Source: a virus
Virus record (IMG/VR): IMGVR_UViG_3300046832_001910
Coordinates: 32,001 to 96,000 of that record
Reading direction: 5' to 3' (one strand)
DNA: 64,000 nt
Both the position numbers and the translations under genes were made by a program. Shown here in pieces: positions 1 to 64,000 of this stretch (its first letter is position 1; every line of letters begins with the position of its first letter). The notes under the pieces were generated by a model. That model was not told where the DNA came from and did not search any database. It was given only the letters and a program-made list of their open reading frames with translations.

Positions 1-2
1 AT

Positions 3-332
3 ATAAATAGCATTGCACAGCAGATAAGTTTATTTGGTTATAACACAGTTAAAGATACAGGTGCAATTAATCCTGAAAATACATCACAGTTAAATCAGAT
101 ATTTGTTGAAACTAAGTTATATACACCGATAGCAATTCCTGATTCTAATTCATGGAAACTATTAGGATCCAATACTGACATAACAAATATTCGTATTTGG
201 AGTAAACCTATTGAGGAAGAATTACAAGAATTGATTTTATCACAATATGTTGTTAAGGATACTCACTTAACACTTCTGTTAGATAATGCTGCACCTCAGC
301 TATTACTTAACAGACAACTCGACTCACGCTAA
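3..332 (+). CDS. 3' end of a hypothetical protein (partial, runs off window)
   Basis: Open frame from position 3 (INSIAQQISLFG...LLNRQLDSR) to TAA at 330-332. Confidence 0.7.
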   Translation: MNSIAQQISLFGYNTVKDTGAINPENTSQLNQIFVETKLYTPIAIPDSNSWKLLGSNTDITNIRIWSKPIEEELQELILSQYVVKDTHLTLLLDNAAPQLLLNRQLDSR

Positions 333-362
333 CATAGAATATATAATCTAAATTAAGGATTA

Positions 363-980
363 ATGAAAGAAGAATCTAAACATAAATTTAGAGATAGCCT
401 CGGTGACTTATTAAGTGATTTGCCAGATGAGGTACCGGGTTTAGAAGATACCCCACAATTACCAAGAGTTAAGGCAGAAGGAACACAGGCTGTTGCATTA
501 CAAACTGCAAAGAATAAAGCGCAGAGAGTAATGAATAATCTTCTTAAGTTTTATTTAAGTGAAGAGATTATTGAGGAGCACGAGTACATTAAAGTAAAAG
601 CAGAACTTGATGAGTATGCATTAGGAATGCTTATACGTCAAATGCAAAATAGTGAATCTGCTATTTCAACATTAATGGATACTATAAACGAAGGTGATGT
701 ATCTCCACGAATGTTTGAAGTACTTAGCGATCTTCAAAGAACATTATTAGATATCATAAAAAGTCAAACCATGTATATGGTTGCAATTGAAGAAAATGCT
801 AAAAAGCTTTCTAGGGATATTGATGTTTATCATGGTGGATCTAATGATAACAGTTCTCAAAAGAAATCAACTACAACGGGTCTTAAGGCAAGAGGAACCA
901 AAGATCTTATGAGAGCATTACAAGATAGTATTAATGAAGAAGATATACAAGATGTCGATGCAAATCAAGATGAAGAATAA
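363..980 (+). CDS. Terminase small subunit (T4 gp16-like)
   Basis: SPRMFEV resembles the gp16-family PRxYEV motif; C-terminal GTKDLMRAL resembles GSTxDLxxxL; lies upstream of TerL. Confidence 0.65.
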   Translation: MKEESKHKFRDSLGDLLSDLPDEVPGLEDTPQLPRVKAEGTQAVALQTAKNKAQRVMNNLLKFYLSEEIIEEHEYIKVKAELDEYALGMLIRQMQNSESAISTLMDTINEGDVSPRMFEVLSDLQRTLLDIIKSQTMYMVAIEENAKKLSRDIDVYHGGSNDNSSQKKSTTTGLKARGTKDLMRALQDSINEEDIQDVDANQDEE

Positions 981-1224
981 CTATGTTCTTACAAAAGAGA
1001 TCATAGAAGAAAAAATAAGTGAGGGCGGTATCATATTACCTACCGAAAAGTACAATCGTAAATGTGTTATTATTAAATCTAATACTGACATTTTACCAGA
1101 AGGATGTACTGTTATAAAAACAATTGGCAAAGGTACGATGTTCAAAATAAATGGAGAAGAATATGAAGCTCTCCATGAAAATGATATCTTAGCCATAATA
1201 GAAGAAGATGGCACAGAAACCTAG
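970..1224 (+). CDS. GroES/Cpn10-like co-chaperonin
   Basis: SEGGIILP mobile-loop motif and C-terminal ENDILAII; about 84 aa from ATG 970. Confidence 0.75.
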   Translation: MKNNYVLTKEIIEEKISEGGIILPTEKYNRKCVIIKSNTDILPEGCTVIKTIGKGTMFKINGEEYEALHENDILAIIEEDGTET

Positions 1225-3025
1225 AGCAGAAAGCGCAGGCTTTGAATTTAAAGTAGGGGCAGCTGAAGAATCCTTTTCATGGACTTCAGAAAAGGTAGAG
1301 CAACTTATGCTTGCTTTAGAAGAAGGGTATAAACCTAAAGCAACACCTTTTTATGAAGGTAATCCAAACCTAAGAAAAGGCAACATAGTTTTTAATTATA
1401 CACCACACGAGATTAGAGAAATCAAAAAGTGTGCTACTGATATCGTATATTTTGCAAATACTTATTGTACTGTAATGACCGATTTTGGTTTACAGACTAT
1501 TAAGTTAAGAGGATATCAAGAGGAAATGTTAAGGCAGTTCCAAGCAGAACGATTTAATGTATGTTTAGCATCTCGTCAGATTGGTAAAACGATTTGTTCA
1601 TCAATCTTTATCGCCTGGTATTCATTATTCAATTATGATAAGAATTCTCTCGTTCTTTCAAATAAGGGTGCTACTACGAGAGAAATCATTGATAAAGGTA
1701 AAACAATTCTTGAACACCTACCGTTCTTTTTAAAGCCAGGTGTAATTAAATGGGATGTATTCAATTCTAAATTTGATAATGGCTGTCGTATTATTGGTCA
1801 AACAACCACTAAGAAAGCGGCTATCGGTTTTACCATTCACTTACTGTTCATGGATGAGTTTGCACATATTCCTCAAAACTTTGTGGAAACCTTTTATGAA
1901 AACGTTTATCCTACTGTATCTGCTTCATCAAATTCAAAAGTAATTATTACAAGTACACCGAACGGCTTTAATAAATTTTATGACATTTATTCGGCTTCAG
2001 AGAAAGGGTTAAATGAATACTCACCGTTTAGAGTTGATTGGTGGGATGTACCTGGCAGAGATGAGGCATGGATGCAACAAGAAGTTGCTAACCTCGGTTC
2101 AGAAGAAGCATTTAACAGACAATACGGAAATCAATTTATTGCCAGCTCTTCTCTATTATTGGGTGCCGATAGTCTTAAAAAGCTTCAACAAAATCAAAAA
2201 GAATTTGTTCATAAAGAAGTTCCTGAATTTGAAGAAGAAAATGTTTCTTACGATGGCCTAGTATGGGATCCAACATTTGAGTTAGACGAAATTGAGGAAG
2301 ATACGAATTACTGGCTATTCTCTATTGATATAGCTGAAGGAAACGGCGGTGACTATTCAATAATCAATATCTTTAAGATTGAAATTATGGATGAACCTGA
2401 TTGGAAAAAGATAACATCGCCAGGTTCATTCGTTGACTTTTTTAGAATAAGACAAATTGGTAGGTTTAGAAGTAATGAACACACAATAGAAGAATTTGCA
2501 AAAGCAGTTTACATTTTAGCGTTTGATATGTTTCATTCAGAAAACGTTAAGATGATTATTGAGTGGAATATGTTTGGTGGAGAATTGATTAAAAGACTTG
2601 AAACTGTATTTCCACAAAGAAATGAATTTGATGAAGAGATGATAGTTAAGTTTAAACATCGTATAGATGCAAAAACAAAAAACTTTGGTCTTAAGGTTAA
2701 AAAAGATAATAAACCAATCTTTTGTCAAAATTTCAAAAAGTACATAACACAGAACAGAATTGTTATTAAAGATAAGAAAACCGTCTATGAAGCATCTACA
2801 TTTGGTAAGATGCCAAATGGATCATATGCAGGCCAATTAGGTCATGATGATCTTATTATGACAAGCATAAATAGTTCCGAATTTTTCTTTACTTTGGACT
2901 TCTCCGACTTTGTTGAAGAGATCTATGATACTGTAGATGATTCACTTCAGGCAAAGATTGATGAGATCTTAGATAAAGATTCAAAAGGAGGAAATCTTAA
3001 TTACGATATTTATGATCTTGTGTAG
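1208..3025 (+). CDS. Terminase large subunit (T4 gp17-like)
   Basis: LRGYQ Q-motif, SRQIGKT Walker A, LFMDEFA Walker B, ITSTPNG coupling motif, nuclease SIDIAEG...HDDL. Confidence 0.95.
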   Translation: MAQKPRAESAGFEFKVGAAEESFSWTSEKVEQLMLALEEGYKPKATPFYEGNPNLRKGNIVFNYTPHEIREIKKCATDIVYFANTYCTVMTDFGLQTIKLRGYQEEMLRQFQAERFNVCLASRQIGKTICSSIFIAWYSLFNYDKNSLVLSNKGATTREIIDKGKTILEHLPFFLKPGVIKWDVFNSKFDNGCRIIGQTTTKKAAIGFTIHLLFMDEFAHIPQNFVETFYENVYPTVSASSNSKVIITSTPNGFNKFYDIYSASEKGLNEYSPFRVDWWDVPGRDEAWMQQEVANLGSEEAFNRQYGNQFIASSSLLLGADSLKKLQQNQKEFVHKEVPEFEEENVSYDGLVWDPTFELDEIEEDTNYWLFSIDIAEGNGGDYSIINIFKIEIMDEPDWKKITSPGSFVDFFRIRQIGRFRSNEHTIEEFAKAVYILAFDMFHSENVKMIIEWNMFGGELIKRLETVFPQRNEFDEEMIVKFKHRIDAKTKNFGLKVKKDNKPIFCQNFKKYITQNRIVIKDKKTVYEASTFGKMPNGSYAGQLGHDDLIMTSINSSEFFFTLDFSDFVEEIYDTVDDSLQAKIDEILDKDSKGGNLNYDIYDLV

Positions 3026-3081
3026 AAAAGTAGCTATGCCGTGGATATATAAAAAAAGCAATAAAAAAAATATAATACAAG

Positions 3082-6000
3082 ATGGCACTAGATCCAAAAA
3101 TCGCTTCTCTTAAGGCTGCAGGTACTTACCGCTTTGAATTTGACAAGAGTCAGGTTGTTAGCATTCCTGCAAACCAAACAAGATTAATTGTTGGTTTTTC
3201 TAAGAAAGGTCCTTTTAATACACCAGTTTTTGTACCAGATACTGCATTCTTTAAGCAGGTATTTGGAGACATTGATAGGAATCTTGAAAGAAAAGATTCT
3301 TATTTTCACAGAAGCTGTTTAGCTGCATTAGAAAGAGGTCCAATTTTAGCTCTTAACCTTTTAGCATTAGACTCTGATGATAATGTAGACTACATTAAGT
3401 TAGGTACAGCTGCTACACCAGAAGCACAAGATAACGCAGGTGATTCTGCTGAATACCAAAAATTTTATAACAGAGATAAATTCTTTTATCCTGACTCTGA
3501 TGCATTCCTAGATAATGTTGGAGCAAACAGAAACACATTAAGCTCTTTATCTACAAATGATCTTTTGGATTTTGTTAATTTAGGTCAAAATCCAGTTTCT
3601 ATCATTGTTAGAAAAGCAGCAAATGACAATGTATCAAGTTTCAATGTTACTGTTGAAGAATGGTACGGAACTGCAAACGTTCCAGGTTTCTTAAATAAAG
3701 ACAGTTTAATTTCTGACTTTATGGTAGATGTATTTGTTATTGAAGGTAACTTTGGTGGTAACTTCGGTTCTGCTACACCTTATGAGAGATTTACAGCTGA
3801 CCCAACATTCCAACAATACTTTGATCCTACTAAAGGTATTCAAAGAAAGAAATTTGCATCTGATACAACAGATACTAAATTGGAAGAGTTCTTTAATGAA
3901 TCTGAAGTTAACCTAATTGCAACTTATACTGCATGTTTAATTCCTGATTTTGTTGATCTACTTGGAAATAACTTATTCATTGAAAAATTAATCAATGCTG
4001 ATTCTGCTACGACTGGTTTATTCTGTGCTGTTAATGAAGATCTATTTAGCGGAGATTTTCTTATTGACGGTGTAAAAGGTGGTATTGACCTAATCGGACA
4101 TAACATTGAATATACTCAGGCAACTGGTATTCAGGATGATGTTAATTTCCTTTCTTATAGTGGATCAATTGTATCTGACCTTGAATATGCAAGAGCTGCC
4201 CAATCGGTAAACACTGCAACAATTGCAACTGGTGATATTGTATCTGTTAATACTTTAACTGGCGGAAACATTCAAATTTCAATCATAGGTTCTACTGGAA
4301 ATCCTTTATATGATGCATTTGTAGGTATGGCTCCTAATACAGCCAATACTGTAGGATCATATATTAAAGGAGCAATTAGTTCTAAGTTTGTACCAGTTCT
4401 TTCAGTGAATGTAACAAGTACTGTGGTAACTGTTGTTTTATCTGGGGCTGGTGGTATTGTGGCTGGAGATTTTCCAACTACATTAGGTACTACATATACT
4501 TATGTAAATGAAGAAGATTTAGGATTTACTGTTCATGAATTTGAAACTTCAAATACTAATGCAAATATCATAGGTTCTTACGGAAGTGCAATGTACAGCG
4601 CATTCTCTGCTGGAACACTTACTGATGGCGATGAGGCAATATTTGAAATCTCAAGTACAGAATATGTTTCTTACTTAGTATTCAATGCTGCATCTTATGG
4701 ATTTATTCATACAGGCGTACCTGCTAATGCTGGTACTAAATTTGCAATCTCTGATTCTTCATATTTCTTACCAAGTGTTAGAATAACTCCTTATCAACAA
4801 GATACTTTTGCTACTGTTACTCCAAGATCTCAATTTAATATGGATAGTAACACTGGATTCTTCTTGGATTCAGACGGTAATTCTGTTGGCGGTTTTACTT
4901 TAGATATTCAAACACTTAAAGGTTCTCTTAACCGTTCAATTGATATCATTGCTGATTCTACATCTGAACCATTACTTAAGCCTAACCAGGTACTTATCGC
5001 AAGTACTAATCCTGATGCGGCTACCGTGGTTGTAGGAAATTACTTATTAAACTTTGAAGGTAATATTTCAACTCCTCATTCAAGATTAACAAGAATCAAT
5101 GAAGTACAAGGTGGTAAAACATCTACTCAATTCCCGTCAATCCCGGTTGGTACAACTGCCTTATTAGTAACATGTCAATCTGAAATTGCTGTTACAACTG
5201 TAAGTTCAGTTAAGAAGGTTGAATTGTATTACCCAATTGATAGCTGGGTTGATTATTTTAATATCTTTACCCTTGATGGATTCCAATTAGATGTGACTAA
5301 GCATGTTCCTAATGGAACTAATGAACGCCAAAACCAAATTCTAAATGGTACATTAAGTGGAACTAATCTATTTAAGGCATTAACCGATAGAGAGACTATC
5401 AATTTCCGTTATGTCGTAGATACATTTGGAAATGGTATTGAAAGTGGATCTAAAGCAATCTATACTCAATTATGTTCTGCTAGAAAGAATGCATTTGCAA
5501 TCATAAATGCTCCATCTGCTAAAGATTTTAAAGCTAACACTGATCCTTCATTCTTGGATGCGACAGGAGCCTTATCATCTAGATTTATTTCAACAGGTGG
5601 TGATCTTTCTAAGAACCCAACTGTTAGATACTCTTTACCTTCATCAACACAAGGCGGAAGCTGGGGTGGATTCTATTATCCTTTCATTACTGTAAGGGAT
5701 TTAGGAAAGAACATTAACGTTCCACCAGCTGCTTATGTATCAAATAACTTTATTGCAAAGTATGAAAATGCATTACCTTGGTCATTAGTTGCAGGTGTTC
5801 GTAGAGGTGTTGTAGGCGGAACTGGGGTTGTAGGATTAGAAATTAATCTTGACCTAAGCGATAGAGAATACTTAGAACCATTTGGATTGAACCCAATCAT
5901 TTTCCAAAGTGGAACTGGTCCTACTATCTTTGCAAATAAAACTGCTCAGCAAACTCCAAAATCTGCATTAAGTTCAATTAACGTTAGAGAGGTTGTTATC

Positions 6001-6297
6001 TATATCCAAGATGGTATTGAAGCAATCCTTAAAAACTACTTATTTGAATTTAACACTGCTCAAACAAGATTGGAAATTAAAACACTTGCTGATAACTTCT
6101 TATCAACAGTTCAAAATGACGACGGTGTTTATGACTTCCGTAACGTAATGGATGAAACTAACAATACGCCAGAGGTTATTGATCAAAATGTTGGTATCCT
6201 AGATACTTATATTGAACCAGTAAGAGGAATGGAAATCTTAGTACAAAGAACCACAATCTTAAGAACTGGGGCAATTAGTTCTGGAAACTTCCAATAA
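3082..6297 (+). CDS. Contractile tail sheath protein (gp18-like)
   Basis: GFSKKGPFNTP N-terminus; C-terminal PWSLVAGVRRG, SINVREV, FEFNTAQTR sheath motifs; 1071 aa with large central insertion. Confidence 0.9.
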   Translation: MALDPKIASLKAAGTYRFEFDKSQVVSIPANQTRLIVGFSKKGPFNTPVFVPDTAFFKQVFGDIDRNLERKDSYFHRSCLAALERGPILALNLLALDSDDNVDYIKLGTAATPEAQDNAGDSAEYQKFYNRDKFFYPDSDAFLDNVGANRNTLSSLSTNDLLDFVNLGQNPVSIIVRKAANDNVSSFNVTVEEWYGTANVPGFLNKDSLISDFMVDVFVIEGNFGGNFGSATPYERFTADPTFQQYFDPTKGIQRKKFASDTTDTKLEEFFNESEVNLIATYTACLIPDFVDLLGNNLFIEKLINADSATTGLFCAVNEDLFSGDFLIDGVKGGIDLIGHNIEYTQATGIQDDVNFLSYSGSIVSDLEYARAAQSVNTATIATGDIVSVNTLTGGNIQISIIGSTGNPLYDAFVGMAPNTANTVGSYIKGAISSKFVPVLSVNVTSTVVTVVLSGAGGIVAGDFPTTLGTTYTYVNEEDLGFTVHEFETSNTNANIIGSYGSAMYSAFSAGTLTDGDEAIFEISSTEYVSYLVFNAASYGFIHTGVPANAGTKFAISDSSYFLPSVRITPYQQDTFATVTPRSQFNMDSNTGFFLDSDGNSVGGFTLDIQTLKGSLNRSIDIIADSTSEPLLKPNQVLIASTNPDAATVVVGNYLLNFEGNISTPHSRLTRINEVQGGKTSTQFPSIPVGTTALLVTCQSEIAVTTVSSVKKVELYYPIDSWVDYFNIFTLDGFQLDVTKHVPNGTNERQNQILNGTLSGTNLFKALTDRETINFRYVVDTFGNGIESGSKAIYTQLCSARKNAFAIINAPSAKDFKANTDPSFLDATGALSSRFISTGGDLSKNPTVRYSLPSSTQGGSWGGFYYPFITVRDLGKNINVPPAAYVSNNFIAKYENALPWSLVAGVRRGVVGGTGVVGLEINLDLSDREYLEPFGLNPIIFQSGTGPTIFANKTAQQTPKSALSSINVREVVIYIQDGIEAILKNYLFEFNTAQTRLEIKTLADNFLSTVQNDDGVYDFRNVMDETNNTPEVIDQNVGILDTYIEPVRGMEILVQRTTILRTGAISSGNFQ

Positions 6298-6337
6298 GAA
6301 AGAAAGAAAAAGAATAAATAAAAAAATAAGTTAAGCT

Positions 6338-6898
6338 ATGCCATTACCACATTACACTCAATCGAGGGCAAGTAATAACAGATATGAGCCAATTCAGCCT
6401 AACCTATTCGAGATAACTTTGTTTACCCCGAATGGAGATGATACTGGTTTGATTCTAGAACATGTTAAATCTGTTGGAGGTTTAAATGCATTAAACCCAT
6501 CTGTAGATGCAATTGGTCAAAAATATAAATTTGCTGACCGTTCATATGCAGGTATGCCTGGACAAACCTTCGTAGATCTTACTATTGCATTTACATTGAA
6601 CTTGAATGATGCAAATGAAAACTACATATACAATACCATGAGAAACTGGTATAAATTAATCTATGATCCTTTGACTGGAGAAATGGGATTAAAGAAAGAC
6701 TATGTAGGAAGTATGATCATTGTTCAGTATAACCGTGCAGGTGATATCTTCAGAAAGATTACATGTAAAGATATCTTCCCAACAGGTGCTCCTGATTTTA
6801 TTGATTCACTTGATTATGGAACCGCTGATGCCGCAGAATTAACAATGACTTATCGTTGTGATCACTGGGTTGAAGAAAATGTTGGTGCTCCTAACTAA
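6338..6898 (+). CDS. Tail tube protein (gp19-like)
   Basis: Follows sheath; 186 aa; YAG...W.K...DY...QY...IFPT...LD tube-like pattern. Confidence 0.85.
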   Translation: MPLPHYTQSRASNNRYEPIQPNLFEITLFTPNGDDTGLILEHVKSVGGLNALNPSVDAIGQKYKFADRSYAGMPGQTFVDLTIAFTLNLNDANENYIYNTMRNWYKLIYDPLTGEMGLKKDYVGSMIIVQYNRAGDIFRKITCKDIFPTGAPDFIDSLDYGTADAAELTMTYRCDHWVEENVGAPN

Positions 6899-6915
6899 TC
6901 TTATGAAACTTAGAT

Positions 6916-6942
6916 AAAACTGGCCTTCGGGCCAGTTTTTTT
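6916..6942 (+). terminator. Rho-independent terminator with cUUCGg tetraloop
   Basis: aaaactggcc-ttcg-ggccagtttt plus T-run. Confidence 0.9.
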
Positions 6943-6986
6943 GTCTTATCTCTAATATATAATATAGAATACATAATCTATAGATC

Positions 6987-7457
6987 ATGATCATATTTAA
7001 AGTTGAAAACATATCCAACGGAAAAAACTATATAGGATATGCAATTAATGATAATCCTAATAACTTAGGATCTGGTAAATACATAAAGCGTGCAGTTAAA
7101 GACTTTGGTACTACTTCCTTTAAGAGAGAAGTATTAGAAACATTTGATGCAGATGAATCTTTAGGTGTTGTTATGGATCGTGTTGAGTATTGGATTAAGA
7201 AATTCAAATCGGATAATCCTAAATTTGGATATAACGAAAGCGTACAAGAAATGATTCCTCAAAAGAAAAAGTTAACTAAAAAGTTACAAGTTCTCTTAAC
7301 ACCTGAGGATGAAGATAACCTAAATACTATTATCATTCAAAAATCAATGGAAACTGGTATTAAGCCTATTCCAATTTCAAGATATGTTAGAAATATCATA
7401 GTTGAACATATCGTAGAAGAAACATCACCAGAAAAACAATTAATAAAAACAAAATAA
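6987..7457 (+). CDS. GIY-YIG-like domain fused to a C-terminal ribbon-helix-helix-like segment
   Basis: IIF...NGKNYIG, LGSGKYIKRA, FKREVLE, GYN; C-terminal KLQVLLTPEDE...ISRYVRNII. Confidence 0.6.
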   Translation: MIIFKVENISNGKNYIGYAINDNPNNLGSGKYIKRAVKDFGTTSFKREVLETFDADESLGVVMDRVEYWIKKFKSDNPKFGYNESVQEMIPQKKKLTKKLQVLLTPEDEDNLNTIIIQKSMETGIKPIPISRYVRNIIVEHIVEETSPEKQLIKTK

Positions 7458-7458
7458 C

Positions 7459-8457
7459 ATGAGTAACCACGAAGAGAATATCAAAAAGGAATTTGAAGCC
7501 GCAGAAGGTATTCAACCTGAAAATGAAGCTGTAGTTAATGATGGGAAGATAACTTCCTTAGGTAAAGTTGATCCAACCCGAGGAATGGGTATTACTTCAC
7601 CTGATGATCCAGAGATAAGAAGAATCCAGGAACTAACTGGATATATGAAATTAGATTTAACAAACCTACCATCAGGTGGACGTTTTTATAGAGATGATTT
7701 TGAACTTCATATCAGAGCTGCTCGTGTTGGTGAGATTAGGGACTTCTCTACTGTTGATGAAGAAAATATCAGAGATGTAGATGAAAAGTTAAATGCTATT
7801 CTTGTTGGTTGTACTAAAATAATGTATGGTTCTCAAAGAGGTTCATATAGAGACATTCTTGAAGAAGATCGTATTTATGTTATCCTATCAATTAGAGAAC
7901 TTACGTTTAAGAATGGCGAAGCTAAATTAATGATGCCGGTTGGTAAAAAGAAATGTACCACTGCTTCATGTAAATCTCAAGAAAGTGTAGAGTTAAGAAC
8001 AACCAATCTACAATTTAATAATGTAGATGAACTTATTGAAAAGTATTATGACCACGAAAATAAATGCTACACAGTTCCTACTAAAAGTCATGGCGAATTA
8101 GTTTTAGCTCCACCTACAATTGGTGTTATGAGAGCAATTACTGATTGGGCTAGAAAAAGAGAAGAAGAAAATAAATCATGGGATAAGTCTTCTCTTACAA
8201 TATTACCTTATGTACAAAGAGAATGGCGTGGCTTTGATGAAAAACAAATATTCTCTACTATGACAGCATTTCAAGGCTGGGATGCTGGAAAATATTCAAT
8301 CATATTTAGACTTGTAGAAAAAATGAAACTAGGAATCAAACCTGAGTTTGTATATCCATGTGTTTCTTGTGGCGCGGAGGTCACTGTTCCGCTTTCCTTT
8401 CCCGGTGGCATCAAATCTCTGTTCATTATTCAAGATATCTCTTCTGAACTTTTATAA
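7459..8457 (+). CDS. Baseplate hub subunit / tail assembly chaperone (gp26-like)
   Basis: LPSGG motif, two Cys clusters, lies between tube and tape measure. Confidence 0.6.
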   Translation: MSNHEENIKKEFEAAEGIQPENEAVVNDGKITSLGKVDPTRGMGITSPDDPEIRRIQELTGYMKLDLTNLPSGGRFYRDDFELHIRAARVGEIRDFSTVDEENIRDVDEKLNAILVGCTKIMYGSQRGSYRDILEEDRIYVILSIRELTFKNGEAKLMMPVGKKKCTTASCKSQESVELRTTNLQFNNVDELIEKYYDHENKCYTVPTKSHGELVLAPPTIGVMRAITDWARKREEENKSWDKSSLTILPYVQREWRGFDEKQIFSTMTAFQGWDAGKYSIIFRLVEKMKLGIKPEFVYPCVSCGAEVTVPLSFPGGIKSLFIIQDISSELL

Positions 8458-8716
8458 GATAAGAGTATTACTTATGGAAAAACTGCATGTTCAACCTACT
8501 GAGTTGGACATGCTTCCATATTATGAATTTGAGTATACTCTTGAAATCTATAATGACATCATTAAAGAACGCAATGATGAAGAGAAGAAACAAAATCAAG
8601 ATGCTGAAGAAAAGTATAACATAGCAGGTATGAAGAATAATGCCATGAATATGGGTAAAAATATGTCTGGTTATAAACAACCTTCAATGCCTAAAATAAG
8701 TATGCCTCGTTTCTAA
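8405..8716 (+). CDS. Baseplate hub assembly protein (gp51-like); start uncertain
   Basis: SLLNFYK...LM..LH...TELDMLPYYE resembles T4-like gp51; overlaps the upstream gene in +1 frame; GTG 8405 or ATG 8473 possible. Confidence 0.5.
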   Translation: MASNLCSLFKISLLNFYKIRVLLMEKLHVQPTELDMLPYYEFEYTLEIYNDIIKERNDEEKKQNQDAEEKYNIAGMKNNAMNMGKNMSGYKQPSMPKISMPRF

Positions 8717-8742
8717 ATATATAAATAAAGATAACAGATAAA

Positions 8743-9738
8743 ATGGATAGACAGCAAATACTTAAAGAAATTCAAGACCAAAGTAAGTCTAAATTTTCTC
8801 AATTAAGAACGCAGGCTTTACAAGAAGCCGTAAGAAATCTTTCTGCAGCTGCAGCTGCAGCAGGTGATTCAAGTAGCGGTGGTGGTAGAACACCTTCATT
8901 GGAATTTGTAGTAAATACAACAGACAATCTTGAGTTTGGCTTTAACTTTACTTCAACAGGGGAGCCAATTGCATTTACTATTAATTGGGGTGATGGTACA
9001 ATTCACGAAGATTCTGGTGGTGGTGGATATTATGAAGAGAGCCATGAATATGCCGAAGTTGGTGAATATACGGTTACTGTTACCTTTGATGATCCTCTTA
9101 AAATATTGGAATTAGATTTTCCAGGAAGCAGCAATGATTACGCAGGAATATCCTCAATCACAAACCTACAGTATTTATCTAATTTACAAGATTTTAGAGC
9201 AGACAATAATCACTTGGAAAGTGTTGATCTTTCAGGCTTAACTAATCTTACATATGTAGATATTAGCGATTGTGAATTACCAGATTCAAGTACCCACTCG
9301 CTAACAAGTGTTAATCTTTCAGGTTGTACTGCCTTGGAAGAACTTCGTCTTGACGATAGCGATTTTTCAGGTGGTTTTCCTAATCTTTCTGGATTAAATA
9401 GCTTATTTTATTTTGATGCTGATCAATGCGATATAGTAGGAACCGTTGATTTATCAGGTTTACCTTCGTTGAACGGTTTTGATCTTAATGGTAATTCTCA
9501 GTTAACCAGAGTTATTATTTCAAGCTCTCAACCACTTGGTGATGGTTGGAGTATTTACATATATGGCTGCGGGTTGACTCAAACAGCAGTTGATAACATC
9601 TTAGTAGCTTTAAGTACTAATGGTGTACTTAATGGTAGCATTGATATGGAAGGCGGTACAAATGCAACCCCTTCAGCTACTGGTCTCGCGGCTAAGTCTG
9701 TGTTGGAAGGAAACGGTTGGGAAGTTCTGGTAAACTAA
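8743..9738 (+). CDS. PKD-domain plus leucine-rich-repeat protein
   Basis: INWGDG...HEYAEVGEYTVTV PKD motif; repeated VDLSGLTNL/VNLSGCTAL LRR units. Confidence 0.7.
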   Translation: MDRQQILKEIQDQSKSKFSQLRTQALQEAVRNLSAAAAAAGDSSSGGGRTPSLEFVVNTTDNLEFGFNFTSTGEPIAFTINWGDGTIHEDSGGGGYYEESHEYAEVGEYTVTVTFDDPLKILELDFPGSSNDYAGISSITNLQYLSNLQDFRADNNHLESVDLSGLTNLTYVDISDCELPDSSTHSLTSVNLSGCTALEELRLDDSDFSGGFPNLSGLNSLFYFDADQCDIVGTVDLSGLPSLNGFDLNGNSQLTRVIISSSQPLGDGWSIYIYGCGLTQTAVDNILVALSTNGVLNGSIDMEGGTNATPSATGLAAKSVLEGNGWEVLVN

Positions 9739-9747
9739 TTTTTATGA

Positions 9748-12700
9748 ATGGCAGTAGTAACACTAAAGGATCTAATGGATCCTCTAACCAAGATAGCAAA
9801 ATCAACTGAAGAAACTGCTTCAAAGCTTGATGCGGTTGTTGCTGCTGTTTCAGGAGGGACTGGTGGTCAATTAAGTCAGGCAATCGTTACTGAACTACAG
9901 GTACAAACAGATTTATTAAGACAAATTGCAACCAATACTAAAAGTGGTTCAATAGCAGTTGACGGAAAACCTGTTGATAAAGATAAACTTAAAGAAGGTG
10001 CAGAAGCCATTAAAATGTTAGGTGGGGGTGCAGGCTCTCTTGCCATGGGTTTATTGGCATTTATGTTGGTGCCTAAGGGTGTTATTAAAAAATTCACAGA
10101 AACCATTACTAGCTTAATGGCGGCCTTTGATCAAATAGACACCCAAAAGGTAGAGAAAGGATCTAAAGCATTTGAAACTATTGCCGGTTCAATCGGTCAG
10201 TTTGCAAGAGGATTAGCAATGGCAGGTTTACTCTTTATACCTGCAATGATTGGGGTTGGTGTGGTTATTCTTTCTCTAAAGATCTTACTACCTACTTTTG
10301 AATTGTTAGGAGATTCTGATAAGAGAGTTCAAAAAGGTGCTGAAGTATTAGATCTTATGGGTGGTGCCTTAATAAAATTTGCTAAAGGATTAGTTCTGGC
10401 TGCAATTGGATCTGCTATCGGTATATTATTTACACCTCTTATAGTTCTTGCAATGATACTTATAGGTGGAGCTTTTGCTCTGCTAGGAAAGGTTGATAAA
10501 TCAATCAGACAGGGTGCAAGATCCGTGATGCTTATGGGCCGTGCTCTTGTATGGTTTGCGGTTGGTTTGGCTGTAGCTGCTCTTGCATCAATGATAGTTT
10601 TAACCAATCCAAATATGCTCTTAGCAATGGTTGGTAGTCTTGTTTTAGTTGGTGGAGCATTTGCTTTATTAGGAGTATTTGATAGATCAATTAAGAAAGG
10701 CGCCGTTGCCTTATTTGTAGTAAGTCTTACACTTGTAATATTTTCTATTTCATATCTTATATTTGCTGCTGTTACAAAGAATGTTACATTAGAACAGGTT
10801 CTTATTCAATCCGGTTTATTAATTGGAACCGGTCTTGCATTTGCCGTACTTGGTAAAATGTTTGGTCAAATTGTACCTGGTGCAATTGCAATTGCAGGTA
10901 TGGGTATTGGATTACTTGTATTTAGTTTAGGATACTTACCTTTTGCAGCGGTTACCAAGGATATCACATTAGAAAGCGTAGCTGCACAGGCAGGATTGTT
11001 ATTAGCATTAGGTGTAGAGTTTGCAGCTGCTGGTGTAGGTTCCCTATTTATATTAGCTGGAGCTGGAGCATTTGCAGCGGTTGGAATTTCATTATTACTT
11101 TTAGCTCCAGGACTTGCTGCTATCAAGGCGGTTGATTTTACTGAGGAAGACGCTAGGAATTTAACCACCACATTAGTTGGTGTTAAATCTGCATTCTTAG
11201 GTAATGCTGATGCTGATGAAGGATTCTTCTCAAAACTAGGTGGTGCAATAACCGGTGCTGTTGATGCAGTAAGAATGGTTGAAGCTGCATCCGGTTTTAT
11301 AGCAGCCGGTATCGCTCTTAAAACTTTATCTTGGGGCCTAATGGCATTTAAAGAAGTTAAGTGGAGTGACGAGTTATCAAAAGAATTAGTAGTTATGCTA
11401 AACGGTGTTACTACTGCATTTGCTTTAGCTGGGTCAAGCGAACAGGTTCCAAGTTCATCTTTCTTTGGTCAAATGTTCGGCTTTAAGAGAACTGCGGTTG
11501 AAGAAGGTATTAATTCAGTACTAGGTGCAGGCAGAGCACTTAAAGATATTGCCGAAGGTCTTAAGGCATTCCAGGCACTTATTGATAGTGGTGTTAATTT
11601 TGGTCAACCTGATGAAAACGGAAGATACCAACCTGGTACATTAGGTTATGCTGTAACAAACACGGTAGGATTTATTAATGAAGCATTTGCTTCAATTGCA
11701 GATCAAGGTAATGTTCCGGCAGGTGGAGTATTTGGATCTCTATTTGGAATTAAAAAGAATAAAGTTGCTGAAGGTATTGAGTCAGTTAAAGGCGCAGGTC
11801 AAGAACTTAACAATATTGCAAACGGTCTTAAAACCTTCCAGGAACTGGTTGATAGTAATATTAACTGGGATAGGTTAGGAGACGCTATTAAAAAATCATT
11901 AGGATTTGTAGGAGATGCCTTTGCATCAATTGGTGGTAAAGAAGAATCTGATGGATGGTTTATATTTAGCTGGGATGAGAACCTTGTACAAAAAGGCGTT
12001 GAAAGTGTTCAAGGCGCAGGTCAAGAACTTTCAACCATTGCAAACGGTCTTAAGACATTTCAAGATATGGTCACAGCTAATGTTGACTTTGTTAAGTTAG
12101 GTGAAACTATTAAGACTACACTTACATTAGTAGGTGATGCCTTTGCAATGATAGGTGGTAAAGAAGAATCTGATAGCGCACTATTTGGATTAATTGAATG
12201 GGATGAGAACCTTGTACAAAAAGGTATAGAGAATGTTAAAGGTGCTGGTTCTGAGCTTACAAATATCGCAAAAGGTTTACAATCATTTGCTGACCTTAAG
12301 AACCCTAAAGCCATAGCAAATAGTATTAAAGAAATCTTTACTTCAATTGGAGATACATTTACATTCTATTATGATAAGCCTAAATTCTCAGGACAACTTG
12401 ATCATATGAAATCGTTTGTTAATACAATGTCATATAATGCAAGTAAAGGTCTTATACATAAAGCAGCTGACGGAATGTCTAAAATGGCCGCGGCTATTAA
12501 TTCAATTAATACCGATAAAGCAGAGGCATTTGGAAATCTATTTAAGGGCGCCGGTGAATTAAGTACAAACACTATGGCATATTTCCAATTGATTAATGCT
12601 GTTGAAGATATTAGAGATGCACTTAATGCACAAGGAACTGGTGGAGGAACACAGACCGCAGCTGCTGGTGGAACTCAAGCAGGTGGCGGTGCTGAAAGTA

Positions 12701-12816
12701 AAGGTATTAAACCAACTCTTGACAGTATTAATCAATCTTTAGGAAGATTAAACAGTACAATGGGAAATATTGTTCCTGCTATCCAATCTATCAAAATTAC
12801 CGTACAAGAACCGTAG
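9748..12816 (+). CDS. Tape measure protein
   Basis: 1022 aa, Ala/Gly-rich, long hydrophobic middle, repeated ESVxGAGxELxxIAxGLxxFQ units, in tail module. Confidence 0.75.
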   Translation: MAVVTLKDLMDPLTKIAKSTEETASKLDAVVAAVSGGTGGQLSQAIVTELQVQTDLLRQIATNTKSGSIAVDGKPVDKDKLKEGAEAIKMLGGGAGSLAMGLLAFMLVPKGVIKKFTETITSLMAAFDQIDTQKVEKGSKAFETIAGSIGQFARGLAMAGLLFIPAMIGVGVVILSLKILLPTFELLGDSDKRVQKGAEVLDLMGGALIKFAKGLVLAAIGSAIGILFTPLIVLAMILIGGAFALLGKVDKSIRQGARSVMLMGRALVWFAVGLAVAALASMIVLTNPNMLLAMVGSLVLVGGAFALLGVFDRSIKKGAVALFVVSLTLVIFSISYLIFAAVTKNVTLEQVLIQSGLLIGTGLAFAVLGKMFGQIVPGAIAIAGMGIGLLVFSLGYLPFAAVTKDITLESVAAQAGLLLALGVEFAAAGVGSLFILAGAGAFAAVGISLLLLAPGLAAIKAVDFTEEDARNLTTTLVGVKSAFLGNADADEGFFSKLGGAITGAVDAVRMVEAASGFIAAGIALKTLSWGLMAFKEVKWSDELSKELVVMLNGVTTAFALAGSSEQVPSSSFFGQMFGFKRTAVEEGINSVLGAGRALKDIAEGLKAFQALIDSGVNFGQPDENGRYQPGTLGYAVTNTVGFINEAFASIADQGNVPAGGVFGSLFGIKKNKVAEGIESVKGAGQELNNIANGLKTFQELVDSNINWDRLGDAIKKSLGFVGDAFASIGGKEESDGWFIFSWDENLVQKGVESVQGAGQELSTIANGLKTFQDMVTANVDFVKLGETIKTTLTLVGDAFAMIGGKEESDSALFGLIEWDENLVQKGIENVKGAGSELTNIAKGLQSFADLKNPKAIANSIKEIFTSIGDTFTFYYDKPKFSGQLDHMKSFVNTMSYNASKGLIHKAADGMSKMAAAINSINTDKAEAFGNLFKGAGELSTNTMAYFQLINAVEDIRDALNAQGTGGGTQTAAAGGTQAGGGAESKGIKPTLDSINQSLGRLNSTMGNIVPAIQSIKITVQEP

Positions 12817-12844
12817 AAGATTAATCTTTTTTCTTAGAAACTTA

Positions 12845-12872
12845 AAACCAAGTTAACCTGTTACTATATAAA
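12845..12872 (+). promoter_or_regulatory. AAAC-N18-TATAAA phage promoter (class with 11 copies)
   Basis: aaac-caagttaacctgttacta-tataaa upstream of exonuclease. Confidence 0.6.
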
Positions 12873-12906
12873 ATTAACGGATTGTTCCACTAAAAGTATA
12901 GTAATT

Positions 12907-13701
12907 ATGGCTAAAAGTATTGTTTGGTTTGATTTAGAAACTACTGGTGTTAACACAGCAACAGATAGGATTATTGAGATCTGTATGATTAAAACAGATT
13001 TTGAAGGAAATGAGATTGCATCTTTTTATTCACTTGTAAATCCTGGCACTGGTATTGAATGGCGCCAAGAGGCGATAGATAAACATGGCATTACACCAGA
13101 TATGCTTGAAGACCAGGATAGGTTTGAATTTATTGCCAAAGAAGTTATGGACTTTATAGGTGACTCTGACCTTGGTGGCTATAATGCACTTTACTTTGAT
13201 ATCCCAATGTTAACTGAAGAGTTTATGCGAGCTGGGCTGGTCTTTAATCCTCGCGGTAAGGCTGTAATTGATCCGTTCATTATCTATTCAAAATATGAAA
13301 GACGAGATCTAAGTACTGCTTATACAAAGTACACAGGTAAAACTTTAGAAGGTGCACACCGTGCAGAAACGGATATCCGTGCAACAATGGAAATCTTCCA
13401 GGCACAACGTAAACTTTATGATATGCCAGGATCTGCGGTTGAAATTGATCAGGTGGTTAATGAGTCTCGTCAAACCCAAGTAGATCTTAGCGGTAAGTTT
13501 AAGTTTGCCGAAATCAATGGTAAAAAAGAAGTCGTATTCAATTTTGGAAAGTGGATGGGTAAACCTTTTAAAGAAGTTTATGAAGCCGACTCACGTTACA
13601 TTGAATGGATGATTGATAAAGGAGAATTTGCAAAAGAAACTAAGATCATAGCCAGAAAACTTGTAGAAAAGATGAAGGCTGAACCACCAATGCCTTTCTA
13701 G
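12907..13701 (+). CDS. DEDDh 3'-5' exonuclease (DNA Pol III epsilon-like)
   Basis: FDLETTG, GYNALYFD, AHRAETD; C-terminal FNFGKWMG domain. Confidence 0.9.
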   Translation: MAKSIVWFDLETTGVNTATDRIIEICMIKTDFEGNEIASFYSLVNPGTGIEWRQEAIDKHGITPDMLEDQDRFEFIAKEVMDFIGDSDLGGYNALYFDIPMLTEEFMRAGLVFNPRGKAVIDPFIIYSKYERRDLSTAYTKYTGKTLEGAHRAETDIRATMEIFQAQRKLYDMPGSAVEIDQVVNESRQTQVDLSGKFKFAEINGKKEVVFNFGKWMGKPFKEVYEADSRYIEWMIDKGEFAKETKIIARKLVEKMKAEPPMPF

Positions 13702-13807
13702 AAATTGTTAATAACTTTTTTCATTTTTAGAGAAAAAAGTCTATGAAAAATTTTCAAATCCCAATAATTTGTTTTATATTTATATAAAATAAAACGGATA
13801 TGGAAAT
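13702..13807 (+). repeat. About 105-bp conserved intergenic/promoter element, copy 1
   Basis: Shares aaattgttaataacttttttca, agagaaaaaagt, atcccaa, ttatatttatataaaataaaacggatatggaaat with 63483-63599. Confidence 0.85.
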
Positions 13808-14000
13808 TAACACAGGATCAGTCGTAAAGTATCAAAATGGTTACTACCGCGTTACACGCTGCACCAAAAACACAGTCAATCTATCTGGAGTATGGGGCGG
13901 CCGTATTTATCACAAAGGAATTAATAAGTCTGAGGTAACTGAAGCTGCTGCTGAATGGTATGAAAGATGGAGTCAATCTGAAACCTATCAATGCATGTAA
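13800..14000 (+). CDS. Hypothetical protein
   Basis: 66-aa ORF after promoter element. Confidence 0.7.
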   Translation: MEINTGSVVKYQNGYYRVTRCTKNTVNLSGVWGGRIYHKGINKSEVTEAAAEWYERWSQSETYQCM

Positions 14001-14001
14001 T

Positions 14002-14229
14002 ATGATACGAGAAAAAACACAACACGCCGGACCTATCGTCATTGATCTAACAGGACCTGACGGTAATGCATTCGTCCTAATGGGAATGGCCAAAAAGTTT
14101 GGTCGTCAATTAGGCTGGGACAATGGTAAATGCCAAGACCTAGTAAATGAAATGATGAGTGGAGATTATGAGAATCTTCTCCAAGTGTTTGATCGCGAAT
14201 TTGGTAACTTTGTAATTTTAGAAAGATGA
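14002..14229 (+). CDS. Hypothetical phage protein
   Basis: IDLTGPDGNAFVLMG motif; ATG 14002 directly after upstream stop. Confidence 0.7.
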   Translation: MIREKTQHAGPIVIDLTGPDGNAFVLMGMAKKFGRQLGWDNGKCQDLVNEMMSGDYENLLQVFDREFGNFVILER

Positions 14230-14531
14230 ATATAGACATTGAAAAACTTAAAAAGATCGAAGAGGTCTGCGGACAATTTGAAATTGGTCGAATCATGGGT
14301 GGTGGTGATCATAACTACCTTCGCTTTGGTTATTGGAGACCGACTGATTGGACTGCACTCCAAGAGATCTTAGGTCCTTCTATTATCGTAGAAGAAGACT
14401 CCGATTATGATGATGACTGCGGTTGGAAGTATTCATACACTCTCTATGATCGCTTTGAATGGGAAAAGATTCAAAAAGAAAGACAAGAGAGATTAAATGC
14501 ATGGAGACAACCTTCCGTGAAACAATCATAA
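14226..14531 (+). CDS. Hypothetical protein
   Basis: 101-aa ORF, ATGA overlap with the upstream gene. Confidence 0.7.
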   Translation: MNIDIEKLKKIEEVCGQFEIGRIMGGGDHNYLRFGYWRPTDWTALQEILGPSIIVEEDSDYDDDCGWKYSYTLYDRFEWEKIQKERQERLNAWRQPSVKQS

Positions 14532-14547
14532 TACATAGTTATATAAA
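14520..14547 (+). promoter_or_regulatory. AAAC-N18-TATAAA promoter for tmRNA
   Basis: Same class as the other 10 copies. Confidence 0.6.
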
Positions 14548-14555
14548 TAACGAAA

Positions 14556-14567
14556 CGTTCTTTAACA
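14556..14567 (+). promoter_or_regulatory. boxA-like antitermination element
   Basis: cgttctttaaca versus rrn boxA TGCTCTTTAACA; immediately before tmRNA. Confidence 0.65.
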
Positions 14568-14571
14568 TTAT

Positions 14572-14952
14572 GGGGGTGACCTGGTTTTGACGGTTAAGCT
14601 GAAAATAGGTTACTGATGCAAGCAGGGTTAGATGGAAACCCTTAAACACCTATCACACAATAAAAGGCGAAGAGAAATCTTCATTCACCTGGGAAGACGC
14701 AATGTCTTTCATTGGTGCTGATTACGCAGTAGCTGCCTAGTCAGTCCCGCACTCATCGTGGGGTATTAAAAAGAATGAGAACCTTGAGTACTTCTCGCTG
14801 ACTCTCTAAATAAGAGTGGGGAACATTGGTCCAATTAACGATGTTGAAGAACTAATTGGTATTTTGTTTGTTTAGAAAAATAAACTAAGCTTGTGAACGA
14901 AGGATTTAGGTTCCTTAGTCGGACATGGGTTCGAATCCCATCACCTCCACCA
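14572..14952 (+). ncRNA. ssrA: tmRNA (one-piece); tag reading frame 14666-14740 GEEKSSFTWEDAMSFIGADYAVAA*
   Basis: 5' GGGGGTGA...TTTTGAC; 3' T-arm GGGTTCGAATCCC and TCACCTCCACCA; Ala G:U acceptor; tag ending YAVAA-stop. Confidence 0.95.
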
Positions 14953-14956
14953 AAAA

Positions 14957-15014
14957 AGGATGCTTACAGCAAACTAGGACTAGATTTGTAAACTATACTC
15001 CTCAGCATCCTGTA
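14957..15014 (+). ncRNA. Unknown hairpin RNA element, copy 1 (AGGATGC.TACAGCAAACT...AGCATCCTGTA)
   Basis: aggatgc/gcatcct stem; second copy at 15843-15900. Confidence 0.6.
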
Positions 15015-15016
15015 AT

Positions 15017-15089
15017 GCGGAAGTAGCTCAGTTGGTAGAGCACAACCTTGCCAAGGTTGGGGTCGCGAGTTCGAATCTCGTCTTCCGCT
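15017..15089 (+). tRNA. tRNA-Gly(GCC)
   Basis: Cloverleaf, anticodon arm caacc-ttGCCaa-ggttg. Confidence 0.95.
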
Positions 15090-15115
15090 CAAAAAGAAAT
15101 TTTACTCACATAGTG

Positions 15116-15143
15116 AAACAAACATAGTGTGAGTATATATAAA
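15116..15143 (+). promoter_or_regulatory. AAAC-N18-TATAAA promoter driving the leader ORF
   Basis: gaaac-aaacatagtgtgagtata-tataaa, about 20 nt before ATG 15165. Confidence 0.6.
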
Positions 15144-15164
15144 CAGTAAATAAAAACAAATTCA

Positions 15165-15260
15165 ATGCAACTGCACGGATGTACATATTGGATACTTAGT
15201 AATGTGGAGAAGAATTTTCCACAGGCGGATTCAATTACACACATTCCAGGCAGGAGCTAA
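15165..15260 (+). CDS. Putative attenuator leader peptide MQLHGCTYWILSNVEKNFPQADSITHIPGRS (all 20 amino acids)
   Basis: ATG after A-rich 5' UTR; 31 codons; 3' end complementary to the downstream terminator 5' arm. Confidence 0.75.
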   Translation: MQLHGCTYWILSNVEKNFPQADSITHIPGRS

Positions 15261-15286
15261 TGAAATAAACTCATCTAATAATTTAG

Positions 15287-15324
15287 GCCTCCTGGAAAAT
15301 AAAAAATTCCAGGAGGCTTTTTTT
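15287..15324 (+). terminator. Intrinsic terminator / attenuator upstream of the tRNA array
   Basis: gcctcctggaa-N9-ttccaggaggc plus T7. Confidence 0.9.
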
Positions 15325-15333
15325 ATGGGTCTC

Positions 15334-15364
15334 TTTCAGAAAAAGATTGAGTGGTTTATATTTG
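15334..15364 (+). promoter_or_regulatory. Host-type (Bacteroidota TAnnTTTG-like) promoter TTTCA-N17-TTATATTTG
   Basis: Same architecture near 13752, 25476 and 60663. Confidence 0.55.
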
Positions 15365-15386
15365 TTTAGATTAAGAATAACAAATT

Positions 15387-15398
15387 TGTTCTTTGACA
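15387..15398 (+). promoter_or_regulatory. boxA-like antitermination element
   Basis: tgttctttgaca, 16 nt before first tRNA of array. Confidence 0.65.
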
Positions 15399-15414
15399 TA
15401 TTGGTACCGATTTA

Positions 15415-15499
15415 GGAAGATTGGCAGAGTGGTCGATCGCGGCAGTCTTGAAAACTGTTGAACTGCAAGGTTCCGTAGGTTCGAATCCTACATCTTCCG
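15415..15499 (+). tRNA. tRNA-Ser(TGA)
   Basis: Cloverleaf with long variable arm; ctTGAaa loop. Confidence 0.95.
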
Positions 15500-15509
15500 C
15501 AAATCAAAT

Positions 15510-15580
15510 TGCCCTCTCGTCTAATGGCAGGACATGTGGTTTTGGTCCACAGTGTGGAGGTTCGAATCCTTCGGGGGCAA
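15510..15580 (+). tRNA. tRNA-Gln(TTG)
   Basis: tgtgg-ttTTGgt-ccaca. Confidence 0.95.
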
Positions 15581-15582
15581 CT

Positions 15583-15762
15583 AATGAAACCCACAGAAGT
15601 CCGATTAGCGCGGATGAAAGGAACCTTGGCTCTCAAAGGATCGCAACCTTTTAAAGAGAGTTTGAATGTCCCAAGGTACTCTGTTCAGATTCCTGCTCTG
15701 CTGTGCACGGCAACAGGTTATGGGGAACAAACCATAAGTAAAACTCGGAGATAGGTTTCATT
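15583..15762 (+). ncRNA. Unknown about 180-nt structured RNA within tRNA array
   Basis: Closing stem aatgaaacc/ggtttcatt; internal stems accttgg/ccaaggt, aaagg/ccttt, ttatgg/ccataa; long-range tccga/tcgga. Confidence 0.6.
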
Positions 15763-15766
15763 TTAA

Positions 15767-15839
15767 CGGGGAGTAGATCAGTTGGTAGATCGGGTGGTTT
15801 GGGACCATCAGGCCGCAGGTTCGAGTCCTGTCTCCCCGA
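15767..15839 (+). tRNA. tRNA-Pro(TGG)
   Basis: ggtgg-ttTGGga-ccatc. Confidence 0.95.
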
Positions 15840-15842
15840 CTA

Positions 15843-15900
15843 AGGATGCATACAGCAAACTTTACTAAACAGCAAATTTGGAAAAAAGAAGCATCCTGTA
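15843..15900 (+). ncRNA. Unknown hairpin RNA element, copy 2
   Basis: aggatgcatacagcaaact...agcatcctgta. Confidence 0.6.
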
Positions 15901-15904
15901 TTTT

Positions 15905-15977
15905 GCCTCTGTAGCTCAGTTGGTAGAGCTACTGATTTGTAATCAGTGGGTCGCAGGTTCGAATCCTGTCGGAGGCT
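15905..15977 (+). tRNA. tRNA-Thr(TGT)
   Basis: actga-ttTGTaa-tcagt. Confidence 0.95.
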
Positions 15978-15982
15978 CAAAT

Positions 15983-16054
15983 GGTCTGTTCGTCTAACGG
16001 TTAGGACATCACCCTTTCACGGTGGTGATACGGGTTCGATTCCCGTACAGACTA
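15983..16054 (+). tRNA. tRNA-Glu(TTC)
   Basis: tcacc-ctTTCac-ggtgg. Confidence 0.95.
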
Positions 16055-16060
16055 CAACAT

Positions 16061-16135
16061 TGCGGGGTGGACTGGAGATGGTTCCAGCTCAGTCTCATAA
16101 GCTGAATCACATGGGTTCGATTCCCATTCCCGCAA
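16061..16135 (+). tRNA. tRNA-Met(CAT) (initiator/elongator not resolved)
   Basis: tcagt-ctCATaa-gctga; acceptor tgcgggg/tcccgca. Confidence 0.85.
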
Positions 16136-16139
16136 CTAA

Positions 16140-16213
16140 GGCTCGTTAGTAGAGATGGTTACAATGTCGCCCTGTCACGGCGAAGGTCACGGGTTCGAGT
16201 CCCGTACGAGCCG
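16140..16213 (+). tRNA. tRNA-Asp(GTC)
   Basis: tcgcc-ctGTCac-ggcga. Confidence 0.95.
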
Positions 16214-16287
16214 CAAAAAATGCCGAGGTTTAATATTGACCTAAAGTAATGTGTACAGTTACATCGTAGGAAGGCTACCTACATCTT

Positions 16288-16364
16288 GGGGGTATAGCTC
16301 AGTTGGCTAGAGCATCTGCCTTGCACGCAGAGGGTCGTGGGTTCGAGTCCCTCTATCTCCACCA
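16288..16364 (+). tRNA. tRNA-Ala(TGC), CCA encoded
   Basis: tctgc-ctTGCac-gcaga; ends ACCA. Confidence 0.95.
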
Positions 16365-16365
16365 A

Positions 16366-16438
16366 GATCTCGTAGCTCAGTTGGTAGAGCAATACACTTT
16401 TAATGTATGGGCCGCGCGTTCGAGCCGCGCCGGGATCA
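16366..16438 (+). tRNA. tRNA-Lys(TTT)
   Basis: ataca-ctTTTaa-tgtat. Confidence 0.95.
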
Positions 16439-16445
16439 CAAAAAA

Positions 16446-16510
16446 ATCGCTAATGGAAACATTGAAGGTGTACAATGCTAGCAACACCGCAGGTTAAGCG
16501 ATATCCTGCA
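16446..16510 (+). ncRNA. Unknown compact pseudoknotted RNA between tRNA-Lys and tRNA-Leu
   Basis: atcgct/agcgat, cattg/caatg, ggtgt/acacc, gcagg/cctgc with crossing topology. Confidence 0.45.
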
Positions 16511-16514
16511 ATTT

Positions 16515-16595
16515 GCCGAAGTGGTGGAATGGTATACACGCTGGTCTTAGGAACCAGTGCTTCACGGCTTAAGGGTTCGAGTCCCTTCTTCGGTA
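16515..16595 (+). tRNA. tRNA-Leu(TAG)
   Basis: ctggt-ctTAGga-accag, variable arm. Confidence 0.95.
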
Positions 16596-16599
16596 CTAT

Positions 16600-16672
16600 G
16601 CATCCTTAGCTCAGTTGGTAGAGCGCTTGCCTTACATGCAAGATGTCGGAGGTTCAAATCCTTCAGGATGTA
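16600..16672 (+). tRNA. tRNA-Val(TAC)
   Basis: cttgc-ctTACat-gcaag. Confidence 0.95.
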
Positions 16673-16678
16673 CAAAAT

Positions 16679-16761
16679 TGGAAGGTGGGTGAGTGGTTAA
16701 AACCGGCAGACTGTAACTCTGCTCCCTTACGGGTACGGCGGTTCGAATCCGTCCCTTCCAA
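16679..16761 (+). tRNA. tRNA-Tyr(GTA)
   Basis: gcaga-ctGTAac-tctgc, variable arm. Confidence 0.95.
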
Positions 16762-16766
16762 CATTT

Positions 16767-16840
16767 GGACCTTTAGCTCAGTCGGTTAGAGCATCGGACT
16801 CATAATCCGCAGGTCGTAGGTTCGAGCCCTACAAGGTCCA
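16767..16840 (+). tRNA. tRNA with CAT anticodon, probably Ile2 (lysidine) or Met
   Basis: cgga-ctCATaa-tccg; GGACCTT acceptor resembles Ile2. Confidence 0.85.
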
Positions 16841-16845
16841 CATTT

Positions 16846-16918
16846 AGTCGATTAGTTCAATTGGATAGAACACTTGACTACGGATCAAGAGATAAGGGTT
16901 CGAGTCCTTTATTGACTA
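16846..16918 (+). tRNA. tRNA-Arg(ACG)
   Basis: cttga-ctACGga-tcaag. Confidence 0.95.
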
Positions 16919-16923
16919 CTAAA

Positions 16924-16996
16924 GGTGATGTAGCTCAGTTGGTAGAGCAAAGGACTGAAAATCCTTGTGTCGGCGGTTCGATTCCGTCTATCACCA
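16924..16996 (+). tRNA. tRNA-Phe(GAA)
   Basis: aagga-ctGAAaa-tcctt. Confidence 0.95.
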
Positions 16997-17007
16997 CAAA
17001 GTAATAT

Positions 17008-17079
17008 TCCTCGGTAGCTCAGAGGCAGAGCACATGACTGTTAATCATGGGGTCGGGATATCGTAATTCCCCCGGGGAG
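17008..17079 (+). tRNA. tRNA-Asn(GTT), atypical T-loop
   Basis: catga-ctGTTaa-tcatg; T-loop reads ATCGTAA. Confidence 0.85.
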
Positions 17080-17086
17080 CAAATAT

Positions 17087-17160
17087 TGGAATGTAGCTCA
17101 GTTGGTTAGAGCACTTGCCTGATACGCATGTGGCCGGCGGTTCGAGTCCGCCCATTCCAA
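17087..17160 (+). tRNA. tRNA-Ile(GAT)
   Basis: cttgc-ctGATac-gcatg (one stem mismatch). Confidence 0.85.
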
Positions 17161-17165
17161 CATAT

Positions 17166-17239
17166 GGTGGTCGTAGCTCAGTAGGTAGAGCACTGGATTG
17201 TGGTTCCAGTCGTCGCCGGTTCGATCCCGGTCGATCACC
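17166..17239 (+). tRNA. tRNA-His(GTG) with G-1
   Basis: ctgga-ttGTGgt-tccag. Confidence 0.95.
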
Positions 17240-17244
17240 CAAAA

Positions 17245-17315
17245 GGCACCGTGTCCGAGTGGTTAGGCGAAGGTCTGCAAAACCTTTTACACTGGTTCGA
17301 ATCCAGTCAGTGCCT
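17245..17315 (+). tRNA. tRNA-Cys(GCA)
   Basis: aaggt-ctGCAaa-acctt; U73. Confidence 0.95.
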
Positions 17316-17324
17316 CTAACATAT

Positions 17325-17397
17325 ACGTCTGTAGCTCAGTTGGTAGAGCACTGGTCTCCAAAACCAGGTGTCGGTGGTTCGAGCCCATCCAGTCGTG
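17325..17397 (+). tRNA. tRNA-Trp(CCA)
   Basis: ctggt-ctCCAaa-accag. Confidence 0.95.
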
Positions 17398-17413
17398 CTA
17401 ATACATAAACCAA

Positions 17414-17863
17414 ATGAAAGTGTTCAGAAAGACAAATGGGGTCAAGGTAAATGTGATTGAACACACCCTTGAACAGCTAAGGAATTTTCCTTATGCATCG
17501 ATTCACATCGGTACTGATTCTCAAAATCATGGAGATGTAACGGTTTATAGTACTGTCATTGCATATCGCTTTGGAAACACTGGTGTGCACTATATTGTGC
17601 ATAGGCAAAAATTCCCAAAGATTTCTGATATGTGGACTCGTCTTTGGAAAGAAGCAGAAATGAGTATTGAAACTGCTGAATGGCTAACACAACAAATTAA
17701 TGTTAAAATCTCTATTGATATGGACTATAACGGAGATGAAGGTTTCAAATCAAATAAGATCATATCAGCTGCAAAAGGCTGGGCAAATTCATTAGGATAT
17801 CCGGTTAATGTAAAGCCTAATGAACAAATTGCTACAAGGGCAGCAGACTATTGCTGTCGCTAA
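17414..17863 (+). CDS. RNase H-like YkuK/DUF458-family protein
   Basis: IGTDSQ, RLWKEAEMS, IDMDYN, ATRAAD motifs; embedded in the tRNA array. Confidence 0.75.
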   Translation: MKVFRKTNGVKVNVIEHTLEQLRNFPYASIHIGTDSQNHGDVTVYSTVIAYRFGNTGVHYIVHRQKFPKISDMWTRLWKEAEMSIETAEWLTQQINVKISIDMDYNGDEGFKSNKIISAAKGWANSLGYPVNVKPNEQIATRAADYCCR

Positions 17864-17864
17864 C

Positions 17865-17949
17865 GGAAGGTTACCCAAGTGGTGAAGGGGGCAGTTTGCT
17901 AAACTGTTAGGTCGGCAACGGCGCGAGGGTTCGATCCCCTCACCTTCCG
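17865..17949 (+). tRNA. tRNA-Ser(GCT)
   Basis: gcagt-ttGCTaa-actgt, long variable arm. Confidence 0.95.
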
Positions 17950-17999
17950 CTCTTTCAGAATGTAACTTTATGTATTATTATTAAATAAATAGTTTAGGT

Positions 18000-18197
18000 A
18001 TGAAACAGGATTTTATTTGGGTACGTAAGGTTATCCTAAACAATGATAATAGAACAGCTCATTATGACTCTTTATTGAGGTTAATTGAGTTGTTTACATT
18101 AAAGTGGAAACACAATGAAAAGGATCCACGCTTTCATGATGCATATGTTTCATATAAAGCTTTTTTGAAACTTACCCTTAGACAACAATATAATTAA
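18000..18197 (+). CDS. Hypothetical protein
   Basis: 65-aa ORF filling intergenic gap. Confidence 0.6.
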   Translation: MKQDFIWVRKVILNNDNRTAHYDSLLRLIELFTLKWKHNEKDPRFHDAYVSYKAFLKLTLRQQYN

Positions 18198-18232
18198 ACC
18201 AAACAGAGTTTTAGCATATAAAAATAAAAGGT

Positions 18233-20110
18233 ATGGCCGTAAGTGTAGAAAAGAGGTATCAAAAACTTACTGATACTGAGCACGTTCTCCTTCGTCCGGG
18301 TATGTACATTGGTTCAATTAAACCACATACCGAGGAAGTTTTTCTTATTAATGAAAAGAAAGGAAAGTTTGAACCTACAGAGATTACTTATAATCCAGGG
18401 TTTATTAAACTTTTTGATGAGATCGTATCCAATTCAGTTGATGAACATAAAAGAAATCCTAATCTTAACCAGATTAAAGTTACAGTAGATGAAGTAACTG
18501 GTCGTATATCAATCTGGGATAATGGTGGAATACCTGTAGAGATTCATAAAGAGTACGGAGAATGGGTTCCTGAAATGATCTTTAGTAATCTTAAAACAGG
18601 AAGTAACTTTGATGATACCGAAGATCGTACTGTTGTTGGTACCAATGGCGTTGGTAGTACTCTTACCAATATATTTAGTAAAGAATTTAGAATTGAAACA
18701 TGTGATGGCAAAAAATCATTCTTACAGATTTTTTCAAATAACATGTCATCTAGGACAGAGCCGGTAATTAAATCTCATAAGAAAGGCTATACTGAAATTT
18801 CATACATTGCAGATTTTGATAGATTTGGAATGAAGAAGATTGATAAGTCTTCTCTACAAATGATCCAAAGAAGGCTTTATGATATTGCTGCATGTAATAC
18901 TTCACTAAAGATTTATCTTAATGATACCTTAATATCATTTAAGAACTTTAAGGAATACGCTGAACTCTATACTGATAATGTTTTTTATGAGCAGTCTCAA
19001 AATTGGAGAATTGGTATAGGTCATTCTACCTCAGGATTTAAAGCAATATCATTTGTAAATTCAGTAGAGACTAAAGACGGTGGTACACATGTTAATAATG
19101 TAACATTTCAAATCATTCAGTATCTTAGAGAAAAGATTAAGAAAAAGTACCGTGTAGATGTAAAGCCTACTGACTTAAAACAACACATCTTTCTATTCAT
19201 TGACTGTACTGTAATTAATCCGGCTTTCTCATCTCAAACAAAAGAGAAACTCATTACTGAACCAAAGGACTTTGGAAGTATTCATGAACTTTCAGAAAAG
19301 ATACTTAAACAAGTATTTGGTTCAGAAATCATTCAATCGGTTCTTGATTGGATTGAAAGAAAACAAGCAGCCGAAGAAAGAGCAAAACTTAGAAAGTTAA
19401 ATAATAACCTTGATAAGTCAAAGGTAATTAAACTTATTGATGCTAAGAAAACGGGAGATAGGAAAGGATGTACCCTTGCAATCTTTGAAGGTGATTCTGC
19501 ATCATCTGCATTCCGCCGTTACCGTGACCCACAAACACAGGGTGCATTTCCTCTCCGTGGAAAGTTTATTAATGTAAGAGAAATTCCTGACTCAAAGGTT
19601 GTACAAAATAAAGAAGTACAATCTCTTATGGCAGCAATTGGATTAAAGATTGGTCATGAACCAAAGGATCTCCGTTATGGTAAAGTTTTACTTTATACCG
19701 ATGCCGATGTTGATGGTAATTCAATTTCTGCTCTTCTTATAAACTTCTTTGGTAAGTATTGGCCTGAATTATTTGAGGAAGGTAAAATCTTAAAGGTTGA
19801 AACACCTCTTATGGTTGCAAAGAAAGGAAAAGAAACTCTTAGTTTTTATTCTGATGAAGAGTATAAAGAATGGGAACAAAAACAAAAATCATTATCTTCG
19901 TGGAATATTGAATATAAGAAAGGATTGGCTGCATTGGAGGACGAGGAATATCAGGAGATCATTAGAAGCCCTAGATCATACTTTCTTACAAAAGATAATG
20001 GATTTAACAGTACATTAAATATCTGGTTTGCAGGTGACTCTACACCCCGCAAAAAGAAAATTTTAGGAGAATCTGTAGAAATTAAAACAAGCAATAAATC
20101 TCTTTTTTAA
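18233..20110 (+). CDS. Type II topoisomerase ATPase/TOPRIM subunit (gp39+60-like)
   Basis: EHVLLRPGMYIGS, EIVSNSVDE, GTNGVG, EGDSA, PLRGK, TDADVDG, YKKGL. Confidence 0.95.
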   Translation: MAVSVEKRYQKLTDTEHVLLRPGMYIGSIKPHTEEVFLINEKKGKFEPTEITYNPGFIKLFDEIVSNSVDEHKRNPNLNQIKVTVDEVTGRISIWDNGGIPVEIHKEYGEWVPEMIFSNLKTGSNFDDTEDRTVVGTNGVGSTLTNIFSKEFRIETCDGKKSFLQIFSNNMSSRTEPVIKSHKKGYTEISYIADFDRFGMKKIDKSSLQMIQRRLYDIAACNTSLKIYLNDTLISFKNFKEYAELYTDNVFYEQSQNWRIGIGHSTSGFKAISFVNSVETKDGGTHVNNVTFQIIQYLREKIKKKYRVDVKPTDLKQHIFLFIDCTVINPAFSSQTKEKLITEPKDFGSIHELSEKILKQVFGSEIIQSVLDWIERKQAAEERAKLRKLNNNLDKSKVIKLIDAKKTGDRKGCTLAIFEGDSASSAFRRYRDPQTQGAFPLRGKFINVREIPDSKVVQNKEVQSLMAAIGLKIGHEPKDLRYGKVLLYTDADVDGNSISALLINFFGKYWPELFEEGKILKVETPLMVAKKGKETLSFYSDEEYKEWEQKQKSLSSWNIEYKKGLAALEDEEYQEIIRSPRSYFLTKDNGFNSTLNIWFAGDSTPRKKKILGESVEIKTSNKSLF

Positions 20111-21453
20111 TGGAAAAAAGAACAGTAACATCATTCTTTGATAAAGAATATTTGGAGTATGCAAAATATGTGGTAGAGAACCGCGCTATTCCAAGTTGTA
20201 TTGACGGCCTTAAACCAACCCAAAGAAAGGTTGTTTTCGTTGCAAATAAGATTTGGAAAAATGGATCTGAAAAGCCAATGAAATTATTCCAACTTGCAGG
20301 TCGTGTAGCAGCTGAAGCATATTATCATCACGGTAATACTTCCTTGGAATCTGCTATGGTTGGTATGGCACAAAAGTTTAAGAACTCTTTACCTCTCTTA
20401 GATGGAATAGGTCAATTTGGTTCTCTGCGTTCACCTTCTGCTGGTGCACCTCGTTACATCAGTGCAAAATTACATCCTAACTTTAGACTAATCTATCAAG
20501 ATTTTGAACTTCTAAATAATAAGATTGAAGAAGGTGAAGAAATTGAACCAGACTTTTTTCTTCCGATTGTACCAACTGTGATCTTAAATGGATCATCCGG
20601 TATTGCTGTAGGATTTGCTACAAACATTCTTAACCGCAATCCTAAAGATGTAGTTGAAGCATGTTTGGCCGTTCTTAGAGATAAGAAGATTAAAACCCTT
20701 TCACCTTGGTTAAGTGAGTTCAAAGGAACATTTACCAGAGATCCAGGTAATCCTAATACATGGAAAATAAGTGGATCTTACCAGGTAGTAAATAGTACAA
20801 CAGTAAAGGTAACAGAAATTCCACCTTCATTTACATATGAGAGATATGAAGAGTGGTTAAATTCATTAGTTGAAAAACGTATTATTGTTGATTATGAAGA
20901 TAACTCATCGGATAAGATTGAATATCTTCTTAAGTTTCAGAGAGCAATCTTAAAGGACTACATATCAAAAGATAGGTTAGAAAATCTTCTTAAGATACAT
21001 TCACAGGAAACTGAAAACCTAACAACTATCGATGAAACTGGTAAACTAAAGATCTTTACTAAGGCAGAAGATATTGTTACTCACTTCGTAGGAATAAGAC
21101 TACAATTTTATCATAAGAGAAAGGCCTATCTTTTAGATAAGTTAGGTAGAGAACTTTTAATCATATCAAATAAGGCAAGATTTATTAAGGATATCATTGA
21201 AGGTAAACTTAAAGTAAATAATGTAGCAAAAGATATTATTGTTAAGTACCTTGATGATAATAAATATGACCGGGTTGATGGATCATATACATACCTATTA
21301 AGTATGGCAATCTATTCATTAACAAAGGAGCGGTTTGAAGAATTACTTAAACAGAAAGCCGATAAGGAAGCTGAGGTTGAAGCTATTAAGAAAACCGACC
21401 CTAAGGATATGTATATAAGTGATCTAGAACAATTGAAAAAATCTTTAGGTTAA
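20110..21453 (+). CDS. Type II topoisomerase breakage-reunion subunit (gp52-like)
   Basis: RAIPSCIDGLKPTQRK, YHHG, APRY catalytic Tyr, GIAVGFAT. Confidence 0.95.
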   Translation: MEKRTVTSFFDKEYLEYAKYVVENRAIPSCIDGLKPTQRKVVFVANKIWKNGSEKPMKLFQLAGRVAAEAYYHHGNTSLESAMVGMAQKFKNSLPLLDGIGQFGSLRSPSAGAPRYISAKLHPNFRLIYQDFELLNNKIEEGEEIEPDFFLPIVPTVILNGSSGIAVGFATNILNRNPKDVVEACLAVLRDKKIKTLSPWLSEFKGTFTRDPGNPNTWKISGSYQVVNSTTVKVTEIPPSFTYERYEEWLNSLVEKRIIVDYEDNSSDKIEYLLKFQRAILKDYISKDRLENLLKIHSQETENLTTIDETGKLKIFTKAEDIVTHFVGIRLQFYHKRKAYLLDKLGRELLIISNKARFIKDIIEGKLKVNNVAKDIIVKYLDDNKYDRVDGSYTYLLSMAIYSLTKERFEELLKQKADKEAEVEAIKKTDPKDMYISDLEQLKKSLG

Positions 21454-21493
21454 TGAAACCTATTAGGATTAATCAATATAAAAAATAAATACC

Positions 21494-21661
21494 ATGAAAA
21501 AGTACATCATAGTTGGAAGTGGGGTTAAGTGGACATGTGAAGCCAGTTCTGAACAGGAAGCATGGGAATCTCTTGCCCAGATTAAACAACTACCTGTAAA
21601 AGAACTCAAAAAGATGTTTACATTAATGAACTCAGATCCAGATATCTCTAAAAATCAATAA
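21494..21661 (+). CDS. Small hypothetical protein (55 aa, below ORF-track cutoff)
   Basis: MKKYIIVGSGVKWTCEASSEQEAWE...; follows promoter 21456-21482. Confidence 0.6.
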   Translation: MKKYIIVGSGVKWTCEASSEQEAWESLAQIKQLPVKELKKMFTLMNSDPDISKNQ

Positions 21662-21663
21662 AC

Positions 21664-21891
21664 ATGTTAATAGAACAAACCTCGATGACAGACTCATCAA
21701 TGATTAAAAAAGCAGTTTACAATTTTTCTGCTAGTACCTTAAAAATTGAATTTAACTCAGGTGCTGTTTATGAATATTCAAATGTTGATTCTCAAACATA
21801 TGAAGAGTTTTGTAAAGCAGAATCTCAAGGTAAATTCTTTAATGAAAAAATCAAAAACAATTATCAAAACTTTAAACTTTTATTAGACTAA
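21664..21891 (+). CDS. KTSC-domain protein
   Basis: SSMIKKAVY...LKIEFNSGAVYEYSNV...AESQGKFFNEKIK. Confidence 0.9.
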   Translation: MLIEQTSMTDSSMIKKAVYNFSASTLKIEFNSGAVYEYSNVDSQTYEEFCKAESQGKFFNEKIKNNYQNFKLLLD

Positions 21892-21893
21892 TT

Positions 21894-22148
21894 ATGGGAC
21901 CTAGTAATGTAATGTATGATGCCCTTAAGGCACAATTTGAAGCACAGAAGCAAAAGGCTCTTGCTACTCTTACAATCTATTTAACCAACCCGGTTGGTAT
22001 TGGGGAGCACCCTCAACATATTGATGAAATGGTTACTATGACCAGATCTTTGGCTGAGGCAATTGATTGTATTGAAACTTTAGAAAAAACATTTGAAGTA
22101 AAAGCTCCTAAGGTAAATGAAAACGAGGAAAATGAAAACTCTAACTGA
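21894..22148 (+). CDS. Hypothetical phage protein
   Basis: YLTNPVGIGEHP motif. Confidence 0.7.
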   Translation: MGPSNVMYDALKAQFEAQKQKALATLTIYLTNPVGIGEHPQHIDEMVTMTRSLAEAIDCIETLEKTFEVKAPKVNENEENENSN

Positions 22149-22359
22149 AATCGTACAGAGACTACTTGATGAAGGCCATATCTCTGCCGAGGAAGCTGTA
22201 ATCATTTTACAAACAGAGGTAAATAAATCTTACCCAGTTTATATTCCAGCACCTATGCCTTCATTACCTTATAGCCCACCATTTAAGCCTGGTGATATTT
22301 GGTATACTTCATCAACAAACTTTCCAATAGCAGGTTCAAAAGATAACACAAATGAATAA
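22132..22359 (+). CDS. Hypothetical protein
   Basis: Overlapping chain of ORFs; start 22117 or 22132. Confidence 0.6.
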   Translation: MKTLTEIVQRLLDEGHISAEEAVIILQTEVNKSYPVYIPAPMPSLPYSPPFKPGDIWYTSSTNFPIAGSKDNTNE

Positions 22360-22831
22360 AGTAATCCTAGTAGGAAAGGCTGCGGCTGGAAAAGATCATA
22401 TGAGAAAAGTAATGGAAGGCCGTGGATTTATCTACGGCACTTCTTATACTACACGTCCTCCAAGAGAAGGTGAAATTGATGGCCAGGATTATTACTTTAT
22501 GACCAAAGAGCAATTTGAAGAAGGTATAGAGAATAACTTTTGGTATGAGTGGGTTGAATTTAATGGTTGGTATTATGGAACTAGTCATAAGCAGTTCAAA
22601 GAACAGTGTAACCTATTCATAATGACTCCTATTGGAATCTCTCACATCAATCCAATTGATCGTAAAGAGTGTACTATCATTTATCTTAATATGCCAACTG
22701 AGGTAAGAAGACAAAGACTACAGAATCGTAATATGCCAGGTGATACTTTAGAACGTAGAATCGAGGCTGATGAAAAAGACTTTGCAAACTTTACCGATTT
22801 TGATATTGAGATAAACAATCATAATTTCTAA
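22352..22831 (+). CDS. gmk: Guanylate kinase-like
   Basis: GKAAAGKD P-loop, SYTTRPPREGEIDGQDYYF, YYGT. Confidence 0.9.
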   Translation: MNKVILVGKAAAGKDHMRKVMEGRGFIYGTSYTTRPPREGEIDGQDYYFMTKEQFEEGIENNFWYEWVEFNGWYYGTSHKQFKEQCNLFIMTPIGISHINPIDRKECTIIYLNMPTEVRRQRLQNRNMPGDTLERRIEADEKDFANFTDFDIEINNHNF

Positions 22832-22845
22832 CATATAAAAATAAA

Positions 22846-23445
22846 ATGAGTAAATTCATTATCATTGAAGGTACCGATAATACCGGTAAAGATACACAGC
22901 AAAATCTTATTATAAAGAATCTTAAAGATACAGTATTTCATAAAGTACATTATTCATCTTTACCTTTTAAAGATGATACTGAAATGCATACTAAGTATTC
23001 ACATAAGATGTATAATGATATGTTTAAGATGATGGTTTTGGCAAAGGACCAAGACATTAACATTATCTTTAATCGTTCTCATTTAGGTGAAAGCATTTAC
23101 TCTCCACTCTATCGAGGTTACTCTGGCGATTATGTATTTGATATTGAAAAACAATATGTAAATACATTAAGAGAAAATCTCTATCTTATTACTCTTACAA
23201 ATGATCCTCATACCATTTGGAGTAGAGATGATGGAAAATCATTTTACAAAAATGAAGAAGGTATTAAAGCCGAGGTTGATGGTTTTGTTCGTGCTCATCG
23301 CCTAAGTAAGATTAAGAACAAACTTCTTCTTAATGTTGGTACAATGAGTGCCGATGAAGTATCTAAAATCATTATAGATTTTCTATCACATGAAAATACT
23401 ATAACGGGAGATCCAAAACAATTAGCAATGTTTGATCATGAGTAA
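22846..23445 (+). CDS. dNMP (thymidylate-like) kinase
   Basis: IIEGTDNTGKDT P-loop; FNRSHLGESIYSPLYRG. Confidence 0.8.
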   Translation: MSKFIIIEGTDNTGKDTQQNLIIKNLKDTVFHKVHYSSLPFKDDTEMHTKYSHKMYNDMFKMMVLAKDQDINIIFNRSHLGESIYSPLYRGYSGDYVFDIEKQYVNTLRENLYLITLTNDPHTIWSRDDGKSFYKNEEGIKAEVDGFVRAHRLSKIKNKLLLNVGTMSADEVSKIIIDFLSHENTITGDPKQLAMFDHE

Positions 23446-23626
23446 ATGGAGGGAAGAACGTATGTATGAAATAATGCATCATCTATGGGATAATCCAAAG
23501 TTGATGGAATTGTATGAACTTGAAATGAAAAAGGCTCATGCAGAAAAATATGTAGAAGAGTTCTTTCCAAAAATGGAAAAATGTTACGAAAAAGCTTTAA
23601 AAGAATATGAGAATTTACAAGGGTGA
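23438..23626 (+). CDS. Hypothetical protein
   Basis: Short ORF overlapping both neighbours. Confidence 0.55.
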   Translation: MSKWREERMYEIMHHLWDNPKLMELYELEMKKAHAEKYVEEFFPKMEKCYEKALKEYENLQG

Positions 23627-24488
23627 AACGTTTGCTGACGTTTATCAAACAGCACTTAATGATGTACTTAATTACCCAGAGTATGTAACCTCCCCAAGAG
23701 GTATGAAAATTTTTGAGGTAACTAATGCTGCACTTGTTATTGAAGATCCAACATTCCCTCTTTATGAAAATAAAAGAAGAAGTAGTCAATTCAAATACAT
23801 AGGTGCAGAATTAGTTTGGTATTTTACAGGCCGTAGAGATACTGCTTTCATTTCTAAATTTGCAAAATTCTGGGAACAGATTGATAACGGAAATGGTACC
23901 GTAAATTCTGCTTATGGCAGTCTTATCTTTGCTGATAAAAATATTCATAATATTAATCAATACCAATGGGCATTACAGTCCTTAATTGAAGATAAAGATT
24001 CTCGTCAAGCAATTATACATTTTAATACTCCTAATCATCAATGGAAAGGTAATAAAGATTTTGTTTGTACTTTAACTGGTGTTTTTCAGATCCGTGATAA
24101 TCAATTAAACTTTACCATTGATATGAGATCAAATGATCTTATACTTGGTACTCCAACTGATGTTGCATTCTTCTGTCTTTTACAACAGCAAATGTATCAT
24201 CATCTTAAGAAACACTATCCTGAATTGGAAATGGGTACATATACTCATATTGTACATTCACTTCATATTTATGAAAGACATTTCTCGCTAATTCATGAAA
24301 TGCTTCAACAGTCTTTTGATCCAATCAGTTTTCCTGAAATTAGAGAGTTTCTGATTGATCCTAACGGTAATCCATTAGATGGCATTAAAGAAATTGAAAA
24401 TGAAATTGAATCAGGTGCCCAAGAAATTCGTGTAAAAGATGACCCTTTACATAATTGGATATCCGATGCGATTTTTATGGATATATAA
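23607..24488 (+). CDS. Thymidylate synthase-family protein, probable dCMP hydroxymethylase/methylase
   Basis: SRQA, DFVCT catalytic Cys, MRSNDLILGTPTD (Asp at the ThyA Asn specificity position), SLHIYERH. Confidence 0.75.
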   Translation: MRIYKGETFADVYQTALNDVLNYPEYVTSPRGMKIFEVTNAALVIEDPTFPLYENKRRSSQFKYIGAELVWYFTGRRDTAFISKFAKFWEQIDNGNGTVNSAYGSLIFADKNIHNINQYQWALQSLIEDKDSRQAIIHFNTPNHQWKGNKDFVCTLTGVFQIRDNQLNFTIDMRSNDLILGTPTDVAFFCLLQQQMYHHLKKHYPELEMGTYTHIVHSLHIYERHFSLIHEMLQQSFDPISFPEIREFLIDPNGNPLDGIKEIENEIESGAQEIRVKDDPLHNWISDAIFMDI

Positions 24489-24506
24489 AAAAATAGCCAT
24501 AGCTCA

Positions 24507-25457
24507 ATGAAACACATCAAACTCTTTGAAGAATTTATTAATGAAGCAGTAGAAGATAGCGGTCTAAAGAAAGTCTATCTCGCTACTCGTCGTGATAGCG
24601 GACAAAGATGGTGGTCATATAAAGGATTTGCTGGTGATAAATTCTTTATCCAAGTAACTGAAAATAATATTGATAAGTTGGATATTAATCCTGACTATCC
24701 TGTATTAAATTATCATAGTACTATTGTTGATGAACTACTAAAGAAAGGAAAGATTAAAGAAGAAAATATCTATAATCATCCAAAGTACATTCCACTATCC
24801 GGTTCAAAGAAAGAGTTTCATAAACTTGTAGGTGAAGATGAAAATGTTCCTAAAACGGTTTACTCAAAGAATGAGGCATTAGAAAAGTTAAACTTTCCTA
24901 TTATTGCAAAACCTGCAAACGGTCACAGCGGAATAGGAATCCAGGTAATTAAGAAACCTGAATTGATGGAAGATATTGATGAGAAAGTATTTGATACTTT
25001 TTCTGAATATGTTGATAAGGTTGAGGAAATGAGATTCTTTAACTTTAAAGGTCAACCTATCTTTTGGATGGAAAGAACACCTGCAAACAGTAAAGCTAAG
25101 TCTGGTGATGGTAAGACTGATGAAGAGATGGAATTTAATTATGCAAAAAGAAACGTAGATAAAGTTCCTGCTGATTATAAGAAGGTCTTAGAAAAGTACT
25201 GTAAGATTTTTGAAAAGTTTCCTTACATCTGTTTTGATATGATGAAGGATAAAAATGGTAAGATCTTTGTAATTGAATCAAATGCCCAACCTGGCGTACC
25301 TTTTGATAGTACGGTTCAAATTTACAAAAAGATATATGAAGATTTCTATGGCAAACCGCTAGACGAAAAATCTCTTCAAAAACTGGATGAATACTCCAAG
25401 GAAATGGTTGAAAGAACGCTAAAACGTGATAGTGGAAGATTTTCAATAAAAAATTGA
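24507..25457 (+). CDS. ATP-grasp (RimK-like) protein with MKHIKLFEEF N-terminus
   Basis: VPKT, FPIIAKPANGHSGIG, FDMM, VIESNAQPG. Confidence 0.75.
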   Translation: MKHIKLFEEFINEAVEDSGLKKVYLATRRDSGQRWWSYKGFAGDKFFIQVTENNIDKLDINPDYPVLNYHSTIVDELLKKGKIKEENIYNHPKYIPLSGSKKEFHKLVGEDENVPKTVYSKNEALEKLNFPIIAKPANGHSGIGIQVIKKPELMEDIDEKVFDTFSEYVDKVEEMRFFNFKGQPIFWMERTPANSKAKSGDGKTDEEMEFNYAKRNVDKVPADYKKVLEKYCKIFEKFPYICFDMMKDKNGKIFVIESNAQPGVPFDSTVQIYKKIYEDFYGKPLDEKSLQKLDEYSKEMVERTLKRDSGRFSIKN

Positions 25458-25475
25458 AAAAAGTCTACAAAAAAT

Positions 25476-25506
25476 TTTCAATTCTCGTTTTTTTGTTTTA
25501 TATTTG
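25476..25506 (+). promoter_or_regulatory. Host-type promoter TTTCA-N17-TTATATTTG upstream of phosphoesterase/sigma genes
   Basis: Matches the 13702/63483 element core and the TAnnTTTG -7 box. Confidence 0.6.
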
Positions 25507-25544
25507 TACTGATGGTATATTAATACTATCTTAAATCAAATAAT

Positions 25545-26087
25545 ATGTCTGAGGAACTGAACAAAATTTCTGACTTTTATATTACATCTGATACGTGGTT
25601 TGGTCGACCACAAATACTTGAGATAGCAAAGAGAACACAGTTTGCAACGGTTGAAGAAATGAATGATCAACTCGTTAAGAACTGGAATAAGGTTGTTAAA
25701 TCATCTGACTTGGTTTTTCATTTAGGTAATTTTGCATGGGATCCTCTTACTGCAAGAACTATACTTAAAAAACTAAAAGGAAAAATCTTTTTTCTTATTG
25801 GTAATGCTGATGAAGCCTTATTGGAAGTAGCTGAGGAGTTTGAAAATGTAGTAATTCTTGATCATCAAATCGTTGAATTACCTCAATTTGATTCTGTTCT
25901 TTGTCATTACCCTTTAGAGGTATGGAACGGAAAATCTTCAGGAACAATTCATTTTCATGGACATACTGTTTTTTCTCATAAAACCGACTTAAGAGTTTCC
26001 AATCGTATTAACACGTGCGTAGACTTTTGGTCATATTCACCAATTAAATTTTCGGCAATTAAAGAATTCGTAAATGGCAAAATCTAA
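25545..26087 (+). CDS. Calcineurin-like metallophosphoesterase fold with degenerate metal ligands
   Basis: SDTW, LGNF, GNAD, HGHTV in place of DxH, GD, GNHD, GHxH; MNDQLVKNWN, CHYP. Confidence 0.8.
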   Translation: MSEELNKISDFYITSDTWFGRPQILEIAKRTQFATVEEMNDQLVKNWNKVVKSSDLVFHLGNFAWDPLTARTILKKLKGKIFFLIGNADEALLEVAEEFENVVILDHQIVELPQFDSVLCHYPLEVWNGKSSGTIHFHGHTVFSHKTDLRVSNRINTCVDFWSYSPIKFSAIKEFVNGKI

Positions 26088-26700
26088 AACTTACAAAGAA
26101 CTGGCAATTGAGTTTAAGAAAACTCGCTCTGAAAGAATCTATAATGAACTTTACAAAAAAATGAGACCAGGTTTATGGTCCTATGTAAATAACATTGTTA
26201 GAGATCCGGCCGTGGCTGATGACATTGTATCAACCACATTAACAAATGTTTATCTTAAGATTGATCAATATGATGAGTCTTACCAGATAACTACATGGGC
26301 ATATCGTATTGCCTATAATGAATGTATCGGATGGATTAGATTCCGAAACAAAAAGATAAGCATCAATGTATTTACTGATGCTGGTGTTGAACCACCAACT
26401 AAAGATGGATTCCTTGATCCAGAAACCCATGTTAAAACAGATGAAGACTTCTGGGAGGAAGAGGATATTCTTACAGAGCAGGTAAGAGTAACTAAAGAGG
26501 CAATAAATGCACTGCCTCCAATGTATAAGAGATACATGGTTGAAAGATTCTTAAATCATAAATCATATAATGATATCCTTGATATCATGGCAGAATATGA
26601 AAAGGATATCAATCTGCAGACAGTAAAGAATCGTATTTTCCGTGGCAGAAAAATCGTCCAAAGGCAATTAGAGAAAATGAAACTCTTCTCTGAAGCATAA
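26074..26700 (+). CDS. ECF-type sigma-70 RNA polymerase sigma factor
   Basis: Region 2 ADDIV...TWAYRIAYN; region 4 LPP...SYNDI...TVKNRIFRGRK. Confidence 0.85.
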   Translation: MAKSKTYKELAIEFKKTRSERIYNELYKKMRPGLWSYVNNIVRDPAVADDIVSTTLTNVYLKIDQYDESYQITTWAYRIAYNECIGWIRFRNKKISINVFTDAGVEPPTKDGFLDPETHVKTDEDFWEEEDILTEQVRVTKEAINALPPMYKRYMVERFLNHKSYNDILDIMAEYEKDINLQTVKNRIFRGRKIVQRQLEKMKLFSEA

Positions 26701-26719
26701 ATAGATAAAAAAAAGAATT

Positions 26720-27160
26720 ATGTATATCTTTAAACTTTTTAATGAACTAAACATTTGGAGGAAGGTTAGAGCCATTGCGTTAGAGAATGAGCAGGCTTTA
26801 AATGAATCTGGGTTTAGAGTTGATTGGATTGGCAGAATTTACACTGTCATCAATCTACCTGAAGAAGTAATTAATCAGCCTATCTCACGTGAAGGATATG
26901 TATTAATGAAACTTCGTGAATATGATAGCCTGTTTCTTAATATGGGTATTGCTGATGCAATTGCCCCAGAGCTTATGGAAATAGAAGGTGCTGAAGCATA
27001 TCTTTTAGTCCTATCACCAGATAGAGACTATCTTAAGTTTTGGCCTTTCACAGTTTCCATGATAAAAACTGTAGGTCTATTCTTTGCATTAAGACTTGTC
27101 TATCTTTTAATTACACACTATTGGTCATCTATCAGTTCTGCTTGGAACTGGATATTCTAA
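26720..27160 (+). CDS. Hypothetical protein with C-terminal hydrophobic segment
   Basis: 146-aa ORF. Confidence 0.7.
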   Translation: MYIFKLFNELNIWRKVRAIALENEQALNESGFRVDWIGRIYTVINLPEEVINQPISREGYVLMKLREYDSLFLNMGIADAIAPELMEIEGAEAYLLVLSPDRDYLKFWPFTVSMIKTVGLFFALRLVYLLITHYWSSISSAWNWIF

Positions 27161-27164
27161 AGCA

Positions 27165-27908
27165 ATGTCAACACAACAATCACTATCACAAACGGAAACA
27201 ATTAATGGCAAACGATATTATGTTATAGGAGAACATAAGTATCCTTCTGTTACAACAGTTTTAGGTTCAATGACCGATTCTTCCGGTTTAGATAAGTGGA
27301 GAAAAAAGATTGGTGAAGAAGAGGCTGATCGCATTTCAAAATTTTCTGCAAATCGTGGTACCATCATGCATCAAATGATTGAGTACTTTTTAGGATCAAC
27401 TAAAGAAACACAAAAGGAAAGATTAAAAGAAGCCCAGGAAAGGATTATTGAATTTGTTAAAGCTGAGGGTTTTACTGCCGAGGAATTAGAAGTTGGCCGC
27501 AAACTTTTTTATAGTTTTTATAATAATGATCTCTTTAGTAAGATAACTAAGGTTATAAGTATCGAGGAGACGCTCTACTCCCACCAGATGGGAGGGTATG
27601 CAGGTAGAGTAGATAATATTTATGAGAATATTTTATCCCATCTACTCATCTTAGATTTTAAGACTTCTAGAAAACAGAAAAAGAAAGAGTGGATTGAAAA
27701 CTACTTTATGCAAATTTCTGCATACTTTCTAGCTTACTGGGAAATGACCGGTAAAAAACCACATGGTGGTGAAATCTGGATTGCTGTGGAAAACGATCTT
27801 CCACAGGTTTTTGAAGTTACATGGGAAGATATCCAAGATTATGGTAAGAAATTCTTATCCCTAGTGAAAGAGTACCATAAACTCAATCCATTACCTCAGA
27901 ATATATAA
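27165..27908 (+). CDS. PD-(D/E)XK exonuclease (Cas4-like phage exonuclease)
   Basis: YPSVTTVL, RGTIMH, AGRVD, LDFKTS, YFMQISAY. Confidence 0.9.
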   Translation: MSTQQSLSQTETINGKRYYVIGEHKYPSVTTVLGSMTDSSGLDKWRKKIGEEEADRISKFSANRGTIMHQMIEYFLGSTKETQKERLKEAQERIIEFVKAEGFTAEELEVGRKLFYSFYNNDLFSKITKVISIEETLYSHQMGGYAGRVDNIYENILSHLLILDFKTSRKQKKKEWIENYFMQISAYFLAYWEMTGKKPHGGEIWIAVENDLPQVFEVTWEDIQDYGKKFLSLVKEYHKLNPLPQNI

Positions 27909-27924
27909 AAAAACAAAATAATGA

Positions 27925-28230
27925 ATGAAACACATTCAGACATTCGAGACTTTTTTTACTAGAACTCTATCTGAGGAATTAGACCAAACACGTCATAAAG
28001 CGGCTAAACATATCGAGGATATAGAAACCGAAAACGAATCAGATAAAAAGGCTGAAAAGGATGTAGAGGAATACTTAGACGATAAGTCAGAGTATTGTCC
28101 TAGATGTGGCGAGCATAATGATGATTGTAAATGCCAATCAGAAGATCCTTGGTCAACACAAAATTACCACAGAGTTCCTGTAGGTAAGAAGGAAAAGAGT
28201 AAAGCAAAACAAGACTTCAAAACAAAATAA
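27925..28230 (+). CDS. Hypothetical protein, MKHIQTFETF N-terminus, CxxC/CxC
   Basis: 101-aa ORF. Confidence 0.7.
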   Translation: MKHIQTFETFFTRTLSEELDQTRHKAAKHIEDIETENESDKKAEKDVEEYLDDKSEYCPRCGEHNDDCKCQSEDPWSTQNYHRVPVGKKEKSKAKQDFKTK

Positions 28231-28234
28231 AGAT

Positions 28235-28522
28235 ATGGAAAAGATTAACTTATTTTTTGCAAAGCACGGATCAAAGGTTATCACTGTACTTTTGATTCTT
28301 TTATACTTTAAGTCATGTAGCGTTGATAGCGAATTAGAGAGACTTAAAAAAGAAGCTAAAGCAAATACTGAAACTATCAGTAAACTTCCTACTGCGGCCG
28401 ATGTTAAAATTGAAGGCCTAAATGCAGAGAAGAGAATGATCCAAGCAACGGATCGTAAGATGTTGGATGTACAACGTCAAAATGAGATTGAAAAAGAGAT
28501 CTCAAAATTACAAGGTAAATAA
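28235..28522 (+). CDS. Membrane-anchored coiled-coil protein (spanin-like?)
   Basis: N-terminal hydrophobic helix then coiled coil. Confidence 0.55.
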   Translation: MEKINLFFAKHGSKVITVLLILLYFKSCSVDSELERLKKEAKANTETISKLPTAADVKIEGLNAEKRMIQATDRKMLDVQRQNEIEKEISKLQGK

Positions 28523-30741
28523 TGGCAAATATCATACCAGGTGTACCAACCCCAGGAGATCCCACATGTGCATTAACCGTTTGCGGTAGAATTATTGCAC
28601 AAGTAGACTGCATTAAGTATATAATGCAAGGTACATCTGCATGTATTGATATTCAACTTTTTGGTGCTGATGGAACTCCTCTTGACTTAGATCAATTTTG
28701 CGAAATGCAAATCCAATTAACAAGTGAATTGGAATGTGTTATAGCAAATTTTTGGTATCCTAGTGTTCCTACTGGATCAAAGGGGTTTGATATTGAAATT
28801 CTTCAATACACAACTACAAATGGTCATATAGTAAATAAAGGTCTTCTTAGAATATGTTTATCTACTAACTGTACTCTTACTACAACAGGTGCTGTTTTTG
28901 CAGAGATTATTCTTAAAGAATGTTTACTAACTGGACAACAGCAGATTTTAACAGGTGTTCCAACCCCAACAGGTTTACCTGAACCATCAGGGGATACTTT
29001 TGGCATTCCTTGTCTTCAAGTTGCAAGCATACTTAATTCAAAGATAGCAAAAAACGGTGGAGCCGGTGGATGCTTTCCAGGATATATTCCACCTCAACCT
29101 GGATCGAGTGGAATAGGATTTGCAATCGGATCAACAGGTTCAACAGGAGTGCATGGATCAACTGGACCACAGGGTGAACCTGGTCTGACAGGATCAACAG
29201 GTCTTGGTGCAACCGGATCAACAGGTTCAACAGGAGTGCATGGATCAACTGGACCACAGGGTGAACCTGGTCTGACAGGATCAACAGGTCTTGGCGCAAC
29301 CGGATCAACAGGTTCAACTGGTCCTCAAGGTGATCAAGGATTTATTGGTTCAACTGGTCCACAGGGTGCCGGTGGTTCATTAGGTTATTGGGGAAGTTTT
29401 TGGAGTACCCAGACCCAGATTGGCGGTGGTGTTGGTGTGGCTAATGTAATGACATTCAACAATACTGATCCTGATTCAAACGGTGTTTCTATTCAAAATA
29501 ATACTGAACTTACCTTTGCATATGACGGTGTTTATAACATACAATTTTCAGCACAACTTGACAGAATAGTTAGTCCTGCAACGGCAGATGAATTAGATAT
29601 TTGGTTTGCTAAAAACGGTGTTGCCATACCAGATTCAAATACAACCGTAGTTGTTGCTGGTCTTACTGTTGCAGCAAAAGAAGTTGCAGCATGGAATTTC
29701 CAATTGAAAGTTAATGCTGGGGATTATATTGAACTCTATTGGTCATGTCCTAATGCTAGTGTTGAATTGGTTTATGTTCCTACTGATATAAATCCTATAA
29801 GACCTGCTGTGCCTTCGGTAATTCTTACTGCTCAACAGGTAATGTATACCCAAATGGGTGGAACTGGTGCAACCGGTCCACAAGGAGACATTGGAGCAAC
29901 TGGTTCACAAGGTCCACAAGGATTTATTGGTTCAACTGGTCCACAAGGATTTGACGGTGCAACCGGTCCACAAGGTCCACAAGGAGACATTGGAGCAACT
30001 GGTCCACAAGGTTCACAAGGTCCACAAGGATTTATTGGTTCAACTGGTCCACAAGGTTCACAAGGTCCACAAGGATTTGACGGAGCAACTGGTCCACAAG
30101 GATTTGACGGTGCAACTGGTCCACAAGGATTTGACGGTGCAACCGGTCCGCAAGGATTTGACGGTGCAACCGGTCCGCAAGGTCCACAAGGATTTGACGG
30201 AGCAACTGGTCCACAAGGTTTTAATGGTTCAACTGGAAGTGTAGGGGCCACTGGAATTGGTGCAGTTGGTGCAACAGGTGCTCAAGGTAACATAGGTGCA
30301 ACTGGATCAACCGGGGCACAGGGTCCTATTGCTTCACTTTATTTACTTGAAGCGGTAACCGCGTCCATTTATTATACCTTACCGGGATCATTTACTGAAG
30401 ATCCTTGTAGATATAGCATCGTGAGTAATACAGTTAACGTATCAAGCGGATGGTTTAACACTTCAACTTATACATTTACTCCGCAGAAGGCAGGCTACTG
30501 GGAAATCACTGCAGCGTATGATGTGTATAGAAATTCTGAATCAAGTATGGCAATTAAGAAAAACGGTGGAATTATTGCATCAGCCGGATCATTTAATGCA
30601 GTAGCTCAGCAGATAACAAAGATCGTGTATCTAAACGGTTCAACTGATTCTATAAACATTATAAATGTTGGAGGATTAGCTGAATCAAGGCCGCAATATG
30701 CAGAAAGGTCTTGGTTCCAGGCAAGATGGATAGGAGAATAA
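28522..30741 (+). CDS. Collagen-like (Gly-X-Y) virion fibre protein
   Basis: Two GxTGPQ/GATGPQ collagen tracts separated by a globular domain; Cys-rich N-terminus. Confidence 0.8.
29128..29315 (+). repeat. 87-bp tandem duplication inside the collagen tract
   Basis: ggatcaacaggttcaacaggagtgcatgga... at 29128 and 29215. Confidence 0.85.
29866..30220 (+). repeat. 27-bp/9-bp tandem repeats encoding [12 protein letters not shown]
   Basis: ggtccacaaggatttgacggtgcaac repeated. Confidence 0.85.
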
Positions 30742-30769
30742 TATAATTACATAATAAATAAACTAAGTT

Positions 30770-31423
30770 ATGAAAAATAAATTAATTCATTATTTTATCA
30801 TAGGTATCTTCTGTAGCCTCTATTTTCTAGTTGCTACAATTTCTATGATTAACTCTGTTGCATTTTTTGACCTTGCTCATAATGGTGTTATGAACTGGGC
30901 TTTAGCAATTGGATTTGAATTAGGAGCAGCCGCATCTCTTGCTGCGATTATTATCCTAGATAAAACTAATAAAACAATGGTATGGACATTGTTCATACTT
31001 CTTACTGCCTTTCAAATGATGGCAAACTCATTTCATGCATTTATAAATCTTGAAAACTATATGCCTTGGATAGAACTGTTTGGTCTTGAAGAGGAAGAAC
31101 CGATATTTCAAAAGAGAGTACTCTCAATCGTAAGTGGAGCCGTATTACCTATCGTGGCTCTAGGATTCATTAAGTCATTGGTTGATTATATTAGACCGGA
31201 AAATGCTCAGGCAGAACCTCAAATAACAGAGGCACCTGAAATAAAGCCAGAAGAAACTCCCATAGTGACGGAGAATAAAGTGGAAACTTCATCTGCAATT
31301 GGCGAATCTAAAGTAGGACATGTTACAATAACACCTGATGTAACTGAACCTAAACAAACAGCAGAGCAGATTAAAGTTTCACAAGCTACCAGTCCTGGGA
31401 AGAGGTATGTTTACAAGCCCTAA
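30770..31423 (+). CDS. Multi-pass membrane protein
   Basis: About four hydrophobic helices then a Pro/Glu-rich tail. Confidence 0.7.
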   Translation: MKNKLIHYFIIGIFCSLYFLVATISMINSVAFFDLAHNGVMNWALAIGFELGAAASLAAIIILDKTNKTMVWTLFILLTAFQMMANSFHAFINLENYMPWIELFGLEEEEPIFQKRVLSIVSGAVLPIVALGFIKSLVDYIRPENAQAEPQITEAPEIKPEETPIVTENKVETSSAIGESKVGHVTITPDVTEPKQTAEQIKVSQATSPGKRYVYKP

Positions 31424-31462
31424 TAGTAAACTTTGTCAACCAACTTAAATAACGATAAAAAT

Positions 31463-32179
31463 ATGCAAACAGCAAGAAAGCATGATGATGAAGTGTTTCG
31501 TGAGAAGCGCGTTATAAAAAATCCAATAAAATTTAAGATACCTCTTAACGAAGAACAAAAAATAGCAAAGGATAGAATCCTAGCAAATACAGTAACCCTT
31601 TTAGCCGGTAAAGCCGGTAGTGGTAAAACTCTTTTAGCATGTCAAATTGCATTAGATGGACTTTTCCGCAGACACTTTGAAAAGGTAATCATTACACGAC
31701 CTACAGTATCAAAAGAAGAGATAGGTTTTTTGCCTGGAGATCTTCATCAAAAAATGGATCCTTGGGTACAACCAATTTACCAAAACATGTATCTACTTTA
31801 CGGTAAAGATAAAATTGATCCCTACATTCAGAGTGGACAAATTGAAATTGTGCCAGTATCATTTATGAGAGGCCGAACATTTCTTGACTCTTGTGTCATT
31901 GTGGATGAAGCACAAAACGTAACTAATGAACAAATGGAAATGATTGTTACTCGTGTTGGTCTTCGTTCAAAAATGATTATCTGTGGTGATGACGGCCAGG
32001 TTGACCTTAAGAATAAGAGTGACTCTGGTTTTAGATTCCTCTATAATTGTGCAAAGAGAATAAAAGGACTTGAAGCAATTACCCTTTTCCAAAATCATAG
32101 AGATCCAATTGTTGATATCTTAATTGATGTTTATGAAGAAGAGAATTTAAGGAGAAATGCAGGAAAGCCAAATAAATAG
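31463..32179 (+). CDS. phoH: PhoH-family ATPase
   Basis: GKAGSGKT, IGFLPGD, FMRGRT, VDEAQN, GDDGQVD. Confidence 0.92.
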   Translation: MQTARKHDDEVFREKRVIKNPIKFKIPLNEEQKIAKDRILANTVTLLAGKAGSGKTLLACQIALDGLFRRHFEKVIITRPTVSKEEIGFLPGDLHQKMDPWVQPIYQNMYLLYGKDKIDPYIQSGQIEIVPVSFMRGRTFLDSCVIVDEAQNVTNEQMEMIVTRVGLRSKMIICGDDGQVDLKNKSDSGFRFLYNCAKRIKGLEAITLFQNHRDPIVDILIDVYEEENLRRNAGKPNK

Positions 32180-32232
32180 AAAAAATGAACTGATGGATAT
32201 GTTAACATCCATCTAAAAATAGAAACTATGAA

Positions 32233-32376
32233 ATGGCAAAAGCTAAAGCTGGTGTAACTGATTCTTTTAAGAAGAAGCCTAAAGTCTGCAGACCTGGTGT
32301 TCAGGCAAAGACAAAGCAATCTAAGAATAAGAAATCAAAGAACTACGTTAAGCCATATAGAGGACAAGGTCGCTGA
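32233..32376 (+). CDS. Small basic protein ending KPYRGQGR (47 aa, below ORF-track cutoff)
   Basis: MAKAKAGVTDSFKKKPKVCRPGVQAKTKQSKNKKSKNYVKPYRGQGR*. Confidence 0.7.
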   Translation: MAKAKAGVTDSFKKKPKVCRPGVQAKTKQSKNKKSKNYVKPYRGQGR

Positions 32377-32521
32377 CTCATTGACATGGTCCTATTCCTA
32401 TTTTTCATGATTCCATGACATAACTGGTAGTGTTTTCCTAAATTTATAGAATTGCACGGTTTTTATACTATATTAATTGGTTGGGAATATTCCCATCATA
32501 AAAAATAAAAAACTAAATTCT

Positions 32522-32881
32522 ATGTTTACAACAAAAAGCACAAGTCTGTTTAACAGCATTTTTAATGATGATCTTTGGAAAGATCTAGAGACAAGTACAA
32601 GTTTATTTGCAGGTTATCATTCTGAAAAGACTGATGATGGCTATGTATTAGAATTGGCTGTACCTGGATTAACTAAAGAGGATCTAAGTATTAAGATCGT
32701 TAAAGGATATCTTAAGATTGAAAACAAAACAAAGAATATCTGGAATAATGAGTTTTCAAAGTCATTTATAATGCCTAACGATGTTAATGAAAAGAATGTT
32801 AAAGCCACTGTAGAAAATGGAGTTCTAAAAGTAACCATGTCTGTTAAGAAAGAATCTGAAAATGTTATCCAAATTCTGTAA
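32522..32881 (+). CDS. Hsp20 small heat-shock protein
   Basis: LELAVPGLTKEDL...FSKSF.MP...ATVENGVLKV alpha-crystallin motifs. Confidence 0.9.
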   Translation: MFTTKSTSLFNSIFNDDLWKDLETSTSLFAGYHSEKTDDGYVLELAVPGLTKEDLSIKIVKGYLKIENKTKNIWNNEFSKSFIMPNDVNEKNVKATVENGVLKVTMSVKKESENVIQIL

Positions 32882-32923
32882 ACCTTTAAGGATTCTTGTA
32901 TATAAATAAAAAACAAAATAGAT

Positions 32924-33151
32924 ATGGAAAATCAAAATCCTCAAGAATTAACCCAGGCACAGGCTGTAAATGTATTAATCCAGGCCGCTCGTATTGCACA
33001 GTCAAAAGGAGCATTCACGCTTGAAGATGCTGAATTAGTTTCAAAAGCAATTAAGGCGTTTGTACCGGTTAACCAAACTGAAAATGGCCAGGATCCTGTG
33101 ATTAACGAGTCTCAAGATGAGACCGTTGAACCGGTAATAGAAAAAGCATAA
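32924..33151 (+). CDS. Hypothetical protein
   Basis: 75-aa ORF after promoter 32880-32906. Confidence 0.7.
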   Translation: MENQNPQELTQAQAVNVLIQAARIAQSKGAFTLEDAELVSKAIKAFVPVNQTENGQDPVINESQDETVEPVIEKA

Positions 33152-33174
33152 ATGGTTAAACTCTCGGTTTTGAT

Positions 33175-33206
33175 AGAGGATCTGAGAAATCGGATCCTCT
33201 TTTTTT
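33175..33206 (+). terminator. Rho-independent terminator
   Basis: agaggatc...gatcctct plus T6. Confidence 0.8.
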
Positions 33207-33241
33207 GCTTGCAGATAAATAATAAAATTAAGAAGACATTA

Positions 33242-34714
33242 ATGAGAAGGAGAATTCCTAAGATAATTGTTAATCCAACTAGGGTTCAGCCTAATAGACC
33301 AATTCAGGTTTCTAATCAGCCGCAAAGACAACAATCTCCAGTACAGCAGAGTAATGTACAAGCCGTACCTGTGAATAAGAAGACAAGTTTTTCTGCTAAG
33401 AAGTCTGACAGGGTTTTTATCTTAGGGGGTGGCCCATCTATTAAGGATACTAATTTATCTTTTTTAGCAGGTGAGGACACTATATGTGTTAATAAGGCAA
33501 TAGACCTTGTAAGAAATCCTACCTTCTTTATTACAATGGACTATAGTTTCTTTACAAAGGTTGGAGCACCGATTCAAAATATCACGGCTAAAGCAAAGAG
33601 TAGCCATTTTATTGTAAATAAGCAACATACATATATCCAAGAAATCAATGGTTGCTATACTGATGTTAGAAATAATCTTAGGTATTTAGGATTAGAACAT
33701 TTTACATCTGTCATTGAATCAAATTCAACAATAAATGAAAGAAGCGGATTTGGTTTATCAGTGAATGATTTTTCCCATGGTGAAAACAGCGGATACTGTG
33801 CAATTCAGTTTGCTATCTTGGCAGGATATAAAGAAATCTATCTTATTGGTTTTGATTTAGGCTATACAACTAATTCTGAACAAACACATTTTCATGGTGC
33901 ATATCCTAAGGTCCCTTCAGATGTATTTAGGAAAAGACTTGATAATTACACAGGAAATTTAATAACGTCTGTGACAAAATTATCATCAAAGAGTTCCATT
34001 AAGATTATGACGGTAACACCTTCTTCATTAGAGTCGCTAATACCTAGAGTAAATCCTTTTAGATTAGATAAAGATAATCCGGCTGAAAATAAAATTGAAC
34101 AACCTAAAACTAATAGGTCTCTTTCTGATTTGGTAATTGTTGCATACTATACTCTTAATACTCCCTATGAAGATGAAGCTAAAAAATTAATAAGATCTCT
34201 TAATAAGTTAGGCCTTAACCATGATGTAGTTGGTGTTAAAAATCTTGGTGATTGGCAGGCAAATACCAGATTTAAGGCTAAGTTTATGGAGGATATGCTC
34301 AATAAGCATCCAGGAAAAAATCTTCTGTATGTTGATAGTGATGCTATTGTACATAGCAGACCTACACTATTTGAAGACTATAATTATGATATCTCTGTGA
34401 GATGGCAAGACTTTAGATGGAGAAAAGATGAGTGCCTAAGTGGTACAATCTTTATGGCAAATAATCAAAAGACTCGTGAACTCTGTCGTCGTTGGCAAAG
34501 AATTAACATAAGTGAAGGACCTAATGCAAAAACATTTGAACAGTGGAACTTAGGAACTGTAATTAAACAAATGGAAGCAGAAGGAAAAATTAAAACACAT
34601 AATCTTCCTGCTGAATACACCTTTATATTTGATAGTATGAGGGCAATGTATCCTAATGCCGTACCGGTAATTGAACATTTTCAAGCAAGTAGAAAACTAA
34701 GAAATAAAGTATAA
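33242..34714 (+). CDS. Two-domain protein: Maf/DUF115-like domain plus DxD nucleotide-sugar transferase domain
   Basis: ILGGGPS, NSGYCAIQFA..GYKEIYLIGFD; LYVDSDA, IEHFQASR; start set at ATG after the terminator. Confidence 0.7.
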   Translation: MRRRIPKIIVNPTRVQPNRPIQVSNQPQRQQSPVQQSNVQAVPVNKKTSFSAKKSDRVFILGGGPSIKDTNLSFLAGEDTICVNKAIDLVRNPTFFITMDYSFFTKVGAPIQNITAKAKSSHFIVNKQHTYIQEINGCYTDVRNNLRYLGLEHFTSVIESNSTINERSGFGLSVNDFSHGENSGYCAIQFAILAGYKEIYLIGFDLGYTTNSEQTHFHGAYPKVPSDVFRKRLDNYTGNLITSVTKLSSKSSIKIMTVTPSSLESLIPRVNPFRLDKDNPAENKIEQPKTNRSLSDLVIVAYYTLNTPYEDEAKKLIRSLNKLGLNHDVVGVKNLGDWQANTRFKAKFMEDMLNKHPGKNLLYVDSDAIVHSRPTLFEDYNYDISVRWQDFRWRKDECLSGTIFMANNQKTRELCRRWQRINISEGPNAKTFEQWNLGTVIKQMEAEGKIKTHNLPAEYTFIFDSMRAMYPNAVPVIEHFQASRKLRNKV

Positions 34715-34719
34715 TCATT

Positions 34720-35394
34720 ATGAAGATAAATGAATTCTTTGATAAAGTCATATGTATTAATCTTGCAAAACGTACCGATAGATGGTCGGAGATGACTGAT
34801 CAATTTAATAAGCATAACATTAAAGCAACTAGATTTAATGCAGTTAATGGAAATCCAATGGGCTGGAAGTATAATAGTTATGCTGGGAGAGAATCTTCAT
34901 TTGAAGGAGCAATGGGCTGTTTAGCAAGTCATCTTGAAGTTTATAGTTTAGCAAAACAAAACGGTTGGAAAAATGTTTTAATCATCGAAGATGATTGCGA
35001 TTTTATTGAAAACTTAAATGAAATTTTTGAAAAATCAATAGACACTTTACCTAAAGATTGGGATCTTTTATACTTTGGTGGTGTTCATGAAACACGTGGT
35101 GGTAAATTTGTTCCTGAAAAATTCAATAAGTTTTTTGTTAGAGCAAAAAGAATTATAACAACTACATGCTATGCAGTTAATAGTACTGCATATGATTTTG
35201 TATTAGATACAATATTAAAAGATAAGCCTTATTTTGATAATCCTATTGATGCTTATTTAGGAGCTTATATACAACCTCATCTTAATACTTATGCATATCA
35301 TCCACCTATTGCATGGCAACGTGCTAGCCACAGTGATATCCAAAATGCTCATAGAGATTATTCAATTATGATGAAAAATAATAACATTTCATGA
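34720..35394 (+). CDS. Glycosyltransferase family 25
   Basis: INLAKRTDR, GCLASH, LIIEDD, WDLLYFG. Confidence 0.85.
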   Translation: MKINEFFDKVICINLAKRTDRWSEMTDQFNKHNIKATRFNAVNGNPMGWKYNSYAGRESSFEGAMGCLASHLEVYSLAKQNGWKNVLIIEDDCDFIENLNEIFEKSIDTLPKDWDLLYFGGVHETRGGKFVPEKFNKFFVRAKRIITTTCYAVNSTAYDFVLDTILKDKPYFDNPIDAYLGAYIQPHLNTYAYHPPIAWQRASHSDIQNAHRDYSIMMKNNNIS

Positions 35395-36203
35395 TAACTT
35401 GTAGACTAAAAGGAGGATTAGGAAACATAATGTTTCAGATTGCTGCTATTGAAGCAATGTCAATTGATAGCCGTATATCATCAGTGTATTATAATGTTGG
35501 TTCTCAACTTAAGTTAATTAATGATGATGTTAATCATAACCCATTAATAAAACATGCAAATGAGTATTTAACTATATTTAAGAATTTTGATTGGAATAAA
35601 AATTTTAAAGATAGAGTGTCTTTTAAAACTATTAAGGTTCCTTTTCATTATACCAAAATAAGACCTGAAAAAAATACATGTTATGATGGTTTTTTTCAAT
35701 CAGAGAAATTCTTTAAACACAGAGAACGCGAAATAAGAACTCTTTTTGAACCATCGGACAAAATTGTTAAATATATTCAAGAAAAGTATCCCTTTATATT
35801 TAATACAAACATAACATCGATACATGTTAGACGTGGTGATTATCTAAAATTATCACACATTCATCCTCCGCCATCAATTGAATACTTTAATAAAGCAATA
35901 GAAATGATAGGAAAGAATTCCACCTTTATAGTATTTTCCGATGATATTCAGTGGTGTAAAGAAAACTTTAAGGGTAGTAATTTTATTTTTTCTAATGAAA
36001 AAGATTACATTGAATTATTTATGATGTCTTTTTGTAAAAATAACATTATGTCAAATTCCAGCTTCTCTTGGTGGGGTAGTTGGTTAAATAAAAATCCTAA
36101 TAAAAAGGTTATTGCGCCAATGCTGTGGTTTTCTCAGGAAGCTGCACAAAGAAAAGGAATTAACCCAATTGATATTATTCCAGAAACATTTATTAAAATA
36201 TGA
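35391..36203 (+). CDS. Glycosyltransferase family 11 (alpha-1,2-fucosyltransferase-like)
   Basis: GGLGNIMFQ, HVRRGDY, FSDDIQWC, NSSFSWWG. Confidence 0.9.
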   Translation: MITCRLKGGLGNIMFQIAAIEAMSIDSRISSVYYNVGSQLKLINDDVNHNPLIKHANEYLTIFKNFDWNKNFKDRVSFKTIKVPFHYTKIRPEKNTCYDGFFQSEKFFKHREREIRTLFEPSDKIVKYIQEKYPFIFNTNITSIHVRRGDYLKLSHIHPPPSIEYFNKAIEMIGKNSTFIVFSDDIQWCKENFKGSNFIFSNEKDYIELFMMSFCKNNIMSNSSFSWWGSWLNKNPNKKVIAPMLWFSQEAAQRKGINPIDIIPETFIKI

Positions 36204-37069
36204 AAATGTATAAAGCAGAAAATGGTAGGTATTGGATTGATGTAATGCTACCTTTTCAGTCAATTTTAGTTAGAAGAAAATATGATAGAAATAGAATAAA
36301 AAGATTTAGAGATCTTAATCCACATAAAAAAATCTTTCTTATTCATTTTGAAGAACCTTTGAGAAATAGTATGTCAGAGCAGGATGTATTACAGGATGCA
36401 TCTTTATTTGATCTTATCTTTACTTCAAACAGAAATATTGTAAATAAAGTGTCTCATGCTTATTGGAGTCCTTTAGCAGAATGTTGGACTAATGGAAGTA
36501 TGCCTTCTATGGGAACTGATAGAACAGCAGAAGCCAGAGATAAAAAGTTTTGTATAAGCTTCTTAGGTACATCTAAGCAAATGGGATATGGTGGTTTTTA
36601 TGATATTAGAAAATATGTATGGGAACATGAAAAAGAAATACATATACCTACCGAGTTTTTAGATAGCAGAGAGCATTCTATAAATGATGGCCATCCTTTT
36701 CTTCCTACGAGCAGTACATTTCAAACTAGTGATAAGATTCATTTATACAAGTCAATGTTTAACTTTTGTCCGGAAAATGCAGATGATGAAAACTTTAGTC
36801 AGAGACTAATAGATTGTTTTATTAATAAAACAATACCAATCTATAGAGGGTATAAGAATATACATGAACATTTTAACATTGACGGAATTATTTATGTTAA
36901 CGATGGTCCTGATGCAATTGAAAAAATTAATCAATTAACTCCTGATTATTATCATAGTAAACTAAGTGCAATTGAAGATAATTATAGAAGATGTATTCAA
37001 AATAATTATCATCTATCACCAGGAGATCGTATATCTATACTTATTATGAAAATTTATGAAAATAAATAA
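36200..37069 (+). CDS. Glycosyltransferase family 10-like protein
   Basis: SMFNFCPEN...FSQRLIDCF..KTIPIYRG..NI..HFN. Confidence 0.65.
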   Translation: MKMYKAENGRYWIDVMLPFQSILVRRKYDRNRIKRFRDLNPHKKIFLIHFEEPLRNSMSEQDVLQDASLFDLIFTSNRNIVNKVSHAYWSPLAECWTNGSMPSMGTDRTAEARDKKFCISFLGTSKQMGYGGFYDIRKYVWEHEKEIHIPTEFLDSREHSINDGHPFLPTSSTFQTSDKIHLYKSMFNFCPENADDENFSQRLIDCFINKTIPIYRGYKNIHEHFNIDGIIYVNDGPDAIEKINQLTPDYYHSKLSAIEDNYRRCIQNNYHLSPGDRISILIMKIYENK

Positions 37070-37078
37070 AATATCTAA

Positions 37079-37492
37079 ATGGAAAAAATATATTCAAAAA
37101 AGGAACCCGAAAAACTATTACATATAATAGTTAGAAAAGAGGATATGAAACCTGGTAGAGAGGATATTGTTTCAGAAGAAAATTTTATACAATGTTCCAT
37201 ACTAAATATGAGTAAGGGGAAAACTTTTAAACCACATAAACATATTTGGAAAGAAAGAACACGTAATGTAATTGCACAAGAGAGTTGGATTGTAATCAAA
37301 GGATCCGTAAAATGTATATTTTATGATTTGGATGATAACATAATTGCAGAACCTATATTATATGCAGGCGATGCAAGCTTTACGTTAGAAGGTGGGCATA
37401 ATTATTTGATACTGGAAGATGATACTTTAGTATATGAGTATAAGACAGGCCCTTATGAAGGACAGCGGCTTGACAAAACATTTATTATATGA
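37079..37492 (+). CDS. Cupin-fold protein (WbuC-like)
   Basis: PHKH...QE...GGH...EYKTGPY. Confidence 0.7.
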   Translation: MEKIYSKKEPEKLLHIIVRKEDMKPGREDIVSEENFIQCSILNMSKGKTFKPHKHIWKERTRNVIAQESWIVIKGSVKCIFYDLDDNIIAEPILYAGDASFTLEGGHNYLILEDDTLVYEYKTGPYEGQRLDKTFII

Positions 37493-38094
37493 AACTTAAT
37501 TCAACATCATTAGCAAAATGGTTTGCTGATAAAGGTGATGCTACCCATATCTTAAACCATAATCTTAATAAAGATTCTATCGTAATGGACTTAGGTGGTT
37601 ATACCGGTGTATGGGCTCAACTAATAATTGATAGGTACAATCCAAATGTTTACATAATTGAGCCATTAGAACAGTTTTATAGAATTGCAAAATCTAAATT
37701 TGTTAATAATAATAAAGTAAGACTGGCGTGCGTTGGTGTTTCTCAAGAAAAGAAAGAAGGAATTATATACTTAAGTAAAGATGGTTCATCTGCGAACCAG
37801 AAAAACGGTAATCCTATAAAGGTTAAGCTTAAAAACATGGAAAATATACTTTATGAATTTAAGTTAGACCATGTTGATCTTTTGCAGATTAATATTGAAG
37901 GCGATGAATATTCTCTTTTGGAAGATATGATTAAAACTGGGTTTATTAATAAGTTTAATACAATTCAAATTCAATTTCATTTAGGTATCCCTAATGATAT
38001 AGAAAGGAGAGAAAATATACAAAAATGTTTAATTCAATATGGATATAAACAAAAGTATAATTATGATTTTGTATGGGAGGCGTGGACAAAATAA
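37489..38094 (+). CDS. FkbM-family methyltransferase
   Basis: MDLGGYTG, IEP, LLQINIEGDE, QIQFH. Confidence 0.85.
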   Translation: MKLNSTSLAKWFADKGDATHILNHNLNKDSIVMDLGGYTGVWAQLIIDRYNPNVYIIEPLEQFYRIAKSKFVNNNKVRLACVGVSQEKKEGIIYLSKDGSSANQKNGNPIKVKLKNMENILYEFKLDHVDLLQINIEGDEYSLLEDMIKTGFINKFNTIQIQFHLGIPNDIERRENIQKCLIQYGYKQKYNYDFVWEAWTK

Positions 38095-38101
38095 AAGGTG
38101 A

Positions 38102-38627
38102 TATGAGATATAAAAAATTAGGTGAAGATGTTTATATTGGCGAATATGCAACAATAAAGAATCCTAACCTGTGTGAAATTGGAAGTCATAATGCTATTGA
38201 TAACGGTGTTATAATTTCAACAGAATTGGTCATGGGGGATTACATACACATTGCGCCGTATGTAGTTGTAATCGGTGGTAAAAAATCTAAACTTATTCTA
38301 AATGACTTTTCATTCGTTGCATCAGGTACTAAAATTGTATGTGGTAGCGAGGATTATACTGGTGCAGGTTTAGTCGGTCCTACTATTCCTGAAGAATATA
38401 GATCTGTAACATATAGCACGGTAACATTTGGTAAATATTCAGGCTGTGGTGTTAATTGTTCTGTTATGCCAGGTGTTACTTTTGGTGAAGGTTCTATACT
38501 TGGCGCAAATTCATTAGCGGTTAAAGATCTTGAGCCTTGGACTATTTATGTTGGTAGTCCTGCTAAACCTGTGAAGGTTAGAGATAAGGAAAAGATATTA
38601 GAATATGCAAAAAGGCTAAAACAATAA
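38102..38627 (+). CDS. Hexapeptide-repeat acyltransferase
   Basis: Left-handed beta-helix repeats; GANS...YVGSPAKP. Confidence 0.85.
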
Positions 38628-39272
38628 ATGATCAAGTTTCACACATACGGGGATAGTCATGCATCAAAACATGGATCGTGGGATCGGGTAAATTTAGATG
38701 AAGTTAATATAGTTATAAACTGGTTAGGGCCTAAGACTATGTATAGTTTTGGTAGAGATAAAGAAATAATAATTAAAAGAAATGAAATCGGTGATAATGA
38801 TTTTATTTGTTTTTGTTTTGGTGAAATTGATTGTAGAGCTCATATTAATAAATATGAACCTAACTGGAAAGAAAATATAGACAATCTAGTTGATGAGTAT
38901 TTTAAGGCAATATATAAAAATATAAGTGGGTTAAACATTAAAGTATGTGTGTATAATGCAGTGCCTCAATTGGAAAGAAACTTGGAAAGATATAAATGGA
39001 TAATAGATTGGGAGAGTCTTGATCCGGTTAATAGAGCTTCTAAAGGTACTGATGAAGATAGAGTTAAATATACTCTTTATATGAATGAAAAACTTAAAGA
39101 GTATTGTAAAAATTATAACTACATATTTTTTGATGTTTATGAAAATTATGTAGATGATAAGGGATATCTTAATCCAATGTATTCAGATAATAATTGTCAT
39201 ATAGATAATCCGGTTTTTATTATAGAAAAACTAAAAAGTATAATTAATGAGCATGGAATTAAAAGTAATTGA
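38628..39272 (+). CDS. SGNH-hydrolase-like protein
   Basis: GDSH, FGEIDCR, DxxH near C-terminus. Confidence 0.6.
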   Translation: MIKFHTYGDSHASKHGSWDRVNLDEVNIVINWLGPKTMYSFGRDKEIIIKRNEIGDNDFICFCFGEIDCRAHINKYEPNWKENIDNLVDEYFKAIYKNISGLNIKVCVYNAVPQLERNLERYKWIIDWESLDPVNRASKGTDEDRVKYTLYMNEKLKEYCKNYNYIFFDVYENYVDDKGYLNPMYSDNNCHIDNPVFIIEKLKSIINEHGIKSN

Positions 39273-39885
39273 TTTTAGCGCAATAGAGGAATTTGAAAAA
39301 AAGATAGCAGAATTCTTTGGTGCCCCTTATGCTATAGCAGTTGATAGCTGTACTCATGGAATTGAACTATGTTTAAGATTGACTCAAACAAAGTCTATAA
39401 ATGTTCCAAATAGAACATATGTATCTGTACCAATGTTATCCTATAAATTAGGAATAGACTTAACATGGAGAAATGAGTCATGGGAAGATTATTATACCCT
39501 TAATTATGATGATAAAAGAATCATAGATGCTGCTGTACTTTGGAGAAAAGATAGTTATATACCAAACACATTTATGTCTTTAAGTTTTCAATATCAAAAA
39601 CATTTAAGCTTAGGCAGAGGCGGAATGATTCTTTGCGATAATAAAATAGATGCAGAAAGACTTAAGAAAATGAGCTATGATGGCAGATTACCAGGTATAC
39701 CTTGGCGAGATCAAAATATAGACACTATAGGGTATCATTATTATATGACACCAGAAACTGCTCAACTTGGATTAACTAAATTACCGGAAGCAATAAAAGA
39801 TCAACCAAAAAAGTGGAGATATCACGATTGGCCCGATTTAACAAAGATGTCCGTGTTTATAGATCCTTATTTACAAACCAAATAA
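39247..39885 (+). CDS. Short DegT/DnrJ-family PLP sugar aminotransferase
   Basis: FEKKIAEFFGAPYAIAVDSCT, IIDAA, LSFQYQKHL..GRGGM. Confidence 0.8.
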   Translation: MSMELKVIDFSAIEEFEKKIAEFFGAPYAIAVDSCTHGIELCLRLTQTKSINVPNRTYVSVPMLSYKLGIDLTWRNESWEDYYTLNYDDKRIIDAAVLWRKDSYIPNTFMSLSFQYQKHLSLGRGGMILCDNKIDAERLKKMSYDGRLPGIPWRDQNIDTIGYHYYMTPETAQLGLTKLPEAIKDQPKKWRYHDWPDLTKMSVFIDPYLQTK

Positions 39886-39902
39886 ATTAAACAAAAATAA
39901 AA

Positions 39903-40895
39903 ATGAAAAAAGCATTTATTACAGGAATATCGGGCCAAGATGGTTCTTACTTAGCAGAGTACTTATTATCATTAGGGTATGAAGTACACGGTATGGTTAG
40001 AAGACAGTCTATTGCTGAAAACCAGTCTGCGCGATTGCAACCTTATTTTGAAACAGGTAGATTATTTACACATTATGGTGATCTTCTTGATCAAACTTCA
40101 ATAGAGAAATTATTAACAGAAATTAAACCTGAAGAAATTTATAACATTGCTGCGCAAAGTCACGTGAGAATATCTTTTGATATTCCGCAATTTACAGTCC
40201 AATCAAATTCTATTGGTGTTGTAAATATGTTAGAATCTTATAAAAGAATATGTCCTAAATCTAAATTTTATCAAGCAAGTTCAAGTGAAATGTTTGGTTT
40301 AACGGTAGAAGAAGATGGTTTTCAACGCGAATCAACTGTAATGAATCCGGTATCACCTTATGGTTGTTCAAAGGTATTTGCATATAACATGGTTAGGCAT
40401 TACCGTAGAGCCTATGGATTACATGCTGTAAATGGAATCTTATTTAATCATGAGTCTCCTAGAAGATCTTCTAATTTTGTTACAAGTAAAGTTGTTAAAG
40501 GTGCATGTAAAATTAAGTTAGGTTTACAAGATAAACTTGAATTAGGAAACATGGATTCATATAGAGATTGGGGTCATTCCAAAGATTATGTTAAAGCAAT
40601 GTATATGATTATGAATCATACTGAACCTAATGATTACATTGTTTCTACAATGCAAACACATTCAGTTAGAGAAATGTGTGAGGTTGTATTTTCATATCTA
40701 GGTTTAGATTATAGAGATTATGTAATACAGAATTCTAAGTATTTAAGACCAGAAGAATTACCTTATCTAAAAGGAGATTCAACCAAGATAAGAAAGGAAT
40801 TGGGTTGGGAACCTAAATATACCTTTGAATCAATGTTACATGAAATGTGTGATCATTGGTTAGATGTTTTACAAGGTAAAGAATCTTTCAGATAA
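39903..40895 (+). CDS. gmd: GDP-mannose 4,6-dehydratase
   Basis: ITGISGQDGSYLAE, AAQSHV, YQASSSE, SPYGCSK, LFNHESP, RDWGH. Confidence 0.95.
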   Translation: MKKAFITGISGQDGSYLAEYLLSLGYEVHGMVRRQSIAENQSARLQPYFETGRLFTHYGDLLDQTSIEKLLTEIKPEEIYNIAAQSHVRISFDIPQFTVQSNSIGVVNMLESYKRICPKSKFYQASSSEMFGLTVEEDGFQRESTVMNPVSPYGCSKVFAYNMVRHYRRAYGLHAVNGILFNHESPRRSSNFVTSKVVKGACKIKLGLQDKLELGNMDSYRDWGHSKDYVKAMYMIMNHTEPNDYIVSTMQTHSVREMCEVVFSYLGLDYRDYVIQNSKYLRPEELPYLKGDSTKIRKELGWEPKYTFESMLHEMCDHWLDVLQGKESFR

Positions 40896-40904
40896 TTTTT
40901 GATA

Positions 40905-41624
40905 ATGAAAAGAACAATCATCATAATACCAGCAAGATGGGGCTCAACTCGTTTACCCGCAAAACCTCTCGTAGACATTTTAGGAAAGCCTATGATCCAA
41001 TGGGTTTATGATGAATGTAAAAAATCCGTAGCAGATGAGGTTTATGTAGCCACTGATGATGAAAGAATTCATCGTAAAGTTATTGCATTCGGTGGTAAAT
41101 CTATAATGACAAGTGATTGTAAAACTGGTACGGATCGTATTATTGAAGCTGCAAAGGATCTAACTTATGATATTTTAGTAAACATACAAGGTGATGAACC
41201 AGGATTAACCTTTAGAGATATTAATTCTCTTATTCATCTTGCCAATAAAAATCCTAATTCGGTTTCCACATTATCTGCTCTATTAGGACACGATGATCTA
41301 AAAAATAGGAATGTGGTAAAATTGGTTAAGTCTGGAAAAAAAATTGTGATGTTTACCAGAAGCAGTTCATATCTTTATAGCCCAGATGTAGAAAAACATA
41401 TAGGAGCATATGCATTTCCTAAAGATGTTATAAAACAGATAAGTAAGTTAAGAACACAAACCGAAAATGAAATAGCAGAATCTCTTGAGCAATTAAGATG
41501 GGCTGATTCTGGAATATCATTTACGTGTAATACGATATTACATGCTGCAAAGGGTGTAGATACCCCAGAAGATGTAATTATGATTGAATCATATCTGAAA
41601 CAAAGTAGAAAAATATCAATATAA
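40905..41624 (+). CDS. kdsB: CMP-Kdo synthetase (3-deoxy-manno-octulosonate cytidylyltransferase)
   Basis: IPARWGSTRLPAKPL, VATDD, GTDR, NIQGDEP, ESLEQLR, VDTPED. Confidence 0.9.
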   Translation: MKRTIIIIPARWGSTRLPAKPLVDILGKPMIQWVYDECKKSVADEVYVATDDERIHRKVIAFGGKSIMTSDCKTGTDRIIEAAKDLTYDILVNIQGDEPGLTFRDINSLIHLANKNPNSVSTLSALLGHDDLKNRNVVKLVKSGKKIVMFTRSSSYLYSPDVEKHIGAYAFPKDVIKQISKLRTQTENEIAESLEQLRWADSGISFTCNTILHAAKGVDTPEDVIMIESYLKQSRKISI

Positions 41625-41640
41625 AACTAAATACCGTATT

Positions 41641-41874
41641 ATGCAACAACCAATGAACATGAATGTAGATCTTAATAGCACTACGGAGATTAAATGCGAG
41701 AACTGTGGTAATGATACTTTTATTCCAATCTTTTATCTAAGAAAAGTTAGTAAACTTATTTCACCAGATGGTAATGATCGTATCCTTCCTATTGATACTC
41801 TTGCATGTCTTAAATGTAATCATGTAAATAAAGACTTTATCCCTGTACCAAAACAACCAAAACTAGAAAAATAA
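41641..41874 (+). CDS. Zn-ribbon protein
   Basis: CENC...CLKC. Confidence 0.7.
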   Translation: MQQPMNMNVDLNSTTEIKCENCGNDTFIPIFYLRKVSKLISPDGNDRILPIDTLACLKCNHVNKDFIPVPKQPKLEK

Positions 41875-41880
41875 ACAAAT

Positions 41881-42462
41881 ATGGAAAACGTTAAAGAAAA
41901 CGAAGTAGTTCAAGAACCTCTTAAAAGGAGTGAGCTTATTGCTCAACAAAAGGAACTTTTAGAACTTAATGAAAAGCTTCTAAAAGAAATGCAAGAAAGA
42001 GAATATACGATTGATCTTAACCACAAAAAGATTTTTGATCGTCTTATTAAATTCCTTGAAAAGGATGCCCCTTGGGGACATACCACTGCAACCGGTTTGG
42101 TTATGCTTTATCATAATCTTCGCGAGCAGAAAGAAAAAGTTATTAAGGCAAAAGAATGGGATGGCAAAATTGATTTAAGAGCTGCCAATGTAACTATTCT
42201 TTGGTCAATGGTAACAAAAATGACAGGTAATGGATTCCATGAAGCCAAGGCATTTATTGAATTGATGGCAGTATGTGGAGAAAGTTTATCTAACGCTGTT
42301 CAGAAGGCTCATTTAGATAATCAACAGCTTCGCGAAAATCATGCTCGCTTATCTCAAATCGATGATAAGTTATCAGATCCTACCACAATTAACGATATGG
42401 AAGATACTGCAGTTGAATCCGCATCAATTGCAGAAGAAGTAGATCCTATCATTGAAGCCTAA
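41881..42462 (+). CDS. Hypothetical protein
   Basis: 193-aa ORF. Confidence 0.7.
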   Translation: MENVKENEVVQEPLKRSELIAQQKELLELNEKLLKEMQEREYTIDLNHKKIFDRLIKFLEKDAPWGHTTATGLVMLYHNLREQKEKVIKAKEWDGKIDLRAANVTILWSMVTKMTGNGFHEAKAFIELMAVCGESLSNAVQKAHLDNQQLRENHARLSQIDDKLSDPTTINDMEDTAVESASIAEEVDPIIEA

Positions 42463-42465
42463 TCA

Positions 42466-42714
42466 ATGAGCTTCCACAAAAGGTACATTGATAATAACCA
42501 GGTTATATCTCTATTTAAAGCCGGCGGTGCTGAACGAGTTATAAAGTGGTATACTGGCAAGGTTGATGCTCTAATCCTAGAATCTGGTTTGGCATCTGAC
42601 ATTAATAAAATTCTTAGTGATAGTGAATGGGCTATTCTAGGCGCTACCAAAATTTCCGAAGAAATTACAAATAGAATAAATCAGGAATTAGGAATTGAGG
42701 AAATAAAAAAATAA
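42466..42714 (+). CDS. Hypothetical protein
   Basis: 82-aa ORF ending at terminator. Confidence 0.65.
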   Translation: MSFHKRYIDNNQVISLFKAGGAERVIKWYTGKVDALILESGLASDINKILSDSEWAILGATKISEEITNRINQELGIEEIKK

Positions 42715-42733
42715 GGGACTTCGGTCCCTTTTT
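42713..42733 (+). terminator. Terminator with cUUCGg tetraloop
   Basis: aagggac-ttcg-gtccctt plus T-run. Confidence 0.85.
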
Positions 42734-42778
42734 ATTTCTCTATGTCATGACGGATAAATAAAAAAAGATAATATCAAC

Positions 42779-43486
42779 GTGAAATTTATTAAGAACTTTG
42801 TTAATTTCTTAACAGAAAAGAAAGAAGAAGATTTTGAGGACAAAATAAAGGGCCACGGATATTTTAAGGGAATATCTCAATCAACTGCTCGTAAAAAGCT
42901 ATCTCAAATGAAAGACCAGGCAGATAAGCCTGATGATGATCCATCTGCATATAAAGAATTACCTGGTGATACAAAGGGAAAGAAACTTCTAAAAACATCC
43001 AAGCATACTAAAACATATCAGGATCTTTATGGTGATGAAGAAAAAGAAAAGAATGAATCAATCATTAATTGGGAACTTCATCAAAAGCTTAAAGGTAATG
43101 ATATTAAGATAGAGAAAGAATTTTATCAATTTCCTTATCTTTTAAATGAAGATGATGCAGGTGGAGATCGTTCGCCTATTGATAATCCTGATATTGAAAC
43201 CGCTCTTAAAAATAAGAGTGAAGAAACTGGAGTACCGGTACCACTTCTTAGAATTGTAATGCGTCGTGGTATGGCTGCATGGAAAAGTGGTCATCGTCCG
43301 GGTGCAGGGCAAGAACAGTGGGGATATGCAAGAGTTAATTCATTCCTAACACAAGCTCCAGGTACATGGGGTAGACCTATTAAAGATCCACAAAAGAATG
43401 GTCCTAAAGGTGCTTATGGTGCAGATGCCGATGTTGCTCAAGAGGTAATTAAAGGTGGCCATGATAAAAACCTAAAAAAGAAATAA
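42779..43486 (+). CDS. Putative head-internal protein (MKFIKNFVNFLTE)
   Basis: Shared N-terminal motif; RRGMAAW...HRPG...QWGYARVNSF domain. Confidence 0.65.
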   Translation: MKFIKNFVNFLTEKKEEDFEDKIKGHGYFKGISQSTARKKLSQMKDQADKPDDDPSAYKELPGDTKGKKLLKTSKHTKTYQDLYGDEEKEKNESIINWELHQKLKGNDIKIEKEFYQFPYLLNEDDAGGDRSPIDNPDIETALKNKSEETGVPVPLLRIVMRRGMAAWKSGHRPGAGQEQWGYARVNSFLTQAPGTWGRPIKDPQKNGPKGAYGADADVAQEVIKGGHDKNLKKK

Positions 43487-43487
43487 G

Positions 43488-43934
43488 ATGAAATCAATAA
43501 AACTTTTTGAAGAATTTAAGGAGGCAACATCTTGCCCAGTTCCTACTAAAGATTTAGAAGTAAATACAAAAAATCGTGATCGTGCAATAAAGGCTGAGTA
43601 TATTGAATATGGCCCTCTTAATGTTGATGAGCCTGCAGGATTTTGGGAACATATAGCAGATCATTGGAACACCAGTGTTGAAGCTGCTAAAAAATCTACC
43701 TGTGGTAATTGCGTTGCATTTGATATATCACCAAGAATGTTGGATTGTATGCCAGGTGAAATTAGTGATAAAGATGGTAAGTTAGGTTATTGCTGGATGC
43801 ATCACTTTAAATGCCACTCTGCTCGTACATGTTACACATGGGCAAAAGGTGGTCCTATAACAGAAGATAAGGTATCTTATAATTGGCAAGAAAAGAACCT
43901 TGACGCTGCAAACAATCCAGATCCTATTAAGTAA
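43488..43934 (+). CDS. Putative head-internal Cys/His-rich protein (MKSIKLFEEFKE)
   Basis: Shared N-terminal motif; CGNC...C..HHFKC...C. Confidence 0.65.
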   Translation: MKSIKLFEEFKEATSCPVPTKDLEVNTKNRDRAIKAEYIEYGPLNVDEPAGFWEHIADHWNTSVEAAKKSTCGNCVAFDISPRMLDCMPGEISDKDGKLGYCWMHHFKCHSARTCYTWAKGGPITEDKVSYNWQEKNLDAANNPDPIK

Positions 43935-43938
43935 GCCT

Positions 43939-44481
43939 ATGAAATTTGTAAAAAACTTTAATGATTATCATAAGGTCTCTGAAGGCCTTAAGTATCATGT
44001 TGAAAATGGATTGGACTTAACCAACTCGGTTTATCGTTTAGGTTCAGATTCTTATGCTGATCTCTTTGAAGAGGTTAAGCAATATTGGGATAAAGGAAAT
44101 ATCATTCTAAACGGAAAGAGTGGTTGGATGGCAAAGAATCTTGAGGTTGGAAAACCTGCTGTCTATAATGATAGAAAAACCGGAAGAACTACCAAAGTAA
44201 AACTGGATTCACCAGAGCGTGGTGGAAATAAAAAGTTTATTGTTTATCGTAATAGTGGCCGTACTGATGAAAATGGCAATGTTATTGCAAAAAAGATTGA
44301 ATGGGGCGATCCTAATCTTAGTGTAAAGAATGATGATCCAGGCAGGGCTGCATCTTTTTGGGCTCGTCATGGTTGCGATAAAGCTGAAAAAATGGATCCT
44401 AATAAGGCCGGTTTTTGGGCATGTTATGGCCCAAGCCTATTTGGAAAACAGTTAGGTTTAAGTAGTACTGAACCTTGGTAA
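43939..44481 (+). CDS. Putative head-internal protein (MKFVKNFNDY...SE)
   Basis: Shared N-terminal motif; KKFIVY...WGDP...SFWARHGC...WAC. Confidence 0.65.
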   Translation: MKFVKNFNDYHKVSEGLKYHVENGLDLTNSVYRLGSDSYADLFEEVKQYWDKGNIILNGKSGWMAKNLEVGKPAVYNDRKTGRTTKVKLDSPERGGNKKFIVYRNSGRTDENGNVIAKKIEWGDPNLSVKNDDPGRAASFWARHGCDKAEKMDPNKAGFWACYGPSLFGKQLGLSSTEPW

Positions 44482-44511
44482 ATAAATAAAACAAATAAAT
44501 TAAAGAATATT

Positions 44512-45867
44512 ATGAGACACATTCCAAGTTACTCGGAATTTAAGAAAATTAATGAAGCATTTGCAACTTCAATGACTACAGTTCAGACTGAAAGTAAACT
44601 TAATCAAGCTGCAGATATTATTACAAATTTCCTAAATAAGAAAACAGGTAAGGCATTCAAAAAGTTTCCTTTTCTGGTTTATTCAAACGGTACTCCAGGT
44701 ATTATGCTTTATAGCGATAAAGATAATTCTGCTGTAAGAATTAGTGGTGGTTCTGGCCATTTCCCTGGTGTGGTTGGTCAATTGGACTATTTTTCTGATG
44801 GAGCTTCTTACAATGCAGATTTCTCTGTAAGTAGCCAAACATTTCCAATTGTAGCATTACTTAATGAATTTGTTAAATTAATCAATGAGCCTTCATATGC
44901 AGGCGAAGTTGAAAGTTTAACTGAATCAATGGTTAATGAAGCAACTAAATCTTTTTCACCTGCTGAACAGAAAACAATTTTAGCACGTTTGGACAAAGGA
45001 GAAAGTGGTGCTGCTATTGCAAGAGACATGGGGGTATCATACGGAATGATTTTACAGCTTAAGAGAAATGTAAGTGTTCCTGAAGATGTTAATCCTGCTG
45101 TAAAGGCAAATGAAATGACCTTAGAGGATAAAGTTAAATTACTTGATGAAACATTAGATGACCTTTATGAAATCACAAGAAGACTTGCCGCAGGTGCATT
45201 TACCTCTTTAATGGTTTCAGGTAGAGCAGGTACTGGTAAAACATTCTCTGTTACTAAAGCTTTAAAGGATGAAGGATTAGTTGAGGATGATGACTTTATC
45301 GTTGTATCTGGTGCGGTATCAGTTATTATGATGTATAAGAAAATGTATCAGTACAGAAACCAAGTTCTTGTATTTGATGACTGTGATGCTGTATTCCGTG
45401 ATGAGAACGGTCGTAACATTCTAAAGGCTGCTCTTGATACCAAAAAGGTTAGAAGAATTAGTTATCTTAAGAAGAGCGGATTAGTATTTGACCCTAAAGA
45501 TTTTGAAAATAATCCAGAAGGCGAATTTAATGCAATTGAAAATGGATTAGTTCCAGCATATTTTGATTTTGGTGGTCGTGTGGTATTCATTTCAAACCTA
45601 CCAAAAGATAAAGCTGATCCTGATGGAGCAATTCGTTCAAGATCAATTTTATTAGATGTTAACCCAGATGATATGACTCTGATGGAAAGAATTAAGATTC
45701 TTTTGCCAGATCTTGAACCAAGAGATATGCCTTTAAAGGATAAAGAAGAAATATTTGAATTTATGAAGCGTGCAAAGGATGTATCAATGAGAACTTTTGT
45801 TAAAGCTGCAGGATTCAAACAAGCCGGTCTTAGAAACTGGGAAAGAATGGCACAAAGATACCTGTAA
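44512..45867 (+). CDS. AAA+ ATPase with HTH and capsid-targeting-like N-terminus
   Basis: GRAGTGKT, LVFDDCD, ISN, AIRSRS; HTH SGAAIARDMGVS. Confidence 0.75.
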   Translation: MRHIPSYSEFKKINEAFATSMTTVQTESKLNQAADIITNFLNKKTGKAFKKFPFLVYSNGTPGIMLYSDKDNSAVRISGGSGHFPGVVGQLDYFSDGASYNADFSVSSQTFPIVALLNEFVKLINEPSYAGEVESLTESMVNEATKSFSPAEQKTILARLDKGESGAAIARDMGVSYGMILQLKRNVSVPEDVNPAVKANEMTLEDKVKLLDETLDDLYEITRRLAAGAFTSLMVSGRAGTGKTFSVTKALKDEGLVEDDDFIVVSGAVSVIMMYKKMYQYRNQVLVFDDCDAVFRDENGRNILKAALDTKKVRRISYLKKSGLVFDPKDFENNPEGEFNAIENGLVPAYFDFGGRVVFISNLPKDKADPDGAIRSRSILLDVNPDDMTLMERIKILLPDLEPRDMPLKDKEEIFEFMKRAKDVSMRTFVKAAGFKQAGLRNWERMAQRYL

Positions 45868-45869
45868 TT

Positions 45870-47552
45870 ATGAAACATATTAATAACTACGACAATTACA
45901 AAAATTTAATTAAAGAAGCGGTTAGCGTTAGAACTGACCGTTATAAGAGATCTCATGGTAAAGAACCTCGTGGTAATGGTCTATGGGCCTTTTACTTTGA
46001 TGATAAAGAAGGTGATCCTATATTTACGCCAGGTGCAATGAATTATTCTGATGCTATTAAATGGGCAAAAGAAGAAGCTAAAAAAGCAGGTAAATCTGTT
46101 ATTTATGTTGGGGAATCGGTAAATGAAGCTGCACGAGTAGGTAAATCTTCATGGAAATCTGTATTATCTGATCTTGAAGATGAAGGATGGGACGTAAGCG
46201 GTAATACAGCAACACAAGAAGTTGATTCGGAAAAAGATCCTGAAGGATACGTTACTGTTGAACTTACAAGTAAAGGTGGTGATTATGTAAAGTATACCCT
46301 TAAAAGTTCAAAAGGCAAAGTAATTGATACCGATGAGATTGACGCCGAAGGTTTAAGTGCAGGTGAACTTAATAATGAAATTTGGCATTATATTAAGGAA
46401 TCAGTAAATGAAGCCTCTACCGTGAAGGATGAAGTTATCTCAAGACTATCTGATTTTTTTAGAGTATCCCCTAATGCCTTAAAGAAATTTAACTTTGATG
46501 GTAAAGATAACATTAAAGAATTAACTAAAGCATTAAACTCAACATCTGACCAAGGTACTGAAATGTACTATAAAGTTGCAATTGATTTAGCCAAAAAGGA
46601 TTTAGGAGAATCTGTTAGTGAAGGACAAGAACTTATCTTTGATATTGTAGAACCTGAATTTAACGATCTTAAAGGTAAACTAGATAATCTTAATAAGAAG
46701 ACAGTTGATCTAAAGTGGAGAAAGGCTCTGGACCAAATTCAACGAGAAGTTGAAAAACTTGAATTCTTTATTTCAAAATATGATCGCCAATTAGGTGCAA
46801 TTGAAACTAATGAATCAGTTAATGAAGCATGGTTTGGTCCATTTCAATTTAATGATAAAATGTCAGATGAAGAACTAAAAACAATGTATAATGATGCTGT
46901 AAACGGATATGCATATTGGAAAAAGGGATTGCAGTATCCTAAATCAGATTATAAGAAAGCATACCAGGAAATTGAAAAGATCCTAAAGAAAAGAGGGGTA
47001 AAGGTAGATGAATCTGCTATTAATGAAAAGGAATACTCTGATGAAGAAAGAAAGGCTCTTGCTGATAAAGGTCTTGCTCTCCCTGATGGTAGTTTTCCTA
47101 TAAAGAACCTAGATGATCTTAAAAATGCTATTCAAGCATATGGCCGTTCAAAGGATCAATCTGCTACTGCAAAATTTATTGTTAAGAGAGCCAAGGCTTT
47201 AAGCGCTGAGGATCTTATACCGGATACGGCTGACTTTCAAAAGGCTCTTAAAGAAACTCTTACTGAAGGAAATGCTTTTCTTGCCGCAAGAGCTAAGGCA
47301 ATTGAAGAAGACCTTGAAGAGTTTGAATTTAATGGTAAGAAATATCCTGTTCTAAATAGGCCTAAGATGGTTAAAGAAGAATTAGATCATAAGGATGCAA
47401 TGGCAATCATTAATGCTGCAGGGCAATTCACATCAACTGCCGATGAGGCTGCTGACCAAATGTGGAAGGATAAAGAAGACCTAGTTGATTATCTTTTATC
47501 GGATCATATCCCTAAAAAGTATCATTCACAATTCTTAAAATCAATTAAATAG
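45870..47552 (+). CDS. Multi-module protein with repeated ESVNE linkers
   Basis: ESVNEA x3, ESVSEG, ESAINE, ETLTEG separate unrelated modules; includes LPDGSFPI...KNAI module. Confidence 0.7.
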   Translation: MKHINNYDNYKNLIKEAVSVRTDRYKRSHGKEPRGNGLWAFYFDDKEGDPIFTPGAMNYSDAIKWAKEEAKKAGKSVIYVGESVNEAARVGKSSWKSVLSDLEDEGWDVSGNTATQEVDSEKDPEGYVTVELTSKGGDYVKYTLKSSKGKVIDTDEIDAEGLSAGELNNEIWHYIKESVNEASTVKDEVISRLSDFFRVSPNALKKFNFDGKDNIKELTKALNSTSDQGTEMYYKVAIDLAKKDLGESVSEGQELIFDIVEPEFNDLKGKLDNLNKKTVDLKWRKALDQIQREVEKLEFFISKYDRQLGAIETNESVNEAWFGPFQFNDKMSDEELKTMYNDAVNGYAYWKKGLQYPKSDYKKAYQEIEKILKKRGVKVDESAINEKEYSDEERKALADKGLALPDGSFPIKNLDDLKNAIQAYGRSKDQSATAKFIVKRAKALSAEDLIPDTADFQKALKETLTEGNAFLAARAKAIEEDLEEFEFNGKKYPVLNRPKMVKEELDHKDAMAIINAAGQFTSTADEAADQMWKDKEDLVDYLLSDHIPKKYHSQFLKSIK

Positions 47553-47553
47553 A

Positions 47554-48519
47554 ATGAAGTATTTTAATACATACCAAGAATTCCTAAATGAAAAGTATAT
47601 TTATCCTGATAATGTAAAAGTAACTGGTGATAAGATACTTGATAAATTTGCAAAATTAATTCATACTCCCTCTGGTACTGTAAAGATTATGTCTTGGGCA
47701 GTACAAGGTCTTTCTGTTCCTTTTATGAATGGTCCTCAGACTTTTTCTGTTACAGGAAACCCATCAGAAGATACTTATGCAATTCGTACCTCTAACGGTT
47801 TATTTAGACTAAAGAAGGATCAAATTAAAAAGGCTGAAGAACTGTATGACGAAGTTGAATCACTGGTACAGGCAGGTAAACCTAAAAGAAGTGTTGAAGA
47901 ATCTTTAAGCGAATCTATTAATATTAAAGATATTAAAGTAGGTACGATTCTAAACTTTAAAGATGGCGAAGTGTGGAAGGTTACAAAGATTGCTGGTCCT
48001 TCATCAAATCCTAGAGGGTTTTTTGCCAAACCACACGATGAAAAGACAAAGAAGGCTAATACATCTGTTGAGATTGAGCTAAAGCCCGACTTTTTACAAA
48101 AAGAATTAGAATCTTTAAATGAATCGTCTCAGATTAAAGTAGGCACTTTCGTTAGATATAAAAAAGATAAAGATTTTACAGGAGGAAAGGTAATATCTAT
48201 TAACGGTGGCAATGTAGAAATCCACAACTGGGACGGATCTACAATTGAATTACCTATCAAGGATTTAGAATATGTAAAATCTTGGAATGAATCTATTGAT
48301 TCTGCTATAAAAATTCTTAAAAAAGAAAACATTATGGCATATCCTAATCCCGAAGATTTGGCAAAAGCAATTCATAAGCATTATAAAGAAATTACTGGTA
48401 ATAAATACGAAGATGCCGTTGAAATGTCAATGAATGATAAAGTGGCTGATATCGTATCATACTTTAAAATTGACGGTTCTGATTTTATGTCCGCTTGGGA
48501 TAAAACAATAAAAGATTAA
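47554..48519 (+). CDS. Multi-module protein (MKYFNTYQEFLNE) with SH3/KOW-like modules
   Basis: ESLSE/ESLNE linkers; IKVGT-start beta modules. Confidence 0.65.
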   Translation: MKYFNTYQEFLNEKYIYPDNVKVTGDKILDKFAKLIHTPSGTVKIMSWAVQGLSVPFMNGPQTFSVTGNPSEDTYAIRTSNGLFRLKKDQIKKAEELYDEVESLVQAGKPKRSVEESLSESINIKDIKVGTILNFKDGEVWKVTKIAGPSSNPRGFFAKPHDEKTKKANTSVEIELKPDFLQKELESLNESSQIKVGTFVRYKKDKDFTGGKVISINGGNVEIHNWDGSTIELPIKDLEYVKSWNESIDSAIKILKKENIMAYPNPEDLAKAIHKHYKEITGNKYEDAVEMSMNDKVADIVSYFKIDGSDFMSAWDKTIKD

Positions 48520-48521
48520 TT

Positions 48522-48938
48522 ATGATAACTACATTTAACAATTTCGTAAACGAAAATTTTGGAGAAGCACAAGATCTTTATGGATCATTTTTTGTGGCTA
48601 TGTTAGGACTTAGAGATCAAGCTCATGTCTTCCATTGGCAAACAGAATCATTTGCACAACATAGTGCATTTGGCGGATTTTATGATACCTACCTAGACCT
48701 AGTTGATAAACTAGCAGAATCCCTAATCGGTGTTCATGGAAGACCTTCTTTTATGGAAGCTGAAATTGAATTATCTGGTTATAGCGACCAAAACATTATG
48801 ATCTTTATAGAAAAAGCATATGAACTATTCTTAGGCCAAGGTACTGAATTGGCTGGAGGTAACTCCGAGATTAAGAATATCATTGATGAGATTATTGCTG
48901 AACTTGATAAACTAAAGTATCTTCTTACACTAAAATAA
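48522..48938 (+). CDS. Ferritin/Dps-like four-helix protein (DUF5856-like)
   Basis: HVFHWQT..FAQH.A....Y......DKLAE; NIIDEI...KLKYLL. Confidence 0.75.
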   Translation: MITTFNNFVNENFGEAQDLYGSFFVAMLGLRDQAHVFHWQTESFAQHSAFGGFYDTYLDLVDKLAESLIGVHGRPSFMEAEIELSGYSDQNIMIFIEKAYELFLGQGTELAGGNSEIKNIIDEIIAELDKLKYLLTLK

Positions 48939-49234
48939 TGAAACACGTAAAACTGTTTGAGGCATGGTTAAATGAAGGAAAGCCTAAAGGTGCTCCTGAC
49001 TGGCATGATTCAGATGCCCCTGATGCAGAAGGCCGTTTTCGTGATCTTAATCCAAAAGAACTTGCTGCATGGCTAATTAAAACCAGAAAAGGTGATCTTA
49101 AAAGGATAAGTGGATCATTAACTCAACAGGTTGTATTTAACCGCAATGATGATCCTGCATATGCAGATAAAATGGAAAGAACCAGAAAAGAAGTTTATAA
49201 ACAATTAGGTAGAGAAGATCTCTTAAAGAAATAG
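48938..49234 (+). CDS. Putative head-internal protein (MKHVKLFEAWLNE)
   Basis: Shared N-terminal motif. Confidence 0.65.
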   Translation: MKHVKLFEAWLNEGKPKGAPDWHDSDAPDAEGRFRDLNPKELAAWLIKTRKGDLKRISGSLTQQVVFNRNDDPAYADKMERTRKEVYKQLGREDLLKK

Positions 49235-49236
49235 TT

Positions 49237-49584
49237 ATGGGTTGTAAATGTAAAGATTGTAAATGCAATGAAATGACAAATGAACAGATCATTTCGCAAA
49301 TGGATGATCAGACCAAACCTTACGTAGAAACCATCATAGATAGAAATATAAGAATAAGACATTTTGATACTCGTTATGGGGATCATTTGTTTAAATGGCA
49401 CTGGGATGAAGAAGATCGTTGGATTGAACCAACTGGTGAAACTGATTGGACTTTTCAATTTGATGATGAACTACCTCAATCCCTAGAACCTAATAAAATC
49501 ATTATGATACCTAAAGGAGTTTATCATAGACTTATTAAAGGTACTCATATTTTATCTCTTAAAATATCAACAATTCCTTACTAA
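49237..49584 (+). CDS. Cupin-domain protein
   Basis: WHWDEEDR...IPKGVYHRLIKG. Confidence 0.75.
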   Translation: MGCKCKDCKCNEMTNEQIISQMDDQTKPYVETIIDRNIRIRHFDTRYGDHLFKWHWDEEDRWIEPTGETDWTFQFDDELPQSLEPNKIIMIPKGVYHRLIKGTHILSLKISTIPY

Positions 49585-49636
49585 TCTGTTCTTAAACCAT
49601 TTTCAATATATGAGTATAATTAATATACTTTGAAAT

Positions 49637-51661
49637 ATGGGAGAAATATATCCAGACGATAATAGAGAACAGGAATCTCAAAAGCAATTTAAGCCAAAAA
49701 GGTCAACTCTACAGATCTTAGAAACATACGGAACAAACATCAGTAAGTTGGCAACAGAAGGTAAACTTGACCCTGTTGTTGGTAGAGAAGAGGAGATTCT
49801 TAGAACAATACAGATCCTTGGTAGACGCAGAAAAAATAACCCAGTTCTTGTTGGAGAACCTGGTGTTGGTAAAACCGCTATCGTTGAAGGATTAGCAATG
49901 AGAATGATTGAAGGTAATGTACCTGCTTCATTACAAGGAAAAATCATTTATACTCTTGAGCTAGGTACGATTGTAGCCGGTACTAAATATCGTGGCCAAT
50001 TTGAGGAGAGAATGAAAGCCATCGTTGATGAGTTAATTGCTAATCCTCATGTAATTATTTTCATTGATGAATTACATACCCTTGTAGGCGCAGGCGGAAC
50101 ATCAGGTTCTTTGGATGCCTCAAACATTATTAAGCCTGCCTTGGCACGTGGAGATATCCGCTGTATTGGAGCAACTACTTTTGATGAGTTTAGAGAAAAT
50201 ATTGAACAAGATGGCGCCTTAGACCGAAGATTCCAAAAAGTAGTGGTGGATCCTGCTACAACCGAAGAAACCCAAATCATTTTAACAAACATTAAACATA
50301 AGTATGAATCGTTTCACAATGTTTCATACTCTGAAGAAATCATTTCTCTTATTGTTAAATTGGCGGATCAATACATAATGGAAAGGTTCTTACCAGATAA
50401 AGCCGTAGATATATTGGATGAGGTAGGTTCTTTTAAACATTTAAGTAATATGAAGGTTCCAAAGAAGATAAAAACTTTAGAGGAAAAGCTTCATAATAAA
50501 GAAGCAGATAAAAATGCGGCTGTGGCCAGACAAAATTATGAAGCGGCTGCAAAAGAACGAGATATTTGTATACAATTAAAAGATCAAATTCAAAGAGAAT
50601 ATTCTATTTGGAAAAGAGACATATCCGAAAACAAACTTGAAATTACAACAGATGATGTTCTTACTGTAGTGTCAAAAGGAACCGGCATTCCTTTAGAAAA
50701 AATTAGTGATAAGGAAAACAAAAACCTAATAGGTCTTAATGATCATTTATCATCTCGTGTGATTGGTCAAAAGGAAGCCATTGATAAAATTTCAATAACA
50801 ATCCAAAGAAACCGAGTAGGTATTAGAAAGAGAGACCGTACAGTTGGAAACTTTATTTTCTTAGGTCCTACTGGTGTTGGTAAAACCCAGTTGGCTAAAG
50901 AGATCGCAAGTTATATGTATAGCTCTGAAGATAGTCTTATTAGAATAGACATGTCAGAGTATATGGAACCTCATTCTGTCTCTAAGTTAATTGGATCCCC
51001 TCCTGGATATGTTGGACACGAATCTGGTGGGTTTCTAACGGAGCAGGTAAAGAGAAAACCACATTCTGTTATATTATTTGATGAAGTAGAAAAAGCTCAT
51101 CCAGAAGTGTTTAATGTGCTCTTACAAATGTTAGATGATGGGCGGCTTACTGATTCTCTTGGTAGGACTATTGATTTTAGAAACTGTTTGGTTATCTTAA
51201 CCTCTAATACAGGAAGTAGAAAACTTGAAGAGTTTGGAGAAGGGATTGGATTTAGACCATCTTCAACAATTGCTGAAAAGACCCATGCTGAAAAGGAGGT
51301 TCTAAAGAAAGCTCTAAATCATAAATTTTCTCCAGAGTTCTTAAATCGTATTGATGAAATTATTATCTTTAATAAGTTATCTAAAGAGGATGTATTTTAC
51401 ATTTTGGATAATGAATGTAATGAACTTAAAGATAACCTATTTGAGGTTGGTGAATATGATTTTAGAATTAGTAAGGCTGCAAAAGAAATTATCATAAATG
51501 AAGGTTATGATCCTAAGTTTGGTGCTCGTCCGCTAAAAAGAACTCTTGAAAGACTGATTGAAAATCCTATAGCTGAAATGATACTTAAAGGCCAATTACA
51601 ACCAGGCGATAAGATTAAAGTTGGGGTAGTCAAGGAATCAATAAAAATTGAAAAAGGTTAA
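49637..51661 (+). CDS. clpC: ClpC-like AAA+ unfoldase lacking the N-terminal Clp repeat domain
   Basis: [24 protein letters not shown]-like coil, [25 protein letters not shown]. Confidence 0.9.
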
Positions 51662-51713
51662 ACCTTTTAGGTATCTTACATATAAAAATAAACCAGAATC
51701 TTATTTGTCAAAA

Positions 51714-52766
51714 ATGAATAACACCTATCTAACCTACGATGATATTCAGTTAGTTCCACGTTTTTCTAATGTTAAATCACGTCAAGATATTTCTTTAAGA
51801 ACAAAACTATCCAGGAGATATGATCTTTTATTGCCTATCGTGGCATCTCCTATGGATACCGTCTGTGATTCAACAATGGCCATCAAAATGTTTCGTTTAG
51901 GTGGCGTTGGATGTATTCATAGATTTAATACACCAGAAGAACAGGCCCAATTGGTAAGAGAAACCTGCTATGAAATGTTTGGAGAAAATGGAGAAGGTCA
52001 TTTATGGTTTGATTGGAGTAATGAAGATAACATTCCTATTATGGCTGCAATCGGTGTTAGTGAAGATGATAAGGTAAGAGCAACGTTATTGGATGAAGCA
52101 GGTGTAAATGTTATTCTTATTGATGTTGCTCACGGCGACCACCAAAATGTAATTGATATGATTCATTGGTGCAAACAAAACCTAAGTGAAAGAATTGATA
52201 TTATTGCAGGAAATATTGCAACAGCCGAGGCTGCTCAAAGATTACAAGATGCAGGAGCAGATGGTTTAAGAGTAGGTATTGGCGGTGGGTCTTTATGTAC
52301 TACAAGAATTAAAACTGGGTTTGGTGTTCCTAATGTAACATGTATTGAAAATATTTCAAAGGTTGCTGAAGTGCCTATTATGGCAGACGGTGGAATCCGA
52401 ACCAGTGGTGATATGGCAAAGGCACTTGCTGTTGGTGCATCTAATGTAATGATAGGTTCACTTATTGCAGGTACTGATGAAGCACCTGGTCAAATAATTG
52501 AAAAACCAAACGGTCTTTATAAAAGATACCGAGGATCTGCATCATTGGAAACAAAAACTGTTCACGGACAAGCACAAAGAAATGTTGAAGGTGAGTCAAC
52601 GGTAATCCCATATAAAGGTGGAGTAAAGTTTATCATAAACGGATTAACTGATGGCATCCGTTCTGCTCTATCTTATGCAGGTGCAGATTCACTTAGTCAT
52701 TATCACCCTGATTATGTTATCGTAACTAACTCAGGAATTAACGAAGCAAAACCACATCTATTATGA
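51714..52766 (+). CDS. IMP dehydrogenase / GMP reductase (no CBS domains)
   Basis: LTYDDI.LVP, SPMDTV, IDVAHG, GIGGGSLCTTR, ADGGI, YRGSAS, VEG. Confidence 0.9.
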   Translation: MNNTYLTYDDIQLVPRFSNVKSRQDISLRTKLSRRYDLLLPIVASPMDTVCDSTMAIKMFRLGGVGCIHRFNTPEEQAQLVRETCYEMFGENGEGHLWFDWSNEDNIPIMAAIGVSEDDKVRATLLDEAGVNVILIDVAHGDHQNVIDMIHWCKQNLSERIDIIAGNIATAEAAQRLQDAGADGLRVGIGGGSLCTTRIKTGFGVPNVTCIENISKVAEVPIMADGGIRTSGDMAKALAVGASNVMIGSLIAGTDEAPGQIIEKPNGLYKRYRGSASLETKTVHGQAQRNVEGESTVIPYKGGVKFIINGLTDGIRSALSYAGADSLSHYHPDYVIVTNSGINEAKPHLL

Positions 52767-53053
52767 ATTTAATTCACAAGATTACATCAACAAAAGAAAA
52801 GACATTAAACATTTATCTAGATGATTCTTTTATAACGGTACATCACTTAGGGATATATGAAGATATTAAGTGGTATACATGGTCTTCATGGGGTCCAACT
52901 GAAGGTCTTTTTCCTGATTATGATAGTCATTTAGTAACAGAGGAAAAGATTATAGAGCGTCTTTCTTTACTGTCTGACTTAAAAGATAATCAGAAATTCA
53001 ACCCTGAAGAAATTCATGCAATTAATCTCTTTTTTGGTAAAGTAATACTATGA
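52763..53053 (+). CDS. Hypothetical protein
   Basis: ATGA overlap, 96 aa. Confidence 0.6.
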   Translation: MNLIHKITSTKEKTLNIYLDDSFITVHHLGIYEDIKWYTWSSWGPTEGLFPDYDSHLVTEEKIIERLSLLSDLKDNQKFNPEEIHAINLFFGKVIL

Positions 53054-53262
53054 GTAATCCTAAAGATTTTCTAGATGAATTTCATTATCATGAGGCATTA
53101 GATAGAGTTCATCTAATTGCAACAATTATAGATGATCATCTTATACAACATCCGGTGTGTAAGATAGATAAAGAAGTTGCAAAACCTATTGAAGAAGCTT
53201 TAGTACTTCTTGCCGAGGCATATCAGATAATAGGAGGCAAACATTTTAATAAAGAAAAGTAA
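53050..53262 (+). CDS. Hypothetical protein
   Basis: DEFHYHEALDR motif, 70 aa. Confidence 0.65.
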   Translation: MSNPKDFLDEFHYHEALDRVHLIATIIDDHLIQHPVCKIDKEVAKPIEEALVLLAEAYQIIGGKHFNKEK

Positions 53263-53264
53263 AT

Positions 53265-55121
53265 ATGACAAATTCAAGATCAAATGTGGTTAAGATGACT
53301 GAACATGAGTTTATGTCCCAGTTATCGCAAACACCTTTTGCAAAACCTAAAATTGCTTTAGGATTTTCGGTAGGACACGATAAAGGGGCAGTTCTTATCA
53401 TCAATGGTAAAATTGCAGTTGGAATATCAGAAGAAAGACTATCAAGAATCAAACATGATAGACCGTGGAACTATAATCTTCCTCTTGCATCAATTAATTA
53501 TTGTTTAGATTATGCAGGTATAGGTTATGATGATGTTGATATTTATGCATATAATACGGCTGAGGTTGGCTCTCAACCTATTGAAGACATTAAAAATGAA
53601 TTTCATATATTTTTAAGACAACCTTTAGATAAATTGAAATTCTTAAATCATCATGAGGCACATGCATATTCAACATTCTTTAGTTCAGGTTTAACTGAAG
53701 CCGCAGTAGTTGTTGCCGATGCAAACGGTAATGGAATCATTCCAGGAACACCTGCATATGAAAAACTTGCAAAGAATCATCCTAAGTATTTAGAAGAATT
53801 ACCTAAAGGTCGATTCTGGGCGGAAGGTACTTCAATATATCATTTTACTCTTGATGGGTTTACAGAATTAGAAAAGGATTTTGTTTTACAACCACATCCA
53901 TCGGTTGATGATTATAAGGTTAATGAAAGATATAACATTGGCCACGTTTATGCTTTTGCTACAATGAAACTTGTGTATAAGTATAATGAAAAAGATCCTA
54001 ATAAAAATTGGCCAGCATCAAGTGCAGGAAAGCTTATGGGATTGGCATCTTTTGGAAATAAAGGATGGGTAGAAACTCAACCTTACTTATGTGAATACGA
54101 TGATGTAAATCATACCTTTACAAATAAGGCTGGTTACATTCACTCTGTTTATCCTGGGGTAAATATAGATTCAAATTTTGCTGAACGAGCAAATGTAGCT
54201 GCAGTGTTTCAACGTGAACAAGAGAGAATGTCGCTATCGCTTGCCAAGAGAGCCAAAAAATTATCAAGATCAAAAAACATCTGTTTATCAGGTGGATCTT
54301 TCCTAAACTGTAATTCTAATGAAATCATAATTAATAGCGGTGAATTTGATAATTGTTATTTTGTACCACCTGCTGATGATAGTGGTATTCCATTAGGCTG
54401 TGCATGGTTTGCATATCAACAAATATCAAAAATTACTGAGAATGTATTTCTTTCACCCTATTTAGGAAAGAGTTACACTTCACTTGAAACGGAAAAGGAT
54501 TTTCAGAAGTTTCTTAGAGAATACCCTGATGCAATAAATTACATTACAATCTTTGATCATGATGATCAAGAAGTCTTGGTTACCCATATTACCGATTTAC
54601 TTAATAGTAATAAAGTTGTAGGAATGCATAGAGAAGGATCTGAAATTGGTCCTAGGGCTTTAGGTAATCGTTCAATCTTAGCATCTCCTATTATGCCGTG
54701 GATGCAGAATTATGTAAATATGCATGTTAAGAATAGAGAATGGTTTAGACCGTTTGCACCTTCGGTGTTATCAGAAAGAGTATCTGATATCTTTGATATT
54801 AGTGCATTCTCACCTTATATGTTGGTTACATGTAATGTTAAAGAAAAATGGCGTTCAAAGATTCCTGCTGTAGTTCATATTGATAACACATCAAGAATAC
54901 AGGCAGTAAGAAAAGATATTAATCCATTCTATCATAGGCTTATAACAAAATTTGAAGAGTGGACTGGAGTCCCAGTAATTCTTAATACATCATTTAACGG
55001 AGCTCACGAACCTATGGTTGAAACACCATACGATGCAATGAAAACATTTTGGACCTGTAACCTGGATGCAGTATGTATAGGAAGTAAATTAATTGTTAGA
55101 AATTCTTATTTTAATCAATGA
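53265..55121 (+). CDS. Carbamoyltransferase (NodU/CmcH/TobZ family)
   Basis: GHD, EERLSRIKH, HHEAHA, GKLMGLA, GPRALGNRSILA, REWFRPFAP, HIDNTSRIQ, LNTSFN. Confidence 0.92.
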   Translation: MTNSRSNVVKMTEHEFMSQLSQTPFAKPKIALGFSVGHDKGAVLIINGKIAVGISEERLSRIKHDRPWNYNLPLASINYCLDYAGIGYDDVDIYAYNTAEVGSQPIEDIKNEFHIFLRQPLDKLKFLNHHEAHAYSTFFSSGLTEAAVVVADANGNGIIPGTPAYEKLAKNHPKYLEELPKGRFWAEGTSIYHFTLDGFTELEKDFVLQPHPSVDDYKVNERYNIGHVYAFATMKLVYKYNEKDPNKNWPASSAGKLMGLASFGNKGWVETQPYLCEYDDVNHTFTNKAGYIHSVYPGVNIDSNFAERANVAAVFQREQERMSLSLAKRAKKLSRSKNICLSGGSFLNCNSNEIIINSGEFDNCYFVPPADDSGIPLGCAWFAYQQISKITENVFLSPYLGKSYTSLETEKDFQKFLREYPDAINYITIFDHDDQEVLVTHITDLLNSNKVVGMHREGSEIGPRALGNRSILASPIMPWMQNYVNMHVKNREWFRPFAPSVLSERVSDIFDISAFSPYMLVTCNVKEKWRSKIPAVVHIDNTSRIQAVRKDINPFYHRLITKFEEWTGVPVILNTSFNGAHEPMVETPYDAMKTFWTCNLDAVCIGSKLIVRNSYFNQ

Positions 55122-55306
55122 GAAAGTTTATAGAATTTACTCTTATTTGGATAAGTCAAAATATGGCTATTCCTTTTTGGATGGTAGGACATATACATTT
55201 AATGACTTCCGTATATGAAGACATCCATGAAGTAATAATGAGTTTAGGAATGAATATTATTGTAGGAGTAGGGTTCTATTTAGATTGGAGAAAAACAAAA
55301 AAATGA
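55118..55306 (+). CDS. Small membrane protein
   Basis: 62 aa, two hydrophobic segments. Confidence 0.6.
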   Translation: MRKFIEFTLIWISQNMAIPFWMVGHIHLMTSVYEDIHEVIMSLGMNIIVGVGFYLDWRKTKK

Positions 55307-56511
55307 ATAACTTAGATAAGCAATATCAAGATCTACTTAAGACCATTTTAGAACATGGTGTAGAGAAAGGGGATCGTACTGGAGTTGGAACAAAGAGTAT
55401 CTTTGGTTACACTATCAGACATAATATGCAAGATGGGTTTCCTCTTCTTACAACTAAAAAGATGGCATGGAAACAAATCGTAACCGAATTAGTTTGGTTC
55501 TTGCGTGGAGACACAAACATTAAATTCCTTATTGACAATAATTGTCATATTTGGGATGGTGATGCTTACCAAGCCTATATTAAAAGATATAATAAAGGTG
55601 AATATGTTGGTAAAACCAAATTATTAGAGAATTCTAAGAAAAATAGAACATTAACTGAACCATTTACAATAGAAGAATTCATTGACAAAATCAAAACCGA
55701 TGATGAGTTTGCTAAGAAGTGGGGTGAATTAGGTCCAATTTACGGTGCACAGTGGAGAGATTGGGGAAGCGAGGTAGAGTTTGGCCAAGGTGAAAGCGTG
55801 TTATATGGTGGAATTGACCAAATTCAAAACCTAATTAATGATCTTAAAACAAACCCAGACTCAAGAAGATTAATGGTTAATGCTTGGAATGTTAAAGAAT
55901 TAGACCAAATGGTTCTTCCACCCTGTCATTATGGGTTTCAAGTTTATACTAGAAAAACTACCAGAGAAGAAAAAATAGTTAATCCTGGAAAATATAGAGC
56001 AATCTCATTAATGTGGAATCAACGTTCAGTGGATACATTCTTAGGTTTACCGTTTAACATTGCTTCTTATGGTCTTTTATTAGAGATTATTGCCAAAGCA
56101 GTCAATATGGTTCCAGATCAATTAATTGGTAACTTAGGTGATACTCACATTTACTTAAATCATATAGATGCAGTTAAAGAACAGATAGGTAGAGAAATGA
56201 CCTGGGAAGAACAAGTTCAATGGGTCATGAAAAATACTGATGTTGAATTAGAAAATCTCTACATAGTAGAAGAAATTGCTAAAGACTCTACCCCAAAGCA
56301 TACAAGACAACCTTATCCTCTACCAAAGTTAAATATTAATACTGAATGGTGGCCAACTGAAAGTGGCGAATGTGGTGAAGGTCCTATTGATGCATTAGGT
56401 GTTTTTAGAAGCTTTTCAGATATTAATTTCTGTAAGTGCCTAATAGAGGAAGATATTCAATTAGGTAAGTATAAATGCCATCCTACAATTAAAGCACCGT
56501 TAAATAATTAA
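55303..56511 (+). CDS. thyA: Thymidylate synthase (with insertions)
   Basis: DRTGVGT, FPLLTTK, ELVWFL, LGPIYG.QWR, SRR, LPPCH, QRSVDTFLGLPFN, GDTHIY. Confidence 0.95.
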   Translation: MNNLDKQYQDLLKTILEHGVEKGDRTGVGTKSIFGYTIRHNMQDGFPLLTTKKMAWKQIVTELVWFLRGDTNIKFLIDNNCHIWDGDAYQAYIKRYNKGEYVGKTKLLENSKKNRTLTEPFTIEEFIDKIKTDDEFAKKWGELGPIYGAQWRDWGSEVEFGQGESVLYGGIDQIQNLINDLKTNPDSRRLMVNAWNVKELDQMVLPPCHYGFQVYTRKTTREEKIVNPGKYRAISLMWNQRSVDTFLGLPFNIASYGLLLEIIAKAVNMVPDQLIGNLGDTHIYLNHIDAVKEQIGREMTWEEQVQWVMKNTDVELENLYIVEEIAKDSTPKHTRQPYPLPKLNINTEWWPTESGECGEGPIDALGVFRSFSDINFCKCLIEEDIQLGKYKCHPTIKAPLNN

Positions 56512-56512
56512 T

Positions 56513-57490
56513 ATGAGACCAGAACTTTTAGGAATACATACAGCATATACCCCAACAAATAGAAGAGGTACCGCAAAGATCCATCACATGATGAGATTTG
56601 AATCATTAACCATGATACTTTCTTGTTTATTTTGGAAAAAGCTACAAGGACCTATAAAGTTATATTGTGATAAAGATTTTTATCATTACATAAAAGTATT
56701 AGGTATTGATAGTTTATGGGATGAAATTGATACAACTACAATATCAAAAGGTTTTGCAAATAATGTTAATCATGATACATTTTGGGCATATGCAAAAATG
56801 TATGTTAACTCATTACAGAAGACACCGTTTGTAAGTGTTGATTTAGATCTTTATCAGGATCAATATTATGATTATAGTACTCATGATATTATATGTTCTC
56901 ATATAGAACTTTCCGATGCTGACCAGGATATGATAGGAAATAAAACTCGTTCTGTTTACTATCCAAATTATTTTGAATGGGATATGTTTAAGGAAAGATT
57001 TTCAAAATTTCCAGATCTTAAGTTTACAAACTACTCTTTAAATGTTGCTATGTTAGCAGTTAATAAACCTGAGTTCTCTAAAGAAGTTTTTGAGGTAGCA
57101 AAATCTTTTGCCAAAAATAACAATTTTGATCCTCAAGATATTACTACACATGGCTATGAAAGACTGATGTACACAATTCATTCGTCTTCCTTAATAACAT
57201 TTATTGAACAAAGAATAGCTGCAGCTGTTGCAAATACAAAAGGTTATAGTGTAAAGACCTTAATGAATTTAGAATATGATGCAGGTAAACAAGGGTGGGT
57301 AGGCGATGTTAATAAAATGAATAATCCAGGCATTACACATCTATGGGGTTGGAAAGCAACAATGAGAATGCCACAAAATAATCAGGCAAGAATTGATCTA
57401 ACTCGTGAATTAGATAGGCAGTTTATTGAGAACTTTCCCGCTGAATATGAAAAGCATATGCCTAGTATCTGGAGATACTGTAACGAATAA
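56513..57490 (+). CDS. Hypothetical protein, possible GT-A-like fold
   Basis: FWAYAK, VDLD (DxD), EQR, HLWG. Confidence 0.55.
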   Translation: MRPELLGIHTAYTPTNRRGTAKIHHMMRFESLTMILSCLFWKKLQGPIKLYCDKDFYHYIKVLGIDSLWDEIDTTTISKGFANNVNHDTFWAYAKMYVNSLQKTPFVSVDLDLYQDQYYDYSTHDIICSHIELSDADQDMIGNKTRSVYYPNYFEWDMFKERFSKFPDLKFTNYSLNVAMLAVNKPEFSKEVFEVAKSFAKNNNFDPQDITTHGYERLMYTIHSSSLITFIEQRIAAAVANTKGYSVKTLMNLEYDAGKQGWVGDVNKMNNPGITHLWGWKATMRMPQNNQARIDLTRELDRQFIENFPAEYEKHMPSIWRYCNE

Positions 57491-57528
57491 ACAATTAGGA
57501 AAAACTACATATAAAAATAAAATAAACT

Positions 57529-58509
57529 ATGCATTCGTGTTCAATTGAAAATGTTAAGTTTTACTTAGATGAAAATGAATATATTTCATACGAGTCTTAC
57601 TTATTACGTGGATGGGTATTTGGTGAAGAGATCAAAATAGAAGACTTACGATTAGTTTCTTCTGATAGAAAAACTGTTTATGATGCTAACATCAAGTATC
57701 CTATTTTAAGATCTGATGTTGGTACCTTTTATCCAGACTTTACTCCAAATTCAAGTAATTCTGGCTTTCAAATAACCTTTAAGTCAGGAGTTGGTGACCA
57801 AGTTATTCTTGAAGCAAAGATAAAAAATAAATGGGTTTTATGTGAAACGATTAATATCATGCCTAATCGTATTATTACACCTGAAACTTTAACTCGTGTA
57901 AACCCAGAATCATATCCTGCTGTGGTTGCTGTTGATAACTTTTATGAAAATCCTGATATCATCAGGGAATTGGCATTAGGCTTAGAATTTAATCCTAGTG
58001 GATATCATAAAGGTAAAAGAACAGAATTAAAGTACATCATTGATGGCACACGTGAAAAGATAGAACAGATCTTAGGAAAGAAGATTCGTAATTGGAGTAG
58101 TCAGCCGCATAATGGAGTATTTCAATATTGTACACCAGCCGATCCTATTGTGTATCATGCAGATTCGCAAAGATATGCAGCCGTCGTATTTTTAACACCT
58201 GATGCACCACCTGAGGCAGGAACTTCTTTTTATAGACATAGAAAGGAAAGATGGTTAGATAAAGATCCTGCAAGATATACCATGTGGAAGAATGAAGAGC
58301 ATATGAGGATCGTTAGAGAAGCCCTTATGGGTAAAGAACACGATGACTTCCTAGATCCTTCTAGATGGGAAGAAGTAGATAGAATAGGAAATAAGTATAA
58401 TCGTTTTGCTATGTGGGATGCTACATTAATTCACTCTGCAACATCATATTTCGGAAAGTCTAAAGAAAACGGTAGATTATTTCATATGTTTTTCTTTGAC
58501 GCATATTAA
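57529..58509 (+). CDS. 2OG-Fe(II) oxygenase-like protein (DUF6445-like) with N-terminal beta domain
   Basis: [41 protein letters not shown]. Confidence 0.7.
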
Positions 58510-58514
58510 TAAAC

Positions 58515-58988
58515 ATGGACATTTTTAATCATCCTCAATTACAAATTGACAGCTGCGGCAATCACTATGTTTCAAACACTAGGCTTGATGGTCTTATACC
58601 TAATGCAATAGAGGTTGGTGAAAACCTGATATCAGCTACAGGTTCCTGGATACTATCACATGACTCTTCATTAACTAATCATATAGGTAAGGTTGCAGTT
58701 AAAAAAACGGTAATTGGAAATAATGTTTTCATTGGTTTAAATGCAATTATTATGCCTGGTGTAATTGTAGGAGATGGCTCTATCATTGGAGCAGGTTCAG
58801 TTGTAACAAAAAATGTTGAACCATACACTGTCGTTGCAGGAAATCCTGCAAAATTTATTTGCATGGTAAAAGATTACATAGAAAAAGTATCTTCTAGGTC
58901 AATTATTGTAGATGCTGTAGAGTTTCCAATCACTGAAGATTCTGTGAATAGCTTTAGACAAAAATGGTTAGACTTATCAAACAAATAA
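58515..58988 (+). CDS. Hexapeptide-repeat acyltransferase
   Basis: [32 protein letters not shown]...GNPAK. Confidence 0.9.
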
Positions 58989-59017
58989 AACTAATATAAA
59001 TATTTTAACATAACACT

Positions 59018-60277
59018 ATGAAATTTAGCATAATAACACCCACCCACCGCCCAACATATATCGGTGAATTATATCAATCCATAAAAGAACAAACATATAA
59101 AGATTGGGAATGGATTCTACATCTTAACGGTAATGTTACTAAAAACGATTTACCTAATGAAATCTTATCTGATAAAAAAGTAAAGATCTTTATTGATAGT
59201 AAATGTGAGTTAAGTCCTAATGTAGGTTATCAGAAGAATAAAGCATTCCATTTAGGAAAGGGTGATGTTTTAGTAGAAGTTGATCACGATGATATTCTTT
59301 TACCTAATTGTTTAGAAGAATTGGCAATAGCATATAAAGAAAACCCCGATGTTGGTTTTGTTTATAGTGATGATGCAATTTTAGGCGATAATGTTTTACC
59401 CTTTAATGCTGCAATGGGTTGGACTTATAATGAGTTTGATTGGAAAGGTAAAAAACTGATTGCACATGAAGGCTTCCCTGCAGATGGTGGTGCCGTATCA
59501 ATGATTTATTATGCACCTGACCATGTCCGAAGTTGGAGAGCAGATGTATATCGCCAGGTAGGTGGCCATGATGTAAATCTTTCTATTCTTGATGATCAGG
59601 ATCTAATGATAAGAACCTATCTTGTAACAAAGTTTTATCATATCAAAAAGGTACTTTACATTTACAGAGTACATGGAGATAATACATGGCTTGAAAGAAA
59701 TAAAGCAATCCAAGATGGAACTTGGCAAATGTTCAATCAATGGCAACAGAGATTAGCTGAAAGGGATGCCGATTTACGTGGACTTAGAAAAATTGATATT
59801 GGTGGTGGACTCTATCCTAGAGAAGGATACGAATCTGTTGATATTGCAAATGGAGACATTACAGCTGACTTAAATAAAAAATGGCCTTTTAAAGATGGGG
59901 AGATTGGTGTTATTAATGCATCACATGTTATTGAACACTTAGTTGATAAACACCATACAATGTCCGAATTACATCGTGTTCTTGCTGATGGTGCATGGGC
60001 ATTTATTGAAGTTCCATCAACTGATGGTAGAGGAGCATGGCAAGATCCAACTCACGTAAGTTTTTGGAATCAAAATAGTTTTTGGTATTATACTAGACAA
60101 CAGCAAATGGACTACATTTATAATAAAGATGTTAAGTTTCAGGCAAGAGACTTGCAAACTGCATATCCTAATCAGTTCTTTGCTGATAATAACATTTATG
60201 TAACCCGTGCCTGGTTAAGAGCAGTTAAGAGTTCAAACAGAAAGAACTATCCAGGCGAACTATTATGTGACTTATGA
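59018..60277 (+). CDS. GT2 glycosyltransferase fused to SAM methyltransferase
   Basis: SIITPT, EVDHDD, DDQDL; IDIGGG, SHVIEH, RVLADG, DPTH. Confidence 0.85.
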   Translation: MKFSIITPTHRPTYIGELYQSIKEQTYKDWEWILHLNGNVTKNDLPNEILSDKKVKIFIDSKCELSPNVGYQKNKAFHLGKGDVLVEVDHDDILLPNCLEELAIAYKENPDVGFVYSDDAILGDNVLPFNAAMGWTYNEFDWKGKKLIAHEGFPADGGAVSMIYYAPDHVRSWRADVYRQVGGHDVNLSILDDQDLMIRTYLVTKFYHIKKVLYIYRVHGDNTWLERNKAIQDGTWQMFNQWQQRLAERDADLRGLRKIDIGGGLYPREGYESVDIANGDITADLNKKWPFKDGEIGVINASHVIEHLVDKHHTMSELHRVLADGAWAFIEVPSTDGRGAWQDPTHVSFWNQNSFWYYTRQQQMDYIYNKDVKFQARDLQTAYPNQFFADNNIYVTRAWLRAVKSSNRKNYPGELLCDL

Positions 60278-60549
60278 AAAAAGTAGCAGGTATGTTAGTA
60301 CTGTCGATTCTATTCCTTTCTTGTAAAAATAAGGGTATAAAATATAAGTACAAAATTAAAGGTCAAGTTCCAGTTATGATCAAAAGACAAGTTGATTGGA
60401 ATGAAGTAAATGTAACACAAGAACTTCGACCAGCAATCGCATATACCGATACAATATACGGCATGAATAAAGATTCAATCTGGTATTATAATACCGACGG
60501 ATCTAAGTTAACCCTATTTAAGCCGTATACTGTAAGTTCATTGAAATAA
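60274..60549 (+). CDS. Putative lipoprotein
   Basis: MKK, hydrophobic stretch, FLSC lipobox. Confidence 0.65.
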   Translation: MKKVAGMLVLSILFLSCKNKGIKYKYKIKGQVPVMIKRQVDWNEVNVTQELRPAIAYTDTIYGMNKDSIWYYNTDGSKLTLFKPYTVSSLK

Positions 60550-60551
60550 TT

Positions 60552-60659
60552 ATGAAAAGACGTGGCTTCTTAGGAATATCTGCAATCGGTTGGTTTTGGC
60601 TGATTGGGACTTGCCTCAGTATATCATTCTGGGTTTGGTTAATAAGATTGTTTCTCTAA
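60552..60659 (+). CDS. Small Trp-rich membrane peptide (35 aa)
   Basis: MKRRGFLGISAIGWFWLIGTCLSISFWVWLIRLFL*. Confidence 0.5.
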   Translation: MKRRGFLGISAIGWFWLIGTCLSISFWVWLIRLFL

Positions 60660-60709
60660 AACTTTCAGAAATGCCATTCCTTGTTTATATTTTATTAAAC
60701 ATAGAATAA

Positions 60710-61648
60710 ATGGCTACTAATTTAGGATATTGCTGTATCAACCTAAATCTTCGTCCAAAGAGGATTTCAGTAAACAACAGCTGCATACGTCGTACGTATG
60801 ACGAGAAAGGTTTAGAACATGTAAGTCAATTGGCTTTACTTAATGCTCGTAACCTTGTAGAGATTATCAAATGGAATGAGCAGAATGGCTTCAAGGTTTA
60901 CCGGATGTCATCTGATATGTTTCCTTGGATGTCCGAATACGAAATCAAAGATCTACCAGATTATCGTAAAATTTCAATTATGCTTCGCGGAGCAGGCAAT
61001 CTTGCCCTTAAGTACGGACAGAGGTTATCATTTCATCCAGGACCATTCAATGTTCTAGGATCTCCTAATCCTACTCTGGTCCGCAAAACAATCAAAGAAC
61101 TTAATCAACATGCCGAGATCATGGATCTAATGGGTCTCCCCCAATCTCACCTGTATCCTATTAACATCCACTGTAACGGTGTATATAACAGTAAGATAGA
61201 TACACTGTCTAGATGGGCGAGTAACTATCAGCTACTCTCGGATTCTGCAAGGTCTCGCCTAGTGGTCGAAAATGATGACAAGGGGAGTATGTATTCTGTC
61301 CAGGATTTATATGACGGAATCTTTTCAAAAGTAAAAGTTCCTATTACCTTTGACTACCATCACCACCGCTTCAATGATGGTGGTCTTTCCGAACAAGAAG
61401 CATTTGAGTTGGCAATGTCTACTTGGCATTATCACGGCCAAAAACCATTATTTCATTATTCATCATGTCGTCGTACCTTTGAAAACAATGAAGCCAAGGC
61501 ACAAGCACATGCTGACTTTATATACGAAAGAATAGATGACTATGGCCATGATGTTGATATTGAGGTTGAAGCAAAAGCCAAAGAAGTTGCTGTACTTAAG
61601 TACATTGAAACACAGGAAACCCTTTTAACTGAATACTTACCTTTTTAA
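60710..61648 (+). CDS. uvsE: UV-damage endonuclease
   Basis: LGYCCIN, YRMSSDMFP, RLSFHPG, LVVENDD, FDYHHH, HAD, EAKAKE. Confidence 0.92.
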   Translation: MATNLGYCCINLNLRPKRISVNNSCIRRTYDEKGLEHVSQLALLNARNLVEIIKWNEQNGFKVYRMSSDMFPWMSEYEIKDLPDYRKISIMLRGAGNLALKYGQRLSFHPGPFNVLGSPNPTLVRKTIKELNQHAEIMDLMGLPQSHLYPINIHCNGVYNSKIDTLSRWASNYQLLSDSARSRLVVENDDKGSMYSVQDLYDGIFSKVKVPITFDYHHHRFNDGGLSEQEAFELAMSTWHYHGQKPLFHYSSCRRTFENNEAKAQAHADFIYERIDDYGHDVDIEVEAKAKEVAVLKYIETQETLLTEYLPF

Positions 61649-61651
61649 TTT

Positions 61652-62101
61652 ATGTTTATGAAAAAACTTTTAAGTAATCGTCAATTTCATCCAGTCAAAA
61701 GACTGTTACAGAAAATTGCAATTAAAGCCATTAAGATAACAGACCCTAACCGGTTGGATAAAACTCATGGAGATTACGAACATGAAGCAATTTCAATCTG
61801 TAAAAAATTGATAGCAAAACCAGAGACTCTTTTGCTAATATCACCTATTTCAGGTAAGAGATACATTAGAAGTGAAGATAAACAACTTTCAATCATTATT
61901 CAAAATTATGAGGTTACCATTGTTAATCATTCATACAGCTATGATATTAAAATTGAACCTAAGGCATATTCAAAGATATCAAATATTTTTGATCATGAAG
62001 TTGAAAAGCGTAGGATGGAAATGGAAAATGAAATTCGTTCAAATGTGAAACATTCATTAAGTAACATATATAAAAATATAACCAAGTATGAAAATGCTTA
62101 A
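61652..62101 (+). CDS. Hypothetical protein
   Basis: 149-aa ORF. Confidence 0.7.
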   Translation: MFMKKLLSNRQFHPVKRLLQKIAIKAIKITDPNRLDKTHGDYEHEAISICKKLIAKPETLLLISPISGKRYIRSEDKQLSIIIQNYEVTIVNHSYSYDIKIEPKAYSKISNIFDHEVEKRRMEMENEIRSNVKHSLSNIYKNITKYENA

Positions 62102-62113
62102 TACTTACTAAAA

Positions 62114-62362
62114 ATGAATACATTTAGGACTTTATTTTACGTAGGAGCTTCTATTGCAGGAGTTATGGTTTTCTTATTAATAGTTCCTATTGTTTGGACT
62201 ATGAGAGATAATACTCCTATAATTAAGAAGAGTAAGGAAAGTCACATTGTTTATGATACGGTTAAGGTTAATAAGACTGTGTATGATACTGTTGTGATAA
62301 AGATCTATGAAAAAATTCCTAACACCGACAGCGGTACACAAAGAAACACTGATACATTATGA
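62114..62362 (+). CDS. Membrane-anchored hypothetical protein
   Basis: N-terminal TM; VYDTV repeats. Confidence 0.6.
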   Translation: MNTFRTLFYVGASIAGVMVFLLIVPIVWTMRDNTPIIKKSKESHIVYDTVKVNKTVYDTVVIKIYEKIPNTDSGTQRNTDTL

Positions 62363-62856
62363 AAGCAATTTGGAAAGAAATAAGATGGTTTTACAGACAA
62401 TGTAAAAGATCTTTTGGATATGCTAAAAAGGCATGGGGCGGATACGATTGGGATTATCGTTATTCTATTGATATGTTCTCTTATAGCCTAGAGCGTCTTG
62501 CTAAAAGTCTTGATTCTCCTGATGCATTTTCAGAAAGAGGTACCGCTGATGCACAAAGAATTCGTACCATCATTAAGCTCATGAATAAAGTGTATGATGA
62601 AGAGTATGCACTTGAGTACCAAGATAAAATGAAAGAGCTTTATGGTGAAGATATTTTAGATATTGAATTTGTACCGTATGAAGACAATCCTAAAGAGTAT
62701 TACTCAATAAAGCATAAATATTCAGGCTGGGATAACGAAAAAGAGATTGAAGAAATGCAAAGTAAACTATTCCTAGAATCTCATGAAAAACAGGAAAAAG
62801 CTCATCGCATTCTATGGGCAATGATTGAGCATAGAATCCGCTATTGGTGGGACTAA
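62359..62856 (+). CDS. Hypothetical phage protein
   Basis: DWDY...WWD C-terminus. Confidence 0.7.
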   Translation: MKAIWKEIRWFYRQCKRSFGYAKKAWGGYDWDYRYSIDMFSYSLERLAKSLDSPDAFSERGTADAQRIRTIIKLMNKVYDEEYALEYQDKMKELYGEDILDIEFVPYEDNPKEYYSIKHKYSGWDNEKEIEEMQSKLFLESHEKQEKAHRILWAMIEHRIRYWWD

Positions 62857-62870
62857 AATAAATATCATAT

Positions 62871-63455
62871 ATGATCAAATTTAATAAAGTAATTTCTGAC
62901 AATCCAGCACATTGGTATTGGTTTGATGAAGGATTTTCTAATGATGAGATTGCCAGAATAGAAAGAATGTCAACTGCATTTAATTTAGGCAAGGCTCAGA
63001 TTAGTGATGATGAATTAATTAATGAAGACATTAGAAAGAGTGAAACTGGGTGGATCCCATTTACCGATGAGTACCGTTGGATATATGAAAAATTAGCCGG
63101 AATGATACAGGAAGCCAATGATGTTCTTTGGCACTTTGATTTAGGCGAAATGGAGGAAATGATCCAGTATACCATCTATTATGAAGATGGCGGCCATTAT
63201 GATTATCACCTCGATGTTGGCCCAGGTTATCCTCTTAATCAGAGAAAAATTAGCATTACGGTTCAATTAACAGGACCTGACGATTATGAAGGCGGAGACT
63301 TTGAAATCTTAAGAGGAGGCAGTCCAGAATCTCTACCAAAGAAAAAAGGCTGTGTTTTGGTATTTCCTTCATACATTTTGCATAGAGTAAAGCCAGTTAC
63401 TAAAGGAACAAGAAAATCTCTTGTTTTGTGGGTAGGTGGTGGGAGTTATAAGTGA
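62871..63455 (+). CDS. 2OG-Fe(II) oxygenase (PKHD/P4H-like)
   Basis: YDYHLD, RKIS, YEGG, FPS..LHRVKPVTKGTRKSLV.W. Confidence 0.9.
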   Translation: MIKFNKVISDNPAHWYWFDEGFSNDEIARIERMSTAFNLGKAQISDDELINEDIRKSETGWIPFTDEYRWIYEKLAGMIQEANDVLWHFDLGEMEEMIQYTIYYEDGGHYDYHLDVGPGYPLNQRKISITVQLTGPDDYEGGDFEILRGGSPESLPKKKGCVLVFPSYILHRVKPVTKGTRKSLVLWVGGGSYK

Positions 63456-63482
63456 TTTGTGTACCCGGTGTGGGTGAATTGC

Positions 63483-63599
63483 AAATTGTTAATAACTTTT
63501 TTCAGTTTTTTTCACTCTAGAGAGAAAAAAGTTAGAGAAAAATTTTTTTATCCCAAATATTTGTATTATATTTATATAAAATAAAACGGATATGGAAAT
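63483..63599 (+). repeat. About 115-bp conserved intergenic/promoter element, copy 2
   Basis: Matches 13702-13807 through the ATGGAAAT start. Confidence 0.85.
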
Positions 63600-63795
63600 C
63601 AAATTCAAACTCAACCTGAAACCTTTAATTCTGACCATCGTATCATTTACTGTGGCTGCAATGACCGCAAACGGTACAATTCAAAACTACATCCATTTTG
63701 CTGATGCGATCAATGAAATTGGATTCTTTGTAATCTCTATCGTTGCCGGTACAATAGGTCTGTTTTCATCCTTTGAAAAATCTCAATCTAAGTAA
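63592..63795 (+). CDS. Small two-TM membrane protein
   Basis: 67 aa, hydrophobic. Confidence 0.65.
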   Translation: MEIKFKLNLKPLILTIVSFTVAAMTANGTIQNYIHFADAINEIGFFVISIVAGTIGLFSSFEKSQSK

Positions 63796-64000
63796 TGAAA
63801 AATCTTAAGTACATATCAAAAGATTCACTTGACGCATTTCTCATAGGAATGAGCAAATACGAAACATCTGAACTCTTAAATGATCTTAATGTCCTTGAAC
63901 TTTTGGACGGTAAAACACCTAAAGATCATAAAGCAGATATTCCTCCTTATGAAGCTGCTGAGGCATTTCTCTATCTGTTCCAAGAAAGAGAAGATTATGA
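63795..64000 (+). CDS. Hypothetical protein (5' part, runs off window)
   Basis: TAATG overlap; open frame MKNLKYISKDSLDAF... to window end. Confidence 0.6.
   Translation, partial: MKNLKYISKDSLDAFLIGMSKYETSELLNDLNVLELLDGKTPKDHKADIPPYEAAEAFLYLFQEREDY

Follow-up and report, generated by a model that had tools for sequence, protein, structure and literature searches.

The trp, his and thr leaders and the multivalent ilvGMEDA leader of enterobacteria are leader-peptide attenuators of amino-acid operons, and classical attenuators of this kind need codon runs for sensitivity. The whiB7 leader, vmlR and the ermC-type systems are translation-stress attenuators with upstream ORFs (uORFs), and T-box riboswitches act without an ORF, by direct binding of uncharged tRNA. 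Antitermination in bacterial rRNA (rrn) operons works through boxA with NusB/NusE. Arrays of tRNA genes are common in phages; to our knowledge, their regulation is largely unknown. In the parts of the literature that our search could reach, neither tRNA genes nor phage tRNA arrays were found described as being under the control of a leader peptide.

The window analyzed here (the whole stretch of 64,000 nt) comes from an IMG/VR virus record of 117.6 kb with T4-like genes, e.g., for a type II topoisomerase subunit. The source is a lake phage, and its host is a member of the Bacteroidota, since the 16-mer before tRNA-Ser is the boxA of Bacteroidota rrn spacers. We consider it probable that the stretch in front of the tRNA array of this phage is a ribosome-mediated transcription attenuator, and that it belongs to a class widespread in Bacteroidota phages. 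This is based on the sequence features and how well they are conserved, on the alternative pairings, and on the recurrence of layout and leader-array matching in other phages. From positions and energies we infer that the ORF is translated and coupled to transcription, which way the switch turns and what triggers it physiologically.

By analogy, the locus would work like trp, his and ilv attenuation. It has in common with the trp, his, thr and ilv leaders a short leader ORF, mutually exclusive pairings (1:2, 2:3 and 3:4) that rank alike in stability, an antiterminator positioned under the ribosome that finishes the ORF, and a predicted read-through when decoding is slow. It differs from them in its target, its lack of codon runs and a valency of up to 20. 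While the enterobacterial leaders control enzymes, tRNA genes are controlled here, so the product sensed would be the product made. The known leaders sense one to three amino acids via codon runs, whereas the present one has no runs and would be 20-valent. Unlike them, it is also phage-borne, precedes an rrn-type boxA and belongs to an SD-less Bacteroidota background.

The whiB7, vmlR and ermC-type systems likewise use a uORF and a terminator to report general ribosome slowing and not the lack of one amino acid. They answer antibiotics or arrest peptides, however, and control resistance or regulator genes, whereas here the leader mirrors the downstream tRNA set. T-box riboswitches likewise report tRNA status through a choice between terminator and antiterminator, while the choice would be ORF-based here. 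With rrn antitermination the locus shares its boxA, the 16-mer being the rrn spacer element of Bacteroidota; here this 16-mer stands before phage tRNA arrays and after a leader ORF and terminator.

Layout of the locus and composition of the leader ORF

The features of the locus are collected in Table 1. Between the TATATAAA box and the array follow, in this order, an A-rich stretch, the ORF, a 25-nt variable linker, the terminator, ∼60 nt and boxA. The boxA 16-mer proper occupies 15388–15403 and tRNA-Ser starts at 15415. The preliminary description had counted 21 tRNAs for 19 amino acids downstream and tRNA-Gly upstream, and ARAGORN gave the same result; a tmRNA was found upstream too.

Table 1. 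Features of the leader region and the tRNA array (positions in the window).
Feature	Position	Strand	Basis and remarks
tRNA-Gly(GCC), sole tRNA upstream of the leader	15017..15090	+	ARAGORN, Rfam
Hairpin, loop kept in all variants	15104..15134	+	Fold, alignment of variants
Promoter-like TATATAAA box, 29 nt before the ATG	15136..15143	+	Recurrence before other genes, conserved in alignment; putative promoter function
Leader ORF, 31 codons + TAA, all 20 amino acids	15165..15260	+	A-rich untranslated leader, no SD
Region 1 (protector): 5' strand, outer stem of the ORF-spanning hairpin	15167..15182	+	MFE fold; 90.5% of cells paired
Apical stem-loop of the ORF hairpin	15203..15223	+	Folds; 98.6% paired, one-sided changes keep pairing
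Region 2 (antiterminator strand), within codons 27–31	15244..15257	+	Duplex energy, shuffles
Intrinsic terminator (regions 3 and 4), run of 7 T	15285..15324	+	Folds; 100% paired, one compensatory pair
Candidate second promoter, between terminator and boxA	15335..15364	+	Consensus scan TTCAGA-16-TATATT; conserved blocks
boxA-like element, 11 nt before tRNA-Ser	15388..15404	+	Same 16-mer before tRNAs in viral contigs
Array: 21 tRNAs, 19 amino acids; freshwater-1-like RNA and one 149-aa ORF inside	15415..17950	+	ARAGORN, ORF list, Rfam

Several other elements were seen around the leader. The tmRNA (14572–14952) has a 24-residue tag and is covered by metatranscriptome contigs, some of them from relatives. 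A match to the freshwater-1 RNA motif at 15682–15743 (68.6 bits vs. an Rfam gathering score of 72, E 6.8e-15) sits in the gap from tRNA-Gln to tRNA-Pro (15582–15766), and RNA-library contigs from two runs cover 15606–15772. The hairpin between tRNA-Gly and the TATATAAA box has stems that vary among the variants, with pairing retained by eye. The 9-mer ACATATTGG occurs twice, at 15183–15191 within the leader ORF and at 15396–15404 in the tail of the boxA-like element. ACATAT was also seen by eye near the beginning of leader ORFs from other families, where it is read in a different frame. A blastn search of GenBank phages with 14500–18300 gave tRNA-sized matches only, with 0 records covering 80% or more.

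Two promoters had been proposed, one on each side of the leader. Of the upstream one (15116–15143), the TATATAAA box at 15136–15143 recurs before genes, but the sigma-70 scan gave no match there. The box is found 19–47 nt before the ATGs of other phage genes, 12 times on the + strand vs. 3 times on the − strand, and this strand-specific occurrence is consistent with a phage-specific promoter. The downstream one was recovered by the sigma-70 consensus scan at 15335–15362, with blocks conserved among the variants. SD-like sites precede only 2 of the 59 long ORFs of the window, and starts are preceded by A-rich stretches, as is that of the leader; both traits are consistent with a Bacteroidota host.

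The distance from the terminator stem to boxA is 70 nt in this phage and includes the promoter-like site. The earlier proposal that the leader gates the array is too strong a claim, as a conserved promoter-like stretch and boxA intervene. With this candidate promoter downstream of the terminator, the array could be transcribed without read-through. An independent input to the array is probable, and the leader would add a conditional one without being the sole gate. One RNA-library (metatranscriptome) contig spans 15166–15410 and thus crosses the terminator; at a depth of 4.5 and with DNA carry-over possible, it is a weak hint of read-through. All RNA evidence comes from Logan contigs, for which uncovered parts are uninformative and depth cannot rank expression.

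In-silico translation confirmed the 31-codon ORF with its 20 distinct residues, the TAA being followed by an in-frame TGA. The 19 residue types in codons 1–22 were also found, Arg being the one missing, as were all synonymous pairs described before (Gln CAA/CAG, Leu CTG/CTT, Ile ATA/ATT, Ser AGT/TCA/AGC, Gly GGA/GGC). The abundance of G/C-ending codons holds as well (GC3 0.42 vs. 0.22 in the long ORFs of the phage). The codon usage of the leader departs from that of the phage genes, with a CAI-like value of 0.49 vs. 0.71 ± 0.08 (P = 0.0014). Runs of regulatory codons were not found in the leader, where each residue type occurs 1–3 times in the 31 codons. The sole Arg codon, AGG, which lies inside the antiterminator, cannot be read by tRNA-Arg(ACG), and the GGA codon cannot be read by tRNA-Gly(GCC).

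The chance of finding all 20 residues in 31 codons is P = 3.2e-4 for the base composition and 2.8e-4 for the gene composition, and that of at least 19 residue types in 22 codons is P = 1.7e-5. The leader is the sole all-20 ORF among the 529 ORFs of 20–40 aa in the window, which has 373 ORFs of 20–31 aa. By a rough estimate, an all-20 short ORF is expected in about one window per some tens (a few per hundred). Such an ORF alone therefore proves nothing, and by itself it is not compelling in a scan of very many windows. Among the short ORFs of other viral loci (17,307 + 10,452), no all-20 ORF of up to 36 aa was found outside the family of the window.

Alternative RNA folds and variants of the leader

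The strong terminator of the preliminary description was confirmed. Its stem (15285–15319) has 13 pairs and a loop of 9, the T run covers 15318–15324, and it folds with −21.9 kcal/mol alone; it is absent from a simple terminator scan because the loop limit of that scan is 8. The complementarity between 15244–15254 and 15288–15297 was likewise recovered. Region 2 and the 5' arm of the terminator form 7 + 3 pairs with one bulged C, and the duplex has an energy of −16.9 kcal/mol. A hairpin at 15203–15223, suggested earlier as a pause site, is present, but as the apical part of a 92-nt hairpin spanning the ORF rather than as a stand-alone structure. This ORF hairpin runs from the G of the ATG to the last sense codon (−29.7 kcal/mol).

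Region 2 has two alternative partners, region 1 or the 5' arm of the terminator. When the transcript ends at region 3, the 2:3 pairing is in the MFE fold for 4/4 variants. The order of stability is as in trp: outer 1:2 < 2:3 (−15.5) < 3:4 (−21.9). The 22-mers that pair equally well with region 3 make up ∼7e-4 of those sampled in the window, which gives a chance of ∼1% for an equally good complement within 130 nt upstream (P = 0.017 vs. shuffles). Counted from where the stop codon ends, region 2 spans −18 to +1, and a ribosome of typical footprint that finishes the ORF would mask it. Across the variants, the structure is 96.7% paired vs. 31–52% in slid controls.

These values bear on the view that the terminator ends an upstream tmRNA-tRNA-Gly unit, with the ORF and the complementarity as chance features of a conserved 3' trailer. 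The terminator is indeed located after tRNA-Gly, and all-20 short ORFs are expected a few times per hundred windows, as estimated above. Yet a promoter-like box stands between tRNA-Gly and the ORF, and the 2:3 site is at the ∼1% chance level. The RNA contig begins at 15166 and not at the tRNA, a weak point, and the class-wide evidence given below holds here too. We regard a 3' trailer as extremely unlikely.

Scans of IMG/VR and metagenome contigs gave eight full-length copies of the region from ORF to terminator, representing seven distinct variants in three clades. All seven (7/7) have an ORF of 31 codons with an unchanged stop position and the full set of 20 residues. The long hairpin over the ORF is conserved across them, as are the terminator and the alternative pairing. 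The synonymous sites of the ORF are far more conserved than the linker. Compared with its relative L007, the leader has 15 differences, 5 of them synonymous (hand count), corresponding to a dN/dS of roughly 0.6. As the synonymous sites are conserved as well, selection acts mainly on the RNA. All 20 residues are retained after 15 random-position substitutions in 1.5–2% of cases; for L007 the value becomes 12–19% with the observed positions fixed and 50% when the types of change are kept too. That the relatives retain all 20 residues is therefore weak evidence, given how well the nucleotides themselves are conserved.

Because the conservation is mainly one of nucleotides, a translated leader and a structured RNA are inseparable within the clade of the window. 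An indel in the terminator loop within this clade misaligns the column informative for 2:3 covariation, and 2:3 covariation was observed in other leader families only. A profile of the window family run with nhmmer against the fetched loci gave no match outside the clade. An exact 14-mer scan for relatives was discarded, as among the matches listed most were due to chance.

The pattern of conservation is what one would also see in a stand-alone gene for a small structured RNA, with its own promoter, the 92-nt hairpin and a terminator; the ORF would then be incidental and the array transcribed from the later promoter only. Nucleotide-level conservation including synonymous sites, the atypical codon usage of the ORF and the strong conserved fold agree with such a gene, as do the neighborhood rich in RNA genes (tmRNA, freshwater-1-like RNA) and the promoter-like site after the terminator. 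It would, however, require an incidental all-20 ORF that exactly spans the hairpin, which is very improbable. Moreover, Rfam gave no family match in 15091–15414 at E up to 1, and a T-box was likewise not found there. The unrelated analogues described in the following section always have an ORF, fixed terminator spacing, in-frame indels and a composition matched to the array. Taken together, we find an RNA gene of this type unlikely and keep to the attenuator, whose trp-type elements (leader ORF, protector hairpin, antiterminator strand and terminator) are present, conserved in all variants and recurrent elsewhere.

Leader loci before tRNA genes in other phages

The boxA 16-mer is present in many viral contigs, often 10–12 nt before a tRNA. 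Among bacterial genomes it occurs almost exclusively in those of Bacteroidota, in the part of the rrn operons that separates the spacer tRNAs from the 23S gene, ∼140–200 nt before the latter (L345–L464; e.g., L350:3295–3310, L355:2075–2090 and L388:3101–3116). A check of the bacterial 16-mer for rRNA gave rRNA hits at 3/4 loci and none at L347. Checks with 16S primers were without a match because the 16-mer precedes the 23S gene. The phages appear to have borrowed the 16S-23S spacer boxA of their hosts. A terminator upstream of the 16-mer was seen in 2/121 matches in bacterial genomes, and the combination of leader ORF and terminator was not found in them; the single bacterial ORF before a 16-mer and terminator resembles the C-terminus of a protein.

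Distinct viral loci with an intrinsic terminator ≤150 nt before the boxA 16-mer made up a first set (n = 17). A clean ATG ORF of 22–36 codons, ending 24–39 nt before the stem, was present in 15/17; the other two, L238 and L321, were dropped since their ORFs overlap the terminator. With the window, L001 and L007 added, 18/18 chosen loci have an ORF vs. 3.3 expected from shuffles. In a second set, the T run abuts boxA (34 distinct upstream regions from 49 matches in 48 loci). All 34 regions have an ORF of 22–38 codons that ends 22–39 nt before the terminator, compared with 7.3 in shuffles. The tRNAs of these abutting loci would be reachable solely through the terminator, because there is no room for a promoter. 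The leader of the window fits the class layout with its 31 codons, a 26-nt gap to the stem, and boxA and array after the terminator.

The leader ORFs of the class belong to many unrelated sequence families. For 26 distinct leaders, the complement of the terminator arm was better than in shuffles (P < 0.1 in 25, P < 0.05 in 16), and in 25/26 it falls within the final 30 nt of the ORF or directly after the stop. The first set shows the same complementarity at the ORF end, family B being weak. Compensatory changes between the last codons of the ORF and the terminator arm were observed within families. Also within families, indels in the ORF are multiples of 3, while flanking indels are of 1, 2, 4, and 5 nt. 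In one family pN/pS is 0.35 in frame vs. 2.73 and 0.82 in the other frames; the coding signal of family A is not clear (0.67 in frame vs. 0.64 in another frame). ORF spacing, in-frame indels and arm complementarity form what is, at the level of sequence, a signature of ribosome-mediated attenuation.

The preliminary description had pointed to related arrays as the place to look for the same leader type. The short ORF with terminator and the compensatory changes were found there, but the residue diversity is only moderately high (mean z 1.0 and Stouffer 3.35 for 11 hand-picked leaders). Two arrangements differ from the common one. In the family of L300, L324 and L317, a tRNA-like gene comes straight after the terminator, followed by boxA and tRNA-Gln, and the leader ATG has a TAnnTTTG box of the Bacteroidota type ∼60 nt upstream of it. 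L473 carries two leader-terminator-boxA units ∼1.5 kb apart, one per tRNA block.

The ORF could also be a small protein gene with a 31-residue product acting in trans, in which case the terminator would merely end its transcript. The locus has gene-like signals, the ORF is conserved, and N-terminal residues are alike in several leader families. The constraint on the peptide is weak, however, and its C-terminal residues co-vary with the terminator arm in other families. As these residues change together with the arm, the RNA would dictate them. In addition, arrays of class relatives have no room for a promoter of their own. A trans-acting peptide is therefore very unlikely in our opinion.

Leader composition, array content and the proposed switch

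The amino acids of the leaders were compared with those of the tRNAs that follow. The contiguous downstream tRNA block was taken for each leader with a 700-nt gap rule, and the leader was checked for every amino acid that the tRNAs of this block serve. The gap rule left ten distinct leaders with no array (nine with the boxA match used; L333 with none). In 23 representative leaders, which were hand-picked and are not fully independent, 175/185 array amino acids are present vs. 137 expected for random peptides of phage composition. Coverage is full in 19/23 and incomplete in 4/23 (Fisher P ∼9e-7). The enrichment of residues in the set is mixed across loci.

The leader of the window contains 19/19 array amino acids (14.1 expected), and 0/4000 random peptides equal that. 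The match is imperfect at the codon level, as Arg(ACG) of the array is not addressed by the leader. Since other leaders contain the amino acids of their arrays' tRNAs, the all-20 content fits a rule and is no curiosity. The window would thus be the limiting case, in which a leader with all amino acids accompanies a full set of tRNAs. The tRNAs of the phage match the 19 amino acids of codons 1–22 plus Arg, with the one for Gly upstream.

The switch may work as follows. A short transcript would start at a phage promoter, and the 31-codon ORF on it would fold into the long hairpin. If the lead ribosome keeps pace with the polymerase, it would cover codons 27–31, the terminator would form and transcription would end at 15324. 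A ribosome delayed in codons 1 to ∼22 would open the ORF hairpin and leave the antiterminator strand free. This strand could then pair with the emerging 5' arm of the terminator, and the polymerase would pass boxA into the 21 tRNA genes. In the absence of translation, the 1:2 hairpin should favor termination. Because codons 1–22 hold 19 amino acids, a shortage of almost any tRNA would lead to more tRNA synthesis. Restored decoding would shut the array off again, giving a negative feedback on decoding capacity.

It is possible, and we suggest it tentatively, that this amounts to a closed-loop decoding homeostat: a 20-valent leader that polls all tRNAs via single codons and switches on the full replacement set as soon as one of them is limiting, with a composition selected to equal the array, as for the partial arrays of other phages. 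It may be triggered when the phage itself degrades host RNA or when defenses of the host cleave tRNAs.

If the attenuator reading is true, tRNA genes would be under translational feedback, and the logic of amino-acid operons would be widened from one amino acid to twenty. The leader would be a testable sensor of decoding capacity, and the reading would account for leader composition tracking array content across many Bacteroidota phages. It would also be evidence for regulatory coupling of transcription and translation in the SD-less Bacteroidota, and would bear on how phages translate when host tRNAs are depleted or cleaved.

Follow-up and report, generated by a model that had tools for sequence, protein, structure and literature searches.

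The nearest described relatives of the proteins considered here are the internal proteins of bacteriophage T4, which in T4-like phages are reportedly the subject of the 'polymorphic internal protein' papers of Comeau and Krisch. A looser parallel, by analogy and without homology, is offered by the polyproteins of RNA viruses and retroviruses, in which a viral protease releases separate functional proteins from one translation product by cleavage at short, recurring sites; in the present case the substrate would be accessory cargo carried by a dsDNA phage, cleaved within the procapsid and highly variable in content. In T4, the proteins IPI, IPII, IPIII and Alt begin with a short leader that has two aromatic positions and a hydrophobic-x-Glu end. 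This capsid targeting sequence (CTS) is printed as MKTYQEFIAE (PMC8442874); its residues 4 and 7 serve targeting and residues 8 and 10 processing, Asp at position 10 prevents processing, and gp21 of T4 cleaves after L/I-X-E (PMC9026906). The relevant passages describe the internal proteins as highly basic, with a single cut next to the CTS and one cargo per gene (PMC8442874), and as diverse, fast-changing cargoes behind a common leader (PMC3012670).

Two further systems share other properties with the locus described below. Polyvalent proteins combine many unrelated domains (2–15 per polypeptide) with extensive mosaicism, are defined by named enzymatic domains and, in the sections consulted, are proposed to travel with invading DNA and to be processed into separate units by a zincin-like MPTase domain of their own (Iyer et al., 2017; PMC5512222). 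In phages phiKZ, 201phi2-1 and SPN3US, the substrates of a gp21-related protease include many head proteins, which are cleaved after Glu, sometimes at several sites, and some of which are ejected; cutting there follows an S/A-X-E motif, several sites in one protein are described as redundancy for propeptide removal rather than as joints of exchangeable cargo, and the part of the source covered describes no N-terminal leader common to the group (PMC9026906).

Here we describe a locus in a stretch of 64,000 nucleotides (the window) from the 117.6-kb record of an uncultured huge T4-like phage known from metagenomes alone. By sequence, two of its genes, p560 and p321, string small swappable modules behind a T4-style capsid-loading tag (Table 1), and a single tag would probably load a set of mini-proteins that are then cut apart inside the capsid. 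Both T4 and this phage have a gp21-family protease, a gp20-type portal and a gp23-type capsid protein; unlike in T4, up to seven modules follow one leader, the linker appears dedicated to processing only, modules are shuffled between genes, and P2 is mostly Asn. Seven modules make up p560 and four make up p321, and each turns up independently of the others among homologues; in this both proteins resemble polyvalent proteins. They differ in that no peptidase domain was found by Pfam among 77 multi-module homologues, in that processing would fall to the protease of head maturation, acting at a recurring linker, and in that almost all modules, of 56–107 aa, lack a known family. Pfam, used in place of the polyvalent-protein authors' own profiles, returned none of the polyvalent signature domains (zincin-like MPTase, ART, ParB-like, SNF2) in p560 or p321. 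A literature search that left subscription journals aside, and that included part of PMC9503650, found no description of CTS-led modular polyproteins.

Table 1. Leader-bearing genes of the window and the parts of p451, p560 and p321
Feature	Position (nt)	Strand	Residues	Leader and putative cut	Remarks
Run of eight consecutive leader-bearing genes	42779..49234	+			first gene 42779..43486
DUF5824 cargo gene	42779..43486	+		MKFIKNFVNFLTE	PF19141, 1.8e-15; first gene of the run
Single-cargo gene	43488..43934	+		MKSIKLFEEFKE, cut A	syntenic relatives 88% identical
Single-cargo gene	43939..44481	+		MKFVKNFNDYHKVSE, cut G	leader-bearing
p451	44512..45867	+		1-15, MRHIPSYSEFKKINE, cut A	
p451 C1			16-143		
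p451 C2			144-451		HTH + P-loop ATPase, T-even NrdC.10-like
p451 double linker ESLTE/SMVNE/A	44911-44940				P1 at residues 139 and 143
p560	45870..47552	+			560 aa, 63 kDa
p560 leader	45870..45917	+	1-16	MKHINNYDNYKNLIKE, cut A	
p560 A1	45918..46127	+	17-86		ends in ESVNE, 46113-46127
p560 A2	46128..46412	+	87-181		ends in ESVNE, 46398-46412
p560 A3	46413..46622	+	182-251		ends in ESVSE, 46608-46622
p560 A4	46623..46826	+	252-319		predicted helical hairpin (model range 250-319); ends in ESVNE, 46812-46826
p560 A5	46827..47027	+	320-386		ends in ESAINE, 47010-47027
p560 A6	47028..47267	+	387-466		ends in ETLTE, 47253-47267
p560 A7	47268..47549	+	467-560		
p321	47554..48519	+		1-13, MKYFNTYQEFLNE, cut K	321 aa
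p321 B1			14-120		
p321 B2			121-190		
p321 B3			191-246		
p321 B4			247-321		
p321 linker ESLSE	47899-47913				
p321 linker ESLNE	48109-48123				
p321 linker SWNE	48280-48291				
DUF5856 cargo gene	48522..48938	+		MITTFNNFVNE (variant), cut N	PF19174, 5e-14; phrog_858
Gene with one 85-aa cargo module	48938..49234	+		MKHVKLFEAWLNE, cut G	
Distant leader-bearing gene, ATP-grasp-like cargo	24507..25457	+		MKHIKLFEEFINE, cut A	ATPgrasp_YheCD, 1.1e-6

The joints of p560 read GESVNE/A, KESVNE/A, GESVSE/G, NESVNE/A, DESAINE/K and KETLTE/G (P1 at residues 86, 181, 251, 319, 386 and 466), and those of p321 read EESLSE/S, LESLNE/S and SWNE/S (P1 at 120, 190 and 246). Every linker string that an earlier note had reported from these three genes is present where it was placed, whereas its module size of 40–95 aa has to be revised to the 56–107 aa given above. 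Its further observation, a likeness between the linkers and the last part of the N-terminal leader motif, also stands: the consensus in both is E-x-[VLI]-N-E, with the putative cut before A, S or G. The joint SWNE, with Trp at P3, is among the weakest. In p451, tblastn matches to T-even phages of E. coli and Shigella (including RB69 NrdC.10) start at query residue 144, which is the first residue past the double linker. To our knowledge, T-even NrdC.10, the relative of the 308-aa ATPase of p451, is not a virion protein.

The distribution of linker sites departs from chance, and homology units begin and end at them. The pattern [LIVM]NE[ASG] occurs three times in p560, a count reached by 0 of 2000 shuffled sequences (mean 0.11). 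Across the whole record there are 27 such sites among 162 ORFs, of which 12 lie in leader-bearing proteins, four in the protease/scaffold ORF, two in the N-terminus of the capsid protein and nine elsewhere; for the broader pattern E[ST][ALVIM].?[NST]E, 11 of 13 sites (in 6 ORFs) fall in four leader-bearing proteins. The codons of the linkers vary (TCG/TCA/TCT, GTA/GTT, GCT/GCC/GCA), so it is the peptide that is conserved, and a DNA repeat as the source of the linkers was ruled out on the same ground.

Profile matches identify a T4-type head (Portal_T4, 2.5e-73; Gp23, 6.4e-30), together with a T4-type terminase. The terminase is closest to that of LR756500.1, followed by those of Tenacibaculum and Sphingomonas jumbo phages. 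The head protease that the earlier note had invoked is encoded, as a gp21-type prohead protease of family S77 (PF03420, 6.8e-16 and 5.6e-14, above cut-off; S80 also matches), and the [VLI]-N-E/[A/S] motif recurs in the head proteins. Within residues 1–58, the capsid protein contains HLINE/A and NLNE/S, with the Gp23 match beginning only at residue 104, and the protease/scaffold ORF holds four [VI]NE/S sites. The scaffold region consists of 11-residue repeats fused to the protease; the S77 domain takes up about 165 N-terminal residues of its ORF (18509–20242 in record coordinates).

The p321 leader resembles the T4 CTS. A logo of 148 distinct leaders has Y or F at P7 in 71 cases and F at P4 in 73, with L, I, F or V at P3 and E at P1, and these four positions map onto CTS residues 4, 7, 8 and 10; a leader of roughly ten residues with the targeting aromatics and a hydrophobic-x-Glu processing site is thus present. 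At 497 internal sites, P4 is Ser in 168, and the six commonest residues at P4 or P7 include no aromatics, while Glu at P5/P6 is common to leaders and linkers. By this comparison, the linkers retain the processing positions of the CTS but not the two aromatic ones that serve targeting. In a cultured relative, Tenacibaculum phage PTm1, 0 of 38 CDS in the first 37 kb have a leader of this kind, a point against a capsid-cargo role.

The expectation that homologues would swap modules at the linkers was borne out, with gain, loss and reordering exactly there, and, as had been proposed, each gene strings together modules that are independent of one another. When 188 leader-bearing metagenomic homologues were cut at the motif, 662 segments in 233 segment families resulted, 51 of these families having three or more members, and 8,084 of 13,850 inter-protein matches covered at least 80% of both segments. 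The same coverage test gave 354 of 14,673, 347 of 14,241 and 472 of 15,313 for random cuts, and 2,617 of 19,104 for cuts shifted by 25 aa. These 188 proteins display 164 distinct architectures, with up to 12 internal sites per homologue. For the modules of the window, 208 of 227 matches (150 homologues) begin within 4 aa of the module start, and a hydrophobic-x-Glu lies within 3 aa of 173 of the 208 junctions (random positions, 32.0 ± 5.1). Such sequence comparisons indicate many past rearrangements at linkers in related phages.

Rearrangement is clearest between syntenic relatives, where the breakpoints of module swaps coincide with linkers. Flanking proteins in loci L006, L007 and L009 are 76–97% identical to those of the window, yet both genes carry different module sets: the p560-type gene reads A1-A3-X-A4-A6-A7 or A1-B3-X-A6-A7, against A1 through A7 here, and in the p321-type gene of these loci and of P0155, B1 joins B4 directly without B2 and B3. 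P0153 has B1-B2-B4 and P0154 has B2-B3-B4, and in L009 B3 is located in the p560-type gene. The same module can occur both alone behind a leader (P0073, P0091 and the window gene at 48938) and within chains. A1 has 22 homologue matches at full length (1–70 of 70), stands alone behind the leader in the 90-aa P0073 and is duplicated in tandem in P0017. A2 immediately follows the leader in P0010, P0036 and P0140, the syntenic gene of L006, L007 and L009 lacks it, and A3 (19 matches in many contexts) is alone in the 82-aa P0091. The most widespread module is A6, with 96 matches, often immediately after a leader of 12–16 aa; A7 nearly always follows it among homologues, and the joint between them, KETLTE/G, is among the weakest. 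Against 50,697 phage records, tblastn of p560 found relatives of A6 and A7 only and tblastn of p321 found no match; in viral contigs, a search for related loci found relatives with p321 as query and none with p560.

An anti-defence role, which the earlier note had assigned to the modules, finds no backing in family searches, since the modules match almost no known family and no known anti-defence family is among the matches. With Pfam and PHROGs, none of 11 modules of p560 and p321 matched a family above the curated cut-off, and a search with 13 single modules and whole proteins yielded above cut-off only phrog_1250, matched by p451 C2 (1.9e-41). Neither whole protein, p560 or p321, matched a Pfam family at E ≤ 0.01. 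At E ≤ 1e-5, 71 of the 77 multi-module homologues had no Pfam family; the remaining six carry PepSY_like, DUF3175, DUF5824, DUF3008 and a Zeta_toxin/AAA_33 kinase-like domain. A PDB sequence search with A6-A7 gave only a weak match (7arc_V, E 0.0034). An atlas search with A6 returned viral hypothetical clusters, and the assignment of A6 to DUF6582 was rejected: that label sits on only 13% of one of these clusters, and Pfam did not confirm it.

AlphaFold2 models were built for p560 residues 1–319 and 387–560, taken separately because global MAFFT alignments of the shuffled homologues misaligned A5 and A6. In the model of 1–319, pLDDT falls below 50 at residues 85–92, 252–255 and 317–319, which are three of the four modelled linkers, and the combination of pTM 0.38 with a mean pLDDT of 77.8 is what beads on a string would give. 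In the model of the 387–560 region (pLDDT 82), the A6/A7 joint lies within a predicted helix. By VIA-align, in which best Z values of 7–8 are common even for models without a true match, A2 (model residues 91–184) aligns with type III secretion chaperones (SycH, over residues 93–183, Z 8.3, rmsd 3.0, 80 aligned; SycT, 7.9; SycN-YscB, 7.3; also VecA, SchA, SpcS, SicP and ExsC), and a class I chaperone fold for A2 is a fold lead only. Foldseek against the PDB gave no match at E ≤ 0.001 for either model; its weak rows, Xp10 P7 (6j9e_J, 2mc5; E 0.16–0.18) and SycT (2bsh_A; E 0.2), are likewise leads only. For A6, the BFVD matches are uncharacterised phage proteins of 80–713 aa.

On balance, we consider it reasonably probable, from the sequences and models together, that p560 and p321 are capsid-cargo polyproteins. 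The CTS-related leader of 13–16 residues would carry the whole chain into the prohead scaffolding core, where the S77 protease would cleave past the Glu of E-x-[V/L/I]-N-E, before A, S or G, stripping the leader and freeing the modules from each other; the modules would then be retained in the head and enter the host along with the DNA. On this reading the linker would be a portable cut site, with the hydrophobic P3 and Glu P1 kept and the aromatic P7 and P4 dropped. Every module would be freed with the same N-terminus in any context, so that addition, loss and reordering would be possible at the linkers.

Alternatively, the chain may be packaged whole, with the leader targeting it and perhaps removed, and with the linkers as uncut flexible connectors; these could be functionless leader remnants from gene fusion, an origin that matches their resemblance to the last five residues of the leaders. 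Two joints (P1 at 181 and 466) are modelled as continuous helix with pLDDT of about 70–77, which counts against the capsid-cargo reading, and uncut multi-domain virion proteins are delivered in other systems, N4 vRNAP, ArdC and TraC1 being cited examples (PMC5512222). However, the linkers form a conserved class of their own, with Ser at P4 and without aromatics at P4 and P7, rather than decayed leaders, and P3, P2 and P1 are retained over the 497 distinct sites though the surrounding modules differ. The codon variation also points to selection on the peptide. Finally, the residue that starts a module is identical after leader or linker, which is relevant only if cutting exposes an N-terminus: A5, with 38 homologue matches, has a conserved start A-W/F-I/V-G-P-F, and Glu precedes it in 38 of 38 junctions, after leader or linker alike. 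We thus regard whole packaging as unlikely.

A second alternative is that the leader is not capsid-targeting. The proteins would then be cytoplasmic multi-domain proteins, such as early host-takeover factors, with a leader that serves translation, folding or another localisation and with linkers that are plain domain connectors or sites of another protease. In favour of this, and against capsid cargo, some 55 kb separate the cluster from the head genes in the record, and the would-be cargo set includes large, ordinary enzymes (the ATP-grasp protein and the 308-aa ATPase). The predicted pI of the modules, 4.4–8.2, is not basic, which also counts against capsid cargo. The T4 late-promoter word TATAAATA occurs 8 times against an expectation of 11, a count that says little either way, and has no match ahead of the cluster, so that promoters give no evidence of late expression. 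A scan for sigma-70-like promoters stayed at chance level (42 vs 42). Yet at the functionally important positions the leader is like the T4 CTS, which has been defined by experiment, and the [VLI]-N-E/[A/S] motif stands in both the propeptide of the capsid protein and the protease/scaffold ORF. Another leader-bearing gene lies within the head cluster (23669–24799 in record coordinates), and in the more distant relatives L010 and L011 the portal, protease and capsid genes are flanked by leader-bearing genes. Furthermore, A6 occurs in one to three copies in actinophage protease/scaffold ORFs, annotated as capsid maturation protease, just upstream of the adjoining capsid gene. A cytoplasmic role appears quite improbable on this evidence.

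That the proteins are accessory scaffold or core components with an assembly role, loaded, chopped and mostly expelled like gp22, gp67 and gp68 of T4, is very doubtful: T4 core proteins are indeed described as cleaved to several pieces, most of which leave the head (PMC9026906), A6 does reside in protease/scaffold ORFs of other phages and multiple candidate sites are present here, but the modules are confidently predicted small folded domains (pLDDT at least 90 at 84 of 319 residues) rather than coiled-coil scaffold, their presence varies among phages with near-identical head-region neighbours, unlike that of essential assembly parts, and the phage already has its own scaffold region.

If the cleavage proposed for the capsid-cargo polyproteins is true, the T4 targeting principle widens from one tag and one cargo to one tag and a recombining string of cargoes with a separate minimal processing signal, which would be of direct use in loading several proteins into engineered T4-type capsids. 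The linker motif would serve as a sequence-only finder of virion-delivered proteins in uncultured phages, a class otherwise invisible, and the locus would document fast evolution by module shuffling at defined peptide joints. Whether huge T4-like phages of aquatic metagenomes share a combinatorial cargo system, in which ES[V/L]NE/A is the joint and a single tag allows loading in fixed proportion, release by the head protease and injection, we put at about even. In that case the motif would index a large library of injected mini-proteins (188 proteins already give 233 segment families, and hardly any of these matches Pfam), and viral domain shuffling would be comparable to exon shuffling.

Neighbouring genes of the run take part in the same exchange. 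The cargo of its first gene reappears as the C-terminal module in P0132, a homologue of 1022 aa, and the 85-aa module of its last gene is the C-terminal module in P0014, P0019 and P0077 and the first module in P0143. The ORF listed for 43939..44481 begins 13 codons upstream at TTG, and its relatives begin at the Met of 43939. A terminator-like hairpin (42713–42730) lies just upstream of the run's first gene.

Every linker string quoted in the earlier note was found in the three ORFs p560, p321 and p451 (Table). Cutting at the linkers yields, for p560, a 16-residue leader (a short N-terminal segment shared among proteins) and seven modules of 67–95 aa (A1–A7); for p321 it yields a leader of 13 residues and four modules of 56–107 aa (B1–B4). 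p560 contains three copies of the motif [LIVM]NE[ASG], against a mean of 0.11 in shuffled sequences (at least three in 0 of 2000). The 162 ORFs of the record contain only 27 copies: 12 in leader-bearing proteins, four in the protease/scaffold ORF, two within residues 1–58 of the capsid protein and nine elsewhere. The linker motif is not a chance feature of the sequence. The linker codons vary at synonymous positions, so it is the peptide that is conserved; the same variation rules out a DNA repeat as the origin of the linkers.

Table. Features of the window and of its source record (G000:C1, whole record; L004, alternative coordinates); ↓, predicted cut.
Feature	Position	Description or linkers	Glu before cut (residue)
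p560, 560 aa	45870–47552 (+)	GESVNE↓A, KESVNE↓A, GESVSE↓G, NESVNE↓A, DESAINE↓K, KETLTE↓G	86, 181, 251, 319, 386, 466
p321, 321 aa	47554–48519 (+)	EESLSE↓S, LESLNE↓S, SWNE↓S	120, 190, 246
p451, 451 aa	44512–45867 (+)	double linker ESLTE↓SMVNE↓A	139, 143
Leader-bearing gene row	42779–49234	eight genes	
Prohead protease ORF, 577 aa	G000:C1:18509–20242 (L004:2510–4243), outside window	protease fused to long repeat region	
Lys/Ala/Glu-rich protein, 376 aa	G000:C1:23669–24799 (L004:7670–8800), outside window	AINE↓A	
ATP-grasp-like protein	24507–25457	same leader	
HTH + P-loop ATPase	44941–45864	same leader; T-even NrdC.10 relative	
ClpB/ClpA-like ATPase	49637–51661	double AAA+	
Collagen-repeat protein, 739 aa	28522–30741	GC-richer stretch	
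Two thymidylate-synthase-family genes and carbamoyltransferase	23607–24488, 53265–55121, 55285–56511	one synthase divergent, one with insertion	
Sugar-nucleotide and glycosyltransferase-like run	33152–41624		
tmRNA and tRNA array	14572–17950	22 tRNA genes	

Homology among these proteins comes in units, and the units are the modules. With p560 as query, a full phmmer scan over 1.84 billion representatives returned 4008 matches at E ≤ 0.001 (37 at E ≤ 1e-30), and the strongest-matching stretches end at module boundaries. When the window's modules were mapped onto the best 150 of these 4008 matches, the match began within four residues of a module start in 208 of 227 cases, and full-length modules appeared in many orders. 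Among the homologues, P0017 carries A1 as a tandem duplicate, two short proteins consist of a leader followed by A1 alone (P0073, 90 aa) or A3 alone (P0091, 82 aa), A6 often directly follows a 12–16-residue leader, and the 85-aa cargo of a separate window gene, 48938, is the last module of P0014, P0019 and P0077. Of the 208 junctions, 173 have a hydrophobic-x-Glu no more than three residues from the boundary, compared with 32.0 ± 5.1 for random positions in the same proteins (maximum 49 in 200 trials). Homologues of p321 (n = 109) are likewise modular (e.g. B1-B2-B4, B2-B3-B4, B1-B4). In a test based on the motif alone, 188 leader-bearing homologues were cut into 662 segments (median 75 aa), which form 233 single-linkage families (159 singletons, 51 with at least three members); the 188 proteins show 164 distinct architectures. 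At least 80% of both segments was covered in 8,084 of 13,850 inter-protein segment matches, against 354/14,673, 347/14,241 and 472/15,313 for three sets of random cuts and 2,617/19,104 with all cuts slid by 25 residues. Shuffling at the linkers in homologues, which the earlier note had proposed as a check, is borne out: module boundaries coincide with the linkers. A modular, shuffled architecture is close to certain.

Recent shuffling is seen in three IMG/VR contigs that are syntenic with the window here (L006, L007 and L009), whose flanking proteins are 76–97% identical to those of the window (module C2 of p451, 96%; ClpB-like ATPase, 90–91%; gene 43939, 94–97%). The p560 position holds A1-A3-X-A4-A6-A7 (492 aa) or A1-B3-X-A6-A7 (481 aa), where X is a module of these relatives, and the p321 position holds B1-B4 (197 aa); the breakpoints relative to the window fall at linkers. 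The more distant contigs L010 and L011 carry leader-bearing genes among the portal, protease/scaffold and capsid genes.

A variant of the leader M-K-H-I-K-x-F-E-x-F-[IL]-N-E starts 14 ORFs of the record (15 regex matches, one apparently false), and gene 48522 has a further variant outside the regex. Eight leader-bearing genes form an unbroken row directly after a terminator-like hairpin. MKYFNTYQEFLNE, the leader of p321, closely resembles the T4 capsid targeting sequence (CTS), which PMC8442874 gives as MKTYQEFIAE. PMC9026906 places the gp21 cut after L/I-X-E and assigns targeting by the IPIII CTS to residues 4 and 7 and processing to residues 8 and 10, which are P7, P4, P3 and P1 counted back from the cut. 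The 148 distinct leaders of homologues carry Tyr or Phe at P7 in 71 cases and Phe at P4 in 73, with Leu, Ile, Phe or Val at P3 and Glu at P1. Among 497 distinct internal sites, selected only as hydrophobic-[NSTD]-E-[ASGKRN] and hence fixed by construction from P3 to P1', P4 is Ser in 168, and aromatics are absent from the six commonest residues at P4 and P7; Glu at P5/P6 is common to both groups. On this residue profile, the linkers resemble the part of the leader that serves processing, with the targeting part missing; they appear to form a conserved class of their own rather than decayed leaders.

The record (117,611 bases, of which the window is bases 32001–96000; completeness ~38% by CheckV) encodes three T4-type head proteins upstream of the window: a portal (Portal_T4, 2.5e-73), a gp23-type capsid protein (6.4e-30) and the prohead protease ORF, whose first ~160 residues match the gp21 family (Peptidase_S77, 5.6e-14, above cut-off; also S80). 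Fused to them in this ORF is a long region of repeats of ~11 residues (Y-x-x-Y-[LVI]-A-E-x-[LV]-x-x), and a hydrophobic-x-Glu site occurs in every repeat; 16 such sites are followed by A/S/G (3.4 expected). The ORF resembles a scaffold built for self-destruction and fused to its protease. The Lys/Ala/Glu-rich protein, encoded in the capsid-gene cluster two ORFs downstream of the capsid gene, has a leader-like N-terminus (MKELVNFEHF...) and no Pfam family.

We consider it moderately probable that p560 and p321 are capsid-cargo polyproteins in the full sense: the leader would bring the whole chain into the core of the prohead, cleavage by the S77 protease at E-x-[VLI]-N-E↓[A/S/G] would follow, and the freed modules would travel with the phage DNA. 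Head targeting of leader-bearing chains taken by itself is likely. We favour the capsid-cargo reading because the phage has a T4-type head and protease, its capsid propeptide and scaffold contain the linker motif too, the leader matches the T4 CTS position by position, the linkers appear to be a distinct, conserved, processing-only class, and a module's first residue is identical behind a leader or a linker. Against it stand two joints predicted to be helical (181; A6/A7), the large enzymes among the cargoes, modules that are not basic (pI 4.4–8.2) and a search for a T4-type late promoter that gave no sign of one. If the leader is a capsid tag, the ATP-grasp-like protein and the NrdC.10-related ATPase would be virion cargo. 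The polyprotein idea of the earlier note is partly supported: modular chains, leader-like linkers, shuffling at the linkers and a protease gene are all seen, and from these we infer loading, cleavage and injection.

T4 internal proteins share the tag and protease logic, but as portrayed in PMC8442874 they undergo a single cut with one cargo per gene, whereas p560 and p321 hold several modules per gene. Polyvalent proteins, as presented in PMC5512222, similarly deliver many domains together for later processing but depend on an MPTase within the chain and on a set of named enzymatic domains, neither of which Pfam finds here. Head proteins of phiKZ type are cut at several S/A-X-E sites, described in PMC9026906 as redundant propeptide removal. 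In literature outside subscription journals, no account was found of shuffled cargo chains that start with a leader and are joined by linkers. We take p560 and p321 to be a probable multi-module form of CTS-directed head cargo.

An AF2 model of p560 residues 1–319 (alignment with 22 homologues; mean pLDDT 77.8, pTM 0.38) drops below a pLDDT of 50 at 85–92, 252–255 and 317–319, three of the four linkers, with the linker at 181 inside a long predicted helix; the model of residues 387–560 (pLDDT 82.2) has a helical A6/A7 joint. Foldseek found no PDB match to either at E ≤ 0.001. In VIA-align, whose domain limits agree with the linkers in these models, residues 91–184 (A2 is 87–181) match type III secretion chaperone folds (best Z 8.3), only a lead for A2, and residues 250–319 (A4) match helical hairpins. 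Among the window's modules, Pfam and PHROG gave no family above cut-offs except for C2 (phrog_1250), whose alignments to T-even relatives, RB69 NrdC.10 among them, start at residue 144, immediately after the linker. At E ≤ 1e-5, six of 77 multi-module homologues had a Pfam family (PepSY_like, DUF3175, DUF5824, DUF3008 with a Zeta_toxin/AAA_33-like domain) and 71 had none. The anti-defence role proposed in the earlier note is neither supported nor excluded by these analyses. A6 has no Pfam family, and its BFVD matches are uncharacterised phage proteins of various lengths. In actinophages, A6 and part of A7 match the C-terminal portions of ORFs that sit immediately upstream of the capsid gene and carry the annotation capsid maturation protease. 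This ties A6 to head interiors; from these matches the module seems to be an ancient head-associated domain with a wide distribution. Its first ~66 residues occur in two to three tandem copies in proteins without a T4-like leader (P0027, P0031, P0038, P0043, P0063, P0103 and others; also loci L002 and L003), several with actinobacterial-style N-termini.

The window (GC ~33%) also carries genes for a large terminase of the T4 type, for a tail sheath and for a split type II topoisomerase, besides many that serve nucleotide metabolism. Among deposited records the terminase is nearest to that of LR756500.1, an uncultured 462-kb phage (62% identity), then to other huge uncultured phages, then to Tenacibaculum phage PTm1 and Sphingomonas phage PAU at 35%. 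The tRNA array covers most amino acids and is preceded by the tmRNA gene. One small ORF separates the cargo cluster from the downstream ClpB/ClpA-like ATPase (AAA_2, 6.8e-65; ClpB_D2-small), a position kept in the syntenic relatives; a part in unfolding or refolding the cargo of the head is speculation only. The collagen-repeat protein has four triple-helix stretches (PF01391, 3.4e-30). The thymidylate-synthase-family and carbamoyltransferase genes lie near glycosyl- and methyltransferase genes, with which they could be a DNA base-modification set. The sugar-nucleotide run lies just upstream of the cargo cluster; by their N-terminal motifs, we take ORFs 39903 and 40899 to resemble GDP-mannose dehydratase and CMP-KDO synthetase.
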